From Fibrobacteria bacterium (GTDB lineage: Bacteria; Fibrobacterota; Fibrobacteria; UBA11236): a stretch of DNA of 64,000 nt. A program made the position numbers and the translations under genes. Every line of letters starts with the position of its first letter. Positions within the stretch are counted from its first letter, which is position 1. The notes beneath the pieces were generated by a model that did no database searches, was not told the DNA's origin, and saw only the letters and a list, made by a program, of their open reading frames with translations. Below, piece after piece: positions 1-64,000 of this stretch. The stretch spans positions 8,687 through 72,686 of the forward strand of contig JADGQO010000038.1 in NCBI GenBank assembly GCA_017881725.1. Direction: 5' to 3'.

Positions 1-952
1 GCGCATCTTATCGCGGAACCCCGACGCGTCCGGACCCTTGCCTTCGGGGCCGATCCATGGTAACTCAGAAGTTACCCAACGGGATAACCAACGAACTTCC
101 CGACCACCGCGAGCCTTTCTTTGGAATTCTCCCGGACCCGTTCCCCCTGTGGCACTCGACGGCGTCCAGGCCGTGATCCATCTGGCCGGAGAGCCCATCG
201 GAGCCTGGCCCTGGACTTCCGCGCGCATGCGCGCCATCGCCGACTCACGCATCCTCGGCACCCGGGCTTTGGTCGATTCCATCGCGGCTTTGAAAAGCCG
301 TCCGGCCACCTTGATTTCCGGATCGGCGGTCGGATTCTATGGCGATGGCGGTGACAAGGATTGTCGCGAGGGCGATGTAGCCGGGCGGGGATTTTTGGCC
401 GAGGTTGTCGCGGGTTGGGAGCGGGAAGCGTTTCGCGCTGTAACCTTGGGGTTACGGGTAACTGCGTTGCGGACCGGAATCGTATTGGATGCCGGCGGGG
501 GCGCTTTGGCAAAAATGGCCCCGGCCTTCCGGGTAGGCGGCGGAGCCGTGCTCGGTTCGGGACGGCAATGGTGGAGTTGGATTCATCTCCGCGACGCGGT
601 GAGCGCATTGGTTTTCGCGTTGGAAAACGACGGCGTGGCCGGCCCTGTGAACCTGACCGCTCCGGAACCGGTGACGCAAAAGGAATTTGCGGTGGAACTG
701 GCTAAGGCTTTGCGCCGATGCCGAAGGGGACGATCCAGGGGAGGCCCGAAGCTGGAACGAGCGGGGTCTTCACCGTGGCTATGGCCCGTGCCGGCCTCGG
801 CCTTACGTCTGGGCCTAGGAAAAATGTCGGACACTCTATTGATGGGTCAAAGGGCGATGCCGCAAAAATTGCACGCCGAGGGCTACCGTTTTGAATTTCC
901 CACCTTGTCCGCCGCGTTGGAAAATATTTATTCCGGTAAACGGCCACGCTAA
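1..952 (+). CDS. YfcH/SDR39U1-family NAD-dependent epimerase (TIGR01777, C-terminal DUF1731), 5'-partial (N-terminus lies upstream of the window)
   Basis: The frame is open from position 2. The translation aligns along its whole length to E. coli YfcH (SRNPDAS..VIHLAGEPI..ISGSAVGFYGD..RTGIVL..GSGRQWWSWIH..LMGQRAMP). The Rossmann N-terminus is missing because of the window edge. Stop at 950-952. Confidence 0.8.
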   Translation, partial: RILSRNPDASGPLPSGPIHGNSEVTQRDNQRTSRPPRAFLWNSPGPVPPVALDGVQAVIHLAGEPIGAWPWTSARMRAIADSRILGTRALVDSIAALKSRPATLISGSAVGFYGDGGDKDCREGDVAGRGFLAEVVAGWEREAFRAVTLGLRVTALRTGIVLDAGGGALAKMAPAFRVGGGAVLGSGRQWWSWIHLRDAVSALVFALENDGVAGPVNLTAPEPVTQKEFAVELAKALRRCRRGRSRGGPKLERAGSSPWLWPVPASALRLGLGKMSDTLLMGQRAMPQKLHAEGYRFEFPTLSAALENIYSGKRPR

Positions 953-1006
953 TACACCAAGTTTGAAAAGAAATGGAAAAAACTCCATCCAGCCGCTAAG
1001 ATAGCC

Positions 1007-3148
1007 ATGGCGAAGTCGCGGCCTTCGGGGAAGCTCCAGGCCGTTTGCGCGCTTTGCCGGAGAAGGACGGAAATGCGGCCCAGTCCCAGCGTGCTCATCG
1101 TTAAGCGGCTCATCGACATCGCGGTGGGCTTCATCGGATCCTTGGTGTTCCTGTTTTTTTATCCCATCCTGGCTTTCCTGATCAAATGGGAAAGCCCCGG
1201 CCCCGTCCTGTACAGCCAGGAGCGCATCGGCATCAACAAGCGCATGCGCCGATTCCGGCTGACGGAAAACGGGGAAGCGGTGAAGACGCAATGGGACGAC
1301 GGATCGGATTTTCCCGGACGTAAGGCTGACGTGGGCGGGCGGCCGTTCCTGATCTATAAGTTCCGCAGCATGCGCGCCGACGCGGAAAAGAACGGTCCGC
1401 AATTGGCCGCCAAGGGCGTGGACCCGCGCGTCACGCGGGTGGGATGGTGGCTGCGCGCTTTGCATCTCGACGAGCTGCCCCAGTTTTTGAGCGTCCTGCG
1501 CGGCGACATGAGCTTCGTCGGGCCGAGGCCGGAGCGGGCGCATTTCACGGTGCAATTCGGTGATACCATACCTCATTACCGTCAACGCACGTTGTTCGTG
1601 AAGCCTGGGTTGACGGGCCTGGCGCAAATCACTTTGGGTTACGACGACGGGCTCGACAGCGTGGTCCGCAAGTCCTATTTCGATTATTCCTACCGCGCCT
1701 CCTTCGCGCATTTTTCCTCGTGGTGGAAAATGGAATGGTGGATCCTGTTGAACACGGTGCAATACCTGGCCATCAAGCCCCGCCGAGATGGCGATACGCG
1801 CGACCTGGCCAGCCTCAAGCGCGTCAAGCTCCTCGATATGCTGGCGAAGTCGCCGCAAAAGCACGCCAAACACAAGGTGACCGCTTGGGTCAAATTGGAC
1901 ACGGACGATCGCTCGCTGGTGATCGAAGGCCGCGAACCGGCGGACATCATGGGTCGCTTGAACCGATTGTCGGCCCGGGGACTGAAAACCCTGGAAGTGT
2001 GCTATACGCCGCCGCAGGATTTCGATTTGGAGGAGATGGGCTTCCTCGTGGATTTGTCGACGCGCGTCAAGCAGGCCGGCGGGCGCATGGCCGTGCGCGA
2101 TCCCAGCGCGCGCGTGCGCCGCATGCTCCAGGAAATCCACATGGACAAAGTGGTGGAATTGTCGCGGCCGCAGGGGCGCGTCAAGAATTTCCTGACCGTC
2201 GACGTGGAGTGCTGGTTCCACGCTTACAACCTCAAGGAAAAGATTACGCCCGCCATGTGGCATCTGCAAGAGACGCGCATCGTGAACAACATCGCCAAGA
2301 TCCTGGATTTGTTCCGTTCCCAGGATGCCAAGGCCACGTTCTTCGTCCTGGGCTGGGTGGCGGATAAATTTCCGGAAGTCGTGACCATGATTGCGTCGGA
2401 AGGGCACGAGATCGGCACTCACGGGTATTATCACAACCTCATCACCGACATGACTCCCGCGAGCTTCGAGGAGGATCTCCTGAAATCCATGGAGGCCATA
2501 TCCCGGCGCTGCTCCACGCCCGTGCGCGGCCACCGCGCCTCGAATTTCACCGTGGTTCCGTCCACCTACTGGTCGCTGGAAATCCTGGCGAAGCACGGCC
2601 TGACCTACGACTCCAGTATTTTCCCCATCAAGCGCGATCGTTACGGCATCCCGAATTATCCCAACCGGCTGCCGCATACCTTGCATTTGAAGAGCGGGGC
2701 CAAACTGATGGAATTCCCCATGTCCACTTTGGGCGTAGGCAATAAGTTTTTGCCCATGAGCGGCGGCGGATACCTGCGCCTTTTCCCGCATGTGGTGACG
2801 GAATCCTTCATCGAGGCGCGTAACGCCAAGGGCCAGCCCGCCATGGTGTACTTCCACCCCTGGGAATTGGACCGGGACATGCGGCGCGTGAGCGTGGGGC
2901 TGGTCAAGTCGTTCCAGCATTACGTGAACATCCACAGCACGGAATGGAAGCTTAACCGCCTGCTGCAGAAGTTCGCCTTCGGATCCATCCAGGAAACGGC
3001 CGACTCGCGGCGCGTGCAGGTGATGTTGCGGCGCAACCCCGTTTACATTCCCAGCCATTTGAGTCCGGGATGGAACAAGGAAACGCGTACCGGCGGCTTG
3101 GAGGGATCCACCAACGGAACCGTCGCGGAACGATCCACGGCCGCTTAA
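1007..3148 (+). CDS. Tri-domain fusion: polyprenyl-phosphate sugar phosphotransferase (Bac_transf, PglC/WbaP C-terminal type), central STAS-like domain, and C-terminal polysaccharide deacetylase of the PEP-CTERM-locus type (DUF3473/TIGR03006-like)
   Basis: N-terminus has the Bac_transf hallmarks: KRLIDIAVGFIGSLVFL, PGPVLYSQERIG, YKFRSMRADAE, LDELPQFLSVLRGDMSFVGPRPE. Middle, roughly residues 290-385: LKTLEVCYTPPQDFDLEEMGFLVDLSTRVKQAGGRMAVRDPSARVRRMLQEIHMDKVV reads as a STAS fold. C-terminus has TVDVECWFHAYN, FFVLGWVADKFPE, GHEIGTHGYYH, i.e. deacetylase/DUF3473. It is a single uninterrupted ORF with high GC3. An alternative start is the ATG at 1073. Confidence 0.75.
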   Translation: MAKSRPSGKLQAVCALCRRRTEMRPSPSVLIVKRLIDIAVGFIGSLVFLFFYPILAFLIKWESPGPVLYSQERIGINKRMRRFRLTENGEAVKTQWDDGSDFPGRKADVGGRPFLIYKFRSMRADAEKNGPQLAAKGVDPRVTRVGWWLRALHLDELPQFLSVLRGDMSFVGPRPERAHFTVQFGDTIPHYRQRTLFVKPGLTGLAQITLGYDDGLDSVVRKSYFDYSYRASFAHFSSWWKMEWWILLNTVQYLAIKPRRDGDTRDLASLKRVKLLDMLAKSPQKHAKHKVTAWVKLDTDDRSLVIEGREPADIMGRLNRLSARGLKTLEVCYTPPQDFDLEEMGFLVDLSTRVKQAGGRMAVRDPSARVRRMLQEIHMDKVVELSRPQGRVKNFLTVDVECWFHAYNLKEKITPAMWHLQETRIVNNIAKILDLFRSQDAKATFFVLGWVADKFPEVVTMIASEGHEIGTHGYYHNLITDMTPASFEEDLLKSMEAISRRCSTPVRGHRASNFTVVPSTYWSLEILAKHGLTYDSSIFPIKRDRYGIPNYPNRLPHTLHLKSGAKLMEFPMSTLGVGNKFLPMSGGGYLRLFPHVVTESFIEARNAKGQPAMVYFHPWELDRDMRRVSVGLVKSFQHYVNIHSTEWKLNRLLQKFAFGSIQETADSRRVQVMLRRNPVYIPSHLSPGWNKETRTGGLEGSTNGTVAERSTAA

Positions 3149-3208
3149 CGCAGTTCGCGCGCAAGGCAACCTGGGTAACACAAATGTTACCCTATATTCC
3201 TCGCGAGG

Positions 3209-3613
3209 CTACATTACGTGTTGGCCGCCTTGCCGCCATACGGCGGGAGCGGTGAGCATGGCCTTGATCATGGCCATGAAGCGATAGGGTTCCACCGGCT
3301 GCACCATGAACTTTACGGCCGGAAAACCGCCCCATTGTTCCAAGAATTCCCTTTGCCGGGAATCATCGCCGGAGAACAGAATCAGGGTGGGCGCCTCGGG
3401 CAGCTTGCCTTGCGGCGCGCGGGGCTCGTCGAAGCCGAAATCACCTTCCAAGTGGATTCCCAGCACCAAAAGGTCAGGAGGCCCTTCCGTCAGTAGCATG
3501 GGCAATCCGGCTACGGTCCCGGTTTCGCTCACGCGATGGTTAATGCCTTCCAGAATATACCGCAGCAAGAAGCGGTATTTTTCATCCGGTTCGAGAATCA
3601 GGATATGGGACAT
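3209..3613 (-). CDS. Stand-alone receiver-like (CheY-fold) protein lacking the phospho-acceptor Asp (pseudo-receiver)
   Basis: ILILEPDEKYRFLLRYIL ... PDLLVLGIHLEGDFG ... LILFSGDD ... AVKFMVQP aligns to a REC domain. The conserved Thr/Ser and Lys positions are present, but the D57-equivalent is Gly and the D12/D13 pocket reads E-P-D. It is divergent from moeA. Confidence 0.6.
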   Translation of the reverse strand: MSHILILEPDEKYRFLLRYILEGINHRVSETGTVAGLPMLLTEGPPDLLVLGIHLEGDFGFDEPRAPQGKLPEAPTLILFSGDDSRQREFLEQWGGFPAVKFMVQPVEPYRFMAMIKAMLTAPAVWRQGGQHVM

Positions 3614-3710
3614 GGCCTGCCTTTCGGAAATTTTATTTTAGGGCCATTCCCCGGCTTTGCCAATGACCATCGGCCTTATCCGGGACGCAAGTTCTTAAAT
3701 TACCCCAAGC

Positions 3711-5036
3711 ATGATCAATCCCGACGAATCCACTAATCCCCATCCGGACCCCTTTCCGGATCCCAGTCCGGTCCCGCTTCCCCGCCGCAATCGCCCCTCT
3801 GAAGCCGCGCCGACCGTCATCACCCCCATCGACGTCGGACGGCATTTCATCACGCCTGCGGAAGCCGAGGATTTGATCCGCACCTCCTTCCCAGGTTACA
3901 CGCCGGTTACCTTGCCGCTGGCGGAGTGCCAAGGCCGGATCCTGGCCGAAGACTTGCGCGCCGACCGCGACCAACCGCCTTTTGATCGCATCGCCATGGA
4001 CGGCATCGCCATCGCCACCTCCGATTACCGGTCGGGCTGCCGGATTTTCCGCGTGGAGGGCCTGCAACGCGCGGGCGATCCGCCGGGACGTTTGTCCGGC
4101 CCCAAGGGTTGCCTCGAGGCCATGACCGGAGCGGTATTGACCCAGGGGGCCGACGCCGTGATTCCCGTGGAACAATTGCGCTTTGAAAACGGATACGCCC
4201 ATTTGCTTCCCGACTGTCCGCCGCCATCGCCGTATCGCCATGTGCATCGGGCCGGATCCGACTGTTCCTCCGGTGACGTCATCGTTCCCGCTGGTGTCCG
4301 ACTCCAGGCGCCCCAACTTGGGGCTGCCGCTTCCTTCGGCCAAACCCGGTTGGCGGTACGGAAAATCCCGAGGTTCACAATCATCTCCACCGGGGACGAA
4401 TTGGTGGACACGGATCAAATTCCCCTCCCGCATCAAATCCGGCGTTCCAATCCTGCCGCCATACTCGCCGCTTTGCGCGACGCCGGTTGCACCGAGGTTA
4501 CGCTGCTTTCCGTTCCCGACGATCGCCACCGTATCCTGGAGGTTACCCGGACGGCCTTGTACAATAGCGACGCGTTGATTTTGACGGGAGGCGTTTCCAT
4601 GGGCAAGACGGATTATGTGCCGGAAGTCCTGCGGGAATTGGGCGTCGTGGAGCGGTTCCATAAAATCCGGCAGAAGCCGGGAAAGCCCATGTGGTTCGGG
4701 ATAGGCCCGGATGGCCGGCCGGTTTTCGCCTTGCCGGGAAATCCGGCCGCGGTTCTGGTTTGCCTGTATCGTTATGTGCTGCCCGCGCTGCAAGGCACGG
4801 ACGCTTCCGCGAGCGCGCCGATTCCCGTGCGTTTGCCGGGCCTGGAATGGCCTAGCGGCTCCTTAACGCATTTCCGCCCCGTGCGCCTGCATCGCGAAGC
4901 CGACGGCGCATGGCGCGCCGAGTTTATCAGCAATCAAGGTTCGGGGGATTTTTCGGCCTGGGCGTGCGCGGATGGATTCGTGGAGTTGGATCCGGCCACC
5001 CTTACTCCGGCATACGTCCCGTGCTGGCGGTTTTAA
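3711..5036 (+). CDS. moeA: Molybdopterin molybdenumtransferase MoeA (gephyrin E-domain family) with a Pro-rich N-terminal extension
   Basis: MoeA N, central and C-terminal domain motifs are present (ISTGDELV, LILTGGVSMGKTDYV, PGKPMWFG, LPGNPAAVLVCLYRYVLP). GC3 is high. Confidence 0.85.
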   Translation: MINPDESTNPHPDPFPDPSPVPLPRRNRPSEAAPTVITPIDVGRHFITPAEAEDLIRTSFPGYTPVTLPLAECQGRILAEDLRADRDQPPFDRIAMDGIAIATSDYRSGCRIFRVEGLQRAGDPPGRLSGPKGCLEAMTGAVLTQGADAVIPVEQLRFENGYAHLLPDCPPPSPYRHVHRAGSDCSSGDVIVPAGVRLQAPQLGAAASFGQTRLAVRKIPRFTIISTGDELVDTDQIPLPHQIRRSNPAAILAALRDAGCTEVTLLSVPDDRHRILEVTRTALYNSDALILTGGVSMGKTDYVPEVLRELGVVERFHKIRQKPGKPMWFGIGPDGRPVFALPGNPAAVLVCLYRYVLPALQGTDASASAPIPVRLPGLEWPSGSLTHFRPVRLHREADGAWRAEFISNQGSGDFSAWACADGFVELDPATLTPAYVPCWRF

Positions 5037-5075
5037 TCGCAGCCCGGGCGCCGGTATCCAATGGGATTATTCGGA

Positions 5076-5797
5076 TTATTTCCGGAGGCGACGGAACCCC
5101 ATCAGGCCCGCGATTCCGAGAGCCACGCTGACAAACGTTGACGGTTCGGGTACGGACGAAACTGGAGCATCCCCGAAATCGAGTCGGATGAATCCGGTAG
5201 CGGAAGCGCCGCCGTCCGTGGTTGAAGCGCGGATGGTGGGGTCATAAAAAAAGGTGTACGAACCCACGTCCAACACGCCGGAGTAGGCGCCCGTGGAAAT
5301 GGCGGTCACATTGTATGGAAATCGTTGATTCCGCCTCCACGCAAATCAAATTCTCCGGTCATGGTATAAAATGCCGGGGCCGAAGTTACCTCGATGAAAA
5401 TAAAGCCGTAATTGTCGGCGGCGGAAGATGCGCCAGGAAACGGAGCATACACCGCTCCGGCCCGGGTGTCCGTGAAGTTCGATTGGATGTGGCCGGAGTT
5501 TCCCGATACCGTGAAGTCATAAGCCGTGCTGCCGGAATTGCCGCCGATGGAGGCGCTGGTGGTGAGGTGCAGGGAATCTTTCGGAAGGGTGAAAGTCTGG
5601 GCGCCCGAGAATCCGGATTGGTGGGCTTGCGAGTACAATTTTCCGCCCGTTACTATGACCTCGGCCCGCGCCGATAACGGATTCAAGGACGCCCAAGCAA
5701 GGGCTAAAACTGAAATCGAAAGATTACGAGTTGATGGCATTAAAGACCTCCTACATGGCCGGATGTGCAATAGCCGTGCCGGAGATCCAGGCTTCAT
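5076..5797 (-). pseudogene. PEP-CTERM (exosortase-sorted) secreted protein gene split by a frameshift into two ORFs (5306-5797 and 5076-5309)
   Basis: The upstream ORF carries a signal peptide (MPSTRNLSISVLALAWASLNPLSARA) and stops at 5306. The next ORF starts with GTG at 5309 in another frame and ends with the canonical sorting tail VPEPSTFVSVALGIAGLMGFRRLRK (PEP motif, TM helix, basic cluster). Neither half is a plausible protein on its own. Confidence 0.6.
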
Positions 5798-5954
5798 AAA
5801 TACTATTCCGCCCCTATGAAACCGAACGTTGTAAGTAATTCCGTCGAAGCGCGATTCTCTTTACGCAAAAAACCAACTCCCACGGTCGGCGATTACGGCC
5901 GCCCTCGCGGGACCGAACGACACGGACTGGATCTCCTTATTCAATCGGGTCGAT

Positions 5955-6962
5955 TTGAAGGATTGGGACATGAAGTTCGCGGGTTACCCCTTGAACACCA
6001 ATTTCAAAAACACATTCAAGGTGCAGGACAGCCTGATGATTGTGGACTACAGCGGCTATACGAGCTTCTCCACGGAATACGGACACATGGCCTACAAGGT
6101 CCGGCCGTTCTCCTATTATTTGCTGCGCGCGGAGTATTCGCCAGGCACCAATCAGGTTTCCGGTGGCCAGGGCTGGGCCGTCCAGAACAATGGCTTGATG
6201 TTGCATGCGCAATCCATGGCCAGCATGACCTTGAATCAGGATTATCCCATCAGTTTGGAGGCGCAACTATTGGGTTCGAAAAACAGCGCCAATAGTTTGA
6301 ACCTTTGCACGCCGGGAACGGCATTCTTCAACACGCCAACGGGCGGCTCGGTCAACACCACGCATTGCATCAACGCCAGCAACAGCCCTGCGCCGGCTTC
6401 TGATGCATGGGCTTGGGGCGCCGTTTTGGTAATGAGCGATTCCATCATCCGCCACTACGCCAAGAATAACGCGGTCGGCACGCCGGTATTGACTTATTAC
6501 CGAACCGTCTATTACGCCGGAAACGTCACCAACCCTCCCGCCGGTACGCCCGCCAACGGGACGCCTCTGAAAAGCGGATACATCACCGTGCAAGCGGAAA
6601 GCGCGCCGTATCGGTTCCGACACATCGAACTCGTGAATTTGGAAGGCTGCATGACGGTGGGAAATGCGAATTACAAGAGTTATTTCGTCTACAACGATCC
6701 GGCCGCGTGCAATACCGTCAACGTGGGACAAGCCGCCGGGTTGGAACCGCAATTCACGGTCAGCCCCAGGGTAGCGTCCTTCGCGCCCGCGCGCGAGTCG
6801 CGCCGCATCGAAATTTTTCAAAACGATGGGCGGCTATTGTCGACTTTGGAGGTCCCTTTCGGCGCGCGCGAAATCCGCTTGCCGGAAATGCCACGCGGCG
6901 TTTATTTCGCCAAGCTCGCGGCTGTGCACGGCGCGGTCACGCGGCGGCTGGCCGTTTATTGA
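5955..6962 (+). CDS. DUF1080 (3-keto-disaccharide hydrolase-like) protein with a T9SS C-terminal sorting domain; N-terminus probably disrupted
   Basis: DUF1080 core (GWAVQNNGLMLHAQS, YPISLEAQLLG, YITVQAESAPYRFRHIELVNL). The C-terminus is a Por_Secre_tail-like CTD (RRIEIFQNDGRLLSTLEVPFGAREIRLPEMPRGVYFAKLAAVHGAVTRRLAVY). Domain homology (TDWISLFNRVDLKDWDMKF) continues in frame upstream to the stop at 5832-5834, with no start codon and no signal peptide; the only start is a TTG at 5955 inside the domain. An A6 run sits at 5865-5870. Confidence 0.6.
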   Translation: MKDWDMKFAGYPLNTNFKNTFKVQDSLMIVDYSGYTSFSTEYGHMAYKVRPFSYYLLRAEYSPGTNQVSGGQGWAVQNNGLMLHAQSMASMTLNQDYPISLEAQLLGSKNSANSLNLCTPGTAFFNTPTGGSVNTTHCINASNSPAPASDAWAWGAVLVMSDSIIRHYAKNNAVGTPVLTYYRTVYYAGNVTNPPAGTPANGTPLKSGYITVQAESAPYRFRHIELVNLEGCMTVGNANYKSYFVYNDPAACNTVNVGQAAGLEPQFTVSPRVASFAPARESRRIEIFQNDGRLLSTLEVPFGAREIRLPEMPRGVYFAKLAAVHGAVTRRLAVY

Positions 6963-7007
6963 TTTGGTGGTGGTCCCTCGTTTGGGCCCTTGTCGCCTTC
7001 CAAGCCA

Positions 7008-7045
7008 CGCCTACCGAGACCGCGGAGCCCGCGTCGATCCGCGCA
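7008..7045. repeat. 38-nt dispersed repeat, copy A (acgcctaccgagaccgcggagcccgcgtcgatccgcgc); copy B is at 51862-51899
   Basis: Direct comparison of the two intergenic loci gives 37/38 identical bases in the same orientation. Both copies are followed by ccgtgatt, and a cggaacggg motif lies nearby in each. Confidence 0.7.
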
Positions 7046-7162
7046 AAACCGTGATTATCGCGAACGACGGAACGGGCTCAAGACTTTGATGACGAGGATG
7101 TCGAAATTCTTTTTCATCCGAATTGCGACTTTTCCCTGCAATTAAACTAATGTTCCGGCGGC

Positions 7163-7951
7163 ATGATGATGGACAAAACGACTTACTTACAGCGCAAACA
7201 ACAGGCGGAAGCGGAGCGGGCGGTTTTCAAAAAGGAGACCACCTGTTTGACCTGCCGTTGGATCCGGGAAAATTGCCTTTGCCATTTGATGAAGCCTTTC
7301 GACACGGAAACGCGTTTCGTCATCCTGATGCATCCGATGGAAGCGAAGAAGGAAAAGCTTGGGACGGGACGCATCGTCCACGCCATCGTCCAGAATTCCG
7401 AAATCATCGTCGGCATTGATTTCACGGAGGACAGACGCGTGAACGCCTTGATTCATGATCCGGAAAATTTCTGCATGGCCCTGTATCCCGGCGCAAAATC
7501 CCTGAACATTTCCAGCGATGATGTGACGCCGCTGCGCGACTCCAAAAAATCCGGCCGCCGCCTGGTGCTGTTCCTGTTGGATGGCACCTGGCAATGCGCC
7601 AAAAAAATGATCAAGCAATCGGAGAATATCCGCGGCTTGCCGCGCCTGTCCTTCTCGCCGCAGAGGGAGTCGGTATTCACCATTAAGGAACAACCGGCCG
7701 ACTTTTGTTTGTCCACCTTGGAGTCGATCCATTATTTCCTCGGCGAAGCGGACCGACGTGGATTGGAAAGCTTGCCAGGCCAACCGCAGGACAATCTCAT
7801 GGTGGTGTTCAAGCACATGATCGATTTCATGTTGGCCTGCGCGCTCGACCCCAATCGTTCCACCTATCGCCTCACCAAAACGGGATATTCCAAGAAGGAA
7901 GATCGGACGCGGCGCAAGCAGTCGATGCGGTCGATTGTGTTGTTGGATTGA
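7163..7951 (+). CDS. tapT: DTW-domain protein (tRNA-uridine aminocarboxypropyltransferase, TapT/YfiP family)
   Basis: Cys cluster CLTCRWIRENCLCH followed by LFLLDGTWQCAKKM (the DTW motif). Locally lower GC, but clean codon structure. Confidence 0.7.
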   Translation: MMMDKTTYLQRKQQAEAERAVFKKETTCLTCRWIRENCLCHLMKPFDTETRFVILMHPMEAKKEKLGTGRIVHAIVQNSEIIVGIDFTEDRRVNALIHDPENFCMALYPGAKSLNISSDDVTPLRDSKKSGRRLVLFLLDGTWQCAKKMIKQSENIRGLPRLSFSPQRESVFTIKEQPADFCLSTLESIHYFLGEADRRGLESLPGQPQDNLMVVFKHMIDFMLACALDPNRSTYRLTKTGYSKKEDRTRRKQSMRSIVLLD

Positions 7952-7961
7952 ATCGGAGCGT

Positions 7962-9128
7962 TCACCTTCGTCCCAGCGCGTCCCAGGTTTCGAACCAAGT
8001 GAACCCCGCCCGGAATTCCCCAAAGGTCTGCCGGCGGTTACGCGCATCCTGCGATTGCCCGGGAAGGAAAATCCCATCCAGATTACCGCCTAAAGTCGTA
8101 TAGAGGCCATCGTATGCGGGTTTGTATTGATAGGCCGCGTCGAGAATCAACGCGCCTCCCCAGCCCGGATAGGACGCGGGCACCCAGGACTACGCGTCGG
8201 TGAGGCCCCAAATGATGAAGGTGTTGCAATTGGAGTTCGCGAGGCAAACGGCCAGGGTCCCCTGGTAATCCTCTTTCTGTTTCTGCAAGGCCTCCGGCGT
8301 GGCGGGCAAAGGCACGCGAAAATCCACTTCGGTGAAAGCCACCTTCAGTCCCAGGGCGGCCAGGCGCTTGATGTTCGCGTCCATGTCGTCGAACCTCGGC
8401 AAGGAATCGTAACGGAAATGACATTGCAAACCCACGCCGTCGATGGGAACGCCGCGCTCCTGCAAGCCTTTGACGAGGTTGTAGGTTTTATCCGACTTGA
8501 CGCCCAGGCCTTCGTTCCAGTAGTCGTTATAAAAAAGCTGGACATCCGGATCCGCCTCGCGGGCCCATCGGAAGCACGAGTCGATGTACTCGATTCCCAT
8601 CCTGCGGAACAGGAAGGTGTCGCGGTATAGGCTGTCGGGATTATTGGAAATCGCTTCGTTGACCACGTCCCATTGCGGGATGCGCCCCTTGTAACGGCCG
8701 ACGACGGCGTGGATGTATTCCTTGAGGATGGCGAACATCGTGTCCCGGCTGAACTCCGTGGTAGCCAGGAAGCCCGCTTCCTTGTGCCAAACCAGGGTAT
8801 GGCCCCGCAGCTTCATGCCGTTCGAATCCGCGAAGGCGAGCATCTTTTCGGGGGCGGTCCAATTGTAATCCCCCCGGGTCGATTGGATCTGGCCGAATTT
8901 CATCTGGTACTCCGCCACCAGGGCGTTGAACTCCTGCTTGAGCGTGGGCCGGAAAGGCTTTCCGAAGAGGAAAGGGAGGTTATCGTGACGGATAGTACAA
9001 AAGGAATTAGGACGAGCGAAAACCGTAGGTTGCCGTTTCGCATACTTCACTCGCTGGGCGTGGATTTCGCCATTTTCAGATCCCGCCGCGAATCGTCCAC
9101 GGGATCGAGATGGATATTGATGATCCAC
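7962..9128 (-). pseudogene. GH10 endo-1,4-beta-xylanase interrupted by an in-frame TAG
   Basis: GH10 motifs: WDVVNEA (acid/base Glu), LKVAFTEVDF (nucleophile Glu), HTLVWH. The reading frame runs WGLTDA-TAG-SWVPASYPGWGGALILDAAYQYKPAY, so the stop (plus-strand cta at 8190-8192) falls in the conserved WG.TD.(Y)SW motif, where a one-base change from a tyrosine codon is the simplest explanation. The frame continues to 7962. Start is a GTG at 9128, overlapping the 3' end of the CDF gene; no signal peptide. Confidence 0.65.
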
Positions 9129-9976
9129 TTGCCCTTTTCCAATTCCCGGATGCGCATTTCGATTTCATCGGCGGTTTGATGCGCCTCGCGCAGGCGGATA
9201 TCCTCGTCGAAGACCAAGTGGAATTCCACGAAATTCGTGTCGCCGGAACGGCGCGTTTTCAGTTCATGCACGCCCGTCACCCGCCCGCTATGCGCTTGGG
9301 CAAGCTGCCGGATTTGTTCCACCAGGGCCGGTTCCAGGGCCCGGTCCATCAGCATGTGCAAGCCTTTGCGCAACAGCGGAATGGCGGCCTTGGCCACGAA
9401 CAGCGACACGGCCACGGCGATGAGCGGGTCCAGCCAATTCCAACCCGTGAAGCGGATCAGCGCCAGCGCCAAAAGGATGCCGCCGTTGCTGAGCAGGTCG
9501 ACCTGGTAATGCACCATATCGGCTTTGATGATGAGGCTGTCCGAAAGCAGGGACATCTTTTTCAGGAAGGCTACCAGCGAGAACGTGACGACGATGGAAA
9601 AAGCCATGGCACCGATGGCGAAGACGAGTTTGTCCGTTTCCACGACCGTAGGGGTGATGAATTTGAAAATCGCTTCGCGCAGGATGTACAGTGCCGAGGC
9701 CAGAATGAAAAGGCCTTCCACGGCCGAAGCCACGCCTTCGATTTTGCCCCGTCCGTAATTGTAAACCTCGTCGCTGGGTTTTTCCGTGGTGCGCACGGCG
9801 TAGGCATTGAAGGACGAGACCACGAAATCCAACAGCGAGTCAACGGCCGAGGCCAAAACGGAGACGGTACCCGTGGACATTCCGACGAGGAGCTTGACCA
9901 GAATAAGGAGTAAAGCGGCCAACGAGGCCATCAAGGTGGCTTTGCGCGGGGCGCTCCGGGTATGCGGCGATTCCAT
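9047..9976 (-). CDS. Cation diffusion facilitator (CzcD-like) metal efflux transporter
   Basis: Six TM helices and CDF signature regions (SLLSDSLIIKADMVHYQVDLLSNGGILLA, DPLIAVAVSLFV), plus a C-terminal cytoplasmic domain. Confidence 0.85.
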   Translation of the reverse strand: MESPHTRSAPRKATLMASLAALLLILVKLLVGMSTGTVSVLASAVDSLLDFVVSSFNAYAVRTTEKPSDEVYNYGRGKIEGVASAVEGLFILASALYILREAIFKFITPTVVETDKLVFAIGAMAFSIVVTFSLVAFLKKMSLLSDSLIIKADMVHYQVDLLSNGGILLALALIRFTGWNWLDPLIAVAVSLFVAKAAIPLLRKGLHMLMDRALEPALVEQIRQLAQAHSGRVTGVHELKTRRSGDTNFVEFHLVFDEDIRLREAHQTADEIEMRIRELEKGKWIINIHLDPVDDSRRDLKMAKSTPSE

Positions 9977-10172
9977 AGGATTTGGAAATCTAACTCGATA
10001 TCGGCGAGGTCAAGGGACCGTCCATCTCAATAAGGTGATCGGTATCCGGACTCGATCTCAAGACGCCTCGTTTTCCCGTGATGGGTTCTCGCTTAAAACG
10101 GAATGAGGGAAAGAGGTGGTACCGCGTAGGCTGGGATTAGGATAATGGCCCTGGCGCGAATCCGTTCGCCAC

Positions 10173-11378
10173 ATGGGGATGGTTATGCCTGCGAAAATGC
10201 TTTCGGTTGTGCTTCCTTGCTTGAACGAGGAGGAAACGATCGGCATTTGCATCCAAAAGGTGCAACGAGTTCTCGCCGAATCCGGCCAGGCGGGGGAAAT
10301 CATCGTCGCCGATAATGGCAGCACCGATCGATCGCATCAAGTGGCGGCCGGGCTGGGCGCGCGCGTGGTGGACCAACCCGTGAAAGGTTACGGGGCCGCG
10401 TACTTAAAGGGAATCGAGAGCGCTCGCGGCGATTACATCGTCATGGGGGACTCCGACGACACCTACGACTTTTTAGAAATTCCGAAACTGATCCATGAGC
10501 TGGACAAAGGGGCGGACATGGTCATCGGATCCCGCTTCAAAGGCGACATCCGTCCCGGAGCCATGTCGTTTTCCCATCGCTATATCGGGAACCCCATATT
10601 ATCTGGGATATTAAATCTCTTCTTCCAATCGCGCATTTCCGATTGCCATTCCGGTTTCCGCGCCTTCACGCACCAGGCCATCGCGCGCTTGCACCTGAGC
10701 ACCACGGGCATGGAGTTCGCCTCGGAAATGATCGTCTCCGCGCTGCGCAACAAAATCCGCATCGTCGAGGTGCCCATCACGTATTATCCGCGCAAGGGCG
10801 AGTCCAAACTGGAGTCCCTGTCCGACGCCTGGCGGCACATGCGTTTCATGCTGCTCTTCAGTCCCAATTGGCTTTTCCTTTTGCCCGGTATGCTCTTGTT
10901 CACCTCCGGGCTCGGCCTGTTCTGCGCCACCGGGTTAGGCTGGTTCCGGCTCTTCGGCCATGTCTTCGATATCCATGCCATGATCTTTTTCGCGCTGTTC
11001 ACCTTGCTGGGATTCCAAATCATCACGACGGGGCTTTTCGCCAAGGCCTTCAGCGTCCGGGAGGGCTTCACTTCCCCGAGCCGCGTGGTGGAAGAGTTTT
11101 TCAAATTTTTCAACCTGGAACGGGCGCTGACCTGGGGGACGGGGATGTTCCTGGCGGGCCTGTCGGGTTGTATGTACATCGTATACCTTTGGGTCAAAAC
11201 CCATTTCGTCGGATATTTCCTGATGCCCAAGCAAAGCCTCTTTTCCGCCGTCCTCATGATCATGGGCCTGCAAACCATTTTCTCGGCATTTTTCATCAGC
11301 CTATTGCGGCTGCCCAGCATTCCGCGCGCGGCATCCCGGGTATCCCGGACATCCAGTAAAGGGTCGGCGTCAACGTAA
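10173..11378 (+). CDS. GT2-family polyprenyl-phosphate glycosyltransferase (Dpm1/GtrB/ArnC-like) with a C-terminal 4-TM region
   Basis: LSVVLPCLNEE, IIVADNGSTD, IVMGDSDDTYD, MVIGSRFKGD, DCHSGFRAF. Hydrophobic helices after residue 230. Confidence 0.8.
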   Translation: MGMVMPAKMLSVVLPCLNEEETIGICIQKVQRVLAESGQAGEIIVADNGSTDRSHQVAAGLGARVVDQPVKGYGAAYLKGIESARGDYIVMGDSDDTYDFLEIPKLIHELDKGADMVIGSRFKGDIRPGAMSFSHRYIGNPILSGILNLFFQSRISDCHSGFRAFTHQAIARLHLSTTGMEFASEMIVSALRNKIRIVEVPITYYPRKGESKLESLSDAWRHMRFMLLFSPNWLFLLPGMLLFTSGLGLFCATGLGWFRLFGHVFDIHAMIFFALFTLLGFQIITTGLFAKAFSVREGFTSPSRVVEEFFKFFNLERALTWGTGMFLAGLSGCMYIVYLWVKTHFVGYFLMPKQSLFSAVLMIMGLQTIFSAFFISLLRLPSIPRAASRVSRTSSKGSAST

Positions 11379-11391
11379 CGCCCGTGCTACG

Positions 11392-12576
11392 GTGAAATCC
11401 CGCTCCCTCCTGGTATTGACTCATGAATTGCCCCCGCTGGGCGGCGGGGCGGGGCGGGCCATCGCGCAATTATGCGCCGCGCTGGGCGCGCTCGGATTCG
11501 ACATCGAGGTGTGGACTCAGGCTCCGGCGGCGGGACCGAGGATGGATTTTCCCTTTCGCGTGAAATATTTCGCCACTGGCCGTAAGGCGCAGTTTCAAAC
11601 CAATATTCCGTCCATCCTGCTTTATTCATTGCGGACTTTCCTGCGCGGAATTTTCCACCGGCGGTTTCGGCCCGATGCCATTTTTTCCAATACCGCCATC
11701 CCCACCGGTTGCGTGGGCGCCTGCCTGGGGCGTTTCCTGGGCGTTCCGAATATCATCTGGTACCACGGCGCGGACGTGCATGAAAACCGATCCGCCGGGG
11801 CGCGAGCCCTCTATCGTCTGATGCTCAAGGCGGCCTGGCGGCATACGGCCCTGCATTGTTTCGTCGGGGCTGGTCTGATGAGGATGGCTGAAAGCTATGG
11901 CGGCCTCACCGCGCCACGCATGGTGCTGCCGTTGTTCGCTGACCATGTCGTTCCCATCGCGGCTCCGGCCTCCGTCCCGGCCTATATTGTGGACACCGCT
12001 CCCACTCAAGGAGTAAAACGGGCCCGACGCGTTTTTCTTTTCGCCGGTCGTCTGGAGCCGGTGAAAAAACCTTTTCTGTTCTTGGACGCCATCGCTTGGT
12101 TGGCGGAACAAAAACGATTGCCCTCCGACGCAGGCTTCCGAATCCTCGGCGGCGGTAGCCTGTATCACCCGCTGCGGAAAAAGATCGCGTCCCTGGGGCT
12201 TAACGCGTGGGTGTCGTTGGAGCCGGCGGTTTCCGGCCAGGCCATGGCCCAGGTTTACGCCGAGGCGTATGCGTTGGTACTCACTTCCGAGGTGGAGGGT
12301 TTTCCGTTGACCATTTTGGAAGCGGGCCTATGCGGCGTGCCTTCCATCGGCTCGGATACCTTGGGCATCAACGAGGAAATTGAGGACGGCCTGACGGGAT
12401 TATTGTTTCCCAAGGACGATGCCGTAGCGTGCGCTCGCGCCATGCTGCGCGTGCTAGAGGAGGAAGGCTTGCGTGATCAATTGGGGGGCCATGCCCAAGC
12501 GGCCGCTGCGGGGCTGTCCTCGCGAAAGTCTGCGGAGCTGTTCGCTGCGGCTTGGAAAGAACATATCGGCCCGTGA
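11392..12576 (+). CDS. GT4-family (GT-B fold) glycosyltransferase
   Basis: GTG start. LLVLTHELPPLGGG at the N-terminus and EVEGFPLTILEAGLCGVPSIGSD at the C-terminus (the E-x7-E region). Confidence 0.8.
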   Translation: MKSRSLLVLTHELPPLGGGAGRAIAQLCAALGALGFDIEVWTQAPAAGPRMDFPFRVKYFATGRKAQFQTNIPSILLYSLRTFLRGIFHRRFRPDAIFSNTAIPTGCVGACLGRFLGVPNIIWYHGADVHENRSAGARALYRLMLKAAWRHTALHCFVGAGLMRMAESYGGLTAPRMVLPLFADHVVPIAAPASVPAYIVDTAPTQGVKRARRVFLFAGRLEPVKKPFLFLDAIAWLAEQKRLPSDAGFRILGGGSLYHPLRKKIASLGLNAWVSLEPAVSGQAMAQVYAEAYALVLTSEVEGFPLTILEAGLCGVPSIGSDTLGINEEIEDGLTGLLFPKDDAVACARAMLRVLEEEGLRDQLGGHAQAAAAGLSSRKSAELFAAAWKEHIGP

Positions 12577-12619
12577 TGCGCCGGGCTCCGGTTCCGAAGC
12601 GGGATCAGCCGACGTTGTT

Positions 12620-13594
12620 TCATTTGCCGGGTTTTCGTAGCGCGCAAAATATTTGTGAACCGCTTTCCGGGAAGCGCTTAATCAACCACGCGGCATAACG
12701 CTTCATCCAATTCCCGCGCGGATGGATTTTGTGAAGCGCGTTGTAGGTCTCGCAGGATTCGATGCGGTAGCCGGGAAAACACTCCGCGAAGATTTCCCGC
12801 GAAAAGCCTCGGCCTGGCCGTGAGCCGCCTGCGTCCGGAGATTGCGCGTCGAGCAAGCCCGAAATTTCGGCGGCGGGAAGGGTTTTTTCGATCCGTCCTT
12901 CGGCAAGCAGTCGGTCGTTCACTTTTTGCAAAAGGCGGTTATGCCTCGCGAGATCGGGCGCAAAGTGCGCCAAGGGCCGGCGCAAAGCCTCGAACCAACC
13001 CAGGCGCAGGATGATTTCATACAGGAATTGGCGGGGATCGGCGATAGGCAGCAGCAGCCAATAATTGCAGACCAGAAAAGCGTTGCGGGCGAAAGCGTTG
13101 GTCGGTTCATGGCCGATTAAAACCCAGCCGCCGGGTTTAAGCACGCGATCGATCTCGCGGCTCAAGTCCCGTGGTTCGGGCAGATGATGCATGACGGCGT
13201 TCAAGGTGACGAGATGTTGGGACTTGTCGGGCAGGGGAAGAGTTCCACCGGAAAGTTTCAGCAGCCGCAGGTCGCAATCCAATCCGGCCCCATGCAAATT
13301 GACGCGGCAGATTTCCAGCATTCCCGAGGAAAGGTCCGAACAGGTTAATCCATCGCCGGTCCGAAGAAATTCCCGCAGCCTTAAGGGAACGAAGCCCGTG
13401 CCGGAACCGATGTCGAGGACTTGCCGGGGCGCGGGGATTTCCGCGCAGGCACGCGTGAGGAACCGATGCCAACGGGGGATTTCATCCTCCAGGATATCCG
13501 GATGTTTTTCATCGTACCCGTCTGTTTCCAGATCATGGAAAATCTCGTTCAACCGGAGGATAAGTTCGGCCGGGGCCGGTCGCGTGCGGGGCAT
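12620..13594 (-). CDS. Class I SAM-dependent methyltransferase
   Basis: VLDIGSGTGF (motif I) and VLKPGGWVLI (post-I region). It lies directly downstream of the GT-C gene on the same strand. Confidence 0.75.
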   Translation of the reverse strand: MPRTRPAPAELILRLNEIFHDLETDGYDEKHPDILEDEIPRWHRFLTRACAEIPAPRQVLDIGSGTGFVPLRLREFLRTGDGLTCSDLSSGMLEICRVNLHGAGLDCDLRLLKLSGGTLPLPDKSQHLVTLNAVMHHLPEPRDLSREIDRVLKPGGWVLIGHEPTNAFARNAFLVCNYWLLLPIADPRQFLYEIILRLGWFEALRRPLAHFAPDLARHNRLLQKVNDRLLAEGRIEKTLPAAEISGLLDAQSPDAGGSRPGRGFSREIFAECFPGYRIESCETYNALHKIHPRGNWMKRYAAWLIKRFPESGSQIFCALRKPGK

Positions 13595-13628
13595 CAGGTT
13601 ACCATTCTATACCAGCCCGTGAGCCGAT

Positions 13629-15368
13629 TCAAGGCGGACGTCCGATGGGATGGAGGGAAAGGAAAACACTTTGTAGCCCGATGGAAATCGTGTCTTGCGC
13701 GTATCCGGCGGCGCGCATGGTGGACAGGGCCGTGAGCACGACTGAGTCGCGCGTTTCCGCAGGCGTGAGGGCGATGATGGTTGGATGGAACGCCGCCAGG
13801 CTGCGGGAAAACCAAGTCGGATCGTAAAGCTCCTGCAATCCGATGCAATTCCGCGCTGGGGACATCACGTTCACGCCGCATAGCGAACGCGCATAATAAT
13901 TTCCTTCCGGCGGGACCAGGGCCTCCAGCTTCAGGAGATGCTCCGCGAGTCCGGGACAATAGGCGTACAGGCCCCGGGAGGCAATGATTCCGCCGAGTTT
14001 GCGTTCGTAAAAACGATGGGGGTAGATTACGGGCAGTAACAGCATTAACAGCAGCAACAGGCCGAACGCCCCCTCCAGTCCGGGTAACCTGTAGGTTACC
14101 GTGGGAACGCCGCTCGGTCCGATGGGGGTTCGCCCATCCCGATCGAAGATCCCGGACGTGAAATTCGACGCGGCAGAAACCCATGCGGGTAACCGGGACA
14201 ATCCGTACGCGTAAACGAAAGGGAGCAATCCGCTCATGTACCGCAAGCCTGCCCAGGAGTCGTTATAGGCGACATAGGCCGATGCCGCGAAAGTGAGGAG
14301 AAATCCGGCGGCCAAAAAGGGGCTGAAAAATTTGCGCCGGTTCCAAAGCGCGGAGGCGGCGAGCAAGAGCGGCGCGACTTCCAGGCCGTGTTCAAAACGG
14401 TGCAGCTCGCGGAAAAATCGAAAGGCTCCTACGAAAACCCTGCGCAAGGGGAACAGCGCCTCGTGGCGGGAAAAATATTCCGCGATAGTCAGAGTATGGG
14501 ATTGCGTTCGCGCCACTCCCGGATCCCGGAGCAGTCCGCCCGAACCGGCGAAATGAAAGGGATTGCCGAATGCGATGGCGGTATGGATGAGCCAGGGCAA
14601 GGCCAGGATAAGGAAAGCCGCCAATGCCATGGCCGGGTGTTTCCAAGTCAGGATGTCCCGCTTGCGCCAATACAACCAAAGGATTCCGGGCAAAAACAGG
14701 ATGCCGTTCACGCGCACCAGATACAGGAGGGCGACGCCGCCACCCAGGATGAGCCACCAGGCTTTGGATCGGATCCCGAAAAAGTCCTCCGGTTCAAGGC
14801 GGCGCTCGCCGCGCAGGCTCCAGGCTGCCAGGGCCGCCACCGCGCATCCGAAAAGTCCCTCGGTATAGACTACGGAATTCCATTCCAACTGTAACAGGGA
14901 GGTTACGGTAACCCACAGTCCCGCCATGGCCGGCCACCGTCCGAAAGCCGATCGGAAAACCGCGTAGGCCGACGCCGCGAAGGCGAGGAACACCGTCGCG
15001 ACCGCCCAGCGGGCCGTTTCCACGGAGACACCCCAAATCCGGAAACTCGCCGCCAACAGCGAAGTCAAAATCGGATACCGGAAATCATCCGGGCGCGGAA
15101 CCGTATAGGGAACCAAAAAATGCGCTTCGAGCCAGCGCGTGGTGAAACCTTGCCCCCGGGCCAATTGCCCCGCTACGGCCATCCACGAGCCTTCGTCCCC
15201 ACCGGGCAGCCCGCCGGATCGAATGCGCAGCGCCAGCAGATGCCACCCCGCGAGGAGCGCCATACCGGCCCCGATCCATTCCCACCATGCAAAAGCGGGG
15301 GTCCGAGCCATATCGTCCGACGCAACGAAACCATCTGGGAAAAATTTCCACCCGAAAACTCTCATCTG
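13629..15368 (-). CDS. GT-C-fold glycosyltransferase (ArnT/PMT_2 family, GT39/83-like)
   Basis: Multi-TM protein with the first-loop motif GDEGSWMAVAGQLARGQGF (DE motif). The start is the ATG at 15366-15368, which overlaps the upstream gene's TGA as ATGA. Confidence 0.7.
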   Translation of the reverse strand, partial: QMRVFGWKFFPDGFVASDDMARTPAFAWWEWIGAGMALLAGWHLLALRIRSGGLPGGDEGSWMAVAGQLARGQGFTTRWLEAHFLVPYTVPRPDDFRYPILTSLLAASFRIWGVSVETARWAVATVFLAFAASAYAVFRSAFGRWPAMAGLWVTVTSLLQLEWNSVVYTEGLFGCAVAALAAWSLRGERRLEPEDFFGIRSKAWWLILGGGVALLYLVRVNGILFLPGILWLYWRKRDILTWKHPAMALAAFLILALPWLIHTAIAFGNPFHFAGSGGLLRDPGVARTQSHTLTIAEYFSRHEALFPLRRVFVGAFRFFRELHRFEHGLEVAPLLLAASALWNRRKFFSPFLAAGFLLTFAASAYVAYNDSWAGLRYMSGLLPFVYAYGLSRLPAWVSAASNFTSGIFDRDGRTPIGPSGVPTVTYRLPGLEGAFGLLLLLMLLLPVIYPHRFYERKLGGIIASRGLYAYCPGLAEHLLKLEALVPPEGNYYARSLCGVNVMSPARNCIGLQELYDPTWFSRSLAAFHPTIIALTPAETRDSVVLTALSTMRAAGYAQDTISIGLQSVFLSLHPIGRPP

Positions 15369-16327
15369 GATCCCGGCTTTCCGCGACCCGCCAGGAAAAA
15401 CCACCAGCCCACGCACACGGTCGGAAGCGACATGGCGCGGAGCAATAAGGAGATCAGTACTCCCGTTTCACCATGCGCTCCGGAGACGTGGTAGAGGATG
15501 CCCAGCGTGCCCTCGGAGAGACCCCAATTTCCCACCGCGACGGGAAGCAAGGTAAAGAGCGTGAAGAAAAAGACGTACAGCACCGCTTGCGCCCAATCGG
15601 CCGAGCCGCCCGCGCTGAGATCGACGAGCAGGAAGGCGAGGATCACGAATCCATGATTGACCAGGCTGAGCGCGGCCACGCGGGCCAGCCGCCCCCGCTG
15701 CGAAACCAAATCCGCCAATGCGGCTCCGATGTCCGTGGGGATATGTTCGCTCCCGGCGCGGCGCGCGTACCAAGCGATGCCTTTGGCCGCGAGGCGAGCG
15801 AACCAGCGGTATCCGAAGGCGCCGACCCAAAGGCTCGCCGCCAGTACCAACGCGGCCATCGGCACAGCCGTCCAGAGCGCGGGCCCGCTCCGGCCCAGCC
15901 AGATCCAAGCCAACAACCCCAAAAGGATTTGGGCCCAAAGTCCGGTGAGGCGATCGAGCAGCACGCCCGCTAAGGCGCTTTCAGGCGTGCCCGACACGCG
16001 GCGCAAATAGGTCCAGCGCGCCACTTCGCCGCCGATGCCTCCGGGAAGGAAAGCGGTGAAAAAGGCCGCGATGAAATTGACGCGGGCCAATGCGAAAAAC
16101 CCATGCGGTGACGCGGGTCTACTCGCCGGCGGGGGTAACAGCAAGCGCAATTTCGCGGCGTTGAGCCCTTGCAAGATGAGGTTCACCAGTGCCGCCGCCG
16201 CCAAAGGCGCAAGGGAGACCCGCCGTAAACGGGCGATGAGCGCGGCCGGATCCATCCAGGCAAACAGCGCCGCCAGACAAGCTGCCGAGACGATGACTTT
16301 GAGGAGAAAAATCTGATTTGGTTTCAT
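15362..16327 (-). CDS. Flippase-like (LPG_synthase_TM / TIGR00374) membrane protein
   Basis: Multi-TM with a flippase-like organisation (GLNAAKLRLLL, FIAAFFTAFLPGGIGGEVAR). The start is assumed at MKPNQIFLLKVIV; the ORF is open upstream to 16444. Its stop overlaps the GT-C start. Confidence 0.6.
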   Translation of the reverse strand: MKPNQIFLLKVIVSAACLAALFAWMDPAALIARLRRVSLAPLAAAALVNLILQGLNAAKLRLLLPPPASRPASPHGFFALARVNFIAAFFTAFLPGGIGGEVARWTYLRRVSGTPESALAGVLLDRLTGLWAQILLGLLAWIWLGRSGPALWTAVPMAALVLAASLWVGAFGYRWFARLAAKGIAWYARRAGSEHIPTDIGAALADLVSQRGRLARVAALSLVNHGFVILAFLLVDLSAGGSADWAQAVLYVFFFTLFTLLPVAVGNWGLSEGTLGILYHVSGAHGETGVLISLLLRAMSLPTVCVGWWFFLAGRGKPGSR

Positions 16328-16520
16328 GACGGATAGGCCGTCGCTCGGATGGGAACGCCGGAACATCCCGCTGATTATACCCTGTTGGGGACTGGAAAGG
16401 GAACGCCACCCGCAGGAATCAGCTGAGGGCATTCCCGAAGCCAAGCCAGAGCGAATCTGTGGGAATGATCCGCCCGGGGGCGCTCCGGAGGCCAGGCGGG
16501 AGTGAATCCGTGGGGACGAT

Positions 16521-17705
16521 TCAGCGCTTCGGACTCGGAGCCAGGGCGTTCTGGGCCCCCGGCTTCATCAGGGACCGGTATTGTTCCACTTCGCTGCGGA
16601 GCACGGCGTCCTTGGGGCGCAAGGGCTGGGCCGGTGCGAGGATTTTCGCCGCCCGCTCATTGTCGCCTTGTTGATGGTATTCATAGGCGAGATTGCGGAG
16701 GCCTTCCAACCCTTCGGCATTGCCCGTCTTCAAGGCTTGCACATAGGCCGCCTCCGCCCGGTCCCACCAATGGGCATCGAAGGCGAGATTGCCCATGAAC
16801 ACGGCCGCGTCGGTGAAATCCGGCTTGATGGTCAACGCCTTTTGCAGAAACTCCATCGCCAGGAAAGGCTTTTTATCCTGTGCCAGCACGTCGGCGAGCT
16901 TGTACAGGTTCTCATAATCCTTTTCGCGCGTCGCTAACCCTTCGCGGTAGGCCGCCGCGGCCTGTTCCAAATCACCCTGGGATCGGTAGAGATCCCCGAT
17001 GTAAAAAACGAAATCCGTTTCCGACGGCTTGCGCGCATAAGCCTCGCGCACCAAAGCCACGGCTTCGGGGTACTCTTTCATGGACGCATGCGCCTCGGCC
17101 ATCTGATACACAATCGACAAATCCTCCGGATCCAAGGCGCGCGCTTTTTCCAGGGCTTGCAGGGACCCGACGAAATCCTTGGTGCGGCCGTAGGCATCCG
17201 CGAGATACAGCCAGGCGCTGCCGTTGTCCGGCTCCTGCTGCAAAGCGCGCCGATACGCCGCAATGGATTCGCCGTATTGCTCCAGCCGGAACAGCACGGC
17301 CGCGAGGTTGGATACGGCAGGCAAATATTTTCCGCCCGTCAGGCGTTCGGTTTTCTTGAAGGCCGCCGCCGCTTCCGGAAGCTTGTTCATGCGGTACAGG
17401 CAATTCCCGATATTGAACGCCACCGTGCCCTCGTCCGCCCCGCGCGCCTGGGCCTTGCGGTAGAGAAGCAGCGCCTTGGCGTACTCGCTTTTGTTATACA
17501 GGGCGTTGGCGCGGTTCACGAGATCGACCGCGCTTTGCGGCGAAACGCGAGATGCCGCAGCGATCGAAGAAGCCGATGCTGCTGAGGCTGACGCTGCCCC
17601 GGACAACCCGGTGGGTGAGGCTTTGGTTATTGTGGCGGACGGCGCCGGAGTCGAGGCGGAGGAAAGGAATGGGACGAAGAGGAGAATTCGGATTGCAAAA
17701 GGCAA
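16521..17705 (-). CDS. Secreted TPR-repeat protein
   Basis: Multiple TPR units (AFNIGNCLYRMNKLPEA, AWLYLADAYGRTKDF, VFYIGDLYRSQGDLEQAAAAY ...). The predicted start is the TTG at 17703-17705, giving the signal peptide MPFAIRILLFVPFLSSAS. The upstream part of the annotated ORF is the AT-rich repeat region. Confidence 0.7.
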   Translation of the reverse strand: MPFAIRILLFVPFLSSASTPAPSATITKASPTGLSGAASASAASASSIAAASRVSPQSAVDLVNRANALYNKSEYAKALLLYRKAQARGADEGTVAFNIGNCLYRMNKLPEAAAAFKKTERLTGGKYLPAVSNLAAVLFRLEQYGESIAAYRRALQQEPDNGSAWLYLADAYGRTKDFVGSLQALEKARALDPEDLSIVYQMAEAHASMKEYPEAVALVREAYARKPSETDFVFYIGDLYRSQGDLEQAAAAYREGLATREKDYENLYKLADVLAQDKKPFLAMEFLQKALTIKPDFTDAAVFMGNLAFDAHWWDRAEAAYVQALKTGNAEGLEGLRNLAYEYHQQGDNERAAKILAPAQPLRPKDAVLRSEVEQYRSLMKPGAQNALAPSPKR

Positions 17706-17851
17706 ATTGAAAATTGGAAATTGAAAATTTGAAAACCCGAATTCAAATTTCTTTGTGTCGCAAGGCCTCCGTGAGCGCGAAACCGTTTGGTATCGGAAAG
17801 CCAAAGCAGCACGGAGCCTTTCCACAATTTTCAATTTGAAATTTTCAATTT
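17704..17851. promoter_or_regulatory. AT-rich inverted-repeat array: two 26-nt arms, each with two copies of the 12-mer AAATTGAAAATT, separated by 96 nt that contain an inner GC hairpin
   Basis: Arm 1 at 17704-17729 is AAATTGAAAATT-gg-AAATTGAAAATT. Arm 2 at 17826-17851 is AATTTTCAATTT-ga-AATTTTCAATTT, its reverse complement (24/26). An inner hairpin pairs aaggcctccgtg at 17762-17773 with cacggagcctt at 17810-17820. It lies between tonB and the TPR gene and overlaps the TPR TTG start. Confidence 0.55.
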
Positions 17852-17911
17852 GCAATCCCACGTTCAATCCCACTCCTTCCCCTCCTTTCCCAACGTAACA
17901 TATCCGTTACC

Positions 17912-18550
17912 CTAATTCCCAAATTTGATTTCGAAGGGTTGTTCCAAACCGCAAAAAGCCACGGCCAATCCGCCCTTTTTAGCCGGCGTAAAGACGGTTT
18001 GCCGCAACGCCTCGCGCCCCGCCCCCGCCAAACCCAAACCCTGCGGTTTTTCTTCCATCACCCGCACGTCATAAGCATGCCCCCCCGGGTCGACGCAAAA
18101 GGACAAAACCAGATAAGCGTCCTTTTCCGCCGCCTTCACCTCCGGAGGCAACCGGAAAGGCGGAGGCATATTCGGCGCAGGCCTTTCGTCCACATCACCG
18201 CTGGGTCCGGCCGCCTGCCCGCCCCCGCCGCTGGGACGATTCACGATATCCATAGGCACCGCCGCTCCCTCCAACCCGCCCACGCTTAAATCCATGGCAA
18301 ACCTCGGCCCGGCCCTCACCGCCGCCTGCACCGGCCGCGCGCGCGTCGGCTGCTTCAATTTCCGATGCGGCTGATCCTGCGCCTGCGCCGGATCCAAGGT
18401 TTTCAACGACACTTGCGCCACAATGCGCGGCTTGCCGCTGACGCCTCCGGAATTCAAAGCATGATTCACCAGGGGTATCAACACCGTTACCCCCGCGCTC
18501 AACACCAGGGCAATCAACGCGATCACCCCATTCCGGATCACCTTCATCAA
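17912..18550 (-). CDS. tonB: TonB energy-transducer
   Basis: N-terminal TM (VIALIALVLSAGVTVLIPLV), a Pro-rich spacer (PAPNMPPPFRLPPEV) and a TonB C-terminal domain (YLVLSFCVDPGGHAYDVRVMEEK ... FEIKF). Confidence 0.8.
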   Translation of the reverse strand: MMKVIRNGVIALIALVLSAGVTVLIPLVNHALNSGGVSGKPRIVAQVSLKTLDPAQAQDQPHRKLKQPTRARPVQAAVRAGPRFAMDLSVGGLEGAAVPMDIVNRPSGGGGQAAGPSGDVDERPAPNMPPPFRLPPEVKAAEKDAYLVLSFCVDPGGHAYDVRVMEEKPQGLGLAGAGREALRQTVFTPAKKGGLAVAFCGLEQPFEIKFGN

Positions 18551-18918
18551 ACTCGCGCTCCGCTAAAAAATTTCACGCCGCTCCCCATACTTTCACCCTC
18601 TGCTCGACCCCATCTTCTCCCCGTCCCGCCCCAACGCAGCCGCGCCTCGCGCTGCGAGTCCCGTCCCGACCCACTCCCTTCTTCTCTTCTCTTCTCTTTT
18701 CTTTGTTCCCCATCCCCCGCGAGCAGAGAAAATGGCCTCCGGTCCGAGGGGCGCCCTGCCGGGAGGGGCTTTGCGGGCCGTTGGGCCTGCGCGCAGGCAT
18801 GTCCGAGCGCGTGCCCGGCGAGCGTCCACATCCTCTGGATACGCGCGAGTTCCGGAGCGCAGGCCCAACGGCCCGCAAACCCCATAATTGTGGAGCCCCC
18901 CCACCACCGACCAGGAGA

Positions 18919-19326
18919 TCATTTACTCATAGCCGCGACTGAAATCTTCTTCGCCCCCGCCAGATTGCACGCGTCCATGACGCTCACCAGCAACCCCGTA
19001 TTCGAATCGCGATCGGCGATCAGCACCACTTCGCCCAGCGCGTTCTCCGCCAGCATCCGGCGCAACACGTCCTGAAGGCTTTCCATGTCCACCTGACGTT
19101 CGTTCACGTGCACGGTGCCTTCCCGCGTGATGGCCACCAGAATGCTTTGCCGGTTCAACTCGCCGGCGGACTGGGCCTGCGGCTTGTCCACGGTCACGCC
19201 CGTTTCCTTGGTCAGCGAGGAGGTCAGGATGGTAAAAATCAGGAGCACGAACACCACGTCGATGAGCGGCACGACATTGAGTTCGAAACCACCACGTTTT
19301 TTGGTCTGGATCAGGAACGGCTCCAT
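18919..19326 (-). CDS. exbD: ExbD/TolR biopolymer transport protein
   Basis: ELNVVPLIDVVFVLLIFTIL, one TM, periplasmic domain. Confidence 0.85.
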   Translation of the reverse strand: MEPFLIQTKKRGGFELNVVPLIDVVFVLLIFTILTSSLTKETGVTVDKPQAQSAGELNRQSILVAITREGTVHVNERQVDMESLQDVLRRMLAENALGEVVLIADRDSNTGLLVSVMDACNLAGAKKISVAAMSK

Positions 19327-19962
19327 TCAGGCGCCTCCTTGTTTCGGATGGTAAATCTGGTTGAGGATCACGGTGATGCCATATTCGACCTGGACCTGCA
19401 TCCAATGCACGCGGCCTTCCAGGCGTTGCCCCAGGAGAATGAGAACGATGGCGAGCAACAATCCGCTTTGCGTGGCGATCAAGGCTTCCGAAATGCCGTG
19501 GGCCAGAAGCACGGCGTTGCCGTTGCCGTATTCCGTCATGATGCGGAAGGTATGGATGAGGCCGCTGACCGTGCCGAGCAGGCCCAGCAACGGCGCCGAG
19601 CCGGCCATCACCTTGACCAGCGGCAGGTTGCGCTCCAGTTTGAACAAGGACAGCGCGAGTTTTTCCGATAAAAGGCGGCGCAGGGCCGATTCCGGCAAGG
19701 CGCGGTTTTCCAAGGCCAGGGACAAGCCGTAACCGATAAGTTTCGGCGTCTTGCGCGCCAATTTTTCGGCGCCTTGCACGTCGCCTTTGGCCACCAAGTC
19801 CCGGATGCGATCGAATTCCGGATTCAGGTTGGTCCGCCCCAGCCCGGCCCCGAGATTGGCGTAGGTGGAGAGTACCAGGCAAAATCCCCAAAAGCCGACC
19901 AGGATGATCGGAATGAGGACGAAGCCGCCCTGGGTCCAGGTGTCGTAGATTACGGAGTACAT
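19327..19962 (-). CDS. exbB: MotA/TolQ/ExbB proton-channel protein
   Basis: AGSAPLLGLLGTVSGLIHTF and GISEALIATQSGLLLAI; three TMs. Immediately upstream of exbD. Confidence 0.85.
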   Translation of the reverse strand: MYSVIYDTWTQGGFVLIPIILVGFWGFCLVLSTYANLGAGLGRTNLNPEFDRIRDLVAKGDVQGAEKLARKTPKLIGYGLSLALENRALPESALRRLLSEKLALSLFKLERNLPLVKVMAGSAPLLGLLGTVSGLIHTFRIMTEYGNGNAVLLAHGISEALIATQSGLLLAIVLILLGQRLEGRVHWMQVQVEYGITVILNQIYHPKQGGA

Positions 19963-20166
19963 CGTCTAAATGAAAAGGCAGAGTTCAGAAGTTAAAGGGG
20001 AAAAGTTAAAAGTGAAAATCATCGGCCGTTCCTTTGTTTTGCGGTGATGACGGATTTCGCAATGATGCTTAAAAGTTCGTTTGTTTCTTGGATCGATTCG
20101 TTTAATGATCGCATCAATTGGTTTCCGATGTGCAATGCAGGATTCCTGTTCGGAAAGTCCGCAACA

Positions 20167-20331
20167 CCATTAATAATGGTTGCCGCCAGATCCAGGAGTC
20201 AACAACCACGGGCATAGCCCGTGGTTTGGGTGTCGGGCCAAAGGCCCGACACCCAATGGCGCGACAGCGCCCTTGGTGATCGTTTGCGTTGCACCCCCGT
20301 GCCGGACCTTCCGCGGTCCGCAAGCACGGGG
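20167..20331. repeat. Cluster of GC-rich perfect hairpins (REP-like) in a 500-nt non-coding gap
   Basis: A 13-bp AT palindrome ccattaataatgg at 20167-20179. A 10-bp stem aaccacgggc/gcccgtggtt at 20204-20226. A 14-bp perfect stem ttgggtgtcgggcc-aaa-ggcccgacacccaa at 20226-20256. A nested stem ccccgtgc(cggacc-ttccgc-ggtccg)caa-gcacgggg at 20295-20331. Confidence 0.5.
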
Positions 20332-20463
20332 CCCATATACAAGCCGGAGGCGTTTCCAACGCAAACAATCGACCCGCCATTTCATCCGACCAGGCTTGGG
20401 AATTGGACTTTTCCGATCCTTTTTCCCTTTGACTTTTCACATCTTCCATTTGAATTTCCACGC

Positions 20464-22116
20464 TTAGTCCTTCGGCCACACGCGATTCAACGTTTCCAAC
20501 GCGCAACTGCTCAAAGTGGCGTTGATGGTGTCGAGCCGCTCGTTCAGGAAGCCGTGGATGAGCAAAACCGGGATGGCGATGGCCAGGCCCGTTTCCGTGT
20601 TGACCAGCGCTTCGGAAATGCCGCCGGCCAAAACCTTCGGGTCGTTGGCGCCCAGTTGGTTCAGGACTTTGAACAAGGTGACCAGGCCGCTGACCGTGCC
20701 CAACAGGCCCAGCAGCGGGGCCGCCGCGCCCATGGCGGCAATCAGGGGAAGGCGTTTTTCCAAGGCGGGAACCTCCCGCAGCATGGCTTCGCGCACGGCT
20801 TTTTCCGCCGTGTCGCGGCTTTGATCGGCGTGGGCGGCCAATGCCCCCAAGGTGCGCGCCAGGGCGCTGCCGGAAGCGTCGCACAGCCGCTTGGCTTCCG
20901 ACCATTTTTTTTGGTCTACCAGGGCCAGAAACTTTTTCATGAACCGGGGCGCGTTGACGCTCTTGCGGGTGAAATAAATCAGGCGCTCCAGGATCATGAG
21001 CAGGGACAGGATGCCCACGGCGAACAGGGGATACAAGGTCGGGCCGCCGGCTTTGAACCAGACGGCTACGCGTTTCTGCCAGGAAAGTTCCACTCCCTTC
21101 ACGAAACCGGAGCCAAGGCTTTTGTATTGCAATACGTCCATGGGCAAAGTCGCAACGACTTTGCCTTGGGCCGCGTCGCTGATGGCCGACGCCAAGGCGG
21201 CGTTGAACCCCTGGGCCAAGTCCGAGCGCCAGACGAAGGTTTTGCCTTGCAGATTCCCGGTGCGTAACAGGATTTGCGATTCCGCGGTTTTGCCCGCGCC
21301 GGCCGCGACTGCGGGTGTACCTGAGGCCGCAGAGCCCGCGTTGTCCGAGCTCGTGGCTCCGTTCTTCTCCAGCTCGCCGATGAACACCGTGCCCAATTGC
21401 AATCGCCAGGCTTCGGCCGAACGCCCCTGTCCGAAAACCGCTTGCCGCGAGGTGAGGCTTTGCGACTGCGTCAGATCCACGCGCGACAAAGTCACGCCCA
21501 GGAATTCGCGCAGCGCGCCGTCCGTGGCGGAAAAATCGTCCCTGGATATTCCGAGTCCGGGCCTGCCCCCGTTTTCCTTCCCGCTATTTTCCTTGGCGCC
21601 CGACTCCTTACCGGTTTTATCCGCCAGCAAACTTCCTGCATGCGACAGGCGCAGATTCCGTTCTTCAATCCCCACGGGGATGTCCGAAGCCAGATTATCG
21701 GAAGCAGCGTCCACGGCGCGTTTCAAGGCGGCGTTGAATCCATCCCATCCCGATTGGATCGCGGCGGCTTCATCCGCTTTATCCTTGGTCTCGCCCTTGG
21801 CTTTGATCAATTCATCTTCCAAACGCGTCAGGTCCGAGGCGAGGCGGCCGTATTTTTCCTCCAGTTGGCGGGCCTTTTCGTCCGCGTCCTTGGCATGGGC
21901 GGCTTGGCGATAGCGCGCGTCCCAACGTTCAGCTTCTTTCTTTTCAAGCGCGTCCAGCTTCTCGGCCTTGAGGTTTTCCACCGAGGTCAGTTCGCGTTGA
22001 ACGTCTTCCAGGGCCTTGCGTTTGGCCGCGTCGGGATCGTCCTTGGCGAAAACGGGCGTGAAGGCCGTTGCGAGACCCAGCGCGAGGCAACCGAAAAATG
22101 CGTGTCTGAGGTTCAT
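20464..22116 (-). CDS. MotA/TolQ/ExbB-family protein with a ~320-aa periplasmic coiled-coil N-terminal domain
   Basis: Signal peptide, long charged/coiled region, then TM (LYPLFAVGILSLLMILERLIYF) and an ExbB core (AAPLLGLLGTVSGLVTLFKVL, GISEALVNTETGLAIAIPVLL). The start overlaps the upstream stop (TAATG). Confidence 0.75.
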   Translation of the reverse strand: MNLRHAFFGCLALGLATAFTPVFAKDDPDAAKRKALEDVQRELTSVENLKAEKLDALEKKEAERWDARYRQAAHAKDADEKARQLEEKYGRLASDLTRLEDELIKAKGETKDKADEAAAIQSGWDGFNAALKRAVDAASDNLASDIPVGIEERNLRLSHAGSLLADKTGKESGAKENSGKENGGRPGLGISRDDFSATDGALREFLGVTLSRVDLTQSQSLTSRQAVFGQGRSAEAWRLQLGTVFIGELEKNGATSSDNAGSAASGTPAVAAGAGKTAESQILLRTGNLQGKTFVWRSDLAQGFNAALASAISDAAQGKVVATLPMDVLQYKSLGSGFVKGVELSWQKRVAVWFKAGGPTLYPLFAVGILSLLMILERLIYFTRKSVNAPRFMKKFLALVDQKKWSEAKRLCDASGSALARTLGALAAHADQSRDTAEKAVREAMLREVPALEKRLPLIAAMGAAAPLLGLLGTVSGLVTLFKVLNQLGANDPKVLAGGISEALVNTETGLAIAIPVLLIHGFLNERLDTINATLSSCALETLNRVWPKD

Positions 22117-23069
22117 TACTTGCCTCCCTTCGGCGCGATGCCCAGGTTAAGCGTGGCCAATTGCGGCGGACGCTTGGCGGCCTTGATTTCCAGGGCGGCG
22201 CGGATTTGGTTTTTCTCCGCGAAGGATGGATCCTCGCGCCAGTCCCACCCAGTCATGGAAGTGGATGTGGTTGCGGATGCGGATGCGGATGCGGATGCCG
22301 CCGTGCCGGGGGTTCCGGTGACTCCCGGTTTCCGTTCCAGGATGCCGAAGTGCTGGCCTTCCTCGTCCATGTAAACGAGCCATTGATTTCCGACTTTGAG
22401 CAATTGGGCGTTGACCACCTCGCCGTTTTTGCGCGTGACGGGTTTGTTGATGAGGGCGATTTCATCGCCGTTTTTGATCTCCTCTTTGAGGACGGCGTTG
22501 AGGCGCGCGAAGCCTTCGTCCACCGTCGCCGCGCCGGATTCCAAATCCTTGCGCAACGCTTTCACACGATCGAGGCGGGCCTCATTGTCCCAGGGCAGGC
22601 CTTCGCCAATGCGTCGGGCCAGGGAATCGCAGAACCCGGCCAAGGTCAGGGACAGGTTCTTTTGCCGGACCTTGATTTCCTCCACGGTATTTTGCCGGCG
22701 GCTTTGCTGACCGCGCTCGGCGGCGATTTTGGCTTGCGCCTCCTGAATGCGCGTTTGCAACGCGGCGTTTTCTTTTTCGCGGCGTTCGTGATCCTTGGAT
22801 GCGCGATCCACGGATTGGGACGCACGGGCGGCCTCATCGGCGATCAAGGAGTCGGTCTTGCGCAGGTCGGCGTCGGCCTTGGCGAGTTCTTTTTTGGCTT
22901 GCGCCAAATCGGATTTGGCTTTTTGCAAGTCCGCGTCGACATGGGAAGCGGCGGTCTCCTGGGCGACCGGTGCGTTGGGTAACAGGGAGGTTACGCAAAT
23001 CGCCAACGCGGTTATGATCAGGACGCGCGCCAGCGGATGCGGGGCGGAAGATTTTTTTTCATGTCCCAT
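22116..23069 (-). CDS. Secreted coiled-coil protein with an Ala/Ser/Thr repeat tract
   Basis: Start at MGHEKK (23067-23069) with GAGGAG 7 nt upstream. Signal peptide ARVLIITALAICVTSLL, then heptad-like charged repeats. ASASASASATTSTS is encoded by the hexamer repeat at 22261-22296. Confidence 0.6.
   Translation of the reverse strand: MGHEKKSSAPHPLARVLIITALAICVTSLLPNAPVAQETAASHVDADLQKAKSDLAQAKKELAKADADLRKTDSLIADEAARASQSVDRASKDHERREKENAALQTRIQEAQAKIAAERGQQSRRQNTVEEIKVRQKNLSLTLAGFCDSLARRIGEGLPWDNEARLDRVKALRKDLESGAATVDEGFARLNAVLKEEIKNGDEIALINKPVTRKNGEVVNAQLLKVGNQWLVYMDEEGQHFGILERKPGVTGTPGTAASASASASATTSTSMTGWDWREDPSFAEKNQIRAALEIKAAKRPPQLATLNLGIAPKGGK
22261..22296. repeat. In-frame hexanucleotide microsatellite (GYGGAT)x6, with four perfect gcggat units
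   Basis: gtggat gtggtt gcggat gcggat gcggat gcggat. It lies inside the coiled-coil protein gene (minus strand, encoding the AS repeats). Confidence 0.7.
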
Positions 23070-23101
23070 CGGGATCTCCTCGTGAATTTCGCGGTCGGTC
23101 A

Positions 23102-24898
23102 TTAATGGCATAAGGTCTCCGTCGAATGGTCCTTGCAGTAGGAGTCGGCATGTCCGCATAGGGTTTCCGATAGCCGGGGCTTGTCGGTGCAATAGCTGAC
23201 AAGGCCCCATTGGCATTGGCCCGGGAGCTGCCAACCTTGATCCAGGCAATAATTCCAGAGAATTTGTTTGCAGGCATTCCGGCCCTTGGTTTCCCGGCAC
23301 TCCGCGAGGTAGGCGGCGCAAAGTGGCTCGCTATCGGGGAAATCGTTCTCGATGCAGAATTGCCGCCGGCCTTGATGCAAAGTCGTCGTGTCCGACGCCG
23401 CGGGATAGACTGAGGTATCGCAAGCTTGGTGTAAAGTCGTATCCTTCGAATGCGGCACCTCCAGGCAGGCGTTCACGGCCGCCGGGCGGCATTCCTCCGG
23501 CTTCCAACCTTGAGCTTCGCAGTACTCGGGATAGTACGCTCGGCAATTCCCGCTGCCCTGCCATCCGCCCTGTTCTCGGCAGAAAACGGCGTGCGTGGCG
23601 CGCATGTCATAGGGCTTGTTCATCGGGTCCACATTGATGACCACATCGAAGGAATCGGCTATCGCGCCCACGAAAATTCCCTGCCCGCCTTCCACGTTAT
23701 ATTTCACCTGAACGCGCGGGTCGCCGTTCTGGCCGCCGCCGCCCTGGGTGGCCGTTGCGGTGGCGTGGAAGTCATAATAAGCCTGCTCGGTGGCGTAGAA
23801 ATACAGCCGGTTAAGGCCGAATTGAAACCAAGTGTTGACCACGCCCATGCTGTCCAGCAAATCCCATCCGTTGGGTCCCACCGCGTCGGGATAAACCAGC
23901 AAGCGGCGGATGTCGCCGGGAAAATAGAACCGGGCGGAATCGGGCTTACCGCCCAAGGGAGAATCGAAACCCGTTTGCGGGCTCTGTCCTAGAGGATCGA
24001 ACCTCTGCGTGATGAGCACGGCCTTCACGTCCCCGCTGCGATCGTCGCTATAATAATGGGAAAGCGTATTGAAGGCCCCGTTGAGATAAAAGACGGTGGC
24101 GGAATCCCGGTAGGTGAAATGGCTTTTCTTGAGTAAATCGGTCAAGCGGGTTTGCATGGCCTTGCCGTTCTTTTTGATATAGTCCTTGAGCGCGGTGCTA
24201 TCGTTCTGTGACGCCGTGGGGTCGTTCAAAAGCTTGGTCAGCGTATCACCGTATTCCTTCACCATCACGTCCCGCACATCGGGCGGCAAACTTGAGAAAA
24301 ATGCAAGGCTGAAAATATTCTCCGGAACCCCGCCGTGTTGGGCCAGGCTCGGAGCGACCGCGTCATGATGCAGCTTGAACATCGTCGGAACATGGGCCGT
24401 CGAAGTCAAATGCGAAACCACGCGCCGGCCTGAGCTGTCCCATTGGATGCGCGCGTCGATGGCATAATTGTTCCCGGCCAGAACCCAATAATTCGCATCG
24501 CCGAGGAAGCAATTGGGCGTGTCCACCGAGGCGGTCAGCCGCAACACGGTGTCGACGCCGGTTCCGGAAGTGTCCCCGGCCTTGGCGAATCGTCCACTGA
24601 CGCGGATGCCCGCGGTGTCGTAGAACGCGTAGGCTTCCGTCGCCTCCTCGCTGATATCCATGACGCGCTCGAAGCAGACATGCCGGAGCGGTTGTTTCGC
24701 AATGGCATAGCCGGTTAGGAACAAGCCATGGAAAGGCGGAGGATTCTCGGGATAATAGTCCCAGGGGCCCTGGATGCATGCGCCCAAGGCTAATAGGGCG
24801 AGAAGGGCGGATACGGCGGTTATGGCGAAGGCGGCGCCCCGGCTCGGGAGCGGCGCGCGGAACCAACGGCTGCCGGTGCGGTTAGAAGTAGTATTCAT
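23102..24898 (-). CDS. Lipoprotein with a Cys-rich C-terminal domain, translationally coupled to the upstream TonB-dependent receptor
   Basis: Lipobox LALLALGAC. The C-terminal 170 aa contain about 20 Cys (CREQGGWQGSGNCRAYYPEYCEAQGWKPEEC ...). Its ATG at 24896-24898 lies inside the last codons of the TBDR (17-nt overlap). Confidence 0.6.
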   Translation of the reverse strand: MNTTSNRTGSRWFRAPLPSRGAAFAITAVSALLALLALGACIQGPWDYYPENPPPFHGLFLTGYAIAKQPLRHVCFERVMDISEEATEAYAFYDTAGIRVSGRFAKAGDTSGTGVDTVLRLTASVDTPNCFLGDANYWVLAGNNYAIDARIQWDSSGRRVVSHLTSTAHVPTMFKLHHDAVAPSLAQHGGVPENIFSLAFFSSLPPDVRDVMVKEYGDTLTKLLNDPTASQNDSTALKDYIKKNGKAMQTRLTDLLKKSHFTYRDSATVFYLNGAFNTLSHYYSDDRSGDVKAVLITQRFDPLGQSPQTGFDSPLGGKPDSARFYFPGDIRRLLVYPDAVGPNGWDLLDSMGVVNTWFQFGLNRLYFYATEQAYYDFHATATATQGGGGQNGDPRVQVKYNVEGGQGIFVGAIADSFDVVINVDPMNKPYDMRATHAVFCREQGGWQGSGNCRAYYPEYCEAQGWKPEECRPAAVNACLEVPHSKDTTLHQACDTSVYPAASDTTTLHQGRRQFCIENDFPDSEPLCAAYLAECRETKGRNACKQILWNYCLDQGWQLPGQCQWGLVSYCTDKPRLSETLCGHADSYCKDHSTETLCH

Positions 24899-27422
24899 AG
24901 TTCAGCAAGTATGGGAAGAAGGGAAACTGCGTGATCTCGATCCGCTCGGGCGGATTTTTCTGTCGGTCGTACGTGTAAAAGAAAATATTCTTGTGCCCGG
25001 TCAGGTTTAAGATGGTCCAGGAAAAATTCCATTTGCCCTCCTTGCCCCAATCCACCGCCTTGGCGTCCCAGCGGAAATACGCAGGCACGAAAGCGGCGTT
25101 GCGGTTGCCTCGCTCCAAGTCGATATTGTTCTGGAATTCCGGATTCGGCCCGCCGGCATCGCGGCCCTGGTTCTGATCCAACAGATGCGCGTCGCTGTAT
25201 CCGACGTATTCCGTATAGGGCAGGCCGGTGGAGTACTTCATCTGCATGGAACTGCGGAAATATTTCCCCGGCTTCTTGAGATGGAAGATCCCGTCCTTGT
25301 TGGCGAACCAGTTGATGGCCATATCGCCCTTAAAACTGTGCGGCTGGTGCCAGGAGGGAAAATACGGCGAGCCGGTATGATGATCCTCGCGGATGACGGC
25401 GGTGCCGTTGGAATAACTGAGACCGCCGAATACCAGGCCGTCGGGATGACGTAGCGAGACTTCGAAACCGTAGCTGTAGCCCTGCGCCTCCGTAAACAAA
25501 TCGCCCAAGGTGCGGTTGGTGTTGTACTGGATGGAATCGGGGATGTCGTTCGGCGCGAACATGACCAAATGGTTCAGCGTCTTGTAATAGCCTTCCAAGG
25601 TGAAATCCCAGGCGTCGCGGAACTTGTCGATGCCGTAACCGGCGGAGAAGAGGAGGGACGAGGTGGGATCGATGGTTTGGTATTTCACTTTCTTGGCTGG
25701 ATAATAAAATTCGTTCAGGTTTTCCTGATCGGAAAATTGGATGGAGTTGATGTATTGCTGATAGAAGCCGGTATGGAAATCCAGCGATTGGTTATGCGGC
25801 AATTTGTATTTGATCGACAAGCGTGGTTCAATGCCGGGTTCGTCGATACGCGTGCTTTGCGTCAGGCGCAGGCCGGGGGAAATTTCGACGTCGCCGAGGG
25901 ACCATTTGTCCTGGGCGTACACGCTGTTGAGCCCGAAGGTAGTTTCATCGCGCAGCGAAATCTTGGCGATGATTTGGTCGTTGCGGAAAATGGTTTGCAT
26001 CAGGTTCAGGTCCACGCCGAAAGTGAGCCGATGGGCTTCCAGTCCGGAATACTCGACCGACTGCTTGTAATTGGACGTCACGATGCGGTTGTAAAACGCG
26101 AAAATATGCTGCAAGGCGAAGTCCTGGCTGAAATGACTGTAGGATGCCGTGGCCTCGGTGGTCCACTCGCGGTTGATGCGTCCTTTATAATTGAGCGGGA
26201 TGACCGTGTTGCCCCAATCGACCAGGAAAGGCGAAAAGTCGAGTTCGTCGCGCCCGTTGTACCAGGACAGCATCAGACTATTGTCCTTGTCGATGTCGTA
26301 GTGGACGTTGCCTTGCAGGTCGTAGAAATAATATTTCAGATCCAAATCCGTGAGGCCATTGTCGCGCAAGGCCGTAAGCACCTGGTCGATATAGGTGCGC
26401 CGGCCCGCGACCAGCCAACGGACGGGACCCTCATGGCCTTCGGTATGCACTTGCGATGCGAAGGTGCTGACCTTGACGGATGAGCCGGTGAACACCGTTT
26501 GCGCCGTGTCCTTGCCGCCTTCCCGCGATTTGATGTCGAGCACCGAGGACAGGCGGTTGCCGTATTCGGGAGGGAACCCGCCTTTATAGAAATTGACTTC
26601 GTCGATGCCTTCCACGAGGAAGGTGGAGAAGAGGCCGAAGAAATGCACCGGCGAGTAGACCACAGCCTTGTCGAGCAGGATGAGATTTTGATCCGATCCG
26701 CCGCCGCGCACGTAAATCTTGGTCGAGAAATCCGACGATGCCACCACGCCCGGCAAGCCTTGAATGCTGCGGATGACGTCCGCTTCCGCCAAGCCCGGCA
26801 TGCGTTTGATGAGTTTGGCCGACACGGTGGATTTCCCCAGCGAACGCTTGGGCGCGCGTTGGGCCCGGACCAGGACCTTCTTGAGCTGCACGGCTTCCTC
26901 GCTGCGGACCGTTCCCGCCGCCGAATCCTGGGACAGGTTGTCCGCGGCTGCGGTTGTTTGCGGCCCATTGTTTTCCGGGGCTTGGACCAACACGGCCGGA
27001 CCTTCGCCCAACACGGCGGAAAAGACGCTGTCGGTACCGAGATAGCGGAGCTCGTAACAATGTTCGACGCGGCTCTCGGGGCTTATGGATCCGCTTTCAC
27101 CGCCCGCCACACCTGACGATCCGGAGGGCGCGGTTCCCGAGGCTTGCGCCGGTGCGCTGAAGCAAAGGTTCCATAAGGTATCGGCCGGCAAGCGGATCTT
27201 GAATTCCGTACCCGCAGTGATTCCCAGAGTATCTCCCGACTCCAGGACTTCCAAGCGCACCGGTGAGCCGCTCGCGAAGGAGGTATCGCGTAAGTTACCC
27301 TGGAAGCTCAATGACGCCGATCCGGGCGCAGCGGATTTGCCGTTGGATATGCCTTCGGGCGCCGCGTCTTGCCGCATCGGTTGGGCTCGGCTCACGCCCA
27401 ATGCCAAGGCTAGGACGGCCAT
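24882..27422 (-). CDS. TonB-dependent outer-membrane receptor (SusC/RagA-like layout: N-terminal extension, plug and 22-strand barrel)
   Basis: Signal peptide MAVLALALGVSRAQP. Plug motifs (KIYVRGGGSDQNLILLDKAVV, YKGGFPPEYGNRLSSVL). Long beta-barrel region ending in an aromatic residue (NYEYYF). An alternative upstream ATG at 27494 (MRNWNHIL) would add a 24-aa extension. Confidence 0.85.
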   Translation of the reverse strand: MAVLALALGVSRAQPMRQDAAPEGISNGKSAAPGSASLSFQGNLRDTSFASGSPVRLEVLESGDTLGITAGTEFKIRLPADTLWNLCFSAPAQASGTAPSGSSGVAGGESGSISPESRVEHCYELRYLGTDSVFSAVLGEGPAVLVQAPENNGPQTTAAADNLSQDSAAGTVRSEEAVQLKKVLVRAQRAPKRSLGKSTVSAKLIKRMPGLAEADVIRSIQGLPGVVASSDFSTKIYVRGGGSDQNLILLDKAVVYSPVHFFGLFSTFLVEGIDEVNFYKGGFPPEYGNRLSSVLDIKSREGGKDTAQTVFTGSSVKVSTFASQVHTEGHEGPVRWLVAGRRTYIDQVLTALRDNGLTDLDLKYYFYDLQGNVHYDIDKDNSLMLSWYNGRDELDFSPFLVDWGNTVIPLNYKGRINREWTTEATASYSHFSQDFALQHIFAFYNRIVTSNYKQSVEYSGLEAHRLTFGVDLNLMQTIFRNDQIIAKISLRDETTFGLNSVYAQDKWSLGDVEISPGLRLTQSTRIDEPGIEPRLSIKYKLPHNQSLDFHTGFYQQYINSIQFSDQENLNEFYYPAKKVKYQTIDPTSSLLFSAGYGIDKFRDAWDFTLEGYYKTLNHLVMFAPNDIPDSIQYNTNRTLGDLFTEAQGYSYGFEVSLRHPDGLVFGGLSYSNGTAVIREDHHTGSPYFPSWHQPHSFKGDMAINWFANKDGIFHLKKPGKYFRSSMQMKYSTGLPYTEYVGYSDAHLLDQNQGRDAGGPNPEFQNNIDLERGNRNAAFVPAYFRWDAKAVDWGKEGKWNFSWTILNLTGHKNIFFYTYDRQKNPPERIEITQFPFFPYLLNYEYYF

Positions 27423-27513
27423 CGCGCAGGCCGGCTTGACCGCCTTCCCATTGGGGTTGGCTTCCGTGGATAAGATGTGATTCCAATTGCGCATCGATTC
27501 AAAACACCTGAAT

Positions 27514-27555
27514 TGTTAACAATGTAAACGTTAATTGTAATCCGCGTCAAGATCT
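27514..27555 (-). promoter_or_regulatory. Promoter/operator module, copy 1 (upstream of the TBDR gene): TTGACG-N18-TACATT followed by the palindrome TGTTAACA
   Basis: Minus-strand reading: cTTGACGcggattacaattaacgttTACATTgTTAACAattc. It is about 42 nt identical in layout to the module immediately upstream of tetR at 28141-28180. Confidence 0.6.
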
Positions 27556-28140
27556 CAATTTCGGATCTTCCAACCCGTGCATCAACCGTTTTTGGGATTC
27601 CCCGAATAAAATCCGGAAGTTCGGTTCCTCGATGGGCCACTTTCCCGCCAGAAAAATGGCGATCAGTCCGTGACTATGCGCCCAAATGGTCATGGCGACG
27701 CCGAACGGTTCGTCCTTACGCAAGCATCCCGCTTCCATACACTCCTGCACCCGGTCCACCAGGAACTGGAAAGTCGCCCGGCTCTTATCCTGTAATTCCT
27801 CAGGAAGGCACTCCGCGCCCAATTGTTGTGGGCCCATGAAGATGACCTCGTAATATTTGCTGTGCTCCAAGGCGAAATTCAGATAGGCCGTCGCCGCCAG
27901 GTCGAAACGCTCTTTCGCCGTTTTGCCTGCCAGGGCCGCGAACAAATAATTTCCGAACACCTTTGCCGCTTCACCGATGATGCTATGGACCAAATCCTCT
28001 TTATTCCGATAATGCCGGTACAGGGCCGTGGCGCTCACGTCCAGCATTTCGGCCAAGTGGCGCATGGACAGGCCCTTCAGACCTTGATCCAGGTACAGAT
28101 CGACGGCGCATTGAAGAATTCGTTCCTTAAGATCGGACAT
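27547..28140 (-). CDS. TetR/AcrR-family transcriptional regulator
   Basis: N-terminal HTH (RILQCAVDLYLDQGLKGLSMRHLAEMLDVSATALYRHYRNKEDL). The start is the ATG at 28138-28140; the longer ORF-track start has no support. Confidence 0.85.
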   Translation of the reverse strand: MSDLKERILQCAVDLYLDQGLKGLSMRHLAEMLDVSATALYRHYRNKEDLVHSIIGEAAKVFGNYLFAALAGKTAKERFDLAATAYLNFALEHSKYYEVIFMGPQQLGAECLPEELQDKSRATFQFLVDRVQECMEAGCLRKDEPFGVAMTIWAHSHGLIAIFLAGKWPIEEPNFRILFGESQKRLMHGLEDPKLRS

Positions 28141-28180
28141 GTTAACAGTGTAAACATTGGGGCGATAAGCGTCAAGGGTC
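28141..28180 (-). promoter_or_regulatory. Promoter/operator module, copy 2 (tetR autoregulatory site): TTGACG-N17-TACACT-GTTAAC-ATG, implying a leaderless tetR mRNA
   Basis: Minus-strand reading: cTTGACGcttatcgccccaatgttTACACTGTTAACATG, with ATG being the tetR start. The TGTTAACA palindrome overlaps the predicted transcription start. Confidence 0.55.
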
Positions 28181-28369
28181 GGGTCGGGGTCAAAGGTTGA
28201 ATCGGGGGGCGTTTTGTTTCGTCGAGATTTCAAACTGGAATTAGGGGGAAATCCTAGCTTTTAAGTGGGATTCCGTAATCCAATTGATTTCGAATTTGCC
28301 CTCCGCTTTCCGGCGGATCCGGCGGAATGACTTCGCGCTGCGCGTCGACCCAATTTGGGAAAGGAGACT

Positions 28370-29173
28370 ATGCAAGACAAGCTTTCCGATCTCGTCGGGT
28401 TATTGAAACGCGCGAACCGGCCCGTCACACGTAGGTTACTGGAGACTCGTTGGAATTGTTCCTCAGTAACGGTCCACCGCATCATCGCGAGCGCGCGAAA
28501 GGGTGGCATTCCGATTCGCTTTGAAAAGGATCGCTATTGTCTTGAGGATGCCAAAGCCATTGAAGTTCCGGGAATCTGGTTCCGGCCGGAAGAACTCGCG
28601 GCTTTGCTGGGCTTGTCCCATTGGCTGGATGAAATGCTCACAGGGCAAGGATTGAACTCCGTCGCTTGGCAGGAGCGGATCCGTTTTTTGCCCATGCATT
28701 ATCGGCAAATTGATCCGGATACTCTTCTCGCTTGCGCTCGCGCGGTACTTTTGCGCAGAAGAACCACATTTTTGTATCAGGGCGTGAAGGACGGCAACGC
28801 TCGCGAGCGGAATGTTTCACCGCAAACTTTGGTGCGCTATCGGGATAACTGGTACCTGGACGGATATGATCATGACGTCGAAAAACTCCGCGAGTTTTCT
28901 CTGAGCCGCATCCGCGACCTCGACGTCCAAGGAACCAGCGCATTGGAGGTCGATCGAAAACACCTGGATAAACATTTCGGCGATGCCTACGGAATCTTCG
29001 CCGGTCGGGCCCGGAAAAAAGCGGTGCTCTTGTTTACAGGGTTGGCGGCAAGGCTTGCGGGACACCGTCACAATCACCCTGGACACCATACCGCCGGGAA
29101 AACCCATCGTGAACGGCGCTTCGCCCGTCCGTACGCGCACGCCCACCTGGACATGGAGCGGCAGCGGCGCTGA
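28370..29173 (+). CDS. WYL-domain transcriptional regulator (HTH + WYL) with a shortened or degenerate C-terminal WCX region
   Basis: AAGGAG Shine-Dalgarno site 5 nt before the ATG at 28370. HTH region LSDLVGLLKRANRPVTRRLLETRWNCSSVTVHRIIASARKGG. WYL signature RYRDNWYLDGYDHDVEKLREFSLSRIRDL. After KAVLLFTGLAARLAGHRHNHPG the sequence no longer resembles a WCX domain, and the ORF ends early. Confidence 0.7.
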   Translation: MQDKLSDLVGLLKRANRPVTRRLLETRWNCSSVTVHRIIASARKGGIPIRFEKDRYCLEDAKAIEVPGIWFRPEELAALLGLSHWLDEMLTGQGLNSVAWQERIRFLPMHYRQIDPDTLLACARAVLLRRRTTFLYQGVKDGNARERNVSPQTLVRYRDNWYLDGYDHDVEKLREFSLSRIRDLDVQGTSALEVDRKHLDKHFGDAYGIFAGRARKKAVLLFTGLAARLAGHRHNHPGHHTAGKTHRERRFARPYAHAHLDMERQRR

Positions 29174-29224
29174 CATGGCATACAATCAATACAAGGCCCA
29201 ATTGGTTCTGGACCAGCGGAGGCA

Positions 29225-29539
29225 ATGGCGGCGGTTCTTGGAAGCCATTCAACAAGGGCGCCCACGTCCAATCTGAAAGCCGTATTTTTCACGGACCCGG
29301 CTAGAAGCTATATTCTCGGCGACAACGCCCTGATAAAAACTTCCGACGGAGGCCTTCACTGGAAATCCATCGTGACTCCCGCGATTCCCAATCTCACCGC
29401 CGTTTCCTTCCTGGATGCCAACGAGGGTTATGTCGCGGGGGAATTCGGCCTCAGCATGAAAACCATGGATTACGGAGATACTTGGGGCCTTATCCGAAAC
29501 CGATCCGACTATGATCTTTACTCGCTGGCTTTTCCTTAA
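29225..29539 (+). pseudogene. BNR/Asp-box (Ycf48-like) repeat fragment; probable gene remnant
   Basis: Two complete Asp-box units (ALIKTSDGGLHW and MKTMDYGDTWGLI) with the typical inter-repeat spacing, then the ORF stops at the start of a third. There is no plausible N-terminus; it shares its frame with the 3' end of the WYL gene. Confidence 0.4.
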
Positions 29540-29551
29540 CAGGGGCGTCCC

Positions 29552-30796
29552 ATGAAAGTTTTTTCAAAAATATTTTTTCTTTATCGGAATCCCCGCCGGG
29601 TATGGGTCCTGTCCATTCTGATTTTGTCTCAGGGAGCGACATCGACGGCGATAGCCAAAAAACTCCGTGTCGAAACGTTGGCCGCCGCCTTTGACCTGCA
29701 GGGCGAGTACGTCGGCAGCGTCGGGGCGGACAATCACCGTTTAGGCGTGCAGGTGGTTGCCAAGCAAAACATCTTCACGGCCGCATTCCTGCTTGGCGGC
29801 TTGCCCGGAGCGGGATGGGATGCCGTGAGCCGTACCGAGCAAACAGGAACATCCCTGTCCACCGGAATCCACTTCCAACCCAGTGATTCAACCAAAGAAT
29901 ATTCAGCCACGCTCTCAGCCGATGGCGCGACCCTGAACGGAAGAACTCCTAAGGGGGAAACCTTCACCTTGAACAAGGTCGTTCGGGAAAGTCCCACTCT
30001 CGGCGCTGCGCCTGCTTCCGGGTCCAATGCCGTTGTGTTATTCAATGGGAAGGGTTTATCCGCCTTCGCGCAAGGTACGGCGGTTCTGGACAGCGGATTT
30101 CTACTCCCGATTGGGTCCGCTTCCACGGGCGCGATCACTACGAAAACATTCGGCAGCTTCACCTTGCATTTGGAATTCCGCGAGCCCTTCATGCCGAACG
30201 ATTCCGGCCAGCAGCGGGGTAACAGCGGCGTGTACCTGCAAGGACGATACGAATTGCAAATCTTGGACTCCTTCGGCTTGAATATCGATCGCAGCGGGAA
30301 TCCCCTGGGAGCCATGCAGGAATGCGGCGCCTTTTACGAACTGGTGCGGCCCGCGCTGAACATGAGCTTTCCTCCCTTATCCTGGCAAACCTATGACGTT
30401 GAATTCACAAAAGCGAAATTCGATACGACTGGGAAAACGCTTTTAGAGCCCGCCGTGGTCACGGTGAGCCTTAACGGCGTGGTCATCCACGATCATCAGA
30501 AACTCACCAGCAACACCCTGCTCGGCGACGCCGTCACCGCGGCTGACGGGCCTTTGCGTTTTCAGGCACATGGCGATTCCGTCCATTATCGGAATATCTG
30601 GGTGGTGGAAAACAACGGCACGGCCATCCGGCCCAATCCCCGCGCGCAACCGCGATTCCCTTATAAAGGTCTCCAGCACGGAAGCGTCTTTCCCGGCCTG
30701 TCCTTGATTACCGGAAGGCGCGTGAGCGGAGAACTATCCGCCGGGTGTTACCTGTTTCAAGACCGGGAAAAGCGCCCCATGCTCCAGTGGCAATAG
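29552..30796 (+). CDS. Secreted DUF1080 (3-keto-disaccharide hydrolase-like) protein
   Basis: Signal peptide MKVFSKIFFLYRNPRRVWVLSILILSQGATSTAIA. DUF1080 core FGSFTLHLEFREPFMPNDSGQQRGNSGVYLQGRYELQILDSFG ... GPLRFQAHGDSVHYRNIWV. Confidence 0.8.
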   Translation: MKVFSKIFFLYRNPRRVWVLSILILSQGATSTAIAKKLRVETLAAAFDLQGEYVGSVGADNHRLGVQVVAKQNIFTAAFLLGGLPGAGWDAVSRTEQTGTSLSTGIHFQPSDSTKEYSATLSADGATLNGRTPKGETFTLNKVVRESPTLGAAPASGSNAVVLFNGKGLSAFAQGTAVLDSGFLLPIGSASTGAITTKTFGSFTLHLEFREPFMPNDSGQQRGNSGVYLQGRYELQILDSFGLNIDRSGNPLGAMQECGAFYELVRPALNMSFPPLSWQTYDVEFTKAKFDTTGKTLLEPAVVTVSLNGVVIHDHQKLTSNTLLGDAVTAADGPLRFQAHGDSVHYRNIWVVENNGTAIRPNPRAQPRFPYKGLQHGSVFPGLSLITGRRVSGELSAGCYLFQDREKRPMLQWQ

Positions 30797-30843
30797 CAGA
30801 AAGAACAAAACCGGGGCATGGATACGGGCCAAGCTTTCACGCT

Positions 30844-31457
30844 TCATTCCATTCTTTCGATTTCACCAATCGATTTTTCAATAAAACTTTTAACGTCTTC
30901 GGAATGGGTGAATGAAATGAGATGGCCGCCATTTTCTAAAAGTAAATCGGGATTTTCACGCGACGCCCATATTAATTTATCCGCACTTCCATGAATCTGG
31001 AAAATACGCGCGGTGCAGGCCTTATCATTTGAATAATCAATAACCAGTCGAACTAAGTTTTTGAAATTGCGCGAAGAAATTTTGGCGCCCATTTCATACA
31101 AAAGCCCCACGTCTTCGGACGCGTCGATTCCAAAAAACCATTTACAGATAAATTTTGGAACCAGTTTGAGATTGAAAAGAAATCATTTTCATTTTGCAAA
31201 GCGGTTAGAAAATCACTCCAGTTCGGAGCAATTGTCTTTGGCCAGCGAATCCAAATTTGTTCGACTCCGATCACAGCATGATGATTCGATAGGGATTCAT
31301 CAGCGCCTAATCCAGGAAAAAAATAGGCCTTCACCAAAATGTGCCGCTTCGTTCGGGTGCGTACGACTAAAAAACTTATAAAGATGGGGGCCGGAAGATT
31401 TGCCCGAAACCCACGAAATCCCCATTCCCCTCTTCCCAAACAACTCGAAACAGCCAA
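30844..31457 (-). pseudogene. Degraded alpha/beta-hydrolase gene (two overlapping frames) in a low-GC islet
   Basis: N-terminal part (31053-31457) has KRHILVKAYFFPGLGADES. C-terminal part (30844-31110) has RIFQIHGSADKLI ... ENGGHLISF (catalytic Asp/His region). The frames overlap at 31053-31110, and no intact GxSxG motif is found. Local GC is about 42% against about 62% for the window. Confidence 0.4.
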
Positions 31458-31536
31458 TCTTGCCAGCGAACCGCATTCTGCCGCCCTATATTAACGGTCT
31501 ATCACAGGGTTTCGAAAGTCAGAGGGGACGAATTGC

Positions 31537-33609
31537 ATGCGCATTTTTAAATGGGCTATCCTCGCGGGATTTGTCGGCATGGCATCGAGCCAACCGGCCA
31601 CGGTCACGCTGCGGGCCAAGCTACGCGATTTCAAGGATTACATCGCGACCGATTCGACCACGCATCCGGATTTTGAGAACGACGCTTACCTGGAATGCGG
31701 CGGCGAAAACCTGGGGTATGTGAAGAGCGCCATCGGGCTCACCGACCCGGTCGATACGTCTTTGTTCCGAGGCGACAATCGGGATCCCATTCTGCAAAAG
31801 TTAAACAATCCCTCGACGGCCAAGCCGTGCTTTACCGGACTCGATAAATTCCATGACTGGTACAACGACGTCCCCTCGGTCAACCGCAGCTTCTACGTCG
31901 ACCTGGTGCTCACCCGCAACGCCCAAGGCGTTTACACCTATAACAACGACAAATTCCTCCCGCTCAACGCCGGCGCGGGTTTTCAGAAATTCCATCCCAC
32001 CGATCCGGATCCGTTTGGGCCGCGCCCGGAAATCAATCTCACCGACGTCTGGGGCTTCACCATGGAATTGCATACGCAATTCACCTACACGGCGGGTAAG
32101 GGCCAAGTCTTTTCCTTCAAAGGCGACGACGATGTCTGGGTGTTCATCAACGGGCAACTGGCCATCGACCTCGGAGGCTTGCATTCCGCCCTCTCGGCGA
32201 CGGTGAACCTCGACACCAAGGCCGCGTCCCTGGGCCTGGTGGACGGCGGGAGTTACCCGCTGGATTTTTTCTTCGCGGAGCGCCATTCCACCGGATCGCA
32301 TTGCCAGATCACCACCAGCCTGGAATTGCTGCAAAAGCCCGCGCTTCCCGTTCCCGTGGTCACCCTGCCAAGCCAAACTTTTCAGAGCTCCGTGCAAGTG
32401 GCTCTGAGTGTGCCCGGCCACCCGGAAGCGCAAATCCGCTACACCGTGGACGGCAGCGAGCCCACGGAGTCGAGCCCCTTGTATAGCGCGGCCATCAACG
32501 TGACGGCGACGACCACGCTGAAGGCCAAGGGTTTCCAAGTCGACTACGCCGACTCACCCGTGATGACCGATGTGTACACTTTGCAGTCGCAGGTCTTGCC
32601 CCCGCCGGTCGCCGATCCGACGAGCCGTCGCTTCACGGATTCCCTCGCGGTGCGTTTGTCCGTGCCGGGTCATCCGGACGCGCAAATCCGCTACACCGTG
32701 GACGGCAGCGTGCCCACGGCCAAGAGCCCCTTGTATAGCGCAGCCATCAACCTCACCGCGACGACCACGCTGAAAGCCAAGGCCTTCCAAGCGACCTTCG
32801 TCGAATCGACCGTAATGACGGATGTGTACACTTTGCAACCCCCAGAGCCCCCTGCGCCCCAAACGTTGCCCACGCCGGTCACCAATCTCCCCGGGAGTAA
32901 CTTCAAGGATACCCTGAGGGTGAGCCTTTCTGTTCCTGGCCAAGGCGATGTGCAAATCCATTACACCCTGGATGGCTCCAATCCCACGGCGACCAGCCCC
33001 GTGTACAAAGGACCGCTCATCGTGACGGGCAATGTCACGGTAAAAGCCATCGCGGTGAAAACCGACTGGGTTCAAAGCGGTGTGATGACGGAAACCTACA
33101 CGCTGATCGCGCCCCCCAATGTGGTTTCCCTGCATGTGGAACGGGCCGTGACCGAAACGCAATCCGGAAGCGGAATCCAGTCCATGCCGGGCCTGAAGCG
33201 TCCCGTCGCATTGATCACTTTGGACCGGGGCATTGCCCGTTGCTTGGCCTGCGAGGCCGGATCGGAGAGCGTCGTCCTGGGACCTGGCCAGTTTCCGGAA
33301 TGGGTGACCGTGAGCCGCGATCCTTTCCATTATCAATTTCAGATTTACGACAATATCGGCAATTTCGTGGTGGAGCAAAGCGGAGAAGTGAGCCGGGAAG
33401 TCTTGAACCAAACGCTCGGCGATTCCGCCGGATACCATGCCCTGCGCTTCCGCTGGATTCCCGTCGCAGCGGACGGGCAGTTGATCGGCACCGGGGCATA
33501 TATCTTGAGGGCGAACGTCATCTCCCAGGCTCTGGATGCGCGCAACGTCCCCATCGGGGTGGCGACGGAGGCAAGCCTGCTGAAGACCCTGGGCTTCGTG
33601 CGGAAGTGA
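31537..33609 (+). CDS. Secreted fibro-slime/PA14-like domain protein with three tandem CHB_HEX_C-type repeats and a ~170-aa C-terminal domain of sorting-domain type
   Basis: Signal peptide MRIFKWAILAGFVGMASSQP. Fibro-slime signature FSFKGDDDVWVFINGQLAIDLGGLHS. Three ~78-aa repeats (SVPGHPEAQIRYTVDGSEPTESSPLYSAAINVTATTTLKAKGF ...). The C-terminus ends ...LKTLGFVRK. Confidence 0.75.
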   Translation: MRIFKWAILAGFVGMASSQPATVTLRAKLRDFKDYIATDSTTHPDFENDAYLECGGENLGYVKSAIGLTDPVDTSLFRGDNRDPILQKLNNPSTAKPCFTGLDKFHDWYNDVPSVNRSFYVDLVLTRNAQGVYTYNNDKFLPLNAGAGFQKFHPTDPDPFGPRPEINLTDVWGFTMELHTQFTYTAGKGQVFSFKGDDDVWVFINGQLAIDLGGLHSALSATVNLDTKAASLGLVDGGSYPLDFFFAERHSTGSHCQITTSLELLQKPALPVPVVTLPSQTFQSSVQVALSVPGHPEAQIRYTVDGSEPTESSPLYSAAINVTATTTLKAKGFQVDYADSPVMTDVYTLQSQVLPPPVADPTSRRFTDSLAVRLSVPGHPDAQIRYTVDGSVPTAKSPLYSAAINLTATTTLKAKAFQATFVESTVMTDVYTLQPPEPPAPQTLPTPVTNLPGSNFKDTLRVSLSVPGQGDVQIHYTLDGSNPTATSPVYKGPLIVTGNVTVKAIAVKTDWVQSGVMTETYTLIAPPNVVSLHVERAVTETQSGSGIQSMPGLKRPVALITLDRGIARCLACEAGSESVVLGPGQFPEWVTVSRDPFHYQFQIYDNIGNFVVEQSGEVSREVLNQTLGDSAGYHALRFRWIPVAADGQLIGTGAYILRANVISQALDARNVPIGVATEASLLKTLGFVRK
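32390..33150 (+). repeat. Three tandem ~235-nt coding repeats (CHB_HEX_C-like units); copies 1 and 2 are about 90% identical at the nucleotide level
   Basis: For example, ccggaagcgcaaatccgctacaccgtggacggcagcgagcccacgg... against ccggacgcgcaaatccgctacaccgtggacggcagcgtgcccacgg...; the third copy is more diverged. Confidence 0.7.
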
Positions 33610-33783
33610 GGCCGACGGTTTCCACATCCCGCGCGGATTTTTTCGTCAAGACCAGGTAACGGCGCCGCTACCCGTATTTGACGCCTGCAATTTGGACTCC
33701 AAAAAAATTTGCGCCTTCCTGCCATTCCGTAACGGGCAGGCTCACTTCCGGGTCTGAGAAAAATCCCCGTTCGAACGCCCCAT

Positions 33784-33815
33784 AAAAAAACATCGGCCCC
33801 ATTTGGGAGCCGATG
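33784..33815 (-). terminator. Rho-independent terminator for the minus-strand lipoprotein gene
   Basis: Minus-strand hairpin catcggctccc-aaat-ggggccgatg followed by TTTTTTTAT (plus-strand A-run 33784-33790). Confidence 0.55.
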
Positions 33816-33908
33816 CTTGGGCGAGGTTGCCCCGGAGGACTCGTGTCCGACACCGGGTAGGGAGTGCACCCCGCCTTGGAAGTTTTTGTCTTAGGGATCT
33901 TCAGGGTC

Positions 33909-34669
33909 TTAAGGAATCACCGCGCCGGGCAGGCCGCCGTTGATGGTCACCTTGCCGACCTTGCCCAAGGTCACGGTGTGCGAACCCGGGGTCACGTAAT
34001 CGAAGTACACGTTCACGCTCTGGCTGCCGGAGAAGTATCCGGAGGCGAGCAGGGAGTCGGCCTTGATGACGCCGTCCACCTTCAGGACCACGCGGTTCAG
34101 GTTGAGCTTGTCCTTGCCGGTGCCGGGAAGCGAAGAGCTGATGGAATCGGGCAAGGTGTTGAAATCGGCCTGGTACATGGCGAAGCGCGAGGTGAGGTTC
34201 AGCGTGACCGCGGCGGTGTCGGCGGGGTTCACGAAGAAGCCGATCGAGCTGCCGGTGTGGATGACGGAGTCCTTGGCGTCCTTGGAGACGGCCGAAACCG
34301 TCCAGGTGCGCAGGGGCTTGAGGGTAAGGCTGCGCGTTACCGTAACTTGCGCATTACCTGAGACGGTCGAGGTGTCGCGCACGGTGTCGGCGGGCGTGGC
34401 CGAGGACACGGCGGTCAGGATGAGCTTGGTCAGGTTGATGGCCGAGGTCTTGCTCAAGGTTCCCGCCTTGCCCAGAACCACGGTGGATTGCACCACGGCG
34501 CTCGGCTGCAAGTTGTCCGGGTTGCCCGCCGCCGCCGCGGGGTCTGGCCGCAATTGGCGAAGAAAGCCGGCGCCAAAAATCCGATGAGCATTTTGACGGC
34601 GGTGGACTTGTTGATGGTCGTGTCGGCGTTGCGCAAGTTGTTCTTCATAAAACCCATCCCTGTTCCCAT
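33909..34669 (-). pseudogene. Lipoprotein gene with a frameshift inside a (CGG)n tract
   Basis: Signal peptide and lipobox (MKNNLRNADTTINKSTAVKMLIGFLAPAFFANCGQ) in one frame from 34669. The body is in another frame down to 33909 (GNPDNLQPSAVVQSTVVLGKAG ... NVYFDYVTPGSHTVTLGKVGKVTINGG). The junction lies in ccgcggcggcggcgggc (about 34560-34590). Confidence 0.5.
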
Positions 34670-34999
34670 GCCTTAGTTGTCGGAGAGGTTTTCGGAAAAC
34701 TTTAACGATGATGTAAATATGTGATCCCGAACACATCCTGGAGTCCGGATGGGCTGGAGTGATAGGGTATACCCCTATATCGACCGAGGCCGGGGCAAAA
34801 TGAAGCGCGGTTAAAAGATATTTTTACACTCGAGTCGCGGAGTCTCGGGGTCCTGGGATCGCAATTTGAGGTTGTACGGACGCGGCCGCCAAATCCTAAA
34901 CCAGTTCGCGCGCGGCCTATGTATATGGATATATGGAGTGACGCATGCGGATGGACGGAAGTTTGGACTTGGGACGTTTGCGCCTGCGCCTCAGCGCGA

Positions 35000-36586
35000 T
35001 CAGGATCCGCTGCCGACGCCCGCACGGACTTTTTCAACTCCCTGTCCCTGATAAGGCCCGCGCGGGTTTTCCGCTCTGGTCCCGAGGATTCGTCCCAGCA
35101 AGGGCCCGGTCATGGCCGTGGTCGCCAAGGCCACCAGTACCATCAAGGTAAACAGCCGTGGCGACAGGATCCCGAGATCCAGTCCCACGTTCAATACGAT
35201 CAGTTCCATCAAGCCGCGCGTGTTCATGAGCGCGCCCAAGGCGAAGGCGTCGCGCCAGGCGGAGCCCGTGGCCCGGGCGGCCAAACTTACGCCGCCGAGC
35301 TTGCCCGCTACCGCCAGGGTGAGCAGGAGCGCGAACACGCCCCAATCGGCGGCGCCGGAAAGGCCGTCCACCCGCGTTCGCAATCCGGTCGAGGCGAAGA
35401 ATACCGGCAACAGGAACAGCGAAGCGGGATATTCCAGGCGCTCGCGGAGGAAGGTGCGGAACGCCGGCTGGGGAGGCATGGCGACGCCGGCCAGAAAGGC
35501 CCCGAAGAGGGCATGGATGCCGATGGCCTCGGTGCCCAGGGAGGATAGGAAGATGGCGATCAGCGCGGCCAAGACCGCGCCGCGCTTCGGGCGGCCTTCC
35601 CGATCCAGTACCGGGAGTCGTCGCGCCGCGGGTCGGACCAGGAAAAGCATGGCGAGGGTGAACAACGCGGCGGCGGCGGCCACGGCAGCGGCGGTGAAGG
35701 GCGATGCGGATTTGGCCACGGCGATTACCAGGGCCAGCAGGATCCACGCGGTGACATCGTCAACGGCCGCGCTGGCCATGGCCGTTTGGCCCAAGGGCGT
35801 GCTCAAAAGATTCCGCTCGGAAAGGATGCGGGCCAGCACCGGGAAGGCGGTAATGCTCATGGCGATCCCGAGGAATAGCGCGAAGGCGGGGAAGTGGATT
35901 TGCGGAGGGGCGAATCCGGAGTACAGGTACAACGCCACGCCGAGCCCAAAGAGAAAGGGCGCGACGATGCCGGAGTGGCTGACGAAAAGCGCTTGCCGCG
36001 CATGGCGCCGCAGCGACCCCAGATCAATCTCCATGCCCATGGTGAATAAGAAGAGCAGCACTCCCACCTGGCTTAAAAGATTCAAGGGCCCGAGGCTGGC
36101 GGCCGGGAACAGCGCCTGGGAAAAGCCGGGAAAGAGATGACCGAGCAGGGATGGTCCCAGGGCGATGCCGGCGGCCATCTCGCCGACCACGGCCGGTTGG
36201 CCTAGACGCCGGGCCAGGAGGCCGCAGGCGCCTGCCAGCCCTACGACCACGGACAATTGGGCCAGCAGCAGGGGGAAGGAGTGGCTCAAGGCATCGCGGA
36301 TATTGGCGAGTAGTCCCACCCCAGGGGCCCGGGGTTGTGGTCCCGAAGCCGAAGGGATGGGTGGCGCCGGGGACGGGGTACTGGAGACGGAAGCAGGCGG
36401 GGCCGGGACCGGCGCCAGCGCCGGCGATGCAGGTCCGCCGGGAGCAAGCCTCTCCTCGGCCGGCGATCCGCTCCGCCGCGCCCGGGCCTCGATGGCATCG
36501 GCGTAGGCCAAAACCCAGGCGATGGCGCCGACGAAAGCGAGGAGGGAAAGGGCGTATAGGAGGATGGACCGGGATGGGAAGCGCAT
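35000..36586 (-). CDS. CPA2-family monovalent cation:proton antiporter (Kef/NapA-like) with an N-terminal TM anchor and Pro-rich linker
   Basis: [15 protein letters not shown] ... [18 protein letters not shown]; 12-13 TMs. Start at MRFPSR (36584-36586). Confidence 0.8.
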
Positions 36587-36778
36587 GGGCGCAAAAATAG
36601 AAATGCGGTCGATTGCCGTGCTCCCGCCGCAAAACTCAAATAGTTTAAGCGAACATTTTCCCGCCGACTCTGAACAAGAGTGATGCCGAAATCGCACCGC
36701 CGGTGGTACGCTTATCGTCGGAAAGAGGAATACCATCGGACGGGTTTATCCGGTATACCAGAGAAAGAAATTGCCACA

Positions 36779-37144
36779 ATGAAAATCTTACTCGTCGACG
36801 ACTCGGGAACCATGCGGGCGATACAATCGGGAATCCTTTCGGAGTTGGGTTTCGAGGATGTGTTGCAAGCGGCGGACGGGGTTCAGGCCCTGAAAATCAT
36901 CGCCGCGGAAAAGATCGATCTGGTGATGTTGGACTGGAACATGCCGATCATGACCGGGATTGAAACCCTCCGGAGGATCAAAGCCGATCCGGTCAAAAAA
37001 TCCATTCCCGTGGTCATGGTCACAACCGAAGCCGAAAAGGTCCACATCCTCGACGCCATAACCGTGGGCGCGGCCGGATATATCCTCAAGCCATTCTCCC
37101 CGCAAACCCTCAAGGAAAGGCTGACCCCATTCCTCAAGAAATGA
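36779..37144 (+). CDS. cheY: Chemotaxis response regulator CheY
   Basis: MKILLVDDSGTMR ... LVMLDWNMPIMTG ... VVMVTTEAE ... GYILKPF: all phospho-site residues are present. Confidence 0.9.
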   Translation: MKILLVDDSGTMRAIQSGILSELGFEDVLQAADGVQALKIIAAEKIDLVMLDWNMPIMTGIETLRRIKADPVKKSIPVVMVTTEAEKVHILDAITVGAAGYILKPFSPQTLKERLTPFLKK

Positions 37145-37160
37145 CGCGGTAAACGGTCCC

Positions 37161-39584
37161 ATGAAAAATATCGAAAAGATTACCCGGGACTTCGTCGCGG
37201 AAGGCCGGGAAGGCATGGACCAGTACGAGCAGGATCTGCTGTCGCTGGAAAAAAGTCCTACGGCCCCGGAAACCATTTCCAGCATTTTCAGGGTCGTGCA
37301 CACCGTCAAAGGCGCCTGTGGATTCCTGGGCTTCCGGAAGCTGGAGGCCTTGGCCCACCGGGGTGAAAACCTGCTCAGCGCGTTGCGCGAGGGGACGATG
37401 ATCGCGAACCCGGAAATCATCAACTGCCTGTTCCTGTTGGGCGATTCCATCCGGGCCATTCTCACCTGCATCGAGATGGGAGATCCGGAAGGCGGCAACG
37501 ATTATACCCGGTTCCTGGCCGATATGGACGCCCTGCAATCCGATTGGGTCGGGGCCGCCCCGGGCGGGTCCGCCATGAGCGGGGCCGCCAGGGTCGGGGC
37601 CATACCCGCCGAGAGTCCGGCCATTCCTGCCGAAGGTGAAGGGAGCTCCCCGGCCGCGCTTAACGAGGCTGCGGAAATTTCCTCGGTCCCGCCCTTGGCG
37701 GACATGCCCCTGGCGGTCGCGCCCGTGGTGCCCGCACCCATGGAAACCGCGCCAACGGAAGCGCAAACCGATGTAACCTCTGTGTTACTTGCTCCGGCCG
37801 CCGATCCCGATCCCGCGCCCGCTCCGAAGGATCCTCCGCAGGAGGTTCGGGCCCTGCACGACCAAACCATCCGCGTCGACGTCCCGCTGCTGGACAAGAT
37901 CATGAACCTGGTGGGCGAGTTGGTGCTGGTCCGCAACCAGGTGCTGCAACATGCGCTCACGGCGGGCAACGGCCCCATGACGGTGACCTTCCAGCATCTG
38001 AGCACCATCACCACGGAGCTGCAGGAAGGCGTGATGAAAACCCGCATGCAGCCGATCAAGAACCTGTGGGGAAAATTCCCGCGCGTGGTCCGGGAGCTGG
38101 CGCTGGCCTGCGGAAAATCCGTCCGCCTGGAAATGGAAGGCGGCGATACGGAGTTGGACAAAACCATTCTGGAGGCCATCAAGGATCCCCTGACCCATCT
38201 ATTGCGCAACGCCGTTGACCACGGGATTGAAACGGCGGAAACGCGCGTCGCCAAAGGCAAGCCCGCGGAAGGCCGCATCCTGGTGAAAGCTTTCCATATC
38301 GGCGGCAAGGTGAATATCGAAATGTCCGACGACGGCATGGGCATCGATTGCAAAAAAATCGCCAAGAAGGCCTTGGAGAAAGGCCTCATCTCGGCCGGGT
38401 CCGTGGCGGCCATGCAGGAAAGGGAATTGGCGCAATTGATTTTCCTGCCGGGCTTTTCCACGGCGGAAGCCATCACCAACGTTTCCGGCCGCGGCGTGGG
38501 CATGGACGTGGTCAAAACCCATGTGGAAAAAATCGGCGGCTCGGTGGAGCTGGTCAACCGGCCGGGCCTGGGGTTGACGCTGAAGATCAAAATCCCTTTG
38601 ACCCTGGCCATCATCCCCGCCCTGATCGTGGAGTCCTCGCAGCGCCGCTATGCCATCCCGCAGGTGAACATCCTGGAAGTGGTCCGGTTGAAGGGCCAAG
38701 GCCCGGGGAAAGGCGTGGAATGGATCCAGGACAATCCGGTTTACCGTTTGCGCGGAAACCTGCTGCCCCTGGTCCGCTTGGAAGGCTTGTTCCAGGCGGC
38801 CGAGGGACAAACTTCGTCCGCGCCCGAATCCGCGATCCAAGAGAACTTCGTCATCGTCCTGCAATCGGACAGCCATAATTTCGGACTCCTGATCCACGCC
38901 GTCCAGGAGACGCAGGAAATCGTGGTGAAGCCGTTGGGCAAGCATCTCAAGTCGGTCAACTTGTTCGCCGGCGCCACCATCATGGGAGACGGCAAGGTGG
39001 CGTTGATCCTGGACGTGCCGGGGTTGGCGCAAAACGTGAACTTCGCCCGCGATCCTGTCGCGCGCGACTCACGATTGCTCGAAAACCCCGACAAGCAAGG
39101 CCGGAACGCGGGCCTTGGCGAAAATCCGGTTCCAACGGAAAGCCTTTTGATCGCTTTGATCAACGGGTATGGGCCGATTGCCGTTCCCTTAGCCAGCCTT
39201 TCCCGGCTGGAAGAGTTGCCGACCTCGGCCATCGAATTCGCCTCGGGGACCGAAGTGGCGCAAAGCCGCGGAAGGATCATGCCGCTCATCAGGCTGAGCC
39301 GGTTCCTGGACGGCCTATCGGAAGCGCATTCCAAATCGGAGCATCCCGTCTCGGAAAAAGTGACCGTCATCGTATTCGGAAAAGGGGATTTGACGGCCGG
39401 GTTCATGGTGGATAAAGTGCTGGACATGGTCGATGCCAAGCTGGACATGCATTTGCCCGCTTCGCGGCCCGGCGTACGCGGATCCACGCTCATCAAAGGC
39501 AAAGCCACGGAAGTGATCGACCTCTCCACCTTCGCGCGTCTGGCGCTCCCGGCCTTGTTCGGCGCACCGGATCGGGACGGCTGA
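37161..39584 (+). CDS. cheA: Chemotaxis histidine kinase CheA
   Basis: Hpt (FRVVHTVKGACGFLGF), dimerisation domain, HATPase_c (DDGMGID, GRGVGMDVV), and two C-terminal CheW-like domains. Confidence 0.9.
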   Translation: MKNIEKITRDFVAEGREGMDQYEQDLLSLEKSPTAPETISSIFRVVHTVKGACGFLGFRKLEALAHRGENLLSALREGTMIANPEIINCLFLLGDSIRAILTCIEMGDPEGGNDYTRFLADMDALQSDWVGAAPGGSAMSGAARVGAIPAESPAIPAEGEGSSPAALNEAAEISSVPPLADMPLAVAPVVPAPMETAPTEAQTDVTSVLLAPAADPDPAPAPKDPPQEVRALHDQTIRVDVPLLDKIMNLVGELVLVRNQVLQHALTAGNGPMTVTFQHLSTITTELQEGVMKTRMQPIKNLWGKFPRVVRELALACGKSVRLEMEGGDTELDKTILEAIKDPLTHLLRNAVDHGIETAETRVAKGKPAEGRILVKAFHIGGKVNIEMSDDGMGIDCKKIAKKALEKGLISAGSVAAMQERELAQLIFLPGFSTAEAITNVSGRGVGMDVVKTHVEKIGGSVELVNRPGLGLTLKIKIPLTLAIIPALIVESSQRRYAIPQVNILEVVRLKGQGPGKGVEWIQDNPVYRLRGNLLPLVRLEGLFQAAEGQTSSAPESAIQENFVIVLQSDSHNFGLLIHAVQETQEIVVKPLGKHLKSVNLFAGATIMGDGKVALILDVPGLAQNVNFARDPVARDSRLLENPDKQGRNAGLGENPVPTESLLIALINGYGPIAVPLASLSRLEELPTSAIEFASGTEVAQSRGRIMPLIRLSRFLDGLSEAHSKSEHPVSEKVTVIVFGKGDLTAGFMVDKVLDMVDAKLDMHLPASRPGVRGSTLIKGKATEVIDLSTFARLALPALFGAPDRDG

Positions 39585-39585
39585 C

Positions 39586-40041
39586 ATGGCCCAGTATTGC
39601 ACTTTTTATCTGGATCGCCGCATCTTCGGATTGGACATCCTGCAAATCCAGGAGATCATCCATATCCCGGAAATCACTCCGGTTCCCAACTCGCCGTTTT
39701 TCGTGCAAGGGTTGGCCAACCTGCGTGGCCAAATCGTGGTGACGATCAATCTCCGGAATATTTTTGGATTGAAGCCCGCGCCCGACTCGGTGAACCCCGT
39801 GCATATCATCGTGCCGTTTGAGGGGGAAGCCCTGAGCCTCATCGCGGACCGGGCCGGGGACGTGCAGGACTTCGGCGAAGCGCCCATGGTGCCGCCGCCC
39901 AAAGCGTTTTCCGGGCCGGGATCGGAATTGATCAAAGGCATTTTCGAACTCAAGGATTCGCTGCTCCACATCATCGACCCGGAGCCCATTTTCGCGAATC
40001 GATTCGCATCGGAACCCAAGTTAACCCGGTCCATCCCTTAG
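39586..40041 (+). CDS. cheW: Chemotaxis coupling protein CheW
   Basis: [43 protein letters not shown]. Confidence 0.9.
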
Positions 40042-40049
40042 GAGCCATC

Positions 40050-41528
40050 ATGTCCAACGAAATCAAACGCAGCTCGAACGGCTTCCTGGCCAGGTTCAGC
40101 GATTCCAGGATCCACGTCAAACTCTTGACCTTGGTGATCCTGTTCCTCACCGCCTTCCTGGTATTCGCCGGACTGGCGTGGAACACCATCCGCATCGTGC
40201 AAATCCGCGGGCCGTATTACAACAACATCGTCCAAAGCAAGGACCTGATCGCGGACATCCTGCCGCCTCCGGAATATCTCATCGAAGCCTACCTGAACGT
40301 GCTGCAAATGGCCGACGAGACCGACAAGCAGAAGCTGACCGACCTGATCCAAAAAGGGAAATCCCTGCGCACGGACTATGAGACCCGGAAGGACTTCTGG
40401 CAGAACGATTTGAGCGACGGCAAGATCAAAAACACTTTGCTCGTCGACTCCTACCAACCGGGCATGGCTTTCCTGGATAAGCGCGACAAGGAATTCATCC
40501 CCCTGCTGCTGCAAGGCGATCGCGCCGGGGCGCAAAAACTGGCGCATGGATTCCTCAAGGAGAAATATGAACAGCATCGGCTGGCCATCGACAAGGTGGT
40601 GTCGCTTTCCAATGACAAATACCAGGCTGACGAAGGCGCGGCCAACGCCATCCTGCATAGCCGCACCTTCCTGATGTTCGGTTTCGCGGCGGGCATCGTG
40701 ATCTTCGTATCGCTGCTGTGCTGGTACATCATCAAGCTGATCACCGGAACGCTTTCGCAAATCTCCATGGGGCTGGAGGCGGCTTCCAAGCAGCTGACCA
40801 ATGTCAGCCAGCAAATGAGCACCAATGCGGAGGAGACCTCTTCCCAGGCCACGTTGGTGAGTTCGACGTCCCAGCAGGTGAATCAAAGCGTGCAAACCGT
40901 GGCGGTGGGCACGGAAGAGATGACGGCCAGCATCCGGGAAATATCCAAGAGCACGTCGGAATCCGTGCGCGTAGCGGACTCGGCCGTCCGGATGGCGGAG
41001 ATCACCAACGCCAACGTCACCAAGCTGGGGGACAGCAGCGAGGAAATCGGGAACATCATCAAGCTCATCACGTCCATCGCGGAACAGACCAACCTCCTGG
41101 CCCTGAACGCCGCCATCGAAGCGGCCCGCGCGGGGGAAGCGGGCAAGGGATTCGCCGTGGTCGCGAACGAAGTCAAGGAACTGGCGCGGGAGACCGCCAA
41201 GGCCACGGAGGACATCAGCAAGAAAATCGTGGCCATCCAGAACAATACCCAAGGGGCCATCTTGTCCATCACCCAGATTGGGAACATCATCAAGCAGATC
41301 AGCGAAATCCAGAACACCATCGCCAGCGCGGTGGAGGAACAGACCGTGACCACCAATGAAATCGCCAAGAATATTTCCGAGGCCGCGCGCGGCAGCGGTG
41401 AAATCGCCAGGAATATTTCCGGCGTGGCCGACGCGGCCCACAGCACGGCCAACGGCGCGGTGCAAACTCAAAAAGCCTCGGAAGAGTTGGCCAAGATGCT
41501 GGCGGATTTACAGCACGTGGTGGGCTAA
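40050..41528 (+). CDS. Methyl-accepting chemotaxis protein (two TMs, periplasmic helical sensor, no obvious HAMP)
   Basis: Conserved MCP signalling hairpin ([31 protein letters not shown]) and flanking methylation heptads. Confidence 0.85.
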
Positions 41529-41533
41529 CCGCC

Positions 41534-42628
41534 TTGCCCAGCAGGATTAAGGTCCTCATCGTCGACGACTCCCTGTTGGCGTGCCGGATTTTATCGGAAA
41601 CCGTTTCCCAGGACCCCGCCTTGGAAGTCTCCGGGACGGCGGTGTCCGGCCCCATCGCCCTGGCCAAACTGACGCAAGGCCTTCCCGATATCGTCATGCT
41701 GGATGTGGAAATGCCCGGCATGGACGGCCTGCAAGTCCTGGGGGAGATCAAGAAGGCCTACCCCAAACTGCCGGTAATCATGTGCAGCGGGCTGACCAAG
41801 CTGGGCAACCGCGTGACCATGCAGGCGCTGATGGGAGGCGCGTCCGACTACATCACCAAGCCCGAAGGTAACATGAAAGTTACGGGGGATGGCCACGCCT
41901 TTTCCCGGGAGTTGTCCCAGAAAATCAAGGCCTTGTGCGCGCCCCACTCCCCGCCCTGGACGCCGGTGGTAATGGATCCGGCGCCGGCGCCGCACCCGGG
42001 GGCGGCGGATCCCGACATATTGGCCATCGGCATTTCCACGGGCGGGCCCAACGCCCTGGCGGAATTCATCCCCCGGCTCCCGGCGGATTTTCCCGCGCCC
42101 ATCGTCATCGTGCAGCACATGCCGCCGCTGTTCACCAAGTCCTTGGCGGAATCCCTTTCCAAGAAATCGCTTATCGAAGTGCGCGAAGGCGTGGCGGGGG
42201 CGCGTCTGGAGCGGGGCACAATCTGGATCGCTCCCGGCGGATTCCACATGGAGGCGTTACGGCGAAAGGGCCAGGTGGAGATTGCCATCAGCGAAGGCCC
42301 GCCGGTGAACTCCTGCCGGCCTTCCGTGGATATCCTGTTCCAATCCGTGGCGGAAGCCTACGGCCCCAAGGTGTTGGCCGCGGTGCTCACGGGCATGGGC
42401 GCGGACGGGCTGACGGGATGCTCCCGGATCCGGAAAGCGGGCGGCCGGGTGTTCGTGCAGGACGAGGCCAGCAGCGTGGTCTGGGGCATGCCGGGAGCGG
42501 TGGCGAAAGCCGGCTTGGCGAACAAGGTCCTGCCGCTGAACGATATGGCGGCGGAAATCATTTCCTGTTTTTATAATCGGGAAAAAAACCAACCGGCTCC
42601 GGACTTCCGGACCCGCAAAAGCGATTGA
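41534..42628 (+). CDS. cheB: Chemotaxis methylesterase CheB (REC + CheB_methylest); TTG start
   Basis: IKVLIVDDS ... IVMLDVEMPGMDG ... ILAIGISTGGPNAL ... HMPPLFT ... GMGADG. Confidence 0.9.
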   Translation: MPSRIKVLIVDDSLLACRILSETVSQDPALEVSGTAVSGPIALAKLTQGLPDIVMLDVEMPGMDGLQVLGEIKKAYPKLPVIMCSGLTKLGNRVTMQALMGGASDYITKPEGNMKVTGDGHAFSRELSQKIKALCAPHSPPWTPVVMDPAPAPHPGAADPDILAIGISTGGPNALAEFIPRLPADFPAPIVIVQHMPPLFTKSLAESLSKKSLIEVREGVAGARLERGTIWIAPGGFHMEALRRKGQVEIAISEGPPVNSCRPSVDILFQSVAEAYGPKVLAAVLTGMGADGLTGCSRIRKAGGRVFVQDEASSVVWGMPGAVAKAGLANKVLPLNDMAAEIISCFYNREKNQPAPDFRTRKSD

Positions 42629-42641
42629 GGCGATCAACACC

Positions 42642-43463
42642 ATGGCTGTAAGTGAGTTCGATTTCCAATTCGTTTCCGTCCTCCTTAAAAAACGGCTCGG
42701 CATCCAATTGGAGAAGGACAAGGCCTATCTGGTGGAGTCCCGGTTGAGCCGCGTCGCGGAAAAATCGGGCATGGGATCGCTGGCCCAACTCTTCACCCAG
42801 CTCAAGTCGCTGCGGCCGCCCGAAGCCTTGGTCAACGAGGTGTTGGAGGCCATGACCACCAACGAGACCTATTTCTTCCGCGACTCGAGCAGCTTCGACG
42901 CGCTCAGGGACAAGGTATTTCCGGAATTGTTGGGAAAGAATAAAAACCAGAAGTCGCTCAACGTCTGGTCGGCGGCCTGTTCGACGGGACAGGAGCCCTA
43001 CAGCATCGCGATCACCTTGAGGGAGTGCCTTCCGCAGCAGGGCGATTGGAACATCCGCATCCTGGGCACCGACGTGGCGACGCAGGTATTGCAGCGGGCC
43101 CGCGACGGAGTTTACAACGGCGCGGAAACCGCCCGGGGCCTGACGCCGGGCCAATTGAGCCGGTATCTGGTTCCGGAGGGGGAAACCTGGAAGATACGTG
43201 ACGAAATCCGGAAAATGGTTTCCTTCCAACCGTTGAACCTGAATTCCGACTGGCCCTACCTGGCCAAAATGGACGTCATCTTCCTGCGCAATGTCCTGAT
43301 CTACATGGACGACGCCAACCGGAAAGCGATTTTCTCCCGCATCCATCAGCTCTTGAACAAGGACGGCTATTTGTTCCTGGGCGCGGCGGAAACCACCTAC
43401 AGCATTTCCGATCTGTTCCGCAGGGTGGAATGGGAAAAGGCCGGTTGTTTTAGACCCTTGTGA
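42642..43463 (+). CDS. cheR: Chemotaxis methyltransferase CheR
   Basis: TNETYFFRD, VWSAACSTGQEPYSIAI, IFLRNVLIYMD. Confidence 0.9.
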   Translation: MAVSEFDFQFVSVLLKKRLGIQLEKDKAYLVESRLSRVAEKSGMGSLAQLFTQLKSLRPPEALVNEVLEAMTTNETYFFRDSSSFDALRDKVFPELLGKNKNQKSLNVWSAACSTGQEPYSIAITLRECLPQQGDWNIRILGTDVATQVLQRARDGVYNGAETARGLTPGQLSRYLVPEGETWKIRDEIRKMVSFQPLNLNSDWPYLAKMDVIFLRNVLIYMDDANRKAIFSRIHQLLNKDGYLFLGAAETTYSISDLFRRVEWEKAGCFRPL

Positions 43464-43651
43464 AATCGGGTCCTTGTAAAACCGGGTTTGCCGGGCTGAA
43501 ATCGCGGACGGTTCGGCCCTTTTAGGGTTTTCAGGCCCGCACCTTCAAGGGGCGATGACAATCTCGCGCAAATGGACGGCGGACCACCTCACCTTCTCTG
43601 CCATAATGTCGCCGGAAACAACCGGCCGTCCGCTCCTCCATTAAATATAAT

Positions 43652-43667
43652 ATTAGCATATGCTAAT
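43652..43667. promoter_or_regulatory. Perfect 16-bp palindrome ATTAGCATATGCTAAT overlapping the predicted -10 region of the sqr-like gene; candidate operator
   Basis: ATTAGCAT/ATGCTAAT is exactly self-complementary. It sits 31 nt upstream of the ATG at 43699 (Shine-Dalgarno AAGGAGGG). Flanking TTAAAT and TAATGT read as -35/-10. Confidence 0.55.
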
Positions 43668-43698
43668 GTAGAGATTGAAAAGAGCAAGGAGGGCCGGC

Positions 43699-44910
43699 AT
43701 GGCAAAGACATTGGTGCTGGGCGGAAATTTCGCGGGATTGACGGCGGCTTTGGAACTATCGCGGCGCTTGGGACGGCGCACGGATCATCAGGTGACGGTG
43801 ATATCCCCGTCGGAACGCTTTCTCTACGTCCCATCCTTGATTTGGCTTCCCTTCGGCAAGCGCAAGCTGGAGGACATCACTTTTCCGGTGGCTCCCATGC
43901 TGGCGCGTAAAGGCGTGGCCTTCATCCGGGACCGGGCCGAAAGAATAGTGCCGGAGCGGAACGTGGTGCTTACGGCGGAGGGCGGTGAGATCGGATACGA
44001 TTACCTGATCGTCGCCACGGGCGCGGCCATGGATTTCGGGGGCTTCCCGGGATTTTCCGAGGGGCATGCCCAATGCATCGTGAGCCCGGATCAAGGCGCG
44101 AAGGCTTATCGGGCCTTCCAGGAGTTGGTGCGGAATCCCGGACCCGTGGTGGTCGGGGCCGTGCAAGGCGCGAGCTGCATGGGCGCGGCTTACGAGTACC
44201 TGTTCAATCTCGAGCGCGAGCTGCGTCGCCACGGCGTGCGCAAGCAGGTGGATCTCACTTGGATCACCCCGGAACCCTATCTGGGTCATTTTGGAATCGG
44301 CGGAATCCGCGGCGGTCAATGGATGCTGGAAAAGTTCTTCAAGCTGTACGGTATCCATTGGCATGTCAACGCGTCGCTCAAGGAAATCTCCGCCGATAAG
44401 ATTGTGCTGGACGACGGGCGGGCGCTGCCCTACCGCATGTCCATGTTGATGCCGCCTTTCCGCGGCGCCGATCCCGTGCGCAATTCCTCCGGCCTGGGTG
44501 ATGAGAAAGGGTTCATTCCCTGCGACGACGGTTATCGGCATGATCGTTTCGCCAACATCTATGCCGCCGGGCTCGCGGTGCAGGTCAAGCCTCCCTTCGC
44601 GAAATGCGCCGTTCCCTTCGGCGTGCCTAAGACGGGATACCCCAGCGACGTGCAGGGCAAAATCGTGGCCCAGAACATCGCCAACGCCATCACCGGAAAA
44701 TCGGAACGCAAGCGCAAGGCTTTTGGAAGGATTCCGGGCGTGTGCGTGATGGATGCGGGAGGCAAGGAGGTGTTGATCCTGACCGATCATTTGTTCAAGC
44801 CCCGCCGCTTCGAGCTCATGCTACCTAATATGTTGGGCAGCTTCGGCAAGCTGTTTTTGGAACGTTACATGCTCTTCAAGAACCGGCTGGGATGGGCTTT
44901 CCTGCCTTAA
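43699..44910 (+). CDS. sqr: FAD-dependent sulfide:quinone oxidoreductase-like flavoprotein (Sqr/FCSD family)
   Basis: MAKTLVLGGNFAGLTAA (dinucleotide-binding motif), central DYLIVATGA, and a conserved Cys region typical of SQR-like enzymes. Strong Shine-Dalgarno site. Confidence 0.65.
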   Translation: MAKTLVLGGNFAGLTAALELSRRLGRRTDHQVTVISPSERFLYVPSLIWLPFGKRKLEDITFPVAPMLARKGVAFIRDRAERIVPERNVVLTAEGGEIGYDYLIVATGAAMDFGGFPGFSEGHAQCIVSPDQGAKAYRAFQELVRNPGPVVVGAVQGASCMGAAYEYLFNLERELRRHGVRKQVDLTWITPEPYLGHFGIGGIRGGQWMLEKFFKLYGIHWHVNASLKEISADKIVLDDGRALPYRMSMLMPPFRGADPVRNSSGLGDEKGFIPCDDGYRHDRFANIYAAGLAVQVKPPFAKCAVPFGVPKTGYPSDVQGKIVAQNIANAITGKSERKRKAFGRIPGVCVMDAGGKEVLILTDHLFKPRRFELMLPNMLGSFGKLFLERYMLFKNRLGWAFLP

Positions 44911-44926
44911 TGGATTGGGAATCGGC

Positions 44927-45226
44927 TCAGCAGTAAATCTGCTGCAGGGCGACCACCAGGTTCAGCATGCGCTTGTCCTTGACCCGATAGAATACCTGGT
45001 TACCGGCCTTGCGCGTTTCCAGGATGCCTTTGTCGCGTAGCTTGGCCAGATGCTGGGAGACGTTGCTCTGCGAGGTTTGCAGGAACGTCTCCAATTCACC
45101 GACCGTTTTCTCCCCCGATCCGATATGGCAAACCGTAAGCAAGCGCATTTCATGGGCCAGGGCCTTGAGCGTCGCGCTGGCCTTGGCGGCTTCTTTAATC
45201 AGTGGATTTAAGCGCGGAGTTTTCAT
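44927..45226 (-). CDS. ArsR/SmtB-family regulator of the BigR/SqrR (persulfide-sensing) type
   Basis: wHTH (LKALAHEMRLLTVCHIGSGEKTVGELETFLQTSQSNVSQHLAKLRDKGILE). Only two Cys residues: Cys33 in helix alpha-2 and the C-terminal residue (..QQIYC), which is the BigR/SqrR pattern rather than the alpha-3 metal site. Its ATG overlaps the upstream UbiA-like stop as ATGA. Confidence 0.6.
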   Translation of the reverse strand: MKTPRLNPLIKEAAKASATLKALAHEMRLLTVCHIGSGEKTVGELETFLQTSQSNVSQHLAKLRDKGILETRKAGNQVFYRVKDKRMLNLVVALQQIYC

Positions 45227-46143
45227 GTGCTGTAAAACCATTTGCCCACGGCGTACGCGGGCAAAACCCACAGGGCGCCGCACAGGGCCTGCACCGGCGG
45301 CACTTGGTTGGCCAGCATGGCCAGTACGTCCACGAGCGGCACCAGGCGCAGCATCATGCCCACCATTTGCCCGGTATGTTTGGGACTGGGATCGGACGCC
45401 AGATTGCGCAACGGCACGCGCAGCAATATGGCCAAGCCCAACCAGGCCAAGGCCAGCAGGTTTCCTGCATGGAACCAGGCGAGCGCGGCCACGGACCATC
45501 CGATGAACCAAACGGCGGTTCCCAGCATGAAAAGGTAGGCGCGTTTTTTAGTGTTGCCGCCCACTTCGTCGCGGGCCAAATAGGTGACGATCGCGATATA
45601 GCCCCACAGTGAAAACAAGGCGAACCACAGGGGTTTCGGCAACGACTCCGGCGCGGGCCAGGCATTCCAAGCCAGCGAGATGCCCGTGGCCAGATTGAGC
45701 ATACGGCAAAGGCCCATGGCCGCGGGACCTAAGGCCGTGCCTTTGAGCAGGAAGTTATAGGCGAAGATGGCCAGGCACAGCGCCCCAGCGGGCAGCGATG
45801 ACAGGGGGTGCAGGACGCTCAGCAAAATCAGGCCCGCGGACATCATGCCCAGGCTCAGGGCCCACGCGCCTCGCAGGGTAATGGCCCCGGAGGGGATGGG
45901 CCGCCCCGGCCGCTCGCGCGCGTCCACGTCCTTATCGGCAACGTCGTTGAGCGCCATGCCCGCCATGATGAACAAACCCGCCGCCAGGATACCGGCTATG
46001 GGAGCGATAGGCGCGGCGGCGGCAGAAAACGTCGGAAGGTTCCCGGAGGCGGCGCAGCCGATCATATAACCGGCGTAGGCGTTGGACATGGAGCTGAACA
46101 CGGTCGGGATGCGGACCAGGGAGAGAAATGCTTTGCCGTTCAC
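45223..46143 (-). CDS. UbiA-family aromatic prenyltransferase (EboC-like)
   Basis: NDVADKDVDARERPGRPIPSG (first Asp-rich motif); 8-9 TMs. Confidence 0.8.
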   Translation of the reverse strand: MNGKAFLSLVRIPTVFSSMSNAYAGYMIGCAASGNLPTFSAAAAPIAPIAGILAAGLFIMAGMALNDVADKDVDARERPGRPIPSGAITLRGAWALSLGMMSAGLILLSVLHPLSSLPAGALCLAIFAYNFLLKGTALGPAAMGLCRMLNLATGISLAWNAWPAPESLPKPLWFALFSLWGYIAIVTYLARDEVGGNTKKRAYLFMLGTAVWFIGWSVAALAWFHAGNLLALAWLGLAILLRVPLRNLASDPSPKHTGQMVGMMLRLVPLVDVLAMLANQVPPVQALCGALWVLPAYAVGKWFYST

Positions 46144-46146
46144 GGA

Positions 46147-47538
46147 TTATCCTTCCAGCACATGGGCTTCGATGAGATCATGGACGGCTTCCATGGGTAA
46201 CTTTCCGGTTACGGCAGCCAGGCGTTCCCGGATTCCGGACGCGTCGGAAATCGCCAGCGGGGATTCCTCGGGATTTTCGGACGGCGTTCCGTGGCTGCCT
46301 TTCACCAATTCCGGCATCAGGGGTATCACGTCCATGTAATAACGGAAGCCCAGGATTTTCTTGAGCAAGGTGAAAGCCATTTTCAGTTTGACGGCTTTCT
46401 GTTTGGGATCGAGGAACAATTCCACGGGGTCATAGCCGGGCTTGCGATGGATGTCCACGCAGCGCGCGAAATCCGGCGCCAGGGCGTCATCGTCCCAATA
46501 ATAATAGGTGTACCAATTGTCCGGTTGCGCCATCAGGATAAGGTCCCCGCTGCGCTCATGCTTCAGGCCCGCCTTTTCAATGGCATCGCCGACAAGCACA
46601 GCGCGGGTTCCCGGCTCTTTGGCAAACAACGCCGCGACTTCGGGTACGCGTTTTTTGTCCTTCACATAGACATGGCAAATCTGGTGATCGGAAACGGCGA
46701 AAGCCGCGCTGGCCCCGGCGTCGAGCATTTCCCAGGTCAGGCTGCGGCGGATTTCCAAAAAGCCCGCCCGGCGCAAAATGCGGTTGGGGTGGGCGAAGCG
46801 GGTCACGCGCGAGATACCGTATTCCGAAACCACCAGCACGCGAACTTTTTTCCCCTGGAAATATTCGATCAAATCCCCGGCCACGCGATCGATGGCGGCG
46901 AGTTCGCCCTCCATTTCCGGCGCGCCCGGACCGAACTTTTGTAATCCATAATCCAGGTGGGGCAAATACACGAGGCTCAAGGTGGGCTTATGTTTTGCGT
47001 AAGTCCATTTCGCCGAGGCCGCGATCCATTCGGAGGATTTGATGCCGCTGGCCGGTCCCCAGAATTGGAAGAAGGGGAAAGGCCCCAAGTCCTTCACCAA
47101 ATCGTCGCGCAGCGATTGCGGATGCGTATACACGTCGAATATTTTCCGGCCGTCGGCGGGATATTGCGGACGCGGCGTCACGCTCCAATCCACGTCCGCG
47201 TACATGTTGTACCACCAAAACAACTTGGCGCACGTGAATCCCGGCTGTTCGCGCTTCAGTTTCTCGTAAACCTTCTCGCCCTGGATCAAGCCGTTGTTCT
47301 GCTTCCAGAAACCCACCTCGGCATGATCCTTGAAGTACCACCCGTTGCCCACCACGCCGTTCTCGCCCGGCCGCTTTCCGGTCAACATCACCGCCTGGCT
47401 TGTGCAGGTCACGGCCGGGAAGGGCTCGCGCAAGGGCGCGGATCCGTTCGCGTCCAGGAATTTTTTCAGCCGGGGCGTATGCGGCCCGATCAAGGATCGC
47501 GTCAGCCCCACGATGTTCAGGACCACGGTATCATGCAT
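46147..47538 (-). CDS. Alkaline-phosphatase-superfamily nucleotide pyrophosphatase/phosphodiesterase-type protein (EboF-like)
   Basis: FPAVTCTSQAVMLTGKRPGENGVVGNGWY (Thr-nucleophile region) plus distal metal-binding His/Asp blocks. Its start overlaps the upstream gene's stop by 8 nt. Confidence 0.8.
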   Translation of the reverse strand: MHDTVVLNIVGLTRSLIGPHTPRLKKFLDANGSAPLREPFPAVTCTSQAVMLTGKRPGENGVVGNGWYFKDHAEVGFWKQNNGLIQGEKVYEKLKREQPGFTCAKLFWWYNMYADVDWSVTPRPQYPADGRKIFDVYTHPQSLRDDLVKDLGPFPFFQFWGPASGIKSSEWIAASAKWTYAKHKPTLSLVYLPHLDYGLQKFGPGAPEMEGELAAIDRVAGDLIEYFQGKKVRVLVVSEYGISRVTRFAHPNRILRRAGFLEIRRSLTWEMLDAGASAAFAVSDHQICHVYVKDKKRVPEVAALFAKEPGTRAVLVGDAIEKAGLKHERSGDLILMAQPDNWYTYYYWDDDALAPDFARCVDIHRKPGYDPVELFLDPKQKAVKLKMAFTLLKKILGFRYYMDVIPLMPELVKGSHGTPSENPEESPLAISDASGIRERLAAVTGKLPMEAVHDLIEAHVLEG

Positions 47539-48844
47539 CGGAAAAAGTCCCTTCGGGTACTTGGTTGATCACGAAACGGATTTCCTCCGCCAGACAATGC
47601 GCCAGCGCGGCGTCGTCCTTGGGGCGCAAGGCTTCCGGCAGTACGGACCAGGTATAGGTCTCGACTTCGAAATGCCGGCACAGATCGTGCTTCAGGGCAT
47701 GCCGCAGGGCGGCGATCATGTCCGCCTGGGTGGTTGAGAATCCGACCGGGGCGTCGGCGTGGATGGGCACATGATAATGCACGCGCCAGGGTTGTGACCA
47801 CAAATCCTGGTTATCGATTTCCAGCGCCTCGGGGAGATCGTCGAAACCCAAGGTTTTCCCGCCGACGGAGGAATGCAGGGAGTAACCTGCGCTTGCGGTA
47901 CTTGGGGGGCTTGCGGCGCGTGCGGCTTTGGCGGAGGGCTGATTGGGGTGGGGGAGGCGGCGGTGCAGGTTTTCATCCTGCGGAACCCAGACGCGGGTCT
48001 GATGCAGAAAGCGCGGCTCCACGAAGGACTGGCGTAACGCGCGGGTTACTCTATCCGGATCCGGTTGGAATTCCAGCGCGCTCGACAATTGCATTTTCAC
48101 GATGGGGATGCCCGCCGCCGCGAGCTTATCCAAGGCCCGGATGGGATCCTCGAATTGCACGGCCTGGTGGCAGGTGTCGTAGCAGAGTCCCACAAAGGCG
48201 TTGAGATCCGCGTCCGCCAGCCCGCGCGCGCGCGCAGTGGGCCGCAAGACCTCGTCCCAAAAAGCCACGACCTGATCGATGGTTTCCAACGCGCAGCCGG
48301 GCTCGGGTTCCAATCCCAGACGCAGGGTGCGGTTTTTTTTATCGGCCAACTCCCGGGCTCCGGCCACATAATCGCATAACGCCGATGCCGCACTGCGCGC
48401 ATGGTCCGGGGTCCAACCCGCGCGCCATCCCAAAGGCAAGGTGGAAACCGATCCGACTCCACCCTCGGGAAGCAAGGTCGCCAAGAGCCGGGCGCAAGCC
48501 AAGGTATACGCCAACCGCTCCGGGCGGGTCCAATCAGGATGATAGACTTTGGTTTTCACCACCGGGTCATGGAAGAATCCGTAGGGAAAAGCATTACACG
48601 TGAAGGCGCCCAATTGCGGTGGCGTCAGGACGGATTGCAGGCGGGCTTGGCCTCCATCCGCATCGCGGGACAAATCTTGCGCCAAGGAGGAGGGAAACCA
48701 TAAACCCAAGGTCAGGCGCGGCCAACCTAAATCCGACCGGACGGCGGATCCGAATCGCCGCATTAAATCATGCCAGGCGGTCCAATCCGATATGGGATGC
48801 ACATTGGTGCAATAGGTTAGATGGTTCAGGCCCAGGTTTTTCAA
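47531..48844 (-). CDS. Xylose-isomerase-like TIM-barrel protein (EboE-like)
   Basis: The N-terminal HLTYCTNVHP block and overall TIM-barrel character are those I associate with EboE; the context (UbiA, AP-family and DHQS-like neighbours) supports it. Only a TTG start is available at 48844. Confidence 0.5.
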   Translation of the reverse strand: MKNLGLNHLTYCTNVHPISDWTAWHDLMRRFGSAVRSDLGWPRLTLGLWFPSSLAQDLSRDADGGQARLQSVLTPPQLGAFTCNAFPYGFFHDPVVKTKVYHPDWTRPERLAYTLACARLLATLLPEGGVGSVSTLPLGWRAGWTPDHARSAASALCDYVAGARELADKKNRTLRLGLEPEPGCALETIDQVVAFWDEVLRPTARARGLADADLNAFVGLCYDTCHQAVQFEDPIRALDKLAAAGIPIVKMQLSSALEFQPDPDRVTRALRQSFVEPRFLHQTRVWVPQDENLHRRLPHPNQPSAKAARAASPPSTASAGYSLHSSVGGKTLGFDDLPEALEIDNQDLWSQPWRVHYHVPIHADAPVGFSTTQADMIAALRHALKHDLCRHFEVETYTWSVLPEALRPKDDAALAHCLAEEIRFVINQVPEGTFSDA

Positions 48845-49042
48845 CTTTTATAGACCTTTGATAACCTTTTATTGCCGTTTAGTAGGAAGTTCACCGGGCC
48901 CGGCAACTCCATAGTTTTGGCCTTTTTCCGGATAATCCCTGTCCCAAATTCAGGAGGGCGGAGTAGATTAAATTAGTAATCTGGTTGACTGGGGTTCGCC
49001 GTTCTTGCGGCGGGCCGGGGTTAGAGGGGAAGACATTTCCGT

Positions 49043-50200
49043 ATGCAGGAACAGCTGGCCGTAGCCCAGGAATCAATCGTCCGCAATTTGCGCACCATGC
49101 GCACCTTGATATCGCCCCTGAAAGGGGAAATGCCCATCCATTGCGGACCGGGCGCCATCGGCCGCTTGCCGCAATTGCTTCTCGACTTGAAGCCGGACCG
49201 CATTTTCATCATCACCGATCAACGGGTGTTCGGATTGCATGGCCAAAACCTGTTGCAGCTCCTGGCGCCGCATTTCGCGCCGGAAATCCTGTTGTTGGCC
49301 GAAGGCGAGAACGAGAAAAAAATCTCCAATTTGGAATTCCTGTGCAATCAACTCTTTGAGCGCGGGCTGACCAAGTCCTCCGTCATCGTGAACTTCGGCG
49401 GCGGCGTGGTCTTGAACCTGGGCGGGCTGTCGGCGTCTTTGGTCTATCGCGGCGTGCGCTTCGTGCAAGTGCCCACCACCTTGATGGCGCAAAGCGACGT
49501 CATCGTTTCCAACAAACAAGGCATCAATTTCGCCGGGGGTAAGAACCGGCTGGGCGTTTATAATACGCCGGTCGCGGCCGTGGCGGATACCCATTTCATC
49601 CGCACCGAACCGGTCCGGCAATTGCGCGCCGCGGCGGTGGAATACTGCAAGAACGCCATCCTACTGGGCGGAAGGCATTACGCCGAGGCCGAGCGCTTTT
49701 TCGCCGCGCCGGCGGAAACGTATACCGATGAGCGCATCGAGATCTTGCTCGCGAACAGCCTGGAGCAAAAATTCGAAATCGCGCGCCTCGATCCCCTGGA
49801 AAAGTCGCTGGGCCTGATGCTGGAATACGGCCATACCGTGGGCCATGCCCTGGAATACCTGTCCCAGGGCCGCTTGCTGCATGGGGAAGCCGTGTATCAC
49901 GGCATGAACGTGGCGGGCCATCTGGCCTTGCACCTGGGTATCTTGCCGGTTACGGAGCTCAAGAAGCAAAGCTTGCTCCTTTCGCGTCTGCGCGGCATCC
50001 CGCCCATCCCCAAGGATATTTCCGTGGGCCAAATCCTTTCCAGCGTCCAGCGCGACAATAAGAAGACGGGCAAAGGCCTGGCCTTCATCCTGATGCGCGC
50101 CATCGGCGAAGTGAACCGCCATGAGTCAGGGGTCTTGACGCCCGTCTGCGATTTTCAGCTCAATCATGTGATGCACGAGTATTGGGATGCTCTGTTATAG
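49043..50200 (+). CDS. 3-Dehydroquinate-synthase-family sugar-phosphate cyclase (EboD-like)
   Basis: GGGVVLNLGGLSASLVYRGVRFVQVPTTLMAQSDVIVSNKQGIN ... YGHTVGHALE ... HGEAV. Confidence 0.8.
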   Translation: MQEQLAVAQESIVRNLRTMRTLISPLKGEMPIHCGPGAIGRLPQLLLDLKPDRIFIITDQRVFGLHGQNLLQLLAPHFAPEILLLAEGENEKKISNLEFLCNQLFERGLTKSSVIVNFGGGVVLNLGGLSASLVYRGVRFVQVPTTLMAQSDVIVSNKQGINFAGGKNRLGVYNTPVAAVADTHFIRTEPVRQLRAAAVEYCKNAILLGGRHYAEAERFFAAPAETYTDERIEILLANSLEQKFEIARLDPLEKSLGLMLEYGHTVGHALEYLSQGRLLHGEAVYHGMNVAGHLALHLGILPVTELKKQSLLLSRLRGIPPIPKDISVGQILSSVQRDNKKTGKGLAFILMRAIGEVNRHESGVLTPVCDFQLNHVMHEYWDALL

Positions 50201-51041
50201 CACGGGCTCTTTGCCCGATGCCGCCTCCGTTTCCGACATCATCGACCTGCTCGCGCCCACGCCCTTCCGGGGCGTGGAGTTCGTCCTTACGGCCGCCATG
50301 CTTCCTCATGCCGAAGACGCCGGGTATTGGAAAACCGTCCGGGAACAGTTCGCGGAAGCCGGACTCTGTGTCCGCAACGTGCATTTGGGTTCGCCCCACC
50401 TGTGCGGCCCGGAGGCCCACCGCCCCGGCCTCGCGACCTTGGACGACAAGGCGCGCGCCGAGAAATTCCGCGTGGCGGGAAAAGCTCTGCGCATCGCCGC
50501 TTGGCTGGGCAGCCCGCATCTCACCTTGACCACGGGTCTTCCCGACGCGGAAAGCCCGGATCCCACAGTAACCTCCATGTTACGCGCACGCCAAACCGAG
50601 GCCCTGCGCGGGGAACTGGCCCGGCTCGTGGCGGCCAAACCGCGCGGTCTCGATCTCCTCATCGAACAGGAACCGGAGCATGTGATCCGGGAAACCGCGC
50701 AGCTCATCGATTTGTGCGAGGAATTCCCCGGCGACGTATTCGCAAATTTCGACGTGGGCCACAGCCACGTGATGGGCGAGGACATTCCCGCCTGCATCCG
50801 GGCCTTGGGCCCGCGCCTGCGCAACGTCCACCTGGAGGACATCCGGGGCCGCGTGCACCGGCACCATCTGTTCGGGGACGGGGACATCGATTTCGACGCC
50901 GTCTTCCGTAGCTTGCAGGTTACGGGGTACCATGGCGATTACACTCCCGATCTGTATCCTTTCAAGGACGAGGCCCCGCGCGCGTTGGCCGCCTCGGAGG
51001 CTTTCCTGCGGCGGCACGGGGTCTTGACTCCGGCGTTGTGA
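50187..51041 (+). CDS. Sugar phosphate isomerase/epimerase (xylose-isomerase-like TIM barrel, AP_endonuc_2 family)
   Basis: LCYSTGSLPD ... GVEFVL ... NVHLG ... FDVGHSHV ... NVHLEDI. It overlaps the EboD-like stop by 14 nt. Confidence 0.75.
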   Translation: MLCYSTGSLPDAASVSDIIDLLAPTPFRGVEFVLTAAMLPHAEDAGYWKTVREQFAEAGLCVRNVHLGSPHLCGPEAHRPGLATLDDKARAEKFRVAGKALRIAAWLGSPHLTLTTGLPDAESPDPTVTSMLRARQTEALRGELARLVAAKPRGLDLLIEQEPEHVIRETAQLIDLCEEFPGDVFANFDVGHSHVMGEDIPACIRALGPRLRNVHLEDIRGRVHRHHLFGDGDIDFDAVFRSLQVTGYHGDYTPDLYPFKDEAPRALAASEAFLRRHGVLTPAL

Positions 51042-51158
51042 GGGGGAAGCAAGACGCTCGCGAATTTCCCGGGCCAATCCGTCGCTTCGGTCGGATGATT
51101 CCACCGGATCGGTCGGATTTGAAAATAACGCTTCCAATGTCTCCGCTTCAGTCGTCCT

Positions 51159-51683
51159 ATGGATATGAAAAAAATCCTGTCCGTAGCGGTATTGCTCATC
51201 CATGTCCTGGGCGTTTCCCCGGGGACTCACGCGATGCCGTTCATTTGGGTTGATCTGATGGGATCCAATGCGAACAATGGTCTTACCGCAGGGTTGAAGG
51301 TTAATGTGGATAAGGGGATTGCCTTGTCCGCAGAAATGCTCGGTTACACGAACTGCATAATTATGTGCGGAAACGAACCCGACTACAGGGAAACAAGCCA
51401 GTTTAATTTCTTACTTGGAAAACGATGGAATTATAATCTTATTAGTGTATTTGGAATGGCTGGACTCGGGAGAGTCGATGCGCGGAAACCGAACGGATTC
51501 TATGATGATGGGATAGATATAAAATACTATTCAAAAACAGTTTCGACGATCGGCATTCCATTTGAGCTTGGAGTTACCCTTTCAAAATTCATCGGGATCG
51601 GAGCGGTTTTCCACGCGAACCTCAACAATCAAGCGCCCACTTATGGACTGCTGATCGATTTTCCAATCGGATACATGAATTGA
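51159..51683 (+). CDS. Small secreted protein, unknown function, in an AT-rich islet
   Basis: Signal peptide MDMKKILSVAVLLIHVLGVSPGTHA; beta-rich composition. Local GC is clearly lower than the surroundings. Confidence 0.5.
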   Translation: MDMKKILSVAVLLIHVLGVSPGTHAMPFIWVDLMGSNANNGLTAGLKVNVDKGIALSAEMLGYTNCIIMCGNEPDYRETSQFNFLLGKRWNYNLISVFGMAGLGRVDARKPNGFYDDGIDIKYYSKTVSTIGIPFELGVTLSKFIGIGAVFHANLNNQAPTYGLLIDFPIGYMN

Positions 51684-51861
51684 GCGGATTCATTGGACAC
51701 GATTATGTCGGCACCGAGTGCGAGGGAACACCCCGATTGCGCCTCGACGAAAGTGAATTTGCGAGGAGATCCCGGTCTCGCCGCTTGGCAGGACTCATCC
51801 AAACCGGGCCGTCGCCCGCATGGAGGAATTTCGGGCCGATGTAAACGGAAGCGGAACGGGG

Positions 51862-51899
51862 ACGCCTACCGCGACCGCGGAGCCCGCGTCGATCCGCGC
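51862..51899. repeat. 38-nt dispersed repeat, copy B (see copy A at 7008-7045)
   Basis: acgcctaccgcgaccgcggagcccgcgtcgatccgcgc: 37/38 identical to copy A. Confidence 0.7.
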
Positions 51900-52103
51900 C
51901 GGTGGAGCTCACGCCGTGATTCCAACCTTGGTTGAAATCCGAGGCGACAAAGCGGACGAATCCGAGCCTCGGCACGCTTCATCACCGGATCCAGTAGTTT
52001 CGCCATATTTTGTCTTGCATTCGCATCGATAAACGTGTCCATTTGGTAAAGGTAAAAGGAAAAAATAATCATGGTTGGAGAGACGGCCATCGTATCCGTG
52101 CGC

Positions 52104-52841
52104 ATGCGGATTTTCATACTCGCGTTAGGAGTTGGTTTTTTCTCCAACCTCCAAGCCCAATGCATCGAAAGCAAAACTATTCTCTGCTATGCCGCCGATC
52201 TGAAAAGCGTCGACCTGGGCGTGTATTGGAAAGATGAAGCCGGAGTTCCATTTAAAAATATCGGCGCTTTGAAAAACCGCTTGGAAGCGCGCGGTGAGCG
52301 GCTATTGTTCGCGTGCAACGGCGGGATGTTCAAAAAGGATTTTTCGCCGCAGGGTTTGCTCGTCGAAAACGGGAAGGAACTTTCCCCCCTGGATACGGCT
52401 TCCGGCGAAGGCAACTTTTACCTCAAACCCAACGGGGTATTTATTCTCACGACCGACAACCAAGCGGAAGTCCTTCCCACCGAAAAGTTTCCCGACCGGA
52501 ATACCATCCGCTTCGCCACCCAATCTGGCCCGATGTTGCTCATCCAGGGGCGCATCAATTCCGCATTCGCAAAGAACTCAGTGAACTACAATATCCGGAA
52601 CGGCGTTTGCGTCGCGCCCAACGGAAACGTGGTTTTAGCCATCTCCAAAACCAAAGTGAACTTTTATGAATTCGCGGAGTATTTCCAAAGCGTCGGTTGC
52701 CAAGACGCGCTGTATCTGGATGGGTTCATCTCCAAGGCGTTTTGGCCCGAGAAAAATTGGGGGCAACTGGGGGGTGAACTTGGGCCGATCATCGGAGTCA
52801 CCGCTAAAAAAAGTTTGGGCGGCTTCGGGGAAGGACATTGA
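52104..52841 (+). CDS. Phosphodiester glycosidase-family protein (DUF2233, NAGPA uncovering-enzyme-like), secreted
   Basis: Signal peptide MRIFILALGVGFFSNLQAQC. FACNGGMF, ATQSGPMLL, NIRNGVCVAPNGN, CQDALYLDGFIS. Confidence 0.7.
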   Translation: MRIFILALGVGFFSNLQAQCIESKTILCYAADLKSVDLGVYWKDEAGVPFKNIGALKNRLEARGERLLFACNGGMFKKDFSPQGLLVENGKELSPLDTASGEGNFYLKPNGVFILTTDNQAEVLPTEKFPDRNTIRFATQSGPMLLIQGRINSAFAKNSVNYNIRNGVCVAPNGNVVLAISKTKVNFYEFAEYFQSVGCQDALYLDGFISKAFWPEKNWGQLGGELGPIIGVTAKKSLGGFGEGH

Positions 52842-52957
52842 CCGCCTGGAGAAGACAATGCTCCGGGTCTTGGCTTAGCGCGGGGCGCGTCATCCCTCAT
52901 CCGACATAAAAAAGGCCGCAACCGCTTTCCGGTCCGGGGTTATATTAGGACTTCGCC

Positions 52958-54472
52958 ATGCCGAAGCTGCCTCCCAATTCCCGCTCCAAATCTCCATATA
53001 GCGGCGACGCCTCACTCTGCGGCAAAGCCTCCATCGCGCGGCGCACCCCCCTGGCATCGCTCGCCGCCCCGTGGACCTTCCGCCGGAGCTTGAATTTCCT
53101 TTCCGCAGTTCGCGGCCCTCTGCGGAACTTGGTCGTCCTTTTCGCCGTCCTATCAACCGCCGCCGGCCTAATCTCCTGCGGCACCCGCAGCGACAGCGGC
53201 CCCTTGCGCATCCTATGGGCCGAGTGGCGTCCCTCCGACGCGCTTCAAGAGTTGAGCAAGGTCTACACCGACAAAACTGGCGTGCGCGTGAAAGTGGTCA
53301 AGAAGGCCTGGGACGGGGCTTTCGGGGACGCGACTTTCGCCGAGTTCCGGAACCGCGCCGACAATTACGACATCATCATCGGGGACAGCCAGTGGATGGG
53401 CCTCGGAGCGGTGGGCCATCATTATCTGGAATTGACGGATTGGATGAAAGGCAACTTGGACACGGCCGCGTTGGAGCCCGCCGCCTTGAAATGGTATTGC
53501 GAATATCCCCAGGGCGCGCATCGCTACTACGCCGTTCCCTGCGAGGCCGACGCCATGTCCTGGGCCTACCGCAAGGATTTGTTCGAGGACCCCCGGCATC
53601 GATCCGGTTTCCAGGCTTTCCTACAACGCAAGGGGGTAACGCCGGAGTTTCCCCTGGCGCCTCCGAAAAGCTGGGAAGAGTTGCGCTGGATCGCCCTGTA
53701 TTTCAAAGAGGCCGTGCCCGGCATGGCGGGCCTGGTGATGCCGACTTCGCGCAATTACGACGCGGCCACCATGAGTTTCGAGGCCGTCATGTGGGCTTTC
53801 GGCGGGGACTTCGGCGATTACGCCACTCATAAAGTCACCATTGAATCGCCGCAAACGGTGCAGGCTTTGAAGTTCTTCACCTCCCTGATGGACGGCACCT
53901 CGCCGGGCGGACGCAACATGGGCTTCAACGAAGTGAACGCGGAATTCATGGCGGGCCGCGCGGCCATGGCCTACAACTTCATGGCTTTTTTCCCGGTGCT
54001 GGCTTCCCCGCGCGACAATCCCGACTTCTACAACAAAATCGGCTTCTTCAATTCCCCCGGGCATACCGACGCGCAAGGCGTGACGCGCCGCGCCGCAGCG
54101 CTGGGCGGGCAGGGCATGAGCGTCAACGCGCATATCAGCAAGGCCCGCCAAGCGCGCGCGCTGGATTTCCTGAAATGGTTTTCCACGCGCCAAACTCAAA
54201 CGGCCTGGGCCGCTAAGGGCGGTCTCACCTCGGATAAGGACATCTTGAACAGCCCGGCCTTCCGCAGCGCCGCGCCCTATAATCCGCAATTCAGCGAAGC
54301 CTTCCGCCTCATGCGGGATTTCTGGGCCGTGCCCGAATACGACGATCTGCTCAAGGTTTGCCAACGCGAATTCTGCGCCGCCTTCCAGGACGGGGCGGAT
54401 CCGGCGGCGGCGTTGCATGAGGTGCAAATCGAACACGAAGCCATCCTGGCCAAGCGCGGGAACCGGCCATGA
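52958..54472 (+). CDS. ABC transporter substrate-binding lipoprotein (SBP_bac_1, carbohydrate type)
   Basis: Lipoprotein signal LVVLFAVLSTAAGLISCG. SBP family-1 fold regions. The real start is probably the in-frame TTG at 53090, giving MNFLSAVRGPLRNLVVLFAVLSTAAGLISC. The stop overlaps the permease start as ATGA. Confidence 0.8.
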   Translation: MPKLPPNSRSKSPYSGDASLCGKASIARRTPLASLAAPWTFRRSLNFLSAVRGPLRNLVVLFAVLSTAAGLISCGTRSDSGPLRILWAEWRPSDALQELSKVYTDKTGVRVKVVKKAWDGAFGDATFAEFRNRADNYDIIIGDSQWMGLGAVGHHYLELTDWMKGNLDTAALEPAALKWYCEYPQGAHRYYAVPCEADAMSWAYRKDLFEDPRHRSGFQAFLQRKGVTPEFPLAPPKSWEELRWIALYFKEAVPGMAGLVMPTSRNYDAATMSFEAVMWAFGGDFGDYATHKVTIESPQTVQALKFFTSLMDGTSPGGRNMGFNEVNAEFMAGRAAMAYNFMAFFPVLASPRDNPDFYNKIGFFNSPGHTDAQGVTRRAAALGGQGMSVNAHISKARQARALDFLKWFSTRQTQTAWAAKGGLTSDKDILNSPAFRSAAPYNPQFSEAFRLMRDFWAVPEYDDLLKVCQREFCAAFQDGADPAAALHEVQIEHEAILAKRGNRP

Positions 54473-55671
54473 GCGGCGTTGGCGGTGGCGGCGGCGGGCC
54501 GAGGGACGGCGGGCAGCATGGAGAGGCCACCCCCGATGGCGCGCAGCGACCGCAGGGGGAAGCGAAGTCGGGCGGCGCGCATCGACCACAGGGCGCGGGC
54601 GCCAGCGGCGACGGAGCGGGGCACGGGCTGCCGCAGGGGCCACCCCAGGGGGGCGTGAACCCCGGGAGCGCGCATCGGCCGCACGGAGGAGACCCTCGGG
54701 GCGGAGGACCGCAGGGAGATGTGAACCCCGGAGGCTTGCATCGACTGCAGGGCGGCGTCCAGGGTAACCGCAATGTTACCCAGCGCGGCTGGATCCACGG
54801 CCTGGGCGATCGCGGCCTGCGCAACCTGTGCATCCTCCCGGTCCTGACCCTGCTCATCCTGTTCAACATCTTCCCGCTGCTGGCCTCCCTGGGCGTCTCC
54901 TTCGCGGACTTCAACCCCATTCTCGACGACGCGCCGCGTTTCACCGGCTTCGGCAATTACACCGGGCTGCTCAACGGCCCGCGCCAGGAAGTGTGGCAAT
55001 CCTTCGTCCGCACCGGCGCCCTGGTCCTGGCGACGGTGGGCCTGGAAACCCTGGTCGGATTCGGGGTAGCGTTGCTGTTACGTAGGCGCTTCCAGGGCCG
55101 CGGCCTGTTCACGGCCATCCTGCTCATCCCCATGATGTTGTCGCCGGCGGTGATGGGATCTTTCTGGCGCTATCTGTTCAACGCCGATTACGGCGTCATC
55201 AATTGGTTCCTGGACGTGCGCTGGGGCTGGGACGGCAACCAGGCGCGGGCCTTCCTGGCCGTGGTCATCGCCGAGGTCTGGATGTGGACGCCTTTCATGA
55301 TGTTGCTGTCGTTGGCGGGCCTTTCGAGCATTCCGGAAACACTTTACGAGGCCGCCGAGGTCGATCGCGCGGGCGCGTGGTTCCGCTTCCGGCACATCAC
55401 CTTGCCCCTGGCCGCGCCCATGGTGCTGCTTGGCGTGGTCTTCCGCGCCATGGACACCTTCCGACTTTTCGACGCGGCCATGGTCTTGAACGGCAATCTG
55501 GAAGGCCAGCCCACCACTTTCGTAAGCGTCCTGTTGCATGCCCGGGGTTTCGGCGGCAGCCGCTCTCTCGGCGAACCCACGGCCCTGGCCTATCTCCTGC
55601 TCATCGCCTCGCTGGCGCTCACCACCTTGGTCTTGCGTTACCTCGATCACGTTAAAGGCGCGCGGCTATGA
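54469..55671 (+). CDS. ABC sugar permease (MalF/UgpA-like) with a ~115-aa Gly/Pro/His/Gln-rich N-terminal extension
   Basis: The permease core has the EAA loop (EAAEVDRAGAWFRFRHITLP). The N-terminus has three imperfect repeats (GGAHRPQGAGASGDGAGHG / SAHRPHGGDPRGGGPQG / GLHRLQGGVQG), encoded by ~75-nt imperfect tandem DNA repeats at about 54560-54780. Confidence 0.75.
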   Translation: MSGVGGGGGGPRDGGQHGEATPDGAQRPQGEAKSGGAHRPQGAGASGDGAGHGLPQGPPQGGVNPGSAHRPHGGDPRGGGPQGDVNPGGLHRLQGGVQGNRNVTQRGWIHGLGDRGLRNLCILPVLTLLILFNIFPLLASLGVSFADFNPILDDAPRFTGFGNYTGLLNGPRQEVWQSFVRTGALVLATVGLETLVGFGVALLLRRRFQGRGLFTAILLIPMMLSPAVMGSFWRYLFNADYGVINWFLDVRWGWDGNQARAFLAVVIAEVWMWTPFMMLLSLAGLSSIPETLYEAAEVDRAGAWFRFRHITLPLAAPMVLLGVVFRAMDTFRLFDAAMVLNGNLEGQPTTFVSVLLHARGFGGSRSLGEPTALAYLLLIASLALTTLVLRYLDHVKGARL

Positions 55672-55714
55672 GAGCTGTGAGGCCTCTGCGGGCTATGCGA
55701 AAAGGCTGCACGCC

Positions 55715-56581
55715 ATGATCCGCCGCCACGAATCCGTCAAAGCGCCCGCGCGCGCCCTATTGCTGGCCGGCTACGCGCTCATCAGTCTGGCCCCCATCGT
55801 CTGGATGCTCATCACCGCCTTCAAACATCCGGCCGACACCACCGCCCTGCCGCCGCGCATCTTGCCGGGCATCGCCGCTCCGGAAAATTCCCTGTGGTTC
55901 CGTTTCACGCTTTCCAATTTCGCCCGCGTGCTCTCCGACATCGACACCATGCGTTTCTTCTTCAACTCCGTCTTCGTTTCCGTGTGCAGCACGGCCCTGT
56001 CCGTGGCCGCCGGAACCTGCGCCGGTTACGGCTTCAGCCGCTTCCCGTTCCGCGGATCCAAACACGCGCTCTTCTTCGTGCTCTCCACGCGCATGCTGCC
56101 GCCGCTCGCCCTGGCCGTGCCCATCAGCTTCATGTACAGCCGCCTCGGCCTCATCGACACGCGCTTCGGCCTCATCCTCCTCTACACGTGCTTCAACCTC
56201 TCCTTCTGCACCTGGATGATGAAAATGGTCCTCGACGAAATCCCCCGCGCCTACGAGGAAGCGGCCATGCTCGACGGCCATTCGCGCGTGGAAGCCTTCC
56301 GCCGCGTGGTCCTACCCGCCGCCATGCCCGGCCTGTACGCCACCGGAGTCTTCTCGCTCCTTTCCTCCTGGAACGAATACGCCTTCGCGCTCACATTAAC
56401 TTCCACGGACGCCGTGACCATGCCCGTGCGCATCCACGCCATCATCGGCGACAACAGCATTACGCCCTGGGGCCCATTGGCCGCAGCCTCCGTGCTCTTC
56501 CTGTTACCCATGGCCGTGTTCGGCCTCGTGATGCGGCGCCATCTGGTGCGGGGCGTCACCTTCGGGGCGGTGAAAGGATGA
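55715..56581 (+). CDS. ABC sugar permease (MalG/UgpE-like)
   Basis: Start at MIRRHESVKAPARALLLAGYALISLAPIVWMLI. EAA-type loop (EEAAMLDGHSRVEAFRRVVLPAAMP). Confidence 0.8.
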   Translation: MIRRHESVKAPARALLLAGYALISLAPIVWMLITAFKHPADTTALPPRILPGIAAPENSLWFRFTLSNFARVLSDIDTMRFFFNSVFVSVCSTALSVAAGTCAGYGFSRFPFRGSKHALFFVLSTRMLPPLALAVPISFMYSRLGLIDTRFGLILLYTCFNLSFCTWMMKMVLDEIPRAYEEAAMLDGHSRVEAFRRVVLPAAMPGLYATGVFSLLSSWNEYAFALTLTSTDAVTMPVRIHAIIGDNSITPWGPLAAASVLFLLPMAVFGLVMRRHLVRGVTFGAVKG

Positions 56582-56681
56582 TGCGAGGGAGATGGGGGAT
56601 ATGCGGGATATGGGCGGCTCGTCGCGCGTGGGGGCTAATCAACGCCGCTCCTGTGTTGCGCAGTAACTCGCAGGTTACCCC

Positions 56682-56840
56682 ATGAACGCGGAACGCCTCG
56701 CCCTCTCGGCCATGGCCTTCGGCCTTCTGCTCATCATCCAGCCCTGGACGCACGCGGGCTTCGTAGCGGGCTTTCCCATCACGCTCTTGTCCATCCTGGC
56801 GTATAATTTCGTGGCGCGCCGTCCTTCGGAGGATCCATGA
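56682..56840 (+). CDS. Candidate 52-aa two-helix membrane peptide, translationally coupled to the downstream ATPase
   Basis: Translates to MNAERLALSAMAFGLLLIIQPWTHAGFVAGFPITLLSILAYNFVARRPSEDP. GC3 is about 80%, matching the genome. Its TGA overlaps the ATPase ATG as ATGA, and GGAGGA lies inside it as that gene's ribosome-binding site. It is below the ORF-track size cutoff. Confidence 0.4.
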   Translation: MNAERLALSAMAFGLLLIIQPWTHAGFVAGFPITLLSILAYNFVARRPSEDP

Positions 56841-58135
56841 CGATCCCGCCCTCCGCCTCGCCTCGGCCCTTGGCCCAACCGGGGCCCGAAGGCGGGCCCA
56901 CTCGCCCGTTCGCGCCACCGACTGTCCCGCGCCTCCAACTCGCGGGTGCGGCCAAAAAATTCGGCGAAGTCATCGCGGTGTATCCGATGGATCTGGAAGT
57001 GCGCGCCGGGGAATTCCTGGTTCTTCTGGGTCCCAGCGGCTGCGGCAAAACCACCACCCTGCGCATGCTGGCCGGATTGGAAAAACCCTCGCAAGGCAGC
57101 GTCCTCATGGACGGCGTCGACGTTACGGGAATGCGTCCGGGCGATCGGGACATGGCCTTCGTGTTCCAGATGTTCTCGCTGTATCCGCATATGACGGTCC
57201 TGGAAAACGTGGCCTTTCCTTTGCGCGCCCAGGGATTGCCCGCCTCCGAGGCGGAGCGCCGCGCCGCAGATCTGCTGCGCCAGATGCGCTTGCAGCCTTT
57301 GGCCCATTTACGACCGTCGAAATTATCCGGCGGAGATCAACAGCGCGTGGGCTTGGCGCGCGCGCTCATCCGCACGCAACTACGCGCGCCCAAGGCCTTC
57401 CTCATGGACGAGCCCCTGGGCACTTTGGACGGCGCGCTGCGCGAGGAAACGCGGACCGCCTTGCGCACGGCGCACAACCAAAGCGGAGCCACCACGGTGT
57501 TCGTCACCCACGATCAGGACGAAGCGATGAGCCTGGCCGACCGCATCGCCGTCATGCGCGAGGGGAAAATCCTGCAACTCGACACGCCGCGCGCCATCTA
57601 CGATCAACCCGCCGATTTGTTCGTAGCCGATTTCGTCGGTTCCCCGGGCATGAACCTTTTCCCCGCCCGCCGCCAGGGGGACGTCGCCGTGCTGTCCGCT
57701 CTGCCTCTCACGATTCATTTCGCGGCGGATTTGGACGCCCCAGAGGATGTCGCGTCGCGCGCGACCGGGCCGACCGGGGCGGTCGGAGCCTCTTCCCGTA
57801 ACCCAGGAGTTACCCAGGCCGGTAACTCGGCCGCCAACCAGCCCGGGGACCAAGGCCCTTGCTGGCTCGGCGTGCGGCCTCAAAACGTCATCCTCAGCGA
57901 GACCGGCGCTCCCTGCCGAGTTCAGCATACCGAGTCGTTGGGGTCCCATAATCTCTTGACCTTGCGCCATGCGGAGGGCCTCATGAAGGCCTGGCTGCCC
58001 GCCGGGGTGCGTTTCGACGATGGCGCGACTGTATGCGTTTCTTTCCTCGCGTCCGGCTGCCGTTGGTTCGATGGCGTTCACGGAAAGGCGCAAAACTGGC
58101 GGACCGTGGAGGTGGAATGCCGCGCTACGGCTTGA
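56837..58135 (+). CDS. ABC transporter ATP-binding protein (MalK/UgpC-like) with a C-terminal regulatory domain
   Basis: Walker A GPSGCGKTT, signature LSGGDQQRV, Walker B FLMDEPL, H-loop VTHDQ. Confidence 0.85.
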   Translation: MTIPPSASPRPLAQPGPEGGPTRPFAPPTVPRLQLAGAAKKFGEVIAVYPMDLEVRAGEFLVLLGPSGCGKTTTLRMLAGLEKPSQGSVLMDGVDVTGMRPGDRDMAFVFQMFSLYPHMTVLENVAFPLRAQGLPASEAERRAADLLRQMRLQPLAHLRPSKLSGGDQQRVGLARALIRTQLRAPKAFLMDEPLGTLDGALREETRTALRTAHNQSGATTVFVTHDQDEAMSLADRIAVMREGKILQLDTPRAIYDQPADLFVADFVGSPGMNLFPARRQGDVAVLSALPLTIHFAADLDAPEDVASRATGPTGAVGASSRNPGVTQAGNSAANQPGDQGPCWLGVRPQNVILSETGAPCRVQHTESLGSHNLLTLRHAEGLMKAWLPAGVRFDDGATVCVSFLASGCRWFDGVHGKAQNWRTVEVECRATA

Positions 58136-59136
58136 ACGGCGTCGCCGTGCGTTTCCAATCCGGTATCAAAGCCCTGGCGGGCGTGGATTTGGAATTGGCC
58201 GCGGGGGAATTGCTGGTCGTGCTGGGCGTGACGGGCGCGGGCAAAACCACCTTGCTGCGTACCATCGCGGGATTGCAAAAGCCGGATTCCGGCGCGATCC
58301 TGGAGGACGGCCGCGACATCACCGCCCTGCCGCCGCATGCCCGCGACATGGCCATGGTGTTCCAGAATTTCTCTTTATACCCGGGCCTCACCGTGGGCGG
58401 CAATCTGGCTTTTCCGTTGCAGGCGAAAGCCCTGGCCCTACCGGCCCAGGAAATCCAATCCCGGGTGCGCCAAACGGCTGAGCGTCTCGGATTGGCCGAT
58501 AAGCTCCATCGCCGTCCCGAGCAATTATCCGGCGGCGAATTGCAACGCGTCGCCATCGGCCGGGCCTTGGTGCGCCGCCCCAAGCTGTTCCTCTTCGACG
58601 AGCCGCTGGCCAGCCTCGACGCCAAGCTGCGCGAACGCATGGTTTCGGAAATCCGATCCTTGCAGCGCGCCCAAGGCTGCGGGATGATTTACGTCACGCA
58701 CGATCATGTCGAGGCCATGAGTCTGGCCGACCGCATCGCCGTCCTGGACCAAGGACGCGTGCTGCAAATCGGCACGCCCGATGAAATTTACCGCCATCCG
58801 GCGGAAAGCCGCGTGGCCCGCATGTTGGGCCGTCCCGGCATCAACCTGTTGACCAGTGAGGAAGCAGGCCGATTGGGGCTTCCATTGCCTGGTGCGGGAC
58901 CGGGAGCGGGAGGGAAATTCGCAGGAATCCGCCCGGAAAGCTGGCGTGTAACCGCCGACCCCAAAGGCCCTGCGGTTGCGACTTTGGTCGAGCAACTGGG
59001 GCCGATGCTTGCCATCGTATTGGACGTGCAAGGCATTACCCTGCGCGTGGCCGCGCCACCGTATTTGCGCGTGAAGCCCGGAGATCGGTTCCGTCTGGGC
59101 GTGGACCCGTCGGAAATTCTCGCGTTTGAAAAGTAG
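58117..59136 (+). CDS. Second ABC transporter ATP-binding protein (MalK-like)
   Basis: Start at MPRYGLNG with GGAGGTGG upstream. GVTGAGKTT, LSGGELQRV, FLFDEPL, VTHDH. It overlaps the first ATPase by 19 nt. Confidence 0.85.
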   Translation: MPRYGLNGVAVRFQSGIKALAGVDLELAAGELLVVLGVTGAGKTTLLRTIAGLQKPDSGAILEDGRDITALPPHARDMAMVFQNFSLYPGLTVGGNLAFPLQAKALALPAQEIQSRVRQTAERLGLADKLHRRPEQLSGGELQRVAIGRALVRRPKLFLFDEPLASLDAKLRERMVSEIRSLQRAQGCGMIYVTHDHVEAMSLADRIAVLDQGRVLQIGTPDEIYRHPAESRVARMLGRPGINLLTSEEAGRLGLPLPGAGPGAGGKFAGIRPESWRVTADPKGPAVATLVEQLGPMLAIVLDVQGITLRVAAPPYLRVKPGDRFRLGVDPSEILAFEK

Positions 59137-59154
59137 GCTCGGATTTCCCCCCAA

Positions 59155-59193
59155 TAAAAAACCCGGAACCTGTTGGTCCCGGGTTTTTCTTTT
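59155..59193. terminator. Bidirectional rho-independent terminator between the ABC operon and the convergent thuA-like gene
   Basis: aaaaaa-acccggaacc-tgtt-ggtcccgggt-tttttctttt: a ~10-bp GC stem flanked by an A-run and a T-run. Confidence 0.6.
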
Positions 59194-59216
59194 AGCCCTT
59201 TAAGCTATCGCAAAGA

Positions 59217-60431
59217 TTAAAGCATCACTCTTTGAGTGGTGGTCTTCTTTCCCGCCTTCACTTGAACAATATAAAGGGCCGCGCCCCTGAGTCCGGCGAA
59301 GGAATAATCCGCATTTCCATTGCCGATTTTGTGGGCGACAGTTTTGCCGGCAGGAGTGAACACGTTGAGTTCATGGTTTCCCTGGCCCTTGACTTGAACA
59401 CTCAGGATGCCGTTCATGTTTTGCGATTGCAGCATGTCACCGATGATTGCGTTAGTCGCATGCACAGAGACCGAGAGTTCATTGACTCGCAGCCCAGCGG
59501 CCCAACGTAACGCCTGCCACAACCACCCCTTGGTCATGAGAGTATGGGATGTATCGGAAAATACGGTATTGCCTTCTTGAGTTGCCCCTTGCGCCACCGT
59601 AGTGGGCGCATGGTTCGAGCTGGTCCCATCCCAAGCGCCGACATCATGGCCGCGGGCGGTATAGATGAAGCGTCCCTGCTCACCCTCCGTCCCCTTGGGC
59701 AAGTGGTAGGCCCACATCACGGGGTGTCCTAGTCCCATGGACGCTCCGTTTGGAACCTGGTAGGAATTTTCATCAATAGTCATCAGCACGTCGGCGATAG
59801 GACGGACGTTTGGACTGGTGGAATACCATTCATCCGGATAGGTGAACTTGGTTTTCGGAAAACAGGCGCGGACGGAGTCGTATTCGGGCTTCGTGGATCG
59901 CACTTCCCCACTCGTTTTCATGGTGTCCCATTGCACCTTGGCATTGGGATCTTGACCCCAGACGGAGTGCTGGGTGAAGATGGAACCGTTGAGGACGGAG
60001 TCGCGGAGCCATGCCCAGGTGTTGCCGTGATCCAGCAAGCCGTGAATAGCGAGGCATCCGCCTCCTGCTTTCATCCAGCGCTGGAAGGCATGCTGGGCAC
60101 CCGTATCGCCGACTGCTCCGGCACCGCCGATATTGGTCCCGCCGTTGAAGATGACCACGTCATAGGTTTTGAGGACGTTATCCTTCATTTCGTTGTCAAT
60201 TTCGGCTTGGTTAGCGGGTGTGGTGCAGGTAAACCCGTGTGCGGGACCCAAGGTGTTTTTATAATAGTTGGATGTGAAATTAATCTGATTAGTATGGGCG
60301 TATCCGTTGGCCCCAGACTGATTGATGATCAAGACTTTTTTCAATTGATACACTCTTGCCGCGTAGATATTCCCCAAAGCCAGTGCTAAAATTCCGGCAG
60401 AAAAGAATGATATTTTATTCAGACTAACCAT
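59217..60431 (-). CDS. ThuA-like (GATase1-like) domain protein with a T9SS C-terminal sorting domain
   Basis: Signal peptide MVSLNKISFFSAGILALALGNIYAA. ThuA-type core (KVLIINQSGANGYAH ... GGCLAIHGLLD). Por_Secre_tail-like CTD (HELNVFTPAGKTVAHKIGNGNADYSFAGLRGAALYIVQVKAGKKTTTQRVML). Confidence 0.7.
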   Translation of the reverse strand: MVSLNKISFFSAGILALALGNIYAARVYQLKKVLIINQSGANGYAHTNQINFTSNYYKNTLGPAHGFTCTTPANQAEIDNEMKDNVLKTYDVVIFNGGTNIGGAGAVGDTGAQHAFQRWMKAGGGCLAIHGLLDHGNTWAWLRDSVLNGSIFTQHSVWGQDPNAKVQWDTMKTSGEVRSTKPEYDSVRACFPKTKFTYPDEWYSTSPNVRPIADVLMTIDENSYQVPNGASMGLGHPVMWAYHLPKGTEGEQGRFIYTARGHDVGAWDGTSSNHAPTTVAQGATQEGNTVFSDTSHTLMTKGWLWQALRWAAGLRVNELSVSVHATNAIIGDMLQSQNMNGILSVQVKGQGNHELNVFTPAGKTVAHKIGNGNADYSFAGLRGAALYIVQVKAGKKTTTQRVML

Positions 60432-60499
60432 ATAAAGCTACCTCCAGCGACGCTAGGCTGCGTCGTTCGCTTTTCATAACATACCGCAATTTCAGGGAA

Positions 60500-61834
60500 T
60501 TAAATGCCAAATTCTAGGCGAAATAAGTAATACCATTGGCTTGGTTTTTGGGTAACCGAAAGTCTGGTCAAAACGTTGTTCTGGTCGATCCCGCGGGCCC
60601 AATCGCTGGCTGCTTGGGCATAAATCGCAACGCCTTTTACGATGGTCTTTTTTCCATAAACGGACCATTTATTATCCTGCGCATTGATCGCTTTTTTGTC
60701 CATAGTACCGGAATTGACATCCGAAAGACTAATGTCCCAATAGGGCATATTGTTATCAACAAGTTGTCCGGTGCTATTCAAAAACCCCCATTTCCGGTAT
60801 TCATACTCGACCGACAACACGTCGAAGAAATTGAAAGTCGGGAGGTTTAGTCCCACCATAATGGGGAGGCGCTCTATCATTTTGCTGTAGTACAAGGGAT
60901 AATTCTTCACGCCCAAGAGCGCGGCTTCTCCATACAGTTTCAATCCATTATCGCCAATCAAGGGGTTATTCAAAACCGCCCCGAGATTGATCGAAGCACG
61001 CGCCATGAGCTTGATGCCCTGGAAGGTAAATCGGCTTCCAGAATCAATTCCGGCGTTTCTTTCCACGACGGAGTCACCGGAAATCAGATATTGACTGCCC
61101 TTCAACACGCTGGGAGTGAAAGAGATGCCATGGGCGTATTCGCCGCCGAAGCCCAGATCCAAAACGTTGTTGGGCTTGAAATTGACGACCAGGCTGGGGC
61201 TGATATCATGATTGGGCTCAATATCCCGCTCGATGAACAGGTTCAGATCAGCGGTCAACTTCCCATCCAGGAAGTTTCCGCGGGTCTTCACTCCCGAGGC
61301 CATATACAACGCGCTGTTCATGAAGCTCCAGCCCGCAGTACCGGTCACTTCATAACCGGGATAGGTTCCGTCACGCAGCAAGTATTCACCCAAATTCTTG
61401 GCGTCCGGATTGTACTTATACGGGAAGTAACCAAATTGAACCGTCCAGGACGGGTTCTCGACATCGCCAAATTTATAGATACCTTGCGCTTGTCCCACGC
61501 CGGGCCCGAAACGCAGGCTGCGGGAGGTCGCATTGTTCGGGTTCTCCGGGAAGGCGTAATAGAACAACCCGCCCACGCCAATCCGGATGGAGAGCCGGTC
61601 CGCGACCGTCGTCGACTGGTTTAAGTATACGGCCGTTCGCTGCAGCACCGATCCGTCAGGACTGATCGGATTGGCCGGATCGGAAATCCCTCCGTTGACG
61701 ACCTGCCCTAGGTCAATGTACGAGCCGATCTCCAGGGGAGATTGCTCCACCTTAACATCGGCCATCGAGATGAGGGGTGTCGAACAAATCCATGTCGCGG
61801 CAAAGGCCGCTTTCATCATTATTTGTTTTTTCAT
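60500..61834 (-). CDS. Outer-membrane beta-barrel protein, uncharacterised family (paralog 1)
   Basis: Signal peptide. Alternating amphipathic strands. Shared blocks with the next gene (FGYFPYKYNPDAKNLGEYLLRD, YAQAASDWARG, WYYLFRLEFGI at the C-terminus). Confidence 0.55.
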   Translation of the reverse strand: MKKQIMMKAAFAATWICSTPLISMADVKVEQSPLEIGSYIDLGQVVNGGISDPANPISPDGSVLQRTAVYLNQSTTVADRLSIRIGVGGLFYYAFPENPNNATSRSLRFGPGVGQAQGIYKFGDVENPSWTVQFGYFPYKYNPDAKNLGEYLLRDGTYPGYEVTGTAGWSFMNSALYMASGVKTRGNFLDGKLTADLNLFIERDIEPNHDISPSLVVNFKPNNVLDLGFGGEYAHGISFTPSVLKGSQYLISGDSVVERNAGIDSGSRFTFQGIKLMARASINLGAVLNNPLIGDNGLKLYGEAALLGVKNYPLYYSKMIERLPIMVGLNLPTFNFFDVLSVEYEYRKWGFLNSTGQLVDNNMPYWDISLSDVNSGTMDKKAINAQDNKWSVYGKKTIVKGVAIYAQAASDWARGIDQNNVLTRLSVTQKPSQWYYLFRLEFGI

Positions 61835-61852
61835 AGTCCTTCGCGTCCTGGA

Positions 61853-63271
61853 TTAGATGCCCAAGCTCAATCGCACGAGGTAATACCAATCACTGGGCGT
61901 TCTAATGATGGGCTCATACAATGGAACCAGAGCGCCAGGGCCCACGTTGGCGTTATACCCGCGCATATAATCGCTGGCCGCCTGAGCATACAGGGTTAAA
62001 CCGGGAACCACTTTGCGTTGCAGATAAAACGACCATTTGAACGACCTATGCGACATCGAGCTCTTGTCGTAGGGTTTGATGATGGAGCCGTCGTTGGCGG
62101 AAACGCCGCCATACAGCAGGTCATGATAGGATTGGCCGCCGGAAGGGAAAATTCCGGGAACCGGAACCGCGTCCGTGGCATAGGACCAATAGTTGCTGTT
62201 GGGGAATTGAAGCTTGAGGTATTCAACTTCCAAGGACAGCTTATCCAACAGTTTAAAAGTGGGGAAGTTGAAACCCGCCATAATGGGCGTCCGCGCCATC
62301 ATGCTCGTGTAATAATAGGGGTAATCTTTCACACCTAAAATCGCGGCTTCGGTGTAAAGCTTCAAATCGTCTTCCCCGAGGAGTTCGGATTGGAAAATGG
62401 ATTGGAGATTCAAAGAGGCGCGTGCCATGACCTTTATGGCCTGGAAGGTGTAATTCGAATAACCGGTCTCGTTAAGATTCGTGACGACGGTGTCCCCCTT
62501 ATACCGGTTCATCGGCTGCCCTACTACTTCACCCGAAGCCGAAGATATTACCGGGCTCAACAGCGGCCCCTTTGGGGTCGTGCTGCTGGGCTTGAAGGAA
62601 ACCAAATGGGCAAAAGCCACGCCGCCACCGATTTCAATGGCTGGATGCGGTTTGTATGCAAAAACATAGGCCGGTGTGAGGTCTCCGGTAGGTTCAATGC
62701 CGCGCTCGGTATAGATCACCAAATCATGGGTAATCGGGCCGGTGTGCAAGCGAAGTTCTGCACCTTCCATCTGGAAGCCGGCAGAATTGATGGTGCTTAG
62801 GCCTCCCGAAACCATCACTGTGGGATAGGCTTCATCGCGCAATAGGAATTCGCCGAGGTTTTTGGCGTCGGGGTTGTACTTGAAGGGAATAATGCCGAAG
62901 TTGAATTTGCCCAAAGGATCATCCAGCGCGCCTAATTTCACGGAACCCATGGCCTTGGTGACCGTGGTGCCGAACTTAATGGCTCTTTGATACGAAAGGC
63001 CGAACACATTTGGAATGGTGTAAAAGAACAAGCCGCCAACGCCAACCGCGAGGTTGAGGCGTTCGTTGACGTTTATGCCTTGCGTTATGGAAAGGCTGGT
63101 CGACTGGAGCATTTGCCCGTCATGGACTTCAGGATAATTGCTGTGAATGATTTGACCCGCGTCAAAAATCACATTCGTCTGCAACGGCTCACGCGTCACA
63201 TCGGCCCGCGCGAAAGCAAATACCGCCAGAGGTATGGTAAACATCAGAAATCGCGAAACGCGATAACTCAT
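61853..63271 (-). CDS. Outer-membrane beta-barrel protein (paralog 2, tandem duplicate)
   Basis: Start at MSYRVSRFLMFTIPLAVFAFARA. Blocks FGIIPFKYNPDAKNLGEFLLRD, YAQAASDYMRG, WYYLVRLSLGI; about 40-45% identity to paralog 1. Confidence 0.55.
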   Translation of the reverse strand: MSYRVSRFLMFTIPLAVFAFARADVTREPLQTNVIFDAGQIIHSNYPEVHDGQMLQSTSLSITQGINVNERLNLAVGVGGLFFYTIPNVFGLSYQRAIKFGTTVTKAMGSVKLGALDDPLGKFNFGIIPFKYNPDAKNLGEFLLRDEAYPTVMVSGGLSTINSAGFQMEGAELRLHTGPITHDLVIYTERGIEPTGDLTPAYVFAYKPHPAIEIGGGVAFAHLVSFKPSSTTPKGPLLSPVISSASGEVVGQPMNRYKGDTVVTNLNETGYSNYTFQAIKVMARASLNLQSIFQSELLGEDDLKLYTEAAILGVKDYPYYYTSMMARTPIMAGFNFPTFKLLDKLSLEVEYLKLQFPNSNYWSYATDAVPVPGIFPSGGQSYHDLLYGGVSANDGSIIKPYDKSSMSHRSFKWSFYLQRKVVPGLTLYAQAASDYMRGYNANVGPGALVPLYEPIIRTPSDWYYLVRLSLGI

Positions 63272-63925
63272 AAAATTTCCTGCCTCATGTTTTCCAAAAA
63301 TAAACCCCAAGTCAGACGTTAAAAAAGTTCAACACCCGAGGGACAAGAGCATAAGTAAATCCAAACCCTTTTCCAATACCAAACCGTCTTTGGATGTCCT
63401 TGGATGAAATCGGCGAACCAAATCTCCGGAACCCATAACCTTAGTGATGCTTCCGCCCCCTTCGTTGGGGCTATCGTCACCCGAAATCAAATCAGGGAGA
63501 CGGGTTCAACTTAACCGGTATCGATTTTTGATGCCGGTAAAGTTCCCGCAATGATTTGTACGGAATCTGCAGTGAGTGAAAGGCATTCCGTGTATTTCGC
63601 CACGACATGGGATTGATTAAAATCCGTAAGTAAAGCACTTATGGTAAGGATGGAACATGGCCAAGGCATTCGGGGGATTGGGGGGCTTTCACTGAAAGGG
63701 ATGGTTTTTTCGGCGCGGGTGCCTGCCTCGGCCTTTTTCTTCCTGTTGACTTCGGTGCAATTTGGAATCACTGCTAACTTACCCTCCCATCCCTCATCTG
63801 GCCTAAGCCGACCAGGTAAACCCTCTGAAAAGTGACGCCCATCACTACCCACTTGAGCAAGATTTCTATTCTTTCCGTGCAAGTGTTTAATCCCGCCCCG
63901 CAGCGGGGAATATCGGAAAAGGCCT

Positions 63926-64000
63926 ATGCAATCATCATTTCTTCTCTCCATTCTGCTGGCGGCCAATCTTCACGCCGCATCGGTTACCCCCGCCGACCCC
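63926..64000 (+). CDS. 3'-truncated ORF beginning with a signal peptide (runs off the window)
   Basis: ATG at 63926 encodes MQSSFLLSILLAANLHAASVTPADP. Too short to assign a family. Confidence 0.3.
   Translation, partial: MQSSFLLSILLAANLHAASVTPADP

Follow-up and report, generated by a model that had tools for sequence, protein, structure and literature searches.

A probable intervening-sequence-type palindrome without an open reading frame at the tonB/TPR junction of a Fibrobacteria operon

The closest described counterparts of the element reported here are the intervening sequences (IVSs) of 23S rRNA. In Coxiella burnetii, the terminal repeats of the 23S rRNA IVS form a stem of 28 bp, perfect except for one mismatch and one bulge (PMC4990558). 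This IVS contains 2-3 tandem GACAGAT heptamers, whose number varies between strains, and an additional degenerate heptamer immediately ahead of the S23p start codon; it is cleaved by RNase III at the first repeat, and its ORF is decaying (PMC4990558). The authors of that study regard it as a selfish element in which the RNA is more important than the protein, and long near-perfect duplexes were found to be RNase III substrates in every IVS tested (PMC4990558).

Heptameric repeats are a second type of related sequence. According to the passages of two papers that cite Mrazek 2007 (PMC4679880, PMC4692102), they represent the most over-represented class of long SSRs in bacteria and are variable in copy number. 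Intergenic heptameric repeats, including those of Calothrix, are a known class without explanation (PMC4679880, PMC4692102), and inverted pairs of heptamers have been noted in Xanthomonas (PMC4692102). Searches of the open-access literature for PF05635/TIGR02436 together with repeats yielded only the work on DGR Avd and the Coxiella IVS, and no link between IVS elements and heptameric repeats outside rRNA was found there.

In this study, an AT-rich inverted repeat in a 64-kb stretch of DNA (hereafter the window) was analyzed. It fills the junction between tonB and a gene for a TPR protein and is thus not located in rRNA (Table 1). We consider it probable that this feature is an ORF-less, non-rRNA IVS-type palindromic element at the tonB/TPR junction of the operon transcript. 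Similar to the 23S rRNA IVSs of Coxiella burnetii and Leptospira (PMC4990558), it has a terminal-repeat stem of ~28 bp with 1-2 imperfections, which is built from tandem heptamers variable in copy number and sequence, it lies within a longer RNA, and sibling elements, both within this operon and in related genomes, possess a PF05635 gene that starts beside the last heptamer. In contrast to these IVSs, it separates two protein-coding genes of one operon, its loop does not contain an ORF, and it overlaps a protein-coding start, into which it seems to be partly absorbed; excision by RNase III would be an analogy here. Since the loop lacks an ORF and the location is not rRNA, the element is not a classical IVS. 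With the heptameric repeats of Calothrix, TAACTGA of Beggiatoaceae (PMC4679880) and GGGAATC of Xanthomonas and Nostoc (PMC4692102), it has in common that at least two 7-nt units are arranged in tandem in intergenic DNA. Like the element, those repeats are often found beside start codons, show a scattered phylogeny and occasionally occur as inverted pairs able to form stem-loops. They differ in being single arrays of one heptamer for which no link to PF05635 was drawn (PMC4679880, PMC4692102), whereas in the window two inverted arrays enclose a core and together make up the unit, and the heptamer can change freely.

Anatomy and predicted folding of the element

On the + strand, the two arms read GCAAATTGAAAATTGGAAATTGAAAATT at 17702-17729 and AATTTTCAATTTGAAATTTTCAATTTGC at 17826-17853. 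They are 28 nt long each, 93% complementary and 96 nt apart, and the inner GC stem between them is present as an inverted repeat as well as in the predicted fold, which is in agreement with the AT-rich inverted repeat around a GC stem described in the original prediction. When one 7-nt indel is allowed, the inverted repeat reaches 17690/17858, and a weaker outer complementarity (70-76%) carries it to 17661/17890. The GC content of the window averages ~0.59 and not ~62%, as had been assumed. The 12-mer AAATTGAAAATT, from which the arms had been thought to be composed, does occur in four exact copies and one copy with one mismatch, all of them within the element and none elsewhere in the 64-kb window. 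Five copies were reached in 0 of 100 shuffles, at a chance expectation of 0.52, so that the claim of a non-random arrangement of the four copies holds. The true repeat unit is, however, 7 nt long, with AAATTGN being present four times per arm (Tandem Repeats Finder: period 7, 4.4-4.6 copies).

Table 1. Positions of the element, its decayed sibling and the surrounding genes in the window.
Feature	Position	Strand	Remarks
Large ExbB-family gene	20464-22116	-	
Second, decayed element in the gap between large exbB and exbB	19963-20463	-	~2 kb away, same operon
Degenerate period-7 ends of the decayed element	A-rich ~20395-20462; T-rich ~19975-20030	-	
Truncated PF05635 (IVP) pseudogene in the decayed element	20022-20186	-	tblastn E = 3e-8
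exbB	19327-19962	-	
exbD	18919-19326	-	
tonB	17912..18550	-	TonB_C domain; cistron upstream of the element
Small hairpin GTAAC-ATATCC-GTTAC	17895..17910	-	immediately 3' of the tonB stop
Outer 5' helix extension, purine-rich GGAAAGGAGGGGAAGGA	17865..17890	-	Shine-Dalgarno-like; directly before in-frame GTG 17873
A-rich arm, distal (5') in the operon transcript	17826..17853	-	GCAAATTGAAAATTTCAAATTGAAAATT, four AAATTGN heptamers; extended to 17858
Spacer, loop of the big hairpin, GC-richer, 96 nt	17730..17825	-	contains inner stem 17762-17773 / 17810-17821
U-rich arm, proximal (3') in the operon transcript	17702..17729	-	AATTTTCAATTTCCAATTTTCAATTTGC; extended arm 17690-17735
Outer 3' helix extension, pyrimidine-rich	17661..17695	-	70-76% complementary to 17865-17890; encodes IRILLFVPFLSSAS in the TPR frame
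TPR protein gene, longest ORF	16521..17873	-	public annotation starts 17519 (332 aa, P0001)

The minus-strand RNA of 17680-17880 (201 nt) is predicted to fold arm-to-arm with -65.2 kcal/mol (z = -3.5), and a 240-nt version also shows paired arms (-86.8 kcal/mol, z = -4.4). For the duplex of the two arms alone, -25.3 kcal/mol was predicted. The predicted probability of arm pairing is 0.72 at 37 C and changes little up to 55 C (0.70); at 65 C, it is 0.59. Such a strong pairing, which is moreover maintained among relatives (see below), would suit a cis-regulatory RNA whose hairpin hides the initiation region of the TPR gene and opens on temperature or on upstream translation, i.e., a thermometer or attenuator as had been proposed, and all candidate starts (17873, 17834, 17825, 17705) are indeed located in or beside paired sequence. 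Nevertheless, we regard a dedicated regulator of this kind as improbable. The helix is predicted to be stable to about 55-65 C, and pairing that persists to 55 C and beyond makes a thermometer implausible. Regarding an attenuator, no terminator-like site is present in 17300-18300, and the inner GC stem is located ~30 nt away from the U-rich arm. A permissive Rfam scan of 17400-18200 gave chance-level matches only, the best one scoring 16 bits compared to gathering thresholds of 55-191. In addition, three close relatives (L123-L125) do not possess the element, and elements of the same type accompany unrelated genes across numerous phyla, a distribution expected of a selfish element more than of a regulator dedicated to the TPR gene. 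What stands of the suggested sequestration is a maintained pairing that involves the first part of the TPR cistron and could occlude the initiation region or split it off.

Orthologous tonB/TPR junctions and co-evolution of the arms

Homologues of the TPR protein with 76-85% identity were taken together with their upstream DNA, and a metagenome scan with the TPR protein gave four close loci. The names given to close homologues point to the class Fibrobacteria. Looking for exact matches to the ExbD and TonB proteins of the window yielded a single Logan fragment of 1.4 kb for ExbD and none for TonB. Five contigs of related Fibrobacteria (L122, L140, L142, L143, and L144) have a counterpart at the tonB/TPR junction that is laid out in the same way but built from other heptamers, namely AATGCAA/AAGTCAA, AAATGAA/AAGTGAA, AGTGCAA and others. 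The corresponding sites of L123, L124, and L125 are empty. Here, 7-11 nt separate the tonB stop from the start of the TPR gene, which encodes an ordinary signal peptide. The element is therefore not restricted to one genome but has a positional homologue in five relatives and is absent from three. A comparison of filled with empty junctions did not reveal any target-site duplication, and no other sign of an insertion was seen. Several of the element-bearing orthologues also contain, just after the tonB stop, a small stem similar to the small hairpin listed in Table 1.

All six elements, including the one of the window, fold arm-to-arm, with z-scores of -2.6 to -8.2. In an arm-swap test, the A-rich arms of the six elements were combined in turn with all U-rich arms, own and foreign. 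The pairing of own arms was the best of 720 assignments, both by duplex energy and by Watson-Crick matches, with means of -31.2 kcal/mol and 22.5 of 24 matches for own arms vs. -20.6 kcal/mol and 19.7 matches for foreign ones. The arms of the window show 22/24 matches with each other, but only 17-19/24 with those of the other orthologues. RNAalifold, applied to a MAFFT alignment, recovered the arm helix with 28 pairs, of which seven carry changes on both sides (e.g., CG:3/AU:2 and AU:2/GC:2/UA:1), so that covariation is present in the orthologous loci. Since own arms pair best, complementarity has been maintained although the arm sequence drifts. Independent drift of the arms predicts that own and foreign arms are equally complementary; the arms are thus either selected to pair or mutually homogenised. 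Gene conversion within the element or template switching could be the cause of this co-evolution instead of selection on the RNA.

The drift of the heptamers also bears on the proposal of a four-site operator for an AT-binding protein. Four heptamer or 12-mer sites for an AT-hook or other regulator of the TonB operon would agree with the repeated AT-rich sites, their symmetric geometry and the adjoining exbB-exbD-tonB genes. The orthologues, however, do not share a conserved site sequence: their heptamers differ (AAATTGA, AAATGAA, AATGCAA, AAGTGAA) while complementarity is kept, which makes a sequence-specific operator unlikely. Furthermore, sites 7 bp apart are not in phase with the helix. 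The element follows tonB within the operon and does not lie at a promoter (a scan found no sigma-70-like one), and an adjacent regulator gene is absent. Taken together, an operator appears highly improbable. As a side aspect of the promoter scan, TTGAAAA repeats were considered as a possible origin of a sigma-70 promoter; TTGAAA-N17-GAAAAT fits a regular array of this heptamer, and the irregular array of the window gave no match.

PF05635 genes, a decayed second copy and heptamer arrays in other bacteria

A tie to the widespread PF05635/23S rRNA IVS family, which the original prediction had missed, as it had the decayed copy located ~2 kb from the element within this operon, is provided by the gap between the large exbB gene and exbB. 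In L143, L122, and L144, this gap holds a PF05635 gene, encoding a "23S rRNA intervening-sequence protein" (a four-helix bundle). The gene of L143 is bracketed by the inverted heptamer arrays AGAGTTCAAAAGTCAAAGTTCAAAGTGCAAAATGCAAAG ... TTTTGCACTTTGACTTTTGCACTTTGAACTTTGAC and the one of L122 by AAGTCAAAATTCAAAATGCAAAAGTCAAAATGCAAAATGAAG ... TTTTGCCTTTTGCATTTTGCCTTTTGCATTTTGAC, and the right end of the L144 locus, GATTTTCAATTTTCAATTTTCAATTTGC, equals the heptamer of the window. These three loci contain the intact counterparts of the decayed element, which is located in the same gap. The 64-kb window includes one intact and one decayed copy, with inverted ends present.

Within a genome, the arms of the PF05635-bearing (IVP) element and of the ORF-less element match at 23/24 + 23/24 positions in L122 and at 22/24 + 24/24 positions in L143, and in both genomes the arms of the IVP element match best the ORF-less tonB-TPR arms of the same genome. 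Similarly, the right arm of the L144 IVP element matches the arm of the window at 23/24 positions. These shared arms suggest that the ORF-less element descends from an ORF-bearing copy. The spacer at 17730-17825 contains neither a PF05635 coding remnant nor IVP similarity as judged by tblastn, and viral contigs searched for relatives of PF05635 gave none by the method used.

Four unrelated long contigs (L145, L149, L152, and L153) also contain PF05635 genes that are bracketed by inverted heptamer arrays, with 17-18/18 matches and heptamers of the types GTCAAAA/GGCAAAA, GAATGCA (seven copies), AAATTGA and AAATTGT. The same applies, as judged by eye, to the PF05635 genes of two Patescibacteria (L110, L106). 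Inverted arrays were thus present at 8/8 PF05635 genes for which both flanks were at hand (6/6 beyond L122 and L143), in a small and non-random sample of homologues 47-55% identical to one query, scored without control genes. The link between PF05635 or IVSs and heptamers that these sequences suggest therefore has to be read within the bounds of this small, non-random sample.

Scanning with AAATTGNAAATTNNAAATTGNAAATT, using one genome per species, gave at least 120 loci with the same type of array. Among the matches listed, Patescibacteria, Bacteroidales, Planctomycetota, Thermoanaerobaculia, Acidobacteria, Verrucomicrobiota, Gemmatimonadota, cyanobacteria, and others are represented, and in high-GC loci the arrays stand out as separate AT-rich islands where genes meet. 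The layout of the window, an array followed by a GC-rich spacer and an inverted array, was observed in L006, L010, L035, L071, L081, L114, and L119 among these matches. In L114, the ORF-less pair is found between the genes for ATP synthase alpha and gamma (atpA, atpG) and thus also inside an operon. For 34 arrays in loci with a GC content of at least 0.5, again among the matches listed, an inverted partner was present within 400 nt in 12 cases and a direct one in 4. The order in the window, A-rich and then T-rich, was found in 11 of these 12 inverted pairs.

An alternative explanation is that the arrays are passive SSRs, i.e., neutral heptamers made by slippage with an inverted copy arising by template switching, and that IVP genes merely share intergenic space with them. 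This would be in line with the statements, in the papers citing Mrazek 2007 (PMC4679880, PMC4692102), on the over-representation and copy-number variation of heptamers, with the inverted pairs noted in Xanthomonas, and with the fact that 22/34 of the AAATTGN arrays in loci with GC of at least 0.5, among the matches listed, are unpaired. It does not, however, account for the inverted arrays at all of the PF05635 genes with both flanks at hand, for the arms that ORF-bearing and ORF-less copies have in common within a genome, for the prevailing order of the listed high-GC pairs, or for the compensatory changes in the arms, and we therefore consider it very doubtful. An IVS-type element, as favored here, resembles MITEs and REP-BIME palindromes in being short, non-autonomous-looking, located in transcribed intergenic space and patchy among close relatives, and in sharing its ends with a longer relative of the same genome that bears an ORF. 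It differs from them in that no target-site duplication was seen, by ends that consist of tandem repeats instead of a fixed terminal sequence, and by the lack of a transposase, the associated gene encoding a small four-helix-bundle protein. It is conceivable, although tentative, that inverted heptamer palindromes and the PF05635 gene generally constitute one widespread selfish family that colonises transcribed spacers (operon junctions, 5' leaders and rRNA) in many phyla, whose ORF-bearing and ORF-less copies are arm-matched within a genome in a transposon/MITE-like manner; such a family might explain much of the heptamer excess and be open to co-option into coding sequence, as for the signal peptide in the window.

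Overlap with the TPR gene and proposed mechanism

The reading frame of the TPR gene is open across the whole element, up to 17873. Contrary to the earlier assumption that TTG 17705 is the only possible start codon, the window offers four in-frame candidates: GTG 17873 (behind the purine-rich extension), TTG 17834, GTG 17825, and TTG 17705, the last of which (17705-17703) lies inside the 3' arm. In 6/6 loci, the TPR frame contains no stop between a start codon within the final heptamers of the 5' arm and a conserved SPxQSAVDLVNRAN block, whereas each of the other two frames contains 2-5 stops over the same stretch in the six loci. The distance from start to anchor ranges from 68 to 92 codons across the loci, and indels of many sizes all preserve the frame. 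The starts in the A-rich arm encode MQKSKVK, MKNSKVK, MKKSKVK, and MQKSKLK, so that four loci share the conserved start motif M(K/Q)(K/N)SK(V/L)K; L143 has a GTG and the window GTG/TTG at this place.

The only hydrophobic N-terminal segment of the element-bearing TPR proteins derives from the T-rich arm and its 3' flank (e.g., FHFSLFIFHFSFCILSSLTFA); in the window, this segment is FAIRILLFVPFLSSAS. The peptide encoded by the outer 3' helix extension is likely the hydrophobic core of the TPR signal peptide, and the T-rich side of the element thus appears to encode the signal-peptide core of the TPR protein. As the element-less homologues possess ordinary signal peptides and the hydrophobic segment of the element-bearing ones comes from the T-rich side, the 3' side has apparently been absorbed into the gene. 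The publicly annotated start of the TPR gene, which leaves the protein without a signal peptide, is probably too far downstream and the annotated protein too short.

These observations could also mean that the element is mainly coding, i.e., that it is the 5' part of the TPR gene, with translation initiated either in the spacer or in the A-rich arm, a Lys-rich N-terminus stemming from the latter and the hydrophobic segment of a long signal peptide or anchor from the T-rich arm, and that the inverted repeat is a relic without a role as RNA. The stop-free frame, the frame-keeping indels, the conserved start motif and the source of the hydrophobic segment all agree with this. A relic would decay, though, and the arms remain complementary and co-vary; the same arms are non-coding where they flank IVP genes, and the arm of the window offers GTG and TTG but no ATG. 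In addition, translation may actually begin at internal ATG or GTG codons of the spacer, so that the open frame carries less weight, and the public annotation places the start far downstream. A purely coding role is for these reasons unlikely.

For the IVS-type element that we prefer, the following course of events may be envisaged. Elements of this kind consist of two inverted 7-nt tandem arrays around a GC-rich core, in which full-length members carry the PF05635 (S23p) gene. An ancestor of a Fibrobacteria sub-lineage may have acquired such an element at the tonB/TPR junction, and vertical inheritance since then would have let the arm sequence drift while complementarity was kept. In the exbB-exbD-tonB-TPR transcript, the arms can form a helix of ~28-34 bp that closes the GC hairpin. 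By analogy with the IVSs of 23S rRNA, RNase III might cut this long duplex, which would sever or down-tune the TPR message relative to tonB; alternatively, the helix might hide the TPR start. Since RNase III cuts such duplexes in every IVS tested, cleavage between tonB and the TPR gene or occlusion of the TPR start would be the most likely outcome, and in either case the two cistrons, which only 7-11 nt separate in the relatives without the element, would no longer be coupled. A cut halfway along the stem would remove any start codon in the 5' arm or the spacer, which is awkward with respect to the conserved open frame. The host seems to have accommodated the insertion in that the TPR frame runs through it and the T-rich side appears to supply the hydrophobic core of the signal peptide. 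With RNase III-processed intercistronic mRNA hairpins, the element shares a long near-perfect duplex between cistrons that could set differing levels up- and downstream of it; unlike these, the duplex stems from a repeat element and not from a dedicated site, and its function would have to be deduced from the likeness.

The IVSs of 23S rRNA and the excess of heptamers in bacteria are two old unexplained observations, for which a link outside rRNA is suggested here, and the element occurs in three states in a single operon lineage: complete with its gene, decayed, and as a hairpin that lacks the gene. For the tonB operon itself, the consequence is probably modest and, judging from the IVS analogy, would lie in an expression of the TPR gene that is uncoupled from tonB. 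If the link is general, gene starts beside such arrays would often be miscalled in annotation, as for the TPR gene, and it would provide a testable model for the spread and persistence of IVSs as well as a class of RNase III substrates in mRNAs.

A decayed element between the exbB genes and the start of the TPR gene

The gap between the large exbB gene and exbB in the window contains a decayed copy of the element family that combines inverted heptamer arrays with a gene for a PF05635 intervening-sequence protein (IVP). The AT-rich ends of this copy still show a period of 7 in degenerate form, and the features found inside it are compiled in the table.

Decayed heptamer-array/PF05635 element and the features inside it
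Feature	Window position	Location
Decayed copy of the element family	19963-20463	500-nt gap, large exbB/exbB
PF05635 pseudogene, truncated	20022-20186	Inside decayed element
Perfect 14-bp GC hairpin	20226-20256	Inside decayed element
14-nt inverted repeat	20278-20291 / 20357-20370	Inside decayed element

The TPR protein encoded downstream of tonB is publicly annotated (P0001) with 332 aa, a start at window position 17519 and the N-terminus MNRANALY, and thereby lacks the signal peptide that is present in all homologues. The repeat element has probably led to a wrong start call here (17519 as opposed to 17873, where the longest ORF begins).

Further sequence features were observed around the operon. 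A hexamer tandem repeat, (GGATGC)x6, lies at window positions 22263-22298, upstream of the large exbB gene and approximately 150 nt from its start. In a related Fibrobacteria locus (L144), exbD and tonB are separated by a very GC-rich gap of 270 nt (1427-1702) with the G-run motifs GGGGTTGGGGTC and GGATGGGGTTTGGG; this gap is missing from the window, where the exbD-tonB spacer (18551-18918) is a different sequence.

Arm order and arrays at other loci

Among the listed loci with AAATTGN-type arrays (L001-L120), those with a GC content below 0.5 more commonly had the inverted partner upstream, i.e., the T-rich arm followed by the A-rich arm (11 versus 4). The opposite order was seen at high-GC loci, with T-rich-first and A-rich-first arrangements numbering 1 and 11, respectively, among the matches listed. 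The bias in AT-rich genomes may partly represent low-complexity noise at the threshold used.

At a Planctomycete locus (L005, 2878-2930), an AAATTGC/AAATTTC array apparently lies in frame within a protein-coding region, with the flank encoding ...ADKRALIRRVTFDLIGLPPTPEE...; the array was either inserted into the coding sequence or results from a join made during assembly. Several different short tandem arrays adjoin within a single intergenic gap at Bacteroidales and Tidjanibacter loci (L038, 7360-7560; L055, 40-240; L063, ~7850-8000), their units being AAATTGA, TAATCAC, GTCGTCG, TAGGGCGTT, and GGACAAT. On an unrelated long contig (L145, ~1040-1200), a separate array of ~170 nt consisting of CTGCCTT/CTGCTTA units, a short repeat differing from that of the IVP element, directly follows the right arm of that element and precedes a NiFe-hydrogenase gene.

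Homologues and source population in public assemblies

The majority of the matched PF05635 homologues are located on very short contigs (0.5-2 kb), which would fit assemblies broken at the hairpin ends of the repeat; however, the median contig of the collection is likewise short. A Logan contig of 1432 nt from SRR10489815 (L121) encodes an ExbD identical to that of the window and carries the same IVP remnant, and the source population is therefore present in this sample.

Follow-up and report, generated by a model that had tools for sequence, protein, structure and literature searches.

The locus described here lies in a 64,000-nucleotide (64-kb) stretch of DNA that was analysed as a whole and is referred to below as the window. 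The gene sqr (43699..44910, + strand) encodes a 403 amino acid flavoprotein that resembles the sulfide:quinone reductases (SQRs) of A. ferrooxidans and Aquifex, and it is the proposed regulated target. It is convergent with a gene (44927..45226, - strand) for a 99 amino acid regulator of the ArsR/SmtB family, wherein 16 bp separate the two stop codons. In front of sqr is ATTAGCATATGCTAAT (43652..43667, assigned to neither strand), a palindrome of the form ATTAG-CATATG-CTAAT. A preliminary description of this DNA had pointed out that these 16 bp are exactly self-complementary, and this was borne out by a scripted check. We propose that the palindrome is a candidate operator that accommodates one dimer of the adjacent regulator, a putative repressor of the BigR/SqrR family. 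The proposal draws on the sequence itself, the conservation of the site in the closest relative, the recurrence of the motif in promoters of regulator homologs and a frame shared with the SqrR operator.

The sqr product is, judging by its sequence, a member of the SQR family that has kept both catalytic cysteines. It carries the Pfam domain Pyr_redox_2 and matches the SQR of A. ferrooxidans (3t2y) with an E value of 5.8e-72 across residues 1-398 and that of Aquifex (3hyv) with an E value of 3e-71. Its homologs bear the JGI name sulfide:quinone oxidoreductase. Residues C160 (in GASCMGAAYEY) and C349 (in GVCVMDAGG) align with the catalytic C160 and C356 of the A. ferrooxidans enzyme, and both are invariant among 16 members of the subfamily. 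The third cysteine of type I SQRs (C128 in A. ferrooxidans) is absent, as Val128 occupies that column, and C126, located two residues before it, is missing in some subfamily members. The first dinucleotide-binding motif reads LGGNFAG, wherein an Asn that is invariant throughout the subfamily replaces the second Gly of GxGxxG. No protein in the species-level genome collection is more than 64% identical to this SQR.

The start codon of sqr is the ATG at 43699, rather than position 43690 or the TTG at 43675. The strong Shine-Dalgarno site that had been claimed for this gene is present as AAGGAGG (43686..43692, + strand), which ends 6 nt before the ATG and is kept as GGAGGG in the closest relative (locus L084). 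The palindrome had also been placed on a predicted -10 element. It does adjoin a candidate -10 sequence, TATAAT (43646..43651, + strand), and TATNAT is kept both in L084 and in a second related locus, L174 (as TATCAT). However, the overlap holds only approximately, and a consensus promoter scan returned no full sigma-70 -35/-10 pair on the + strand and no recognisable -35 element. Thus, the placement of the sqr promoter is something that we infer. A CTGCCAT block (43598..43604, + strand), located 47-48 nt upstream of the candidate operator, is common to the window, L084 and L174, as judged from sequence comparison alone. A search of positions 43300-49300 against Rfam gave zero matches.

There is only one perfect 16-bp palindrome in the window, and ATTAGCATATGCTAAT has no second match there even if three mismatches are allowed. 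However, an average of 2.05 such palindromes per 64 kb is expected by chance under a first-order Markov model of the window, and therefore the palindrome by itself is not significant. Its meaning comes instead from its promoter position, 31 nt ahead of the sqr ATG, and from its conservation in other genomes. The more general motif ATTAG-N6-CTAAT has no other copy with one mismatch or fewer elsewhere in the window, and there are four matches at two mismatches, which is below chance (5 found versus 10 expected).

The regulator has only two cysteines, C33 and C99, the second of which is the last residue of the protein. Its Pfam domains are HTH_5 and HTH_20, and a phmmer search of the PDB yields SqrR (6.5e-20), BigR (1.4e-16), HlyU (1.4e-16) and YgaV (6e-15). 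An AlphaFold model (pLDDT 94) has the order alpha1-alpha2-alpha3-alpha4-beta1-beta2-alpha5 that is that of the ArsR/SmtB winged helix, and the best Foldseek matches of this model are again HlyU, SqrR, BigR and YgaV, with TM scores of 0.75-0.89. In the model, C33 lies inside alpha-2 (26-35) and C99 straight after alpha-5 (86-98), in agreement with the preliminary description of a two-cysteine ArsR regulator convergent with sqr. The two residues align column for column with C41 and C107 of SqrR and with C42 and C108 of BigR, which form the sensor pair of that protein (PMC5823870), and the HlyU pair is aligned as well. The correspondence to BigR, on which the preliminary description had staked its reading, is thus found in both columns. 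Among 51 regulator homologs, C33 is kept in 44 and C99 in 49, and every homolog that is at least 49% identical has both. The alpha-3 helix (TVGELETF) lacks Cys, so there is no CXC metal site, and alpha-5 (RMLNLVVALQQIY) has no His, Asp or Glu, residues that supply the metal ligands in metal-sensing ArsR/SmtB proteins. The cysteine arrangement is therefore like that of BigR and SqrR and unlike an alpha-3 metal site, as had been proposed. The top NCBIfam model is BigR (NF040642), but the score of 87.9 bits falls below the equivalog cut-off of 155. For this reason the protein is filed in the wider two-cysteine BigR/SqrR/HlyU/YgaV group and not as a strict BigR ortholog. Sequence and fold model together support membership in this persulfide-sensor group, and persulfide bridging of the two cysteines is predicted.

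There is one full case of orthologous conservation of the site. Locus L084 has the same convergent pair, in which the SQR shares 82% and the regulator 76% identity with those of the window, the latter being the closest regulator found. It also has ATTAGCATATACTAAT located 31 nt from the sqr ATG, where it forms an island of identity in otherwise diverged DNA. The gene pair and the site are kept together in this locus, and every other neighbouring gene is different. Locus L174 is a partial case, which has kept the left half-site but has other sequence in place of the right one, and the 280 bp downstream contain no regulator gene. Reference genomes supplied 80 further SQR loci that are more distant (64% identity or less), and in none of them is the SQR gene paired with a close homolog of the regulator. 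These loci carry other palindromes upstream, and a single one (L076) has a weak ArsR-family match nearby. The absence of the pair from these loci indicates that the pairing is lineage-specific.

Homologs of the regulator that are 62-72% identical head operons of the BigR type, in which the regulator gene is accompanied by genes for TauE, a lactamase_B-rhodanese (dioxygenase-rhodanese) protein and YeeE. A homolog with 68% identity sits before a gene for a CoA-disulfide-reductase-rhodanese protein. The arsR and tauE promoters of five of these loci (L081, L166, L167, L169 and L171) contain ATTAG-N6-CTAAT sites with no more than one mismatch. Several of these sites start right after a TTGACA -35 element, in the arrangement TTGACA-N4-operator, and extend into the -10 element. 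There are 10 matches to the motif in 72 kb of homolog loci, nine of which are in promoters of the arsR or tauE type, compared with 11 matches in 902 kb of unrelated loci (0.012 per kb). When 5-Nx-5 palindromes were enumerated without bias, ATTAG-N6-CTAAT emerged along with two nested AT-only motifs. All three match the window once only, always within 43649-43667. The two shorter AT-only palindromes outscored ATTAG-N6-CTAAT in this enumeration, and hence the exact operator register in the autoregulatory promoters is not settled.

These comparisons bear on the possibility that the regulator is a genuine sensor of the BigR/SqrR type whose real targets lie elsewhere, for example in a TauE/Blh/YeeE operon beyond the window, and that the palindrome in front of sqr arose by chance as an AT-rich promoter feature or is bound by another protein. 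Such a view is encouraged by the frequency with which perfect 16-bp palindromes arise by chance, by the nearest homologs, which mostly control TauE/Blh/YeeE operons rather than sqr, by the location of the regulator gene within another operon, and by the preservation of only half of the site in L174. However, the site is a perfect match to the motif of the clade and is the sole one in the window at one mismatch or fewer, the background frequency of the motif is 0.012 per kb, and the pair and its site have been conserved jointly in L084 amid wholly different neighbours. We consider it improbable that the targets are elsewhere, and we favour sqr as the regulated gene.

The start codon of the regulator gene overlaps the stop codon of a UbiA/EboC-like gene in the sequence ATGA (45223..45226, - strand). 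The regulator gene is, from these ORF coordinates, taken to be translationally coupled to the EboC-like gene and to have no promoter region of its own; neither an operator-like site nor a minus-strand promoter-like site is found in 45227-45600. An ebo-like cluster (45223..48844, - strand) runs ahead of the regulator gene, which is the last gene of the operon. The cluster comprises genes for an EboC-like prenyltransferase (45223-46143, - strand), which was assigned by Pfam and scores 127 bits against the NCBIfam EboC model, below its cut-off of 250, a type I phosphodiesterase (46147-47538, - strand) assigned by Pfam (Phosphodiest), and the TIM barrel protein EboE (47531-48844, - strand), whose 382 bits exceed a cut-off of 250. 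The ebo context also includes a dehydroquinate-synthase-like neighbour (DHQ_synthase) and another TIM barrel. A terminator-like hairpin in the 3' end of eboC (45265-45241, - strand) was considered as an attenuator ahead of the regulator gene and was rejected, as its folding energy is ordinary (z -1.2). Because the regulator gene is the last, coupled gene of an ebo-like operon that has no such operator upstream, its expression is probably constitutive, with the ebo promoter determining how much is made. In contrast, the genes for the nearest homologs of the regulator stand first in operons that are autoregulated.

The overlap of the regulator start codon with the eboC stop codon might also be read to mean that the regulator controls the ebo-like operon that holds it and that sqr is a mere neighbour. 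The operator in this case would be AGATTAAATTAGTAATCT (48965-48982), a 6+6+6 palindrome with one ATTAG in the divergent ebo promoter region, which the preliminary description had listed as a further site resembling the one in front of sqr. That resemblance does not hold up. The sequence has the form ATTA-N6-TAAT, 2 bp short of the family frame, with one half-site matching, and with its 6-bp arms and 6-bp spacer it fails to match ATTAG-N6-CTAAT even at two mismatches. It was rejected as the same operator because its spacing is wrong. Chance can account for a palindrome with 6-bp arms in a stretch of 200 bp (we estimate that ~0.5 would be expected), and the regulator homologs examined show no linkage to ebo genes. 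Control of the ebo-like operon by this route is therefore highly improbable, and the site in front of sqr is again preferred.

One of the known systems closest to this locus is that of SqrR from Rhodobacter capsulatus (PDB 6o8k-6o8o), which at ~45% identity is the best sequence match to the regulator among solved structures. SqrR is a persulfide-responsive repressor of sqr and of other sulfide-induced genes. Its published core operator is ATTC-N8-GAAT, and base contacts are made by Q61 and Q66 (bioRxiv 10.64898/2026.05.15.721447). The site in the window, ATTA-N8-TAAT when written the same way, shares this 16-bp two-fold frame with ATT at its outer ends and differs at the fourth base, such that the half-site is ATTAG here and ATTC(G) in SqrR. 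Both glutamines are conserved in the regulator as Q53 and Q58, whereas the contact residues R60 and K84 correspond to S52 and N76, and Q67 corresponds to H59. The regulator further differs from SqrR in that it has no third cysteine and in that its gene lies beside sqr and is the final gene of an unrelated operon. BigR from Xylella fastidiosa and Agrobacterium tumefaciens (PDB 3pqj) has the same fold and cysteine pair, and the closest homologs of the regulator head operons of the BigR layout (regulator, TauE, Blh-type dioxygenase-rhodanese, sulfur transporters). However, no homologs of tauE, blh or yeeE were found in the window, where the proposed target is sqr.

Based on these features, we propose a two-gene switch for sulfide detoxification of the SqrR/BigR type, in which the regulator would repress sqr through the 16-bp site, and we assign this reading a probability of roughly 75%. 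In its reduced (dithiol) form, the 99 amino acid protein would form a dimer that would bind the two-fold symmetric ATTAG-CATATG-CTAAT sequence and place its two alpha-4 recognition helices into consecutive major grooves. The bound repressor would block transcription of sqr, since the site abuts the -10-like TATAAT sequence. Sulfide that enters the cell would give rise to persulfides or polysulfides, whereupon C99, the equivalent of the attacking Cys107 of SqrR, would become persulfidated and would then bridge to C33 via a di- to tetrasulfide link, as reported for the Cys41-Cys107 tetrasulfide of SqrR (PMC5595413). The bridged regulator would have a lower affinity for DNA, and sqr would be expressed. 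We infer the DNA binding, the repression, the inducer chemistry and the position of the promoter in this scheme. The sulfide-sensing repressor and operator put forward in the preliminary description thus gain support at the sequence level from the alignment of the cysteines, the conserved site in L084 and the recurring motif in promoters of homologs.

A different mode of action is suggested by HlyU from Vibrio cholerae and V. vulnificus (PDB 4k2e, 4ooi and 3jth), which belongs to the same group and works as an activator or counter-silencer (PMC10054925). Perhaps the regulator binds the palindrome in this manner, or perhaps it senses another oxidant such as H2O2, hypochlorite or general disulfide stress. 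HlyU is among the best sequence matches and is the best structural match (TM 0.89), its recognition helix (SQSALSQHLA) is the one most similar to that of the regulator (SQSNVSQHLA), and its operator includes ATTAA-N6-CTAAA (PMC10054925), which is close to ATTAG-N6-CTAAT. In addition, BigR was originally described as a redox sensor (PMC5823870). However, HlyU displaces H-NS from far-upstream sites and thereby activates virulence genes, whereas the site described here abuts or overlaps core promoter elements, as do those in homologous promoters with the TTGACA-N4-operator arrangement that extends into the -10 element. This geometry is that of a repressor. Moreover, the proposed target oxidises sulfide, the operons of the homologs encode a persulfide dioxygenase-rhodanese, and reaction with persulfides or polysulfides has been reported for HlyU (PMC10054925), BigR (PMC5823870) and SqrR (PMC5595413) alike. 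Activation, or the sensing of another oxidant, accordingly has little chance of being the correct description, and repression that is relieved by persulfide remains our preferred reading.

The logic proposed here is also that of CstR, a member of the CsoR family that acts as a dithiol repressor, is released by persulfide and turns on sulfide-oxidation genes. However, CstR is a four-helix bundle with a GC-cored operator, and both are unrelated to the winged helix and the site found here. Members of this SQR subfamily from Actinobacteria have operators of the CsoR type (ATACCCC..GGGGTAT), and in one locus (L075) the SQR gene is accompanied by a divergent CsoR/CstR-like gene and then by a rhodanese gene. 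The association of one SQR subfamily with putative persulfide sensors that are not homologous and belong to different phyla, of the ArsR type in the window and of the CsoR/CstR type in Actinobacteria, supports a role for this subfamily in sulfide detoxification.

A more ambitious interpretation is that ATTAG-N6-CTAAT defines a separate class of operator specificity within the persulfide-sensing ArsR group, and that, in this organism, attachment of its gene to the end of an ebo operon has released the sensor from autoregulation. In this scheme, the recognition helix (S/T)QSN-SQH may be paired with ATTAG, EQAN-SQH with ATTCG and RQAA-SQQ (SqrR) with ATTC. ATTCG and ATTAG sites were compared at the family level with the help of a metagenome scan for the regulator, in which no relative exceeded 53% identity. 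We regard this interpretation as rather unlikely. If true, a code of this kind would prevent cross-talk between parallel sulfur regulons, and the expression of the ebo pathway, which is concerned with metabolite traffic, would set the threshold for sulfide detoxification.

On the preferred reading, the locus is an ordinary example of an already known bacterial sulfide switch, and the understanding of how persulfide-sensing switches work is unchanged by it. Its novelties are minor, and consist of the ATTAG variant of the half-site and of an ebo-coupled regulator gene with no sign of autoregulation. The locus nevertheless offers a predicted, testable pair of sulfide-sensing repressor and operator from an uncultivated lineage, and the ATTAG-N6-CTAAT variant could guide the prediction of sulfide regulons when related metagenome-assembled genomes are examined.

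The 403-amino acid product of the sqr gene is an SQR-family flavoprotein that aligns with the SQR enzymes of A. ferrooxidans (E 5.8e-72, residues 1-398) and Aquifex (E 3e-71). Its C160 and C349 residues share columns with the catalytic C160 and C356, and both are invariant across 16 members of the subfamily. Where type I enzymes have their third cysteine (C128), this protein has Val, and a Cys lies two residues before it. The alignment shows C128 to be missing throughout the subfamily, most members of which have a Cys close by, at position 126. The first dinucleotide-binding motif, LG[S/G]NFAG, is likewise invariant in the subfamily, with Asn replacing the middle glycine of GxGxxG.

The convergent gene (44927-45226, minus strand) encodes a 99-amino acid ArsR/SmtB-family regulator. 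The solved structures closest to it by sequence are those of SqrR (6.5e-20), BigR (1.4e-16), HlyU and YgaV, and the same four proteins are the best structural matches to its AlphaFold model (pLDDT 94), which has the expected topology. The preliminary description likened its two cysteines to C42 and C108 of BigR, and the alignment bears this out: C33 and C99, the only cysteines present, occupy these columns, which also hold C41 and C107 of SqrR. In the model, C33 lies within alpha-2 and C99 immediately follows alpha-5, and the metal-site residues of alpha-3 and alpha-5 are absent. No homolog with 49% identity or more has lost either cysteine. Among NCBIfam models, BigR scores highest, yet its 87.9 bits fall under the equivalog cut-off of 155, and thus the protein is assigned to the wider two-cysteine group rather than to BigR proper.

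The putative operator, ATTAGCATATGCTAAT (43652-43667), is an exactly self-complementary 16-mer, as the preliminary description had noted. It is immediately preceded by TATAAT (43646-43651) and followed by AAGGAGG (43686-43692), which lies 6 nucleotides ahead of the ATG at 43699 that begins the 403-codon sqr gene (end 44910). On the plus strand here, a scan for consensus promoters did not detect a complete -35/-10 pair. Although no other perfect 16-bp palindrome occurs in the window, the mean expectation under a first-order Markov model of the window is 2.05 per 64 kb, and therefore the palindrome by itself proves nothing. A chemotaxis operon on the same strand (cheA, cheW, methyl-accepting protein, cheB and cheR; 37161-43463) ends 235 bp before sqr. 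The scan found no terminator-like site between them, and thus transcription could conceivably continue into the region of the sqr promoter.

Evidence for its role comes from related promoters. In L084, the closest relative, a regulator homolog with 76% identity is convergent with a 403-amino acid SQR that is 82% identical to that of the window, while the remaining neighbours all differ. The DNA upstream of sqr has mostly diverged, yet TATCAT-ATTAGCATATACTAAT-GT is kept, and the ATTAGCATATACTAAT site ends 31 nucleotides before the ATG, the same distance as in the window. Regulator homologs with 62-72% identity are the first genes of TauE/lactamase_B-rhodanese/YeeE or YgaP-rhodanese operons, which is also the operon architecture of BigR, and a CoA-disulfide-reductase-rhodanese gene follows one homolog with 68% identity. 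In the loci of close homologs, ATTAG-N6-CTAAT at 0-1 mismatch occurs 10 times in 72 kb, compared with 11 times in 902 kb of unrelated loci. Every match in the homologs' loci is non-coding, and all but one of the ten immediately precede a regulator, tauE or sqr gene, as in TTGACA-ttat-ATTAGAATATGCTTAT-attc ahead of a regulator and ATTAGTTTATTCTAAT ahead of tauE.

An unbiased enumeration of all 5-Nx-5 palindromes over 12 homologous promoters, which did not include the window or the sqr promoter of L084, ranked ATATT-N2-AATAT first (11/12), followed by AATAT-N4-ATATT (9/12) and ATTAG-N6-CTAAT (8/12). The two leading motifs are composed only of A and T, are nested in or overlap ATTAG-N6-CTAAT, and are 5-7 times commoner in background DNA. 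Thus, ATTAG-N6-CTAAT is best regarded as a candidate register in the autoregulatory promoters. Each of the three motifs has exactly one match in the window, and all fall at 43649-43667, so the conclusion drawn for sqr holds regardless of register. A mixed case is L174, a 1.9-kb contig carrying an sqr ortholog with 83% identity, where TATCAT-ATTAGCATAT is kept and is followed by ATCAGTATATTTGAAT with two mismatches. The 280 bp downstream of this ortholog contain no regulator gene. Upstream of it, ATTAGCAT ATCAGTAT ATTTGAAT ATTCGATT (391-425) form four 8-nucleotide units, each beginning AT(T/C)NG, that create several overlapping degenerate operator registers rather than one clean palindrome. In all three sqr promoters, a short (C/T)TGCCAT block, followed directly by A/T-rich bases, has been conserved 47-48 nucleotides upstream of the operator (window 43598-43604; L084 ~6873-6879, minus strand; L174 ~339-345), and the intervening DNA has diverged. 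This block may represent an activator site, a UP-like element or what is left of another promoter. For the palindrome, several separate lines of evidence agree in predicting an operator.

The published SqrR core operator is 5'-ATTC-N8-GAAT, within a minimal high-affinity site that is a 22-bp two-fold duplex, and its bases are contacted by R60, Q61, Q66 and K84 (bioRxiv 10.64898/2026.05.15.721447). The window site, ATTA-N8-TAAT, fits this frame. The window regulator keeps Q61 and Q66 (its Q53 and Q58), whereas R60 and K84 are changed to S52 and N76, which could explain the different fourth and fifth operator bases. The published V. cholerae HlyU operator includes ATTAA-N6-CTAAA (PMC10054925), and in more distant relatives of the regulator, ATTCG-N6-CGAAT stands right in front of the relative's own start codon. 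A more distant ArsR clade from metagenomes (L143, L144, L150, L154, L159 and L160-L164) has the recognition helix EQAN-SQHLAV and ATTCG-N6-CGAAT palindromes right over its own start regions. This clade shares the operator frame with the window regulator but lacks the alpha-2 sensor cysteine, which is replaced by Glu.

The placement of the regulator gene is unusual. An ebo-like cluster spans 45223-51041 and comprises, on the minus strand, EboE (47531-48844), a type I phosphodiesterase (46147-47538) and an EboC-like prenyltransferase (45223-46143), and, on the plus strand, a dehydroquinate-synthase-like gene (49043-50200) and a xylose-isomerase-like TIM barrel (50187-51041). The regulator ATG overlaps the EboC-like stop codon (ATGA, 45223-45226), an arrangement for translational coupling that makes the regulator the last gene of the EboE/phosphodiesterase/EboC operon. 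This sets it apart from all the regulator homologs examined, none of which has ebo genes linked to it. The ebo promoter region contains no operator-like site, and thus the regulator is probably not autoregulated. A second copy of the operator had been proposed within the divergent promoters that separate eboE from the dehydroquinate-synthase-like gene, but AGATTAAATTAGTAATCT (48965-48982), with 6-bp arms and a 6-bp spacer, is ruled out by its wrong spacing and single half-site match; it may belong to a different regulator or have arisen by chance. The sqr and regulator stop codons are separated by only 16 bp (44911-44926) that include no terminator-like hairpin, and once sqr is induced, its transcription could continue antisense through the regulator gene. 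L084 has 112 bp at this junction and so does not share the tight spacing.

If the regulator works as SqrR, BigR and HlyU do, its reduced dimer would occupy the core-promoter operator and keep sqr from being transcribed. Sulfide-derived persulfide or polysulfide would then modify C99, and formation of a C99-C33 bridge would abolish DNA binding. Release of this type is established for the relatives (PMC5595413, PMC5823870, PMC10054925), and we infer the same for the window regulator. The palindrome itself is confirmed, and we put the probability of its proposed role in sulfide sensing, as supported in silico, at roughly three in four. The locus is a probable SqrR/BigR-type switch, and therefore of a known kind, with a modest operator variant and the unusual regulator-gene placement.

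Members of this SQR subfamily in other lineages have different upstream elements. Leptospira loci carry ATACCCTGTAT-like elements. Several actinobacterial members (L075, L060, L064, L066 and L068) are preceded by CsoR/CstR-type palindromes (ATACCCC..GGGGTAT), such as AGCATACCCCTAGGGGTATGCT, and in L075 (1307-1830) a divergent gene for a 94-amino acid CsoR-like two-cysteine protein and then a rhodanese gene lie beside the SQR gene. These sequences suggest that different sulfur sensors control the same enzyme in different phyla, and the CsoR/CstR-type operators would place the subfamily elsewhere under a persulfide sensor that is not homologous to the one here, in keeping with a role in sulfide detoxification.

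Follow-up and report, generated by a model that had tools for sequence, protein, structure and literature searches.

The canonical ebo cluster (eboABCDEF) occurs in Bacteroidota, Cyanobacteria, Pseudomonas (EDB) and eustigmatophyte plastids. It is compact and translationally coupled, holds EboE, EboF and an EboC-type UbiA protein in one operon and includes a sugar-phosphate cyclase of the EboD (DEI synthase) clade, which supplies a C6 cyclitol. In the Actinomycetota type (SCO3242-type), all genes are co-directional and encode Ino1/MIPS, EboC, a TIM-EboA fusion (PMC5133447), EboB, EboE and EboF. Canonical EboD is replaced there by an alternative cyclitol source, myo-inositol-phosphate synthase. 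Variants lacking eboA (PMC5133447) or eboD, as well as phylum-specific arrangements, have already been published (PMC5133447; bioRxiv 10.64898/2026.05.21.724671).

Few cryptic biosynthetic gene sets are as widespread among bacteria as ebo. An unreviewed preprint of 2026 newly assigned the ebo genes to the biosynthesis of thallusin, a picomolar algal morphogen. In that work EboB, a TatD-like hydrolase reported to belong to the core set, was individually essential for thallusin in Stieleria, and the ebo genes of Planctomycetota were scattered yet functional. A recent survey found the four core ebo genes in 11 phyla, and Fibrobacterota is not listed among them.

Two further systems bear on the locus described here. 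2-Deoxy-scyllo-inosose synthase (DOIS), represented by BtrC, belongs to aminoglycoside pathways. The persulfide-sensing repressors SqrR (Rhodobacter) and BigR (Xylella) accompany sqr or blh operons, and the core site of SqrR is ATTC-N8-GAAT (bioRxiv 10.64898/2026.05.15.721447). In the 64-kb stretch of Fibrobacterota DNA analysed here (the window), two separate units probably abut: a Fibrobacterota-type ebo biosynthetic cluster and an ordinary sulfide-response module.

Gene content and layout

Five ORFs were found between 45223 and 51041, at the positions given in a preliminary description of this DNA, and the tight coupling reported there was likewise reproduced (Table 1). The EboE and EboF genes overlap by 8 nt, EboF and EboC are separated by 3 nt, and the cyclase and TIM2 genes, which overlap by 14 nt, are translationally coupled. 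At an ATGA junction, the ATG of an ArsR-family gene (45226-45224) lies over the TGA stop of eboC (45225-45223). Scans for promoters and terminators across 43400-51300 gave counts not above those of shuffled sequence, and Rfam returned no match in the ebo region or elsewhere in the window. The GC3 of sqr and of the regulator gene is the same as that of neighbouring genes and thus gives no sign of recent transfer.

Table 1. Features of the ebo locus and the adjoining sulfide-response module (window coordinates)
Feature	Coordinates	Strand	Evidence
Perfect 16-bp palindrome ATTAGCATATGCTAAT, candidate repressor operator	43652..43667		ATTA-N8-TAAT upstream of sqr
Sulfide:quinone oxidoreductase (SQR, type I-like)	43699..44910	+	SQR structures, E ~1e-71
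SqrR/BigR-type ArsR-family dithiol persulfide-sensor repressor (putative)	44927..45226	-	SqrR structure match, Cys33 and Cys99
EboC-like UbiA-family membrane prenyltransferase	45223..46143	-	Top NCBIfam match EboC; PF01040
EboF, alkaline-phosphatase-superfamily phosphodiesterase/pyrophosphatase	46147..47538	-	PF01663, E 2.7e-58
EboE, TIM-barrel family	47531..48844	-	NF035939, 382 bits (cutoff 250)
Divergent promoter region	48845..49042		Holds AT-rich element AGATTAAATTAGTAATCT at 48965-48982
Sugar-phosphate cyclase, DHQ-synthase fold, DOIS-type active site (by motif)	49043..50200	+	Best PDB match BtrC 2d2x
TIM2, xylose-isomerase-like TIM barrel, epimerase/isomerase/dehydratase type	50187..51041	+	PF01261, E 2.3e-25

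EboE, EboF and EboC

Its score on the curated profile certifies EboE as a family member, as the preliminary description had supposed. It aligns over its full length with EboE of Catenovulum (E 9e-70), with a gap opposite residues ~286-325; a low-complexity insertion of ~39 residues is specific to the window protein. Translation starts at TTG, and a TTG or GTG start followed by the N-terminal motif LTYCTNVH is kept in relatives. The closest EboE proteins outside Fibrobacterota-type loci (47-50% identity) are encoded in Planctomycetota-labelled MAGs, where they stand alone.

The EboF gene comes directly after that of EboE, and its product shares 45-56% identity with EboF from clusters in other phyla and 61-75% with its orthologues in Fibrobacterota. 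The prenyltransferase has the EboC model NF035940 as its top match with 127 bits, under a cutoff of 250 that is also missed by a bona fide in-cluster EboC from Catenovulum (170 bits). It is 31-38% identical to canonical EboC, and the NDxxDxxxD motif is visible in its translation. Judged from these comparisons, EboF is a clear homologue of its canonical-cluster counterpart and EboC a probable one, and the earlier recognition of an ebo-family gene set holds.

The sugar-phosphate cyclase

The cyclase had been described as EboD-like, a label that must be withdrawn. On the model of the EboD (DEI synthase) clade, NF004852, it scores 140 bits against a cutoff of 333, while a genuine EboD reaches 536. 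Ordinary aroB is its best NCBIfam family match, although at 233 bits it falls below the cutoff of TIGR01357 (305), and the protein is no AroB either. Its best match in the PDB is the DOIS BtrC (E 5.4e-44); with genuine EboD as the query, DOIS is the weakest PDB match.

The catalytic motif GLMLEYGHTVGHALE agrees with GLIFEYGHTIGHAIE of BtrC, whereas the aligned counterparts are SARPLDFGHWSAHKLE in EboD and IRAxLNxGHTFGHAIE in DHQS. At the motif that tests for the EboD clade, the cyclase reads GLMLEYGHTVGHA and EboD ARPLDFGHWSAHK. The cyclase and DOIS have in common a Glu at the position of DHQS Asn268, a Gly at that of Arg264, and the KQ and DNK motifs; the cyclase carries Glu at the position of BtrC Glu243. 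In DHQS we take Arg264 and Asn268 to be DAHP-binding, the Arg at the carboxylate; these active-site roles are presumed from the literature and our own alignments. Both residues are replaced here, which speaks against AroB. Besides the window, 29 related loci retain the catalytic motif; one truncated locus was unreadable.

On these motifs, and with the residue roles so presumed, we assign the cyclase a DOIS-type active site. Overall identity is just 31.5% to DOIS, compared with 32.3% to DHQS of Helicobacter pylori. The gene context also differs from that of BtrC: the cyclase lies among ebo genes, and the window holds no nearby aminoglycoside genes (no aminotransferase or dehydrogenase).

The second TIM barrel

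The nearest solved relatives of TIM2 are ketose and L-ribulose-5-P 3-epimerases. It is 27% identical to the TIM-barrel protein of the Hahella ebo cluster (E 6e-25), with which it has the signature HxEDIRGRxHxH in common, and a homologous domain is the one fused to EboA in Actinomycetota. TIM2 is present in 28 of the 30 loci with a DOIS-type cyclase and in 28/29 loci with EboB in which either a MIPS or a TIM2-like gene also occurs, and it is found in none of the eight loci with canonical EboD. By this distribution, TIM2 homologues belong to ebo clusters without EboD, a trait in which the window resembles the Actinomycetota type. TIM2 as a replacement of EboB was rejected, given that its homologues and EboB coexist in 28 loci.

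Conservation of the arrangement and the local absence of EboA and EboB

The layout in which the cyclase and TIM2 genes diverge from those of EboE and EboF is kept in 28 full and two truncated Fibrobacterota-type loci. An EboC gene lies behind that of EboF in 14 of these ~30 loci (49-71% identical to the window protein) and is missing from this position in 16. All five genes stand in this layout, too, on a metagenome contig with a cyclase of 47% identity. Recurrence of the gene set in ~30 related loci goes far beyond chance, confirming its synteny in relatives. The non-canonical order, previously treated as an anomaly, is the lineage-typical Fibrobacterota arrangement, fixed across the Fibrobacterota-type loci sampled.

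Like the canonical cluster, the locus is compact and translationally coupled, unites EboE, EboF and an EboC-type protein in one operon and includes a sugar-phosphate cyclase as the likely cyclitol source. It differs in the cyclase type, in the extra TIM-barrel enzyme coupled to the cyclase, in the divergent two-operon layout and in lacking EboA and EboB. Actinomycetota, which keep the latter two proteins and co-directional genes, rely on the inositol-phosphate synthase and not on a DOIS-type cyclase.

The lack of EboA and EboB from the window, noticed earlier, was borne out by tblastn and by HMM searches of the six-frame translation, neither of which gave a match. Neither protein was detected within 10 kb in 33 Fibrobacterota-type loci by tblastn or HMM (for EboB at E<=10). 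Searches of the other phyla turned up EboB in 40 loci, nearly always directly upstream of EboE. Since EboB is missing from the window and from this range around the Fibrobacterota-type loci, the product may differ from thallusin, or eboB may lie elsewhere in the genome.

The former alternative, a prenylated cyclitol other than thallusin, would involve a genuine absence of EboA and EboB, a ring of DOI rather than DEI type and a distinct pathway with three ebo enzymes in common. We give it a modest probability. The null result in all 33 loci even by HMM, the regular pairing of EboB with EboE in other phyla, the different class of cyclase and the position of Fibrobacterota outside the surveyed phyla with four core genes are consistent with it. 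Against this, the scattered yet functional genes of Planctomycetota and the lone EboE of the Planctomycetota-labelled MAGs mean that absence from the locus is not proof of absence from the genome.

The regulator and the neighbouring sqr

The identification of the ArsR-family protein as SqrR/BigR-type, and its coupling to eboC, were upheld. Its best structural match is SqrR (6o8l, E 6.5e-20), followed by BigR (3pqj), and its two cysteines align with both sensing cysteines of these proteins, in helices alpha2 and alpha5. The BigR equivalog NF040642 is its top match at 87.9 bits, under the cutoff of 155. Convergent with the regulator gene lies sqr, the product of which aligns with the SQR structures of A. 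ferrooxidans and Aquifex, including the two redox cysteines (GASC..., ...VC...).

The palindrome ATTAGCATATGCTAAT lies ~32 nt upstream of the sqr ATG, just past a TATAAT-like box. It is the sole ATTA-N8-TAAT in the window, has no second copy there at <=3 mismatches and is thus missing from the ebo promoter region. Its geometry agrees with the SqrR core, with ATTA rather than ATTC as the half-site; the canonical box ATTC-N8-GAAT does not occur in the window. In the related locus L084, where an SQR 82% identical to that of the window is paired with a regulator homologue, the counterpart element ATATTAGCATATACTAATGT precedes sqr. It is likely, from its position and conservation, that ATTAGCATATGCTAAT is the operator of a SqrR/BigR-type repressor.

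Homologues of the regulator with 68-76% identity are tied to sulfur genes. In the same MAG as the ebo locus L007, they lie beside TauE, persulfide dioxygenase-rhodanese (PDO-rhodanese) and rhodanese genes; another is convergent with sqr, with no ebo genes, and a further one adjoins CoADR-rhodanese. The regulator thus resembles SqrR and BigR in fold, in both sensing cysteines, in the adjacency of sqr, in the N8 spacing of the palindrome and in having homologues that head PDO-rhodanese-TauE operons. It differs from them in its half-site, in its score on the BigR model and in its gene, which lacks a separate upstream region and begins within the stop codon of a biosynthetic gene to which it is unrelated. 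This start inside the eboC stop codon means that the regulator is probably co-transcribed with the ebo operon.

The preliminary description had read the locus as an export module apparently under reactive-sulfur control. On such a reading, the repressor encoded by the last gene would autoregulate the divergent ebo promoters until persulfides derepress them. We consider this improbable. The ATGA overlap does place the regulator in the eboC operon, autoregulation is common among ArsR-family repressors, and the divergent promoter region holds a perfect 6-N6-6 palindrome, AGATTA-N6-TAATCT. However, the 14-mer ACTAAWTTAATCTA is found once, at the same intergenic position, in eight relatives without the regulator at their ebo loci; the core of the palindrome is kept in them and so is not regulator-specific. 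It is also the weaker match, ATTA-N6-TAAT in place of the N8 spacing. On this evidence we rejected it as the site of the regulator and regard AGATTAAATTAGTAATCT as an element conserved in the lineage rather than an operator specific to the regulator. No ArsR gene was found behind eboC among the relatives' ebo loci, the close homologues of the regulator accompany sulfur genes, the operator conserved in the clade stands only at sqr, and the export role is dated, having been superseded by the biosynthetic evidence of the thallusin preprint. The evidence thus gives no support to control of ebo by reactive sulfur, and the regulator most likely belongs to the neighbouring sqr.

Proposed pathway and regulation

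The least probable reading is that the cyclase and TIM2 have nothing to do with EboE, EboF and EboC and lie beside them by chance, either as a housekeeping AroB or as part of an operon for sugar utilisation that includes the ABC transporter genes downstream. In its favour, aroB is the best family match of the cyclase, and in the window, L018 and L059 the next genes on that strand encode an ABC sugar transporter, whose binding-protein gene is also present in L005, further from TIM2. Against it, the aroB score is under its cutoff, the Arg for the DAHP carboxylate and Asn268 are replaced, EboE is adjacent in ~30 loci compared with four for the transporter, and ebo clusters of other phyla contain TIM2 homologues.

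For the two abutting units that we favour, we infer substrates and product from the family memberships, active-site motifs and synteny. The cyclase would turn a hexose 6-phosphate into a 2-deoxy-inosose, on which TIM2 may act by enolisation beside the ketone, resulting in epimerisation, isomerisation or dehydration. EboE, EboF and EboC would then process the cyclitol-derived intermediate and add an isoprenoid chain. The outcome would be a metabolite of the thallusin/ebo type, prenylated and derived from a cyclitol. The cyclase and TIM2 could thus form a third feed into the pathway, besides canonical EboD and the actinobacterial route through inositol-phosphate synthase. At the adjoining module, operator conservation leads us to infer repression of sqr: the repressor would most likely bind at the sqr promoter, on the ATTA-N8-TAAT palindrome, with persulfides releasing it. 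The regulator gene appears to have lost a separate upstream region.

A bolder version goes further on several points at once. The DOIS-type cyclase and the TIM barrel would replace EboD as an independently evolved third entry to the pathway, EboA and EboB would be truly absent, and instead of thallusin the pathway would yield a novel signal, prenylated and derived from a cyclitol. In this one genome, ebo expression would set how tightly sqr is repressed, through the co-transcribed repressor. Taken together, these proposals seem to us doubtful. If ebo transcription does set sqr repression, the wiring is the reverse of that proposed earlier.

Implications

What is new here is a phylum-level variant of the known ebo cluster beside an ordinary sqr-sqrR module. 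The ATGA overlap between the two units illustrates that overlap with a neighbouring gene does not reveal which genes a repressor controls. With a DOIS-type enzyme in place of the committed cyclase and no EboB in the locus, the variant amounts to a natural experiment on which steps are core to the pathway and on how the cyclitol ring enters it. With this variant, the possible producers of such metabolites extend to Fibrobacterota.

The ebo variant and its conserved layout

By gene content and order, this is a new form of the ebo operon at phylum level, which combines a cyclase of the 2-deoxy-scyllo-inosose synthase (DOIS) type and a second TIM-barrel protein (TIM2) with EboE, EboF and EboC, at a locus without EboA or EboB. 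The preliminary description had read it as an ebo-like gene set with an EboD-like cyclase, a non-canonical gene order and apparent reactive-sulfur control; the gene set itself stands, and the three other attributions are not supported.

The definition of the ebo operon dates from 2016, when it was considered to encode a probable route to an isoprenoid-cyclitol compound, and variants without eboA (the eboG type) or without eboD are known (PMC5133447). In Nostoc, ebo was tied in 2018 to the export of the scytonemin precursor (PMC6282210). A May 2026 preprint assigned thallusin biosynthesis to eboB, C, E and F, single deletions of which abolished thallusin in Stieleria, and reported that EboC farnesylates hydroxylated quinolines (bioRxiv 10.64898/2026.05.21.724671). 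Phylum-specific arrangements are also described there, among them an inositol route lacking EboD in Actinomycetota and, in Planctomycetota, ebo genes that lie scattered; Fibrobacterota are mentioned neither in the text of that preprint nor in one of its supplementary files (bioRxiv 10.64898/2026.05.21.724671).

Coordinates of the ebo cluster and of flanking features in the window
Feature	Coordinates	Strand
Chemotaxis operon	37161-43463	+
sqr (sulfide:quinone reductase)	43699-44910	+
ArsR-family regulator, 99 residues	44927-45226	-
GC-rich hairpin and TGGTTTT within eboC	45241-45265	-
UbiA prenyltransferase (EboC-like)	45223-46143	-
Alkaline-phosphatase-family enzyme (EboF)	46147-47538	-
EboE	47531-48844	-
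Low-complexity insertion in EboE	~47864-47980	-
EboE codons left out of the NCBI record	48764-48844	-
Dehydroquinate-synthase-fold protein (cyclase)	49043-50200	+
Xylose-isomerase-like TIM barrel (TIM2)	50187-51041	+
Gene pair separating TIM2 from the ABC sugar transporter	51159-52841	
Start of the first ABC permease ORF	54469-54800	

All six genes first described for the cluster, the regulator included, are present at the positions listed. The cyclase and TIM2 genes overlap by 14 nt and those of EboE and EboF by 8 nt, 3 nt separate EboF from EboC, and the regulator is coupled through an ATGA in which its ATG overlaps the eboC TGA, as previously noted.

Scanning one genome per species for EboE yielded 80 loci. 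The best 33 of these are nearly all from Fibrobacterota metagenome-assembled genomes (EboE identity 40-56%), a few being labelled Planctomycetota or Bifidobacteriales. The cyclase-TIM2 operon diverges from EboE-EboF in 28 of the best 33 loci and in two truncated ones, and all five genes are laid out likewise on a metagenome contig with a cyclase of only 47% identity. The divergent order, initially considered non-canonical, is therefore the conserved form in the phylum and not peculiar to this genome. EboC follows EboF in 14 of the 30 loci (L001-L008, L010-L012, L018, L019 and L059); in the remaining 16, no EboC was found at that place. A second group (L013-L017, L021, L023 and L025-L030) keeps the divergent order with no EboC following EboF, and in four of its members (L016, L025, L028 and L030) a large uncharacterised protein is encoded after EboF. 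Four loci labelled 'uncultured Bifidobacteriales' or 'Bifidobacterium sp.' (L012, L025, L029 and L031) are of the Fibrobacterota type, with cyclases 52-66% identical to that of the window; these labels are probably wrong.

Downstream of TIM2, two genes precede an ABC sugar transporter. One encodes a 174-aa protein with a hydrophobic, signal-peptide-like N-terminal translation and no family match, the other a NAGPA phosphodiester glycosidase; their GC3 values are 0.51 and 0.64, respectively, against ~0.75-0.84 in neighbouring genes. As the transporter directly follows TIM2 in the related loci L018 and L059, the pair looks like an insertion. About 100 residues rich in Gly, Pro and His open the first ABC permease ORF, in DNA of very high GC content (0.67) without a detected tandem repeat. 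The start may have been miscalled here, or the residues may form a disordered extension.

EboE, EboF and EboC

The EboE assignment was confirmed by NCBIfam NF035939 (382 bits, cutoff 250), and the protein aligns end to end with EboE of the canonical Catenovulum cluster except for one low-complexity insertion. This insertion, of ~39 Ala/Ser/Pro-rich residues (residues ~286-325), is absent from canonical EboE. In the NCBI record, EboE is 410 aa long and starts 27 codons further downstream. Considering that relatives conserve both the TTG start at 48844 and the N-terminal LTYCTNVH motif, and that the family model is matched from its first position, the 437-aa protein is probably the correct form. 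EboF likewise bears out its assignment (PF01663, E 2.7e-58), being 45-56% identical to EboF from clusters of other phyla. EboC is the top family match of the prenyltransferase, at 127 bits against a cutoff of 250; the family model is narrow, since EboC of the canonical Catenovulum cluster itself falls short of the cutoff at 170 bits, and the score therefore neither establishes the assignment nor counts against it. Within the last 15 codons of eboC, immediately before the regulator start codon, a GC-rich hairpin of 10 bp is succeeded by TGGTTTT; shuffled sequence contains terminator-like sites at least as often as this region does.

A cyclase with a DOIS-type active site

The cyclase had been taken for an EboD-like protein, but it is not an EboD. 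It scores 140 bits on NF004852, against a cutoff of 333 and 536 bits for Catenovulum EboD. Its top family match is aroB, also under the cutoff (233 vs 305 bits), and its best solved relative is the DOIS BtrC (2d2x, E 5.4e-44); among the PDB matches listed for genuine EboD, DOIS ranks last. A joint alignment shows the catalytic segment as GLMLEYGHTVGHALE in the window cyclase, GLIFEYGHTIGHAIE in BtrC, IRAxLNxGHTFGHAIE in two 3-dehydroquinate synthases (DHQS) and SARPLDFGHWSAHKLE in eight EboD proteins. The cyclase and DOIS have in common a Glu at the position of DHQS Asn268, which we take to be BtrC Glu243, the loss of DHQS Arg264, a residue that binds the DAHP carboxylate, and the K-Q and D-N-K motifs of two other active-site loops. 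The catalytic motif is kept in the window and 29 related loci, one truncated locus being unreadable. Taken as a whole, the sequence is no closer to BtrC (31.5% identity) than to Helicobacter pylori DHQS (32.3%). Given these shared motifs and this level of identity, the protein is most simply described as a deep-branching sugar-phosphate cyclase with a predicted DOIS-type active site, and not as a DOIS orthologue. It would cyclise a hexose 6-phosphate to a 2-deoxy-inosose.

The family is sharply bounded: identities are continuous down to ~43-47%, and the next proteins, at 38-39%, occur in another context. The nearest cyclase outside the clade (L087, 4234-8185; 39% identity) belongs to a four-gene set with a PLP-dependent enzyme, a methyltransferase and a TIM barrel, which suggests that a further, uncharacterised pathway also employs the cyclase and TIM-barrel pair.

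TIM2 is 27% identical to a TIM-barrel gene product of the Hahella ebo cluster (E 6e-25), with which it shares a distinctive HxEDIRGRxHxH segment. A homologous domain is fused to EboA in Actinomycetota, as already pointed out by Yurchenko et al. 2016 (PMC5133447). The nearest solved relatives of TIM2 are ketose and L-ribulose-5-phosphate 3-epimerases, and weak family matches include the inosose dehydratase IolE and hydroxypyruvate isomerase. TIM2 may thus act on the inosose through enolisation adjacent to the ketone, as an epimerase, isomerase or dehydratase.

The regulator and sqr

The regulator is of the SqrR/BigR type, as proposed: among solved structures it matches SqrR best (E 6.5e-20) and then BigR, HlyU and YgaV, with alignment of both sensing cysteines; its score is under the BigR equivalog cutoff. 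It is convergent with sqr, 16 bp apart. The sqr product matches the sulfide:quinone reductases of A. ferrooxidans and Aquifex (E ~1e-71), with the redox cysteines in place. Directly 5' of sqr, on the same strand, lies a complete chemotaxis operon (CheA with a CheW domain, CheW, MCP, CheB and CheR). Both sqr and the regulator match their neighbours in GC3, which argues against recent import.

The three close homologues of the regulator that were traced occur in sulfur-related settings. One (72% identity), on a different contig of the L007 genome, heads an operon encoding TauE, a persulfide dioxygenase-rhodanese fusion, a YgaP-like protein and a rhodanese. Another (76%, L084) is convergent with an SQR gene whose product is 82% identical to that of the window, with no ebo gene upstream, and a third (68%) precedes a CoA-disulfide-reductase-rhodanese. 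Upstream of the window sqr, a TATAAT-like box is closely followed by a perfect palindrome, ATTAGCATATGCTAAT, at ~32 nt from the ATG. The palindrome has the geometry of the SqrR core operator ATTC-N8-GAAT (bioRxiv 10.64898/2026.05.15.721447), but with ATTA as half-site. The same element, ATATTAGCATATACTAATGT, precedes sqr in L084, where the flanks have diverged, and related ATTC/ATTA sites lie upstream of regulator genes in two other relatives. From this evidence, we consider the sqr-sqrR pair to be a module for the sulfide response, complete in itself and placed next to the ebo operon in this genome.

Reactive-sulfur control of ebo is not supported. No ArsR or SQR gene was found in the ebo loci of relatives, and the 64 kb contain neither a second ATTA-N8-TAAT nor another copy of the palindrome at ≤3 mismatches. 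The ebo promoter region does carry AGATTA-N6-TAATCT, whose core 14-mer, ACTAAWTTAATCTA, occurs exactly once, at the same intergenic position, in eight relatives with regulator-free ebo loci. Given this conservation, the motif is not the regulator's site but a promoter or operator element that the lineage conserves for the cluster. Rfam searches of the window and of the ebo/sqr region brought up no family, riboswitches included. Co-transcription of the regulator with eboC is likely, given the ATGA overlap and a GC-rich sequence without a promoter 5' of the regulator; this would couple repressor supply to ebo expression, and not ebo expression to sulfide.

EboA, EboB and routes to the ring

EboA and EboB of the Catenovulum cluster served as queries, and HMMs were built from 15 and 40 sequences, respectively, and run on six-frame translations (E≤10). 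Neither protein was found in the window by tblastn or HMM, in agreement with the preliminary description, nor in any Fibrobacterota-type locus. In other phyla, EboB was found at 40 loci, immediately 5' of EboE in nearly all.

Ring supply among the 80 loci falls into three mutually exclusive types. Canonical EboD without TIM2 is present in eight loci. A myo-inositol-phosphate synthase (MIPS) accompanies a TIM2 homologue and EboB in 24, mostly of Actinomycetota, with which we grouped four more that have TIM2 and EboB and no MIPS in range. The DOIS-type cyclase occurs with TIM2 and without EboB in 28 loci plus the two truncated ones. The coexistence of a TIM2 homologue and EboB in 28 loci rules out TIM2 as an EboB replacement.

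As ebo genes can be scattered yet functional, a locus without eboB does not imply a genome without it. The presence or absence of EboB elsewhere in Fibrobacterota-type genomes decides between a thallusin-like and a new product.
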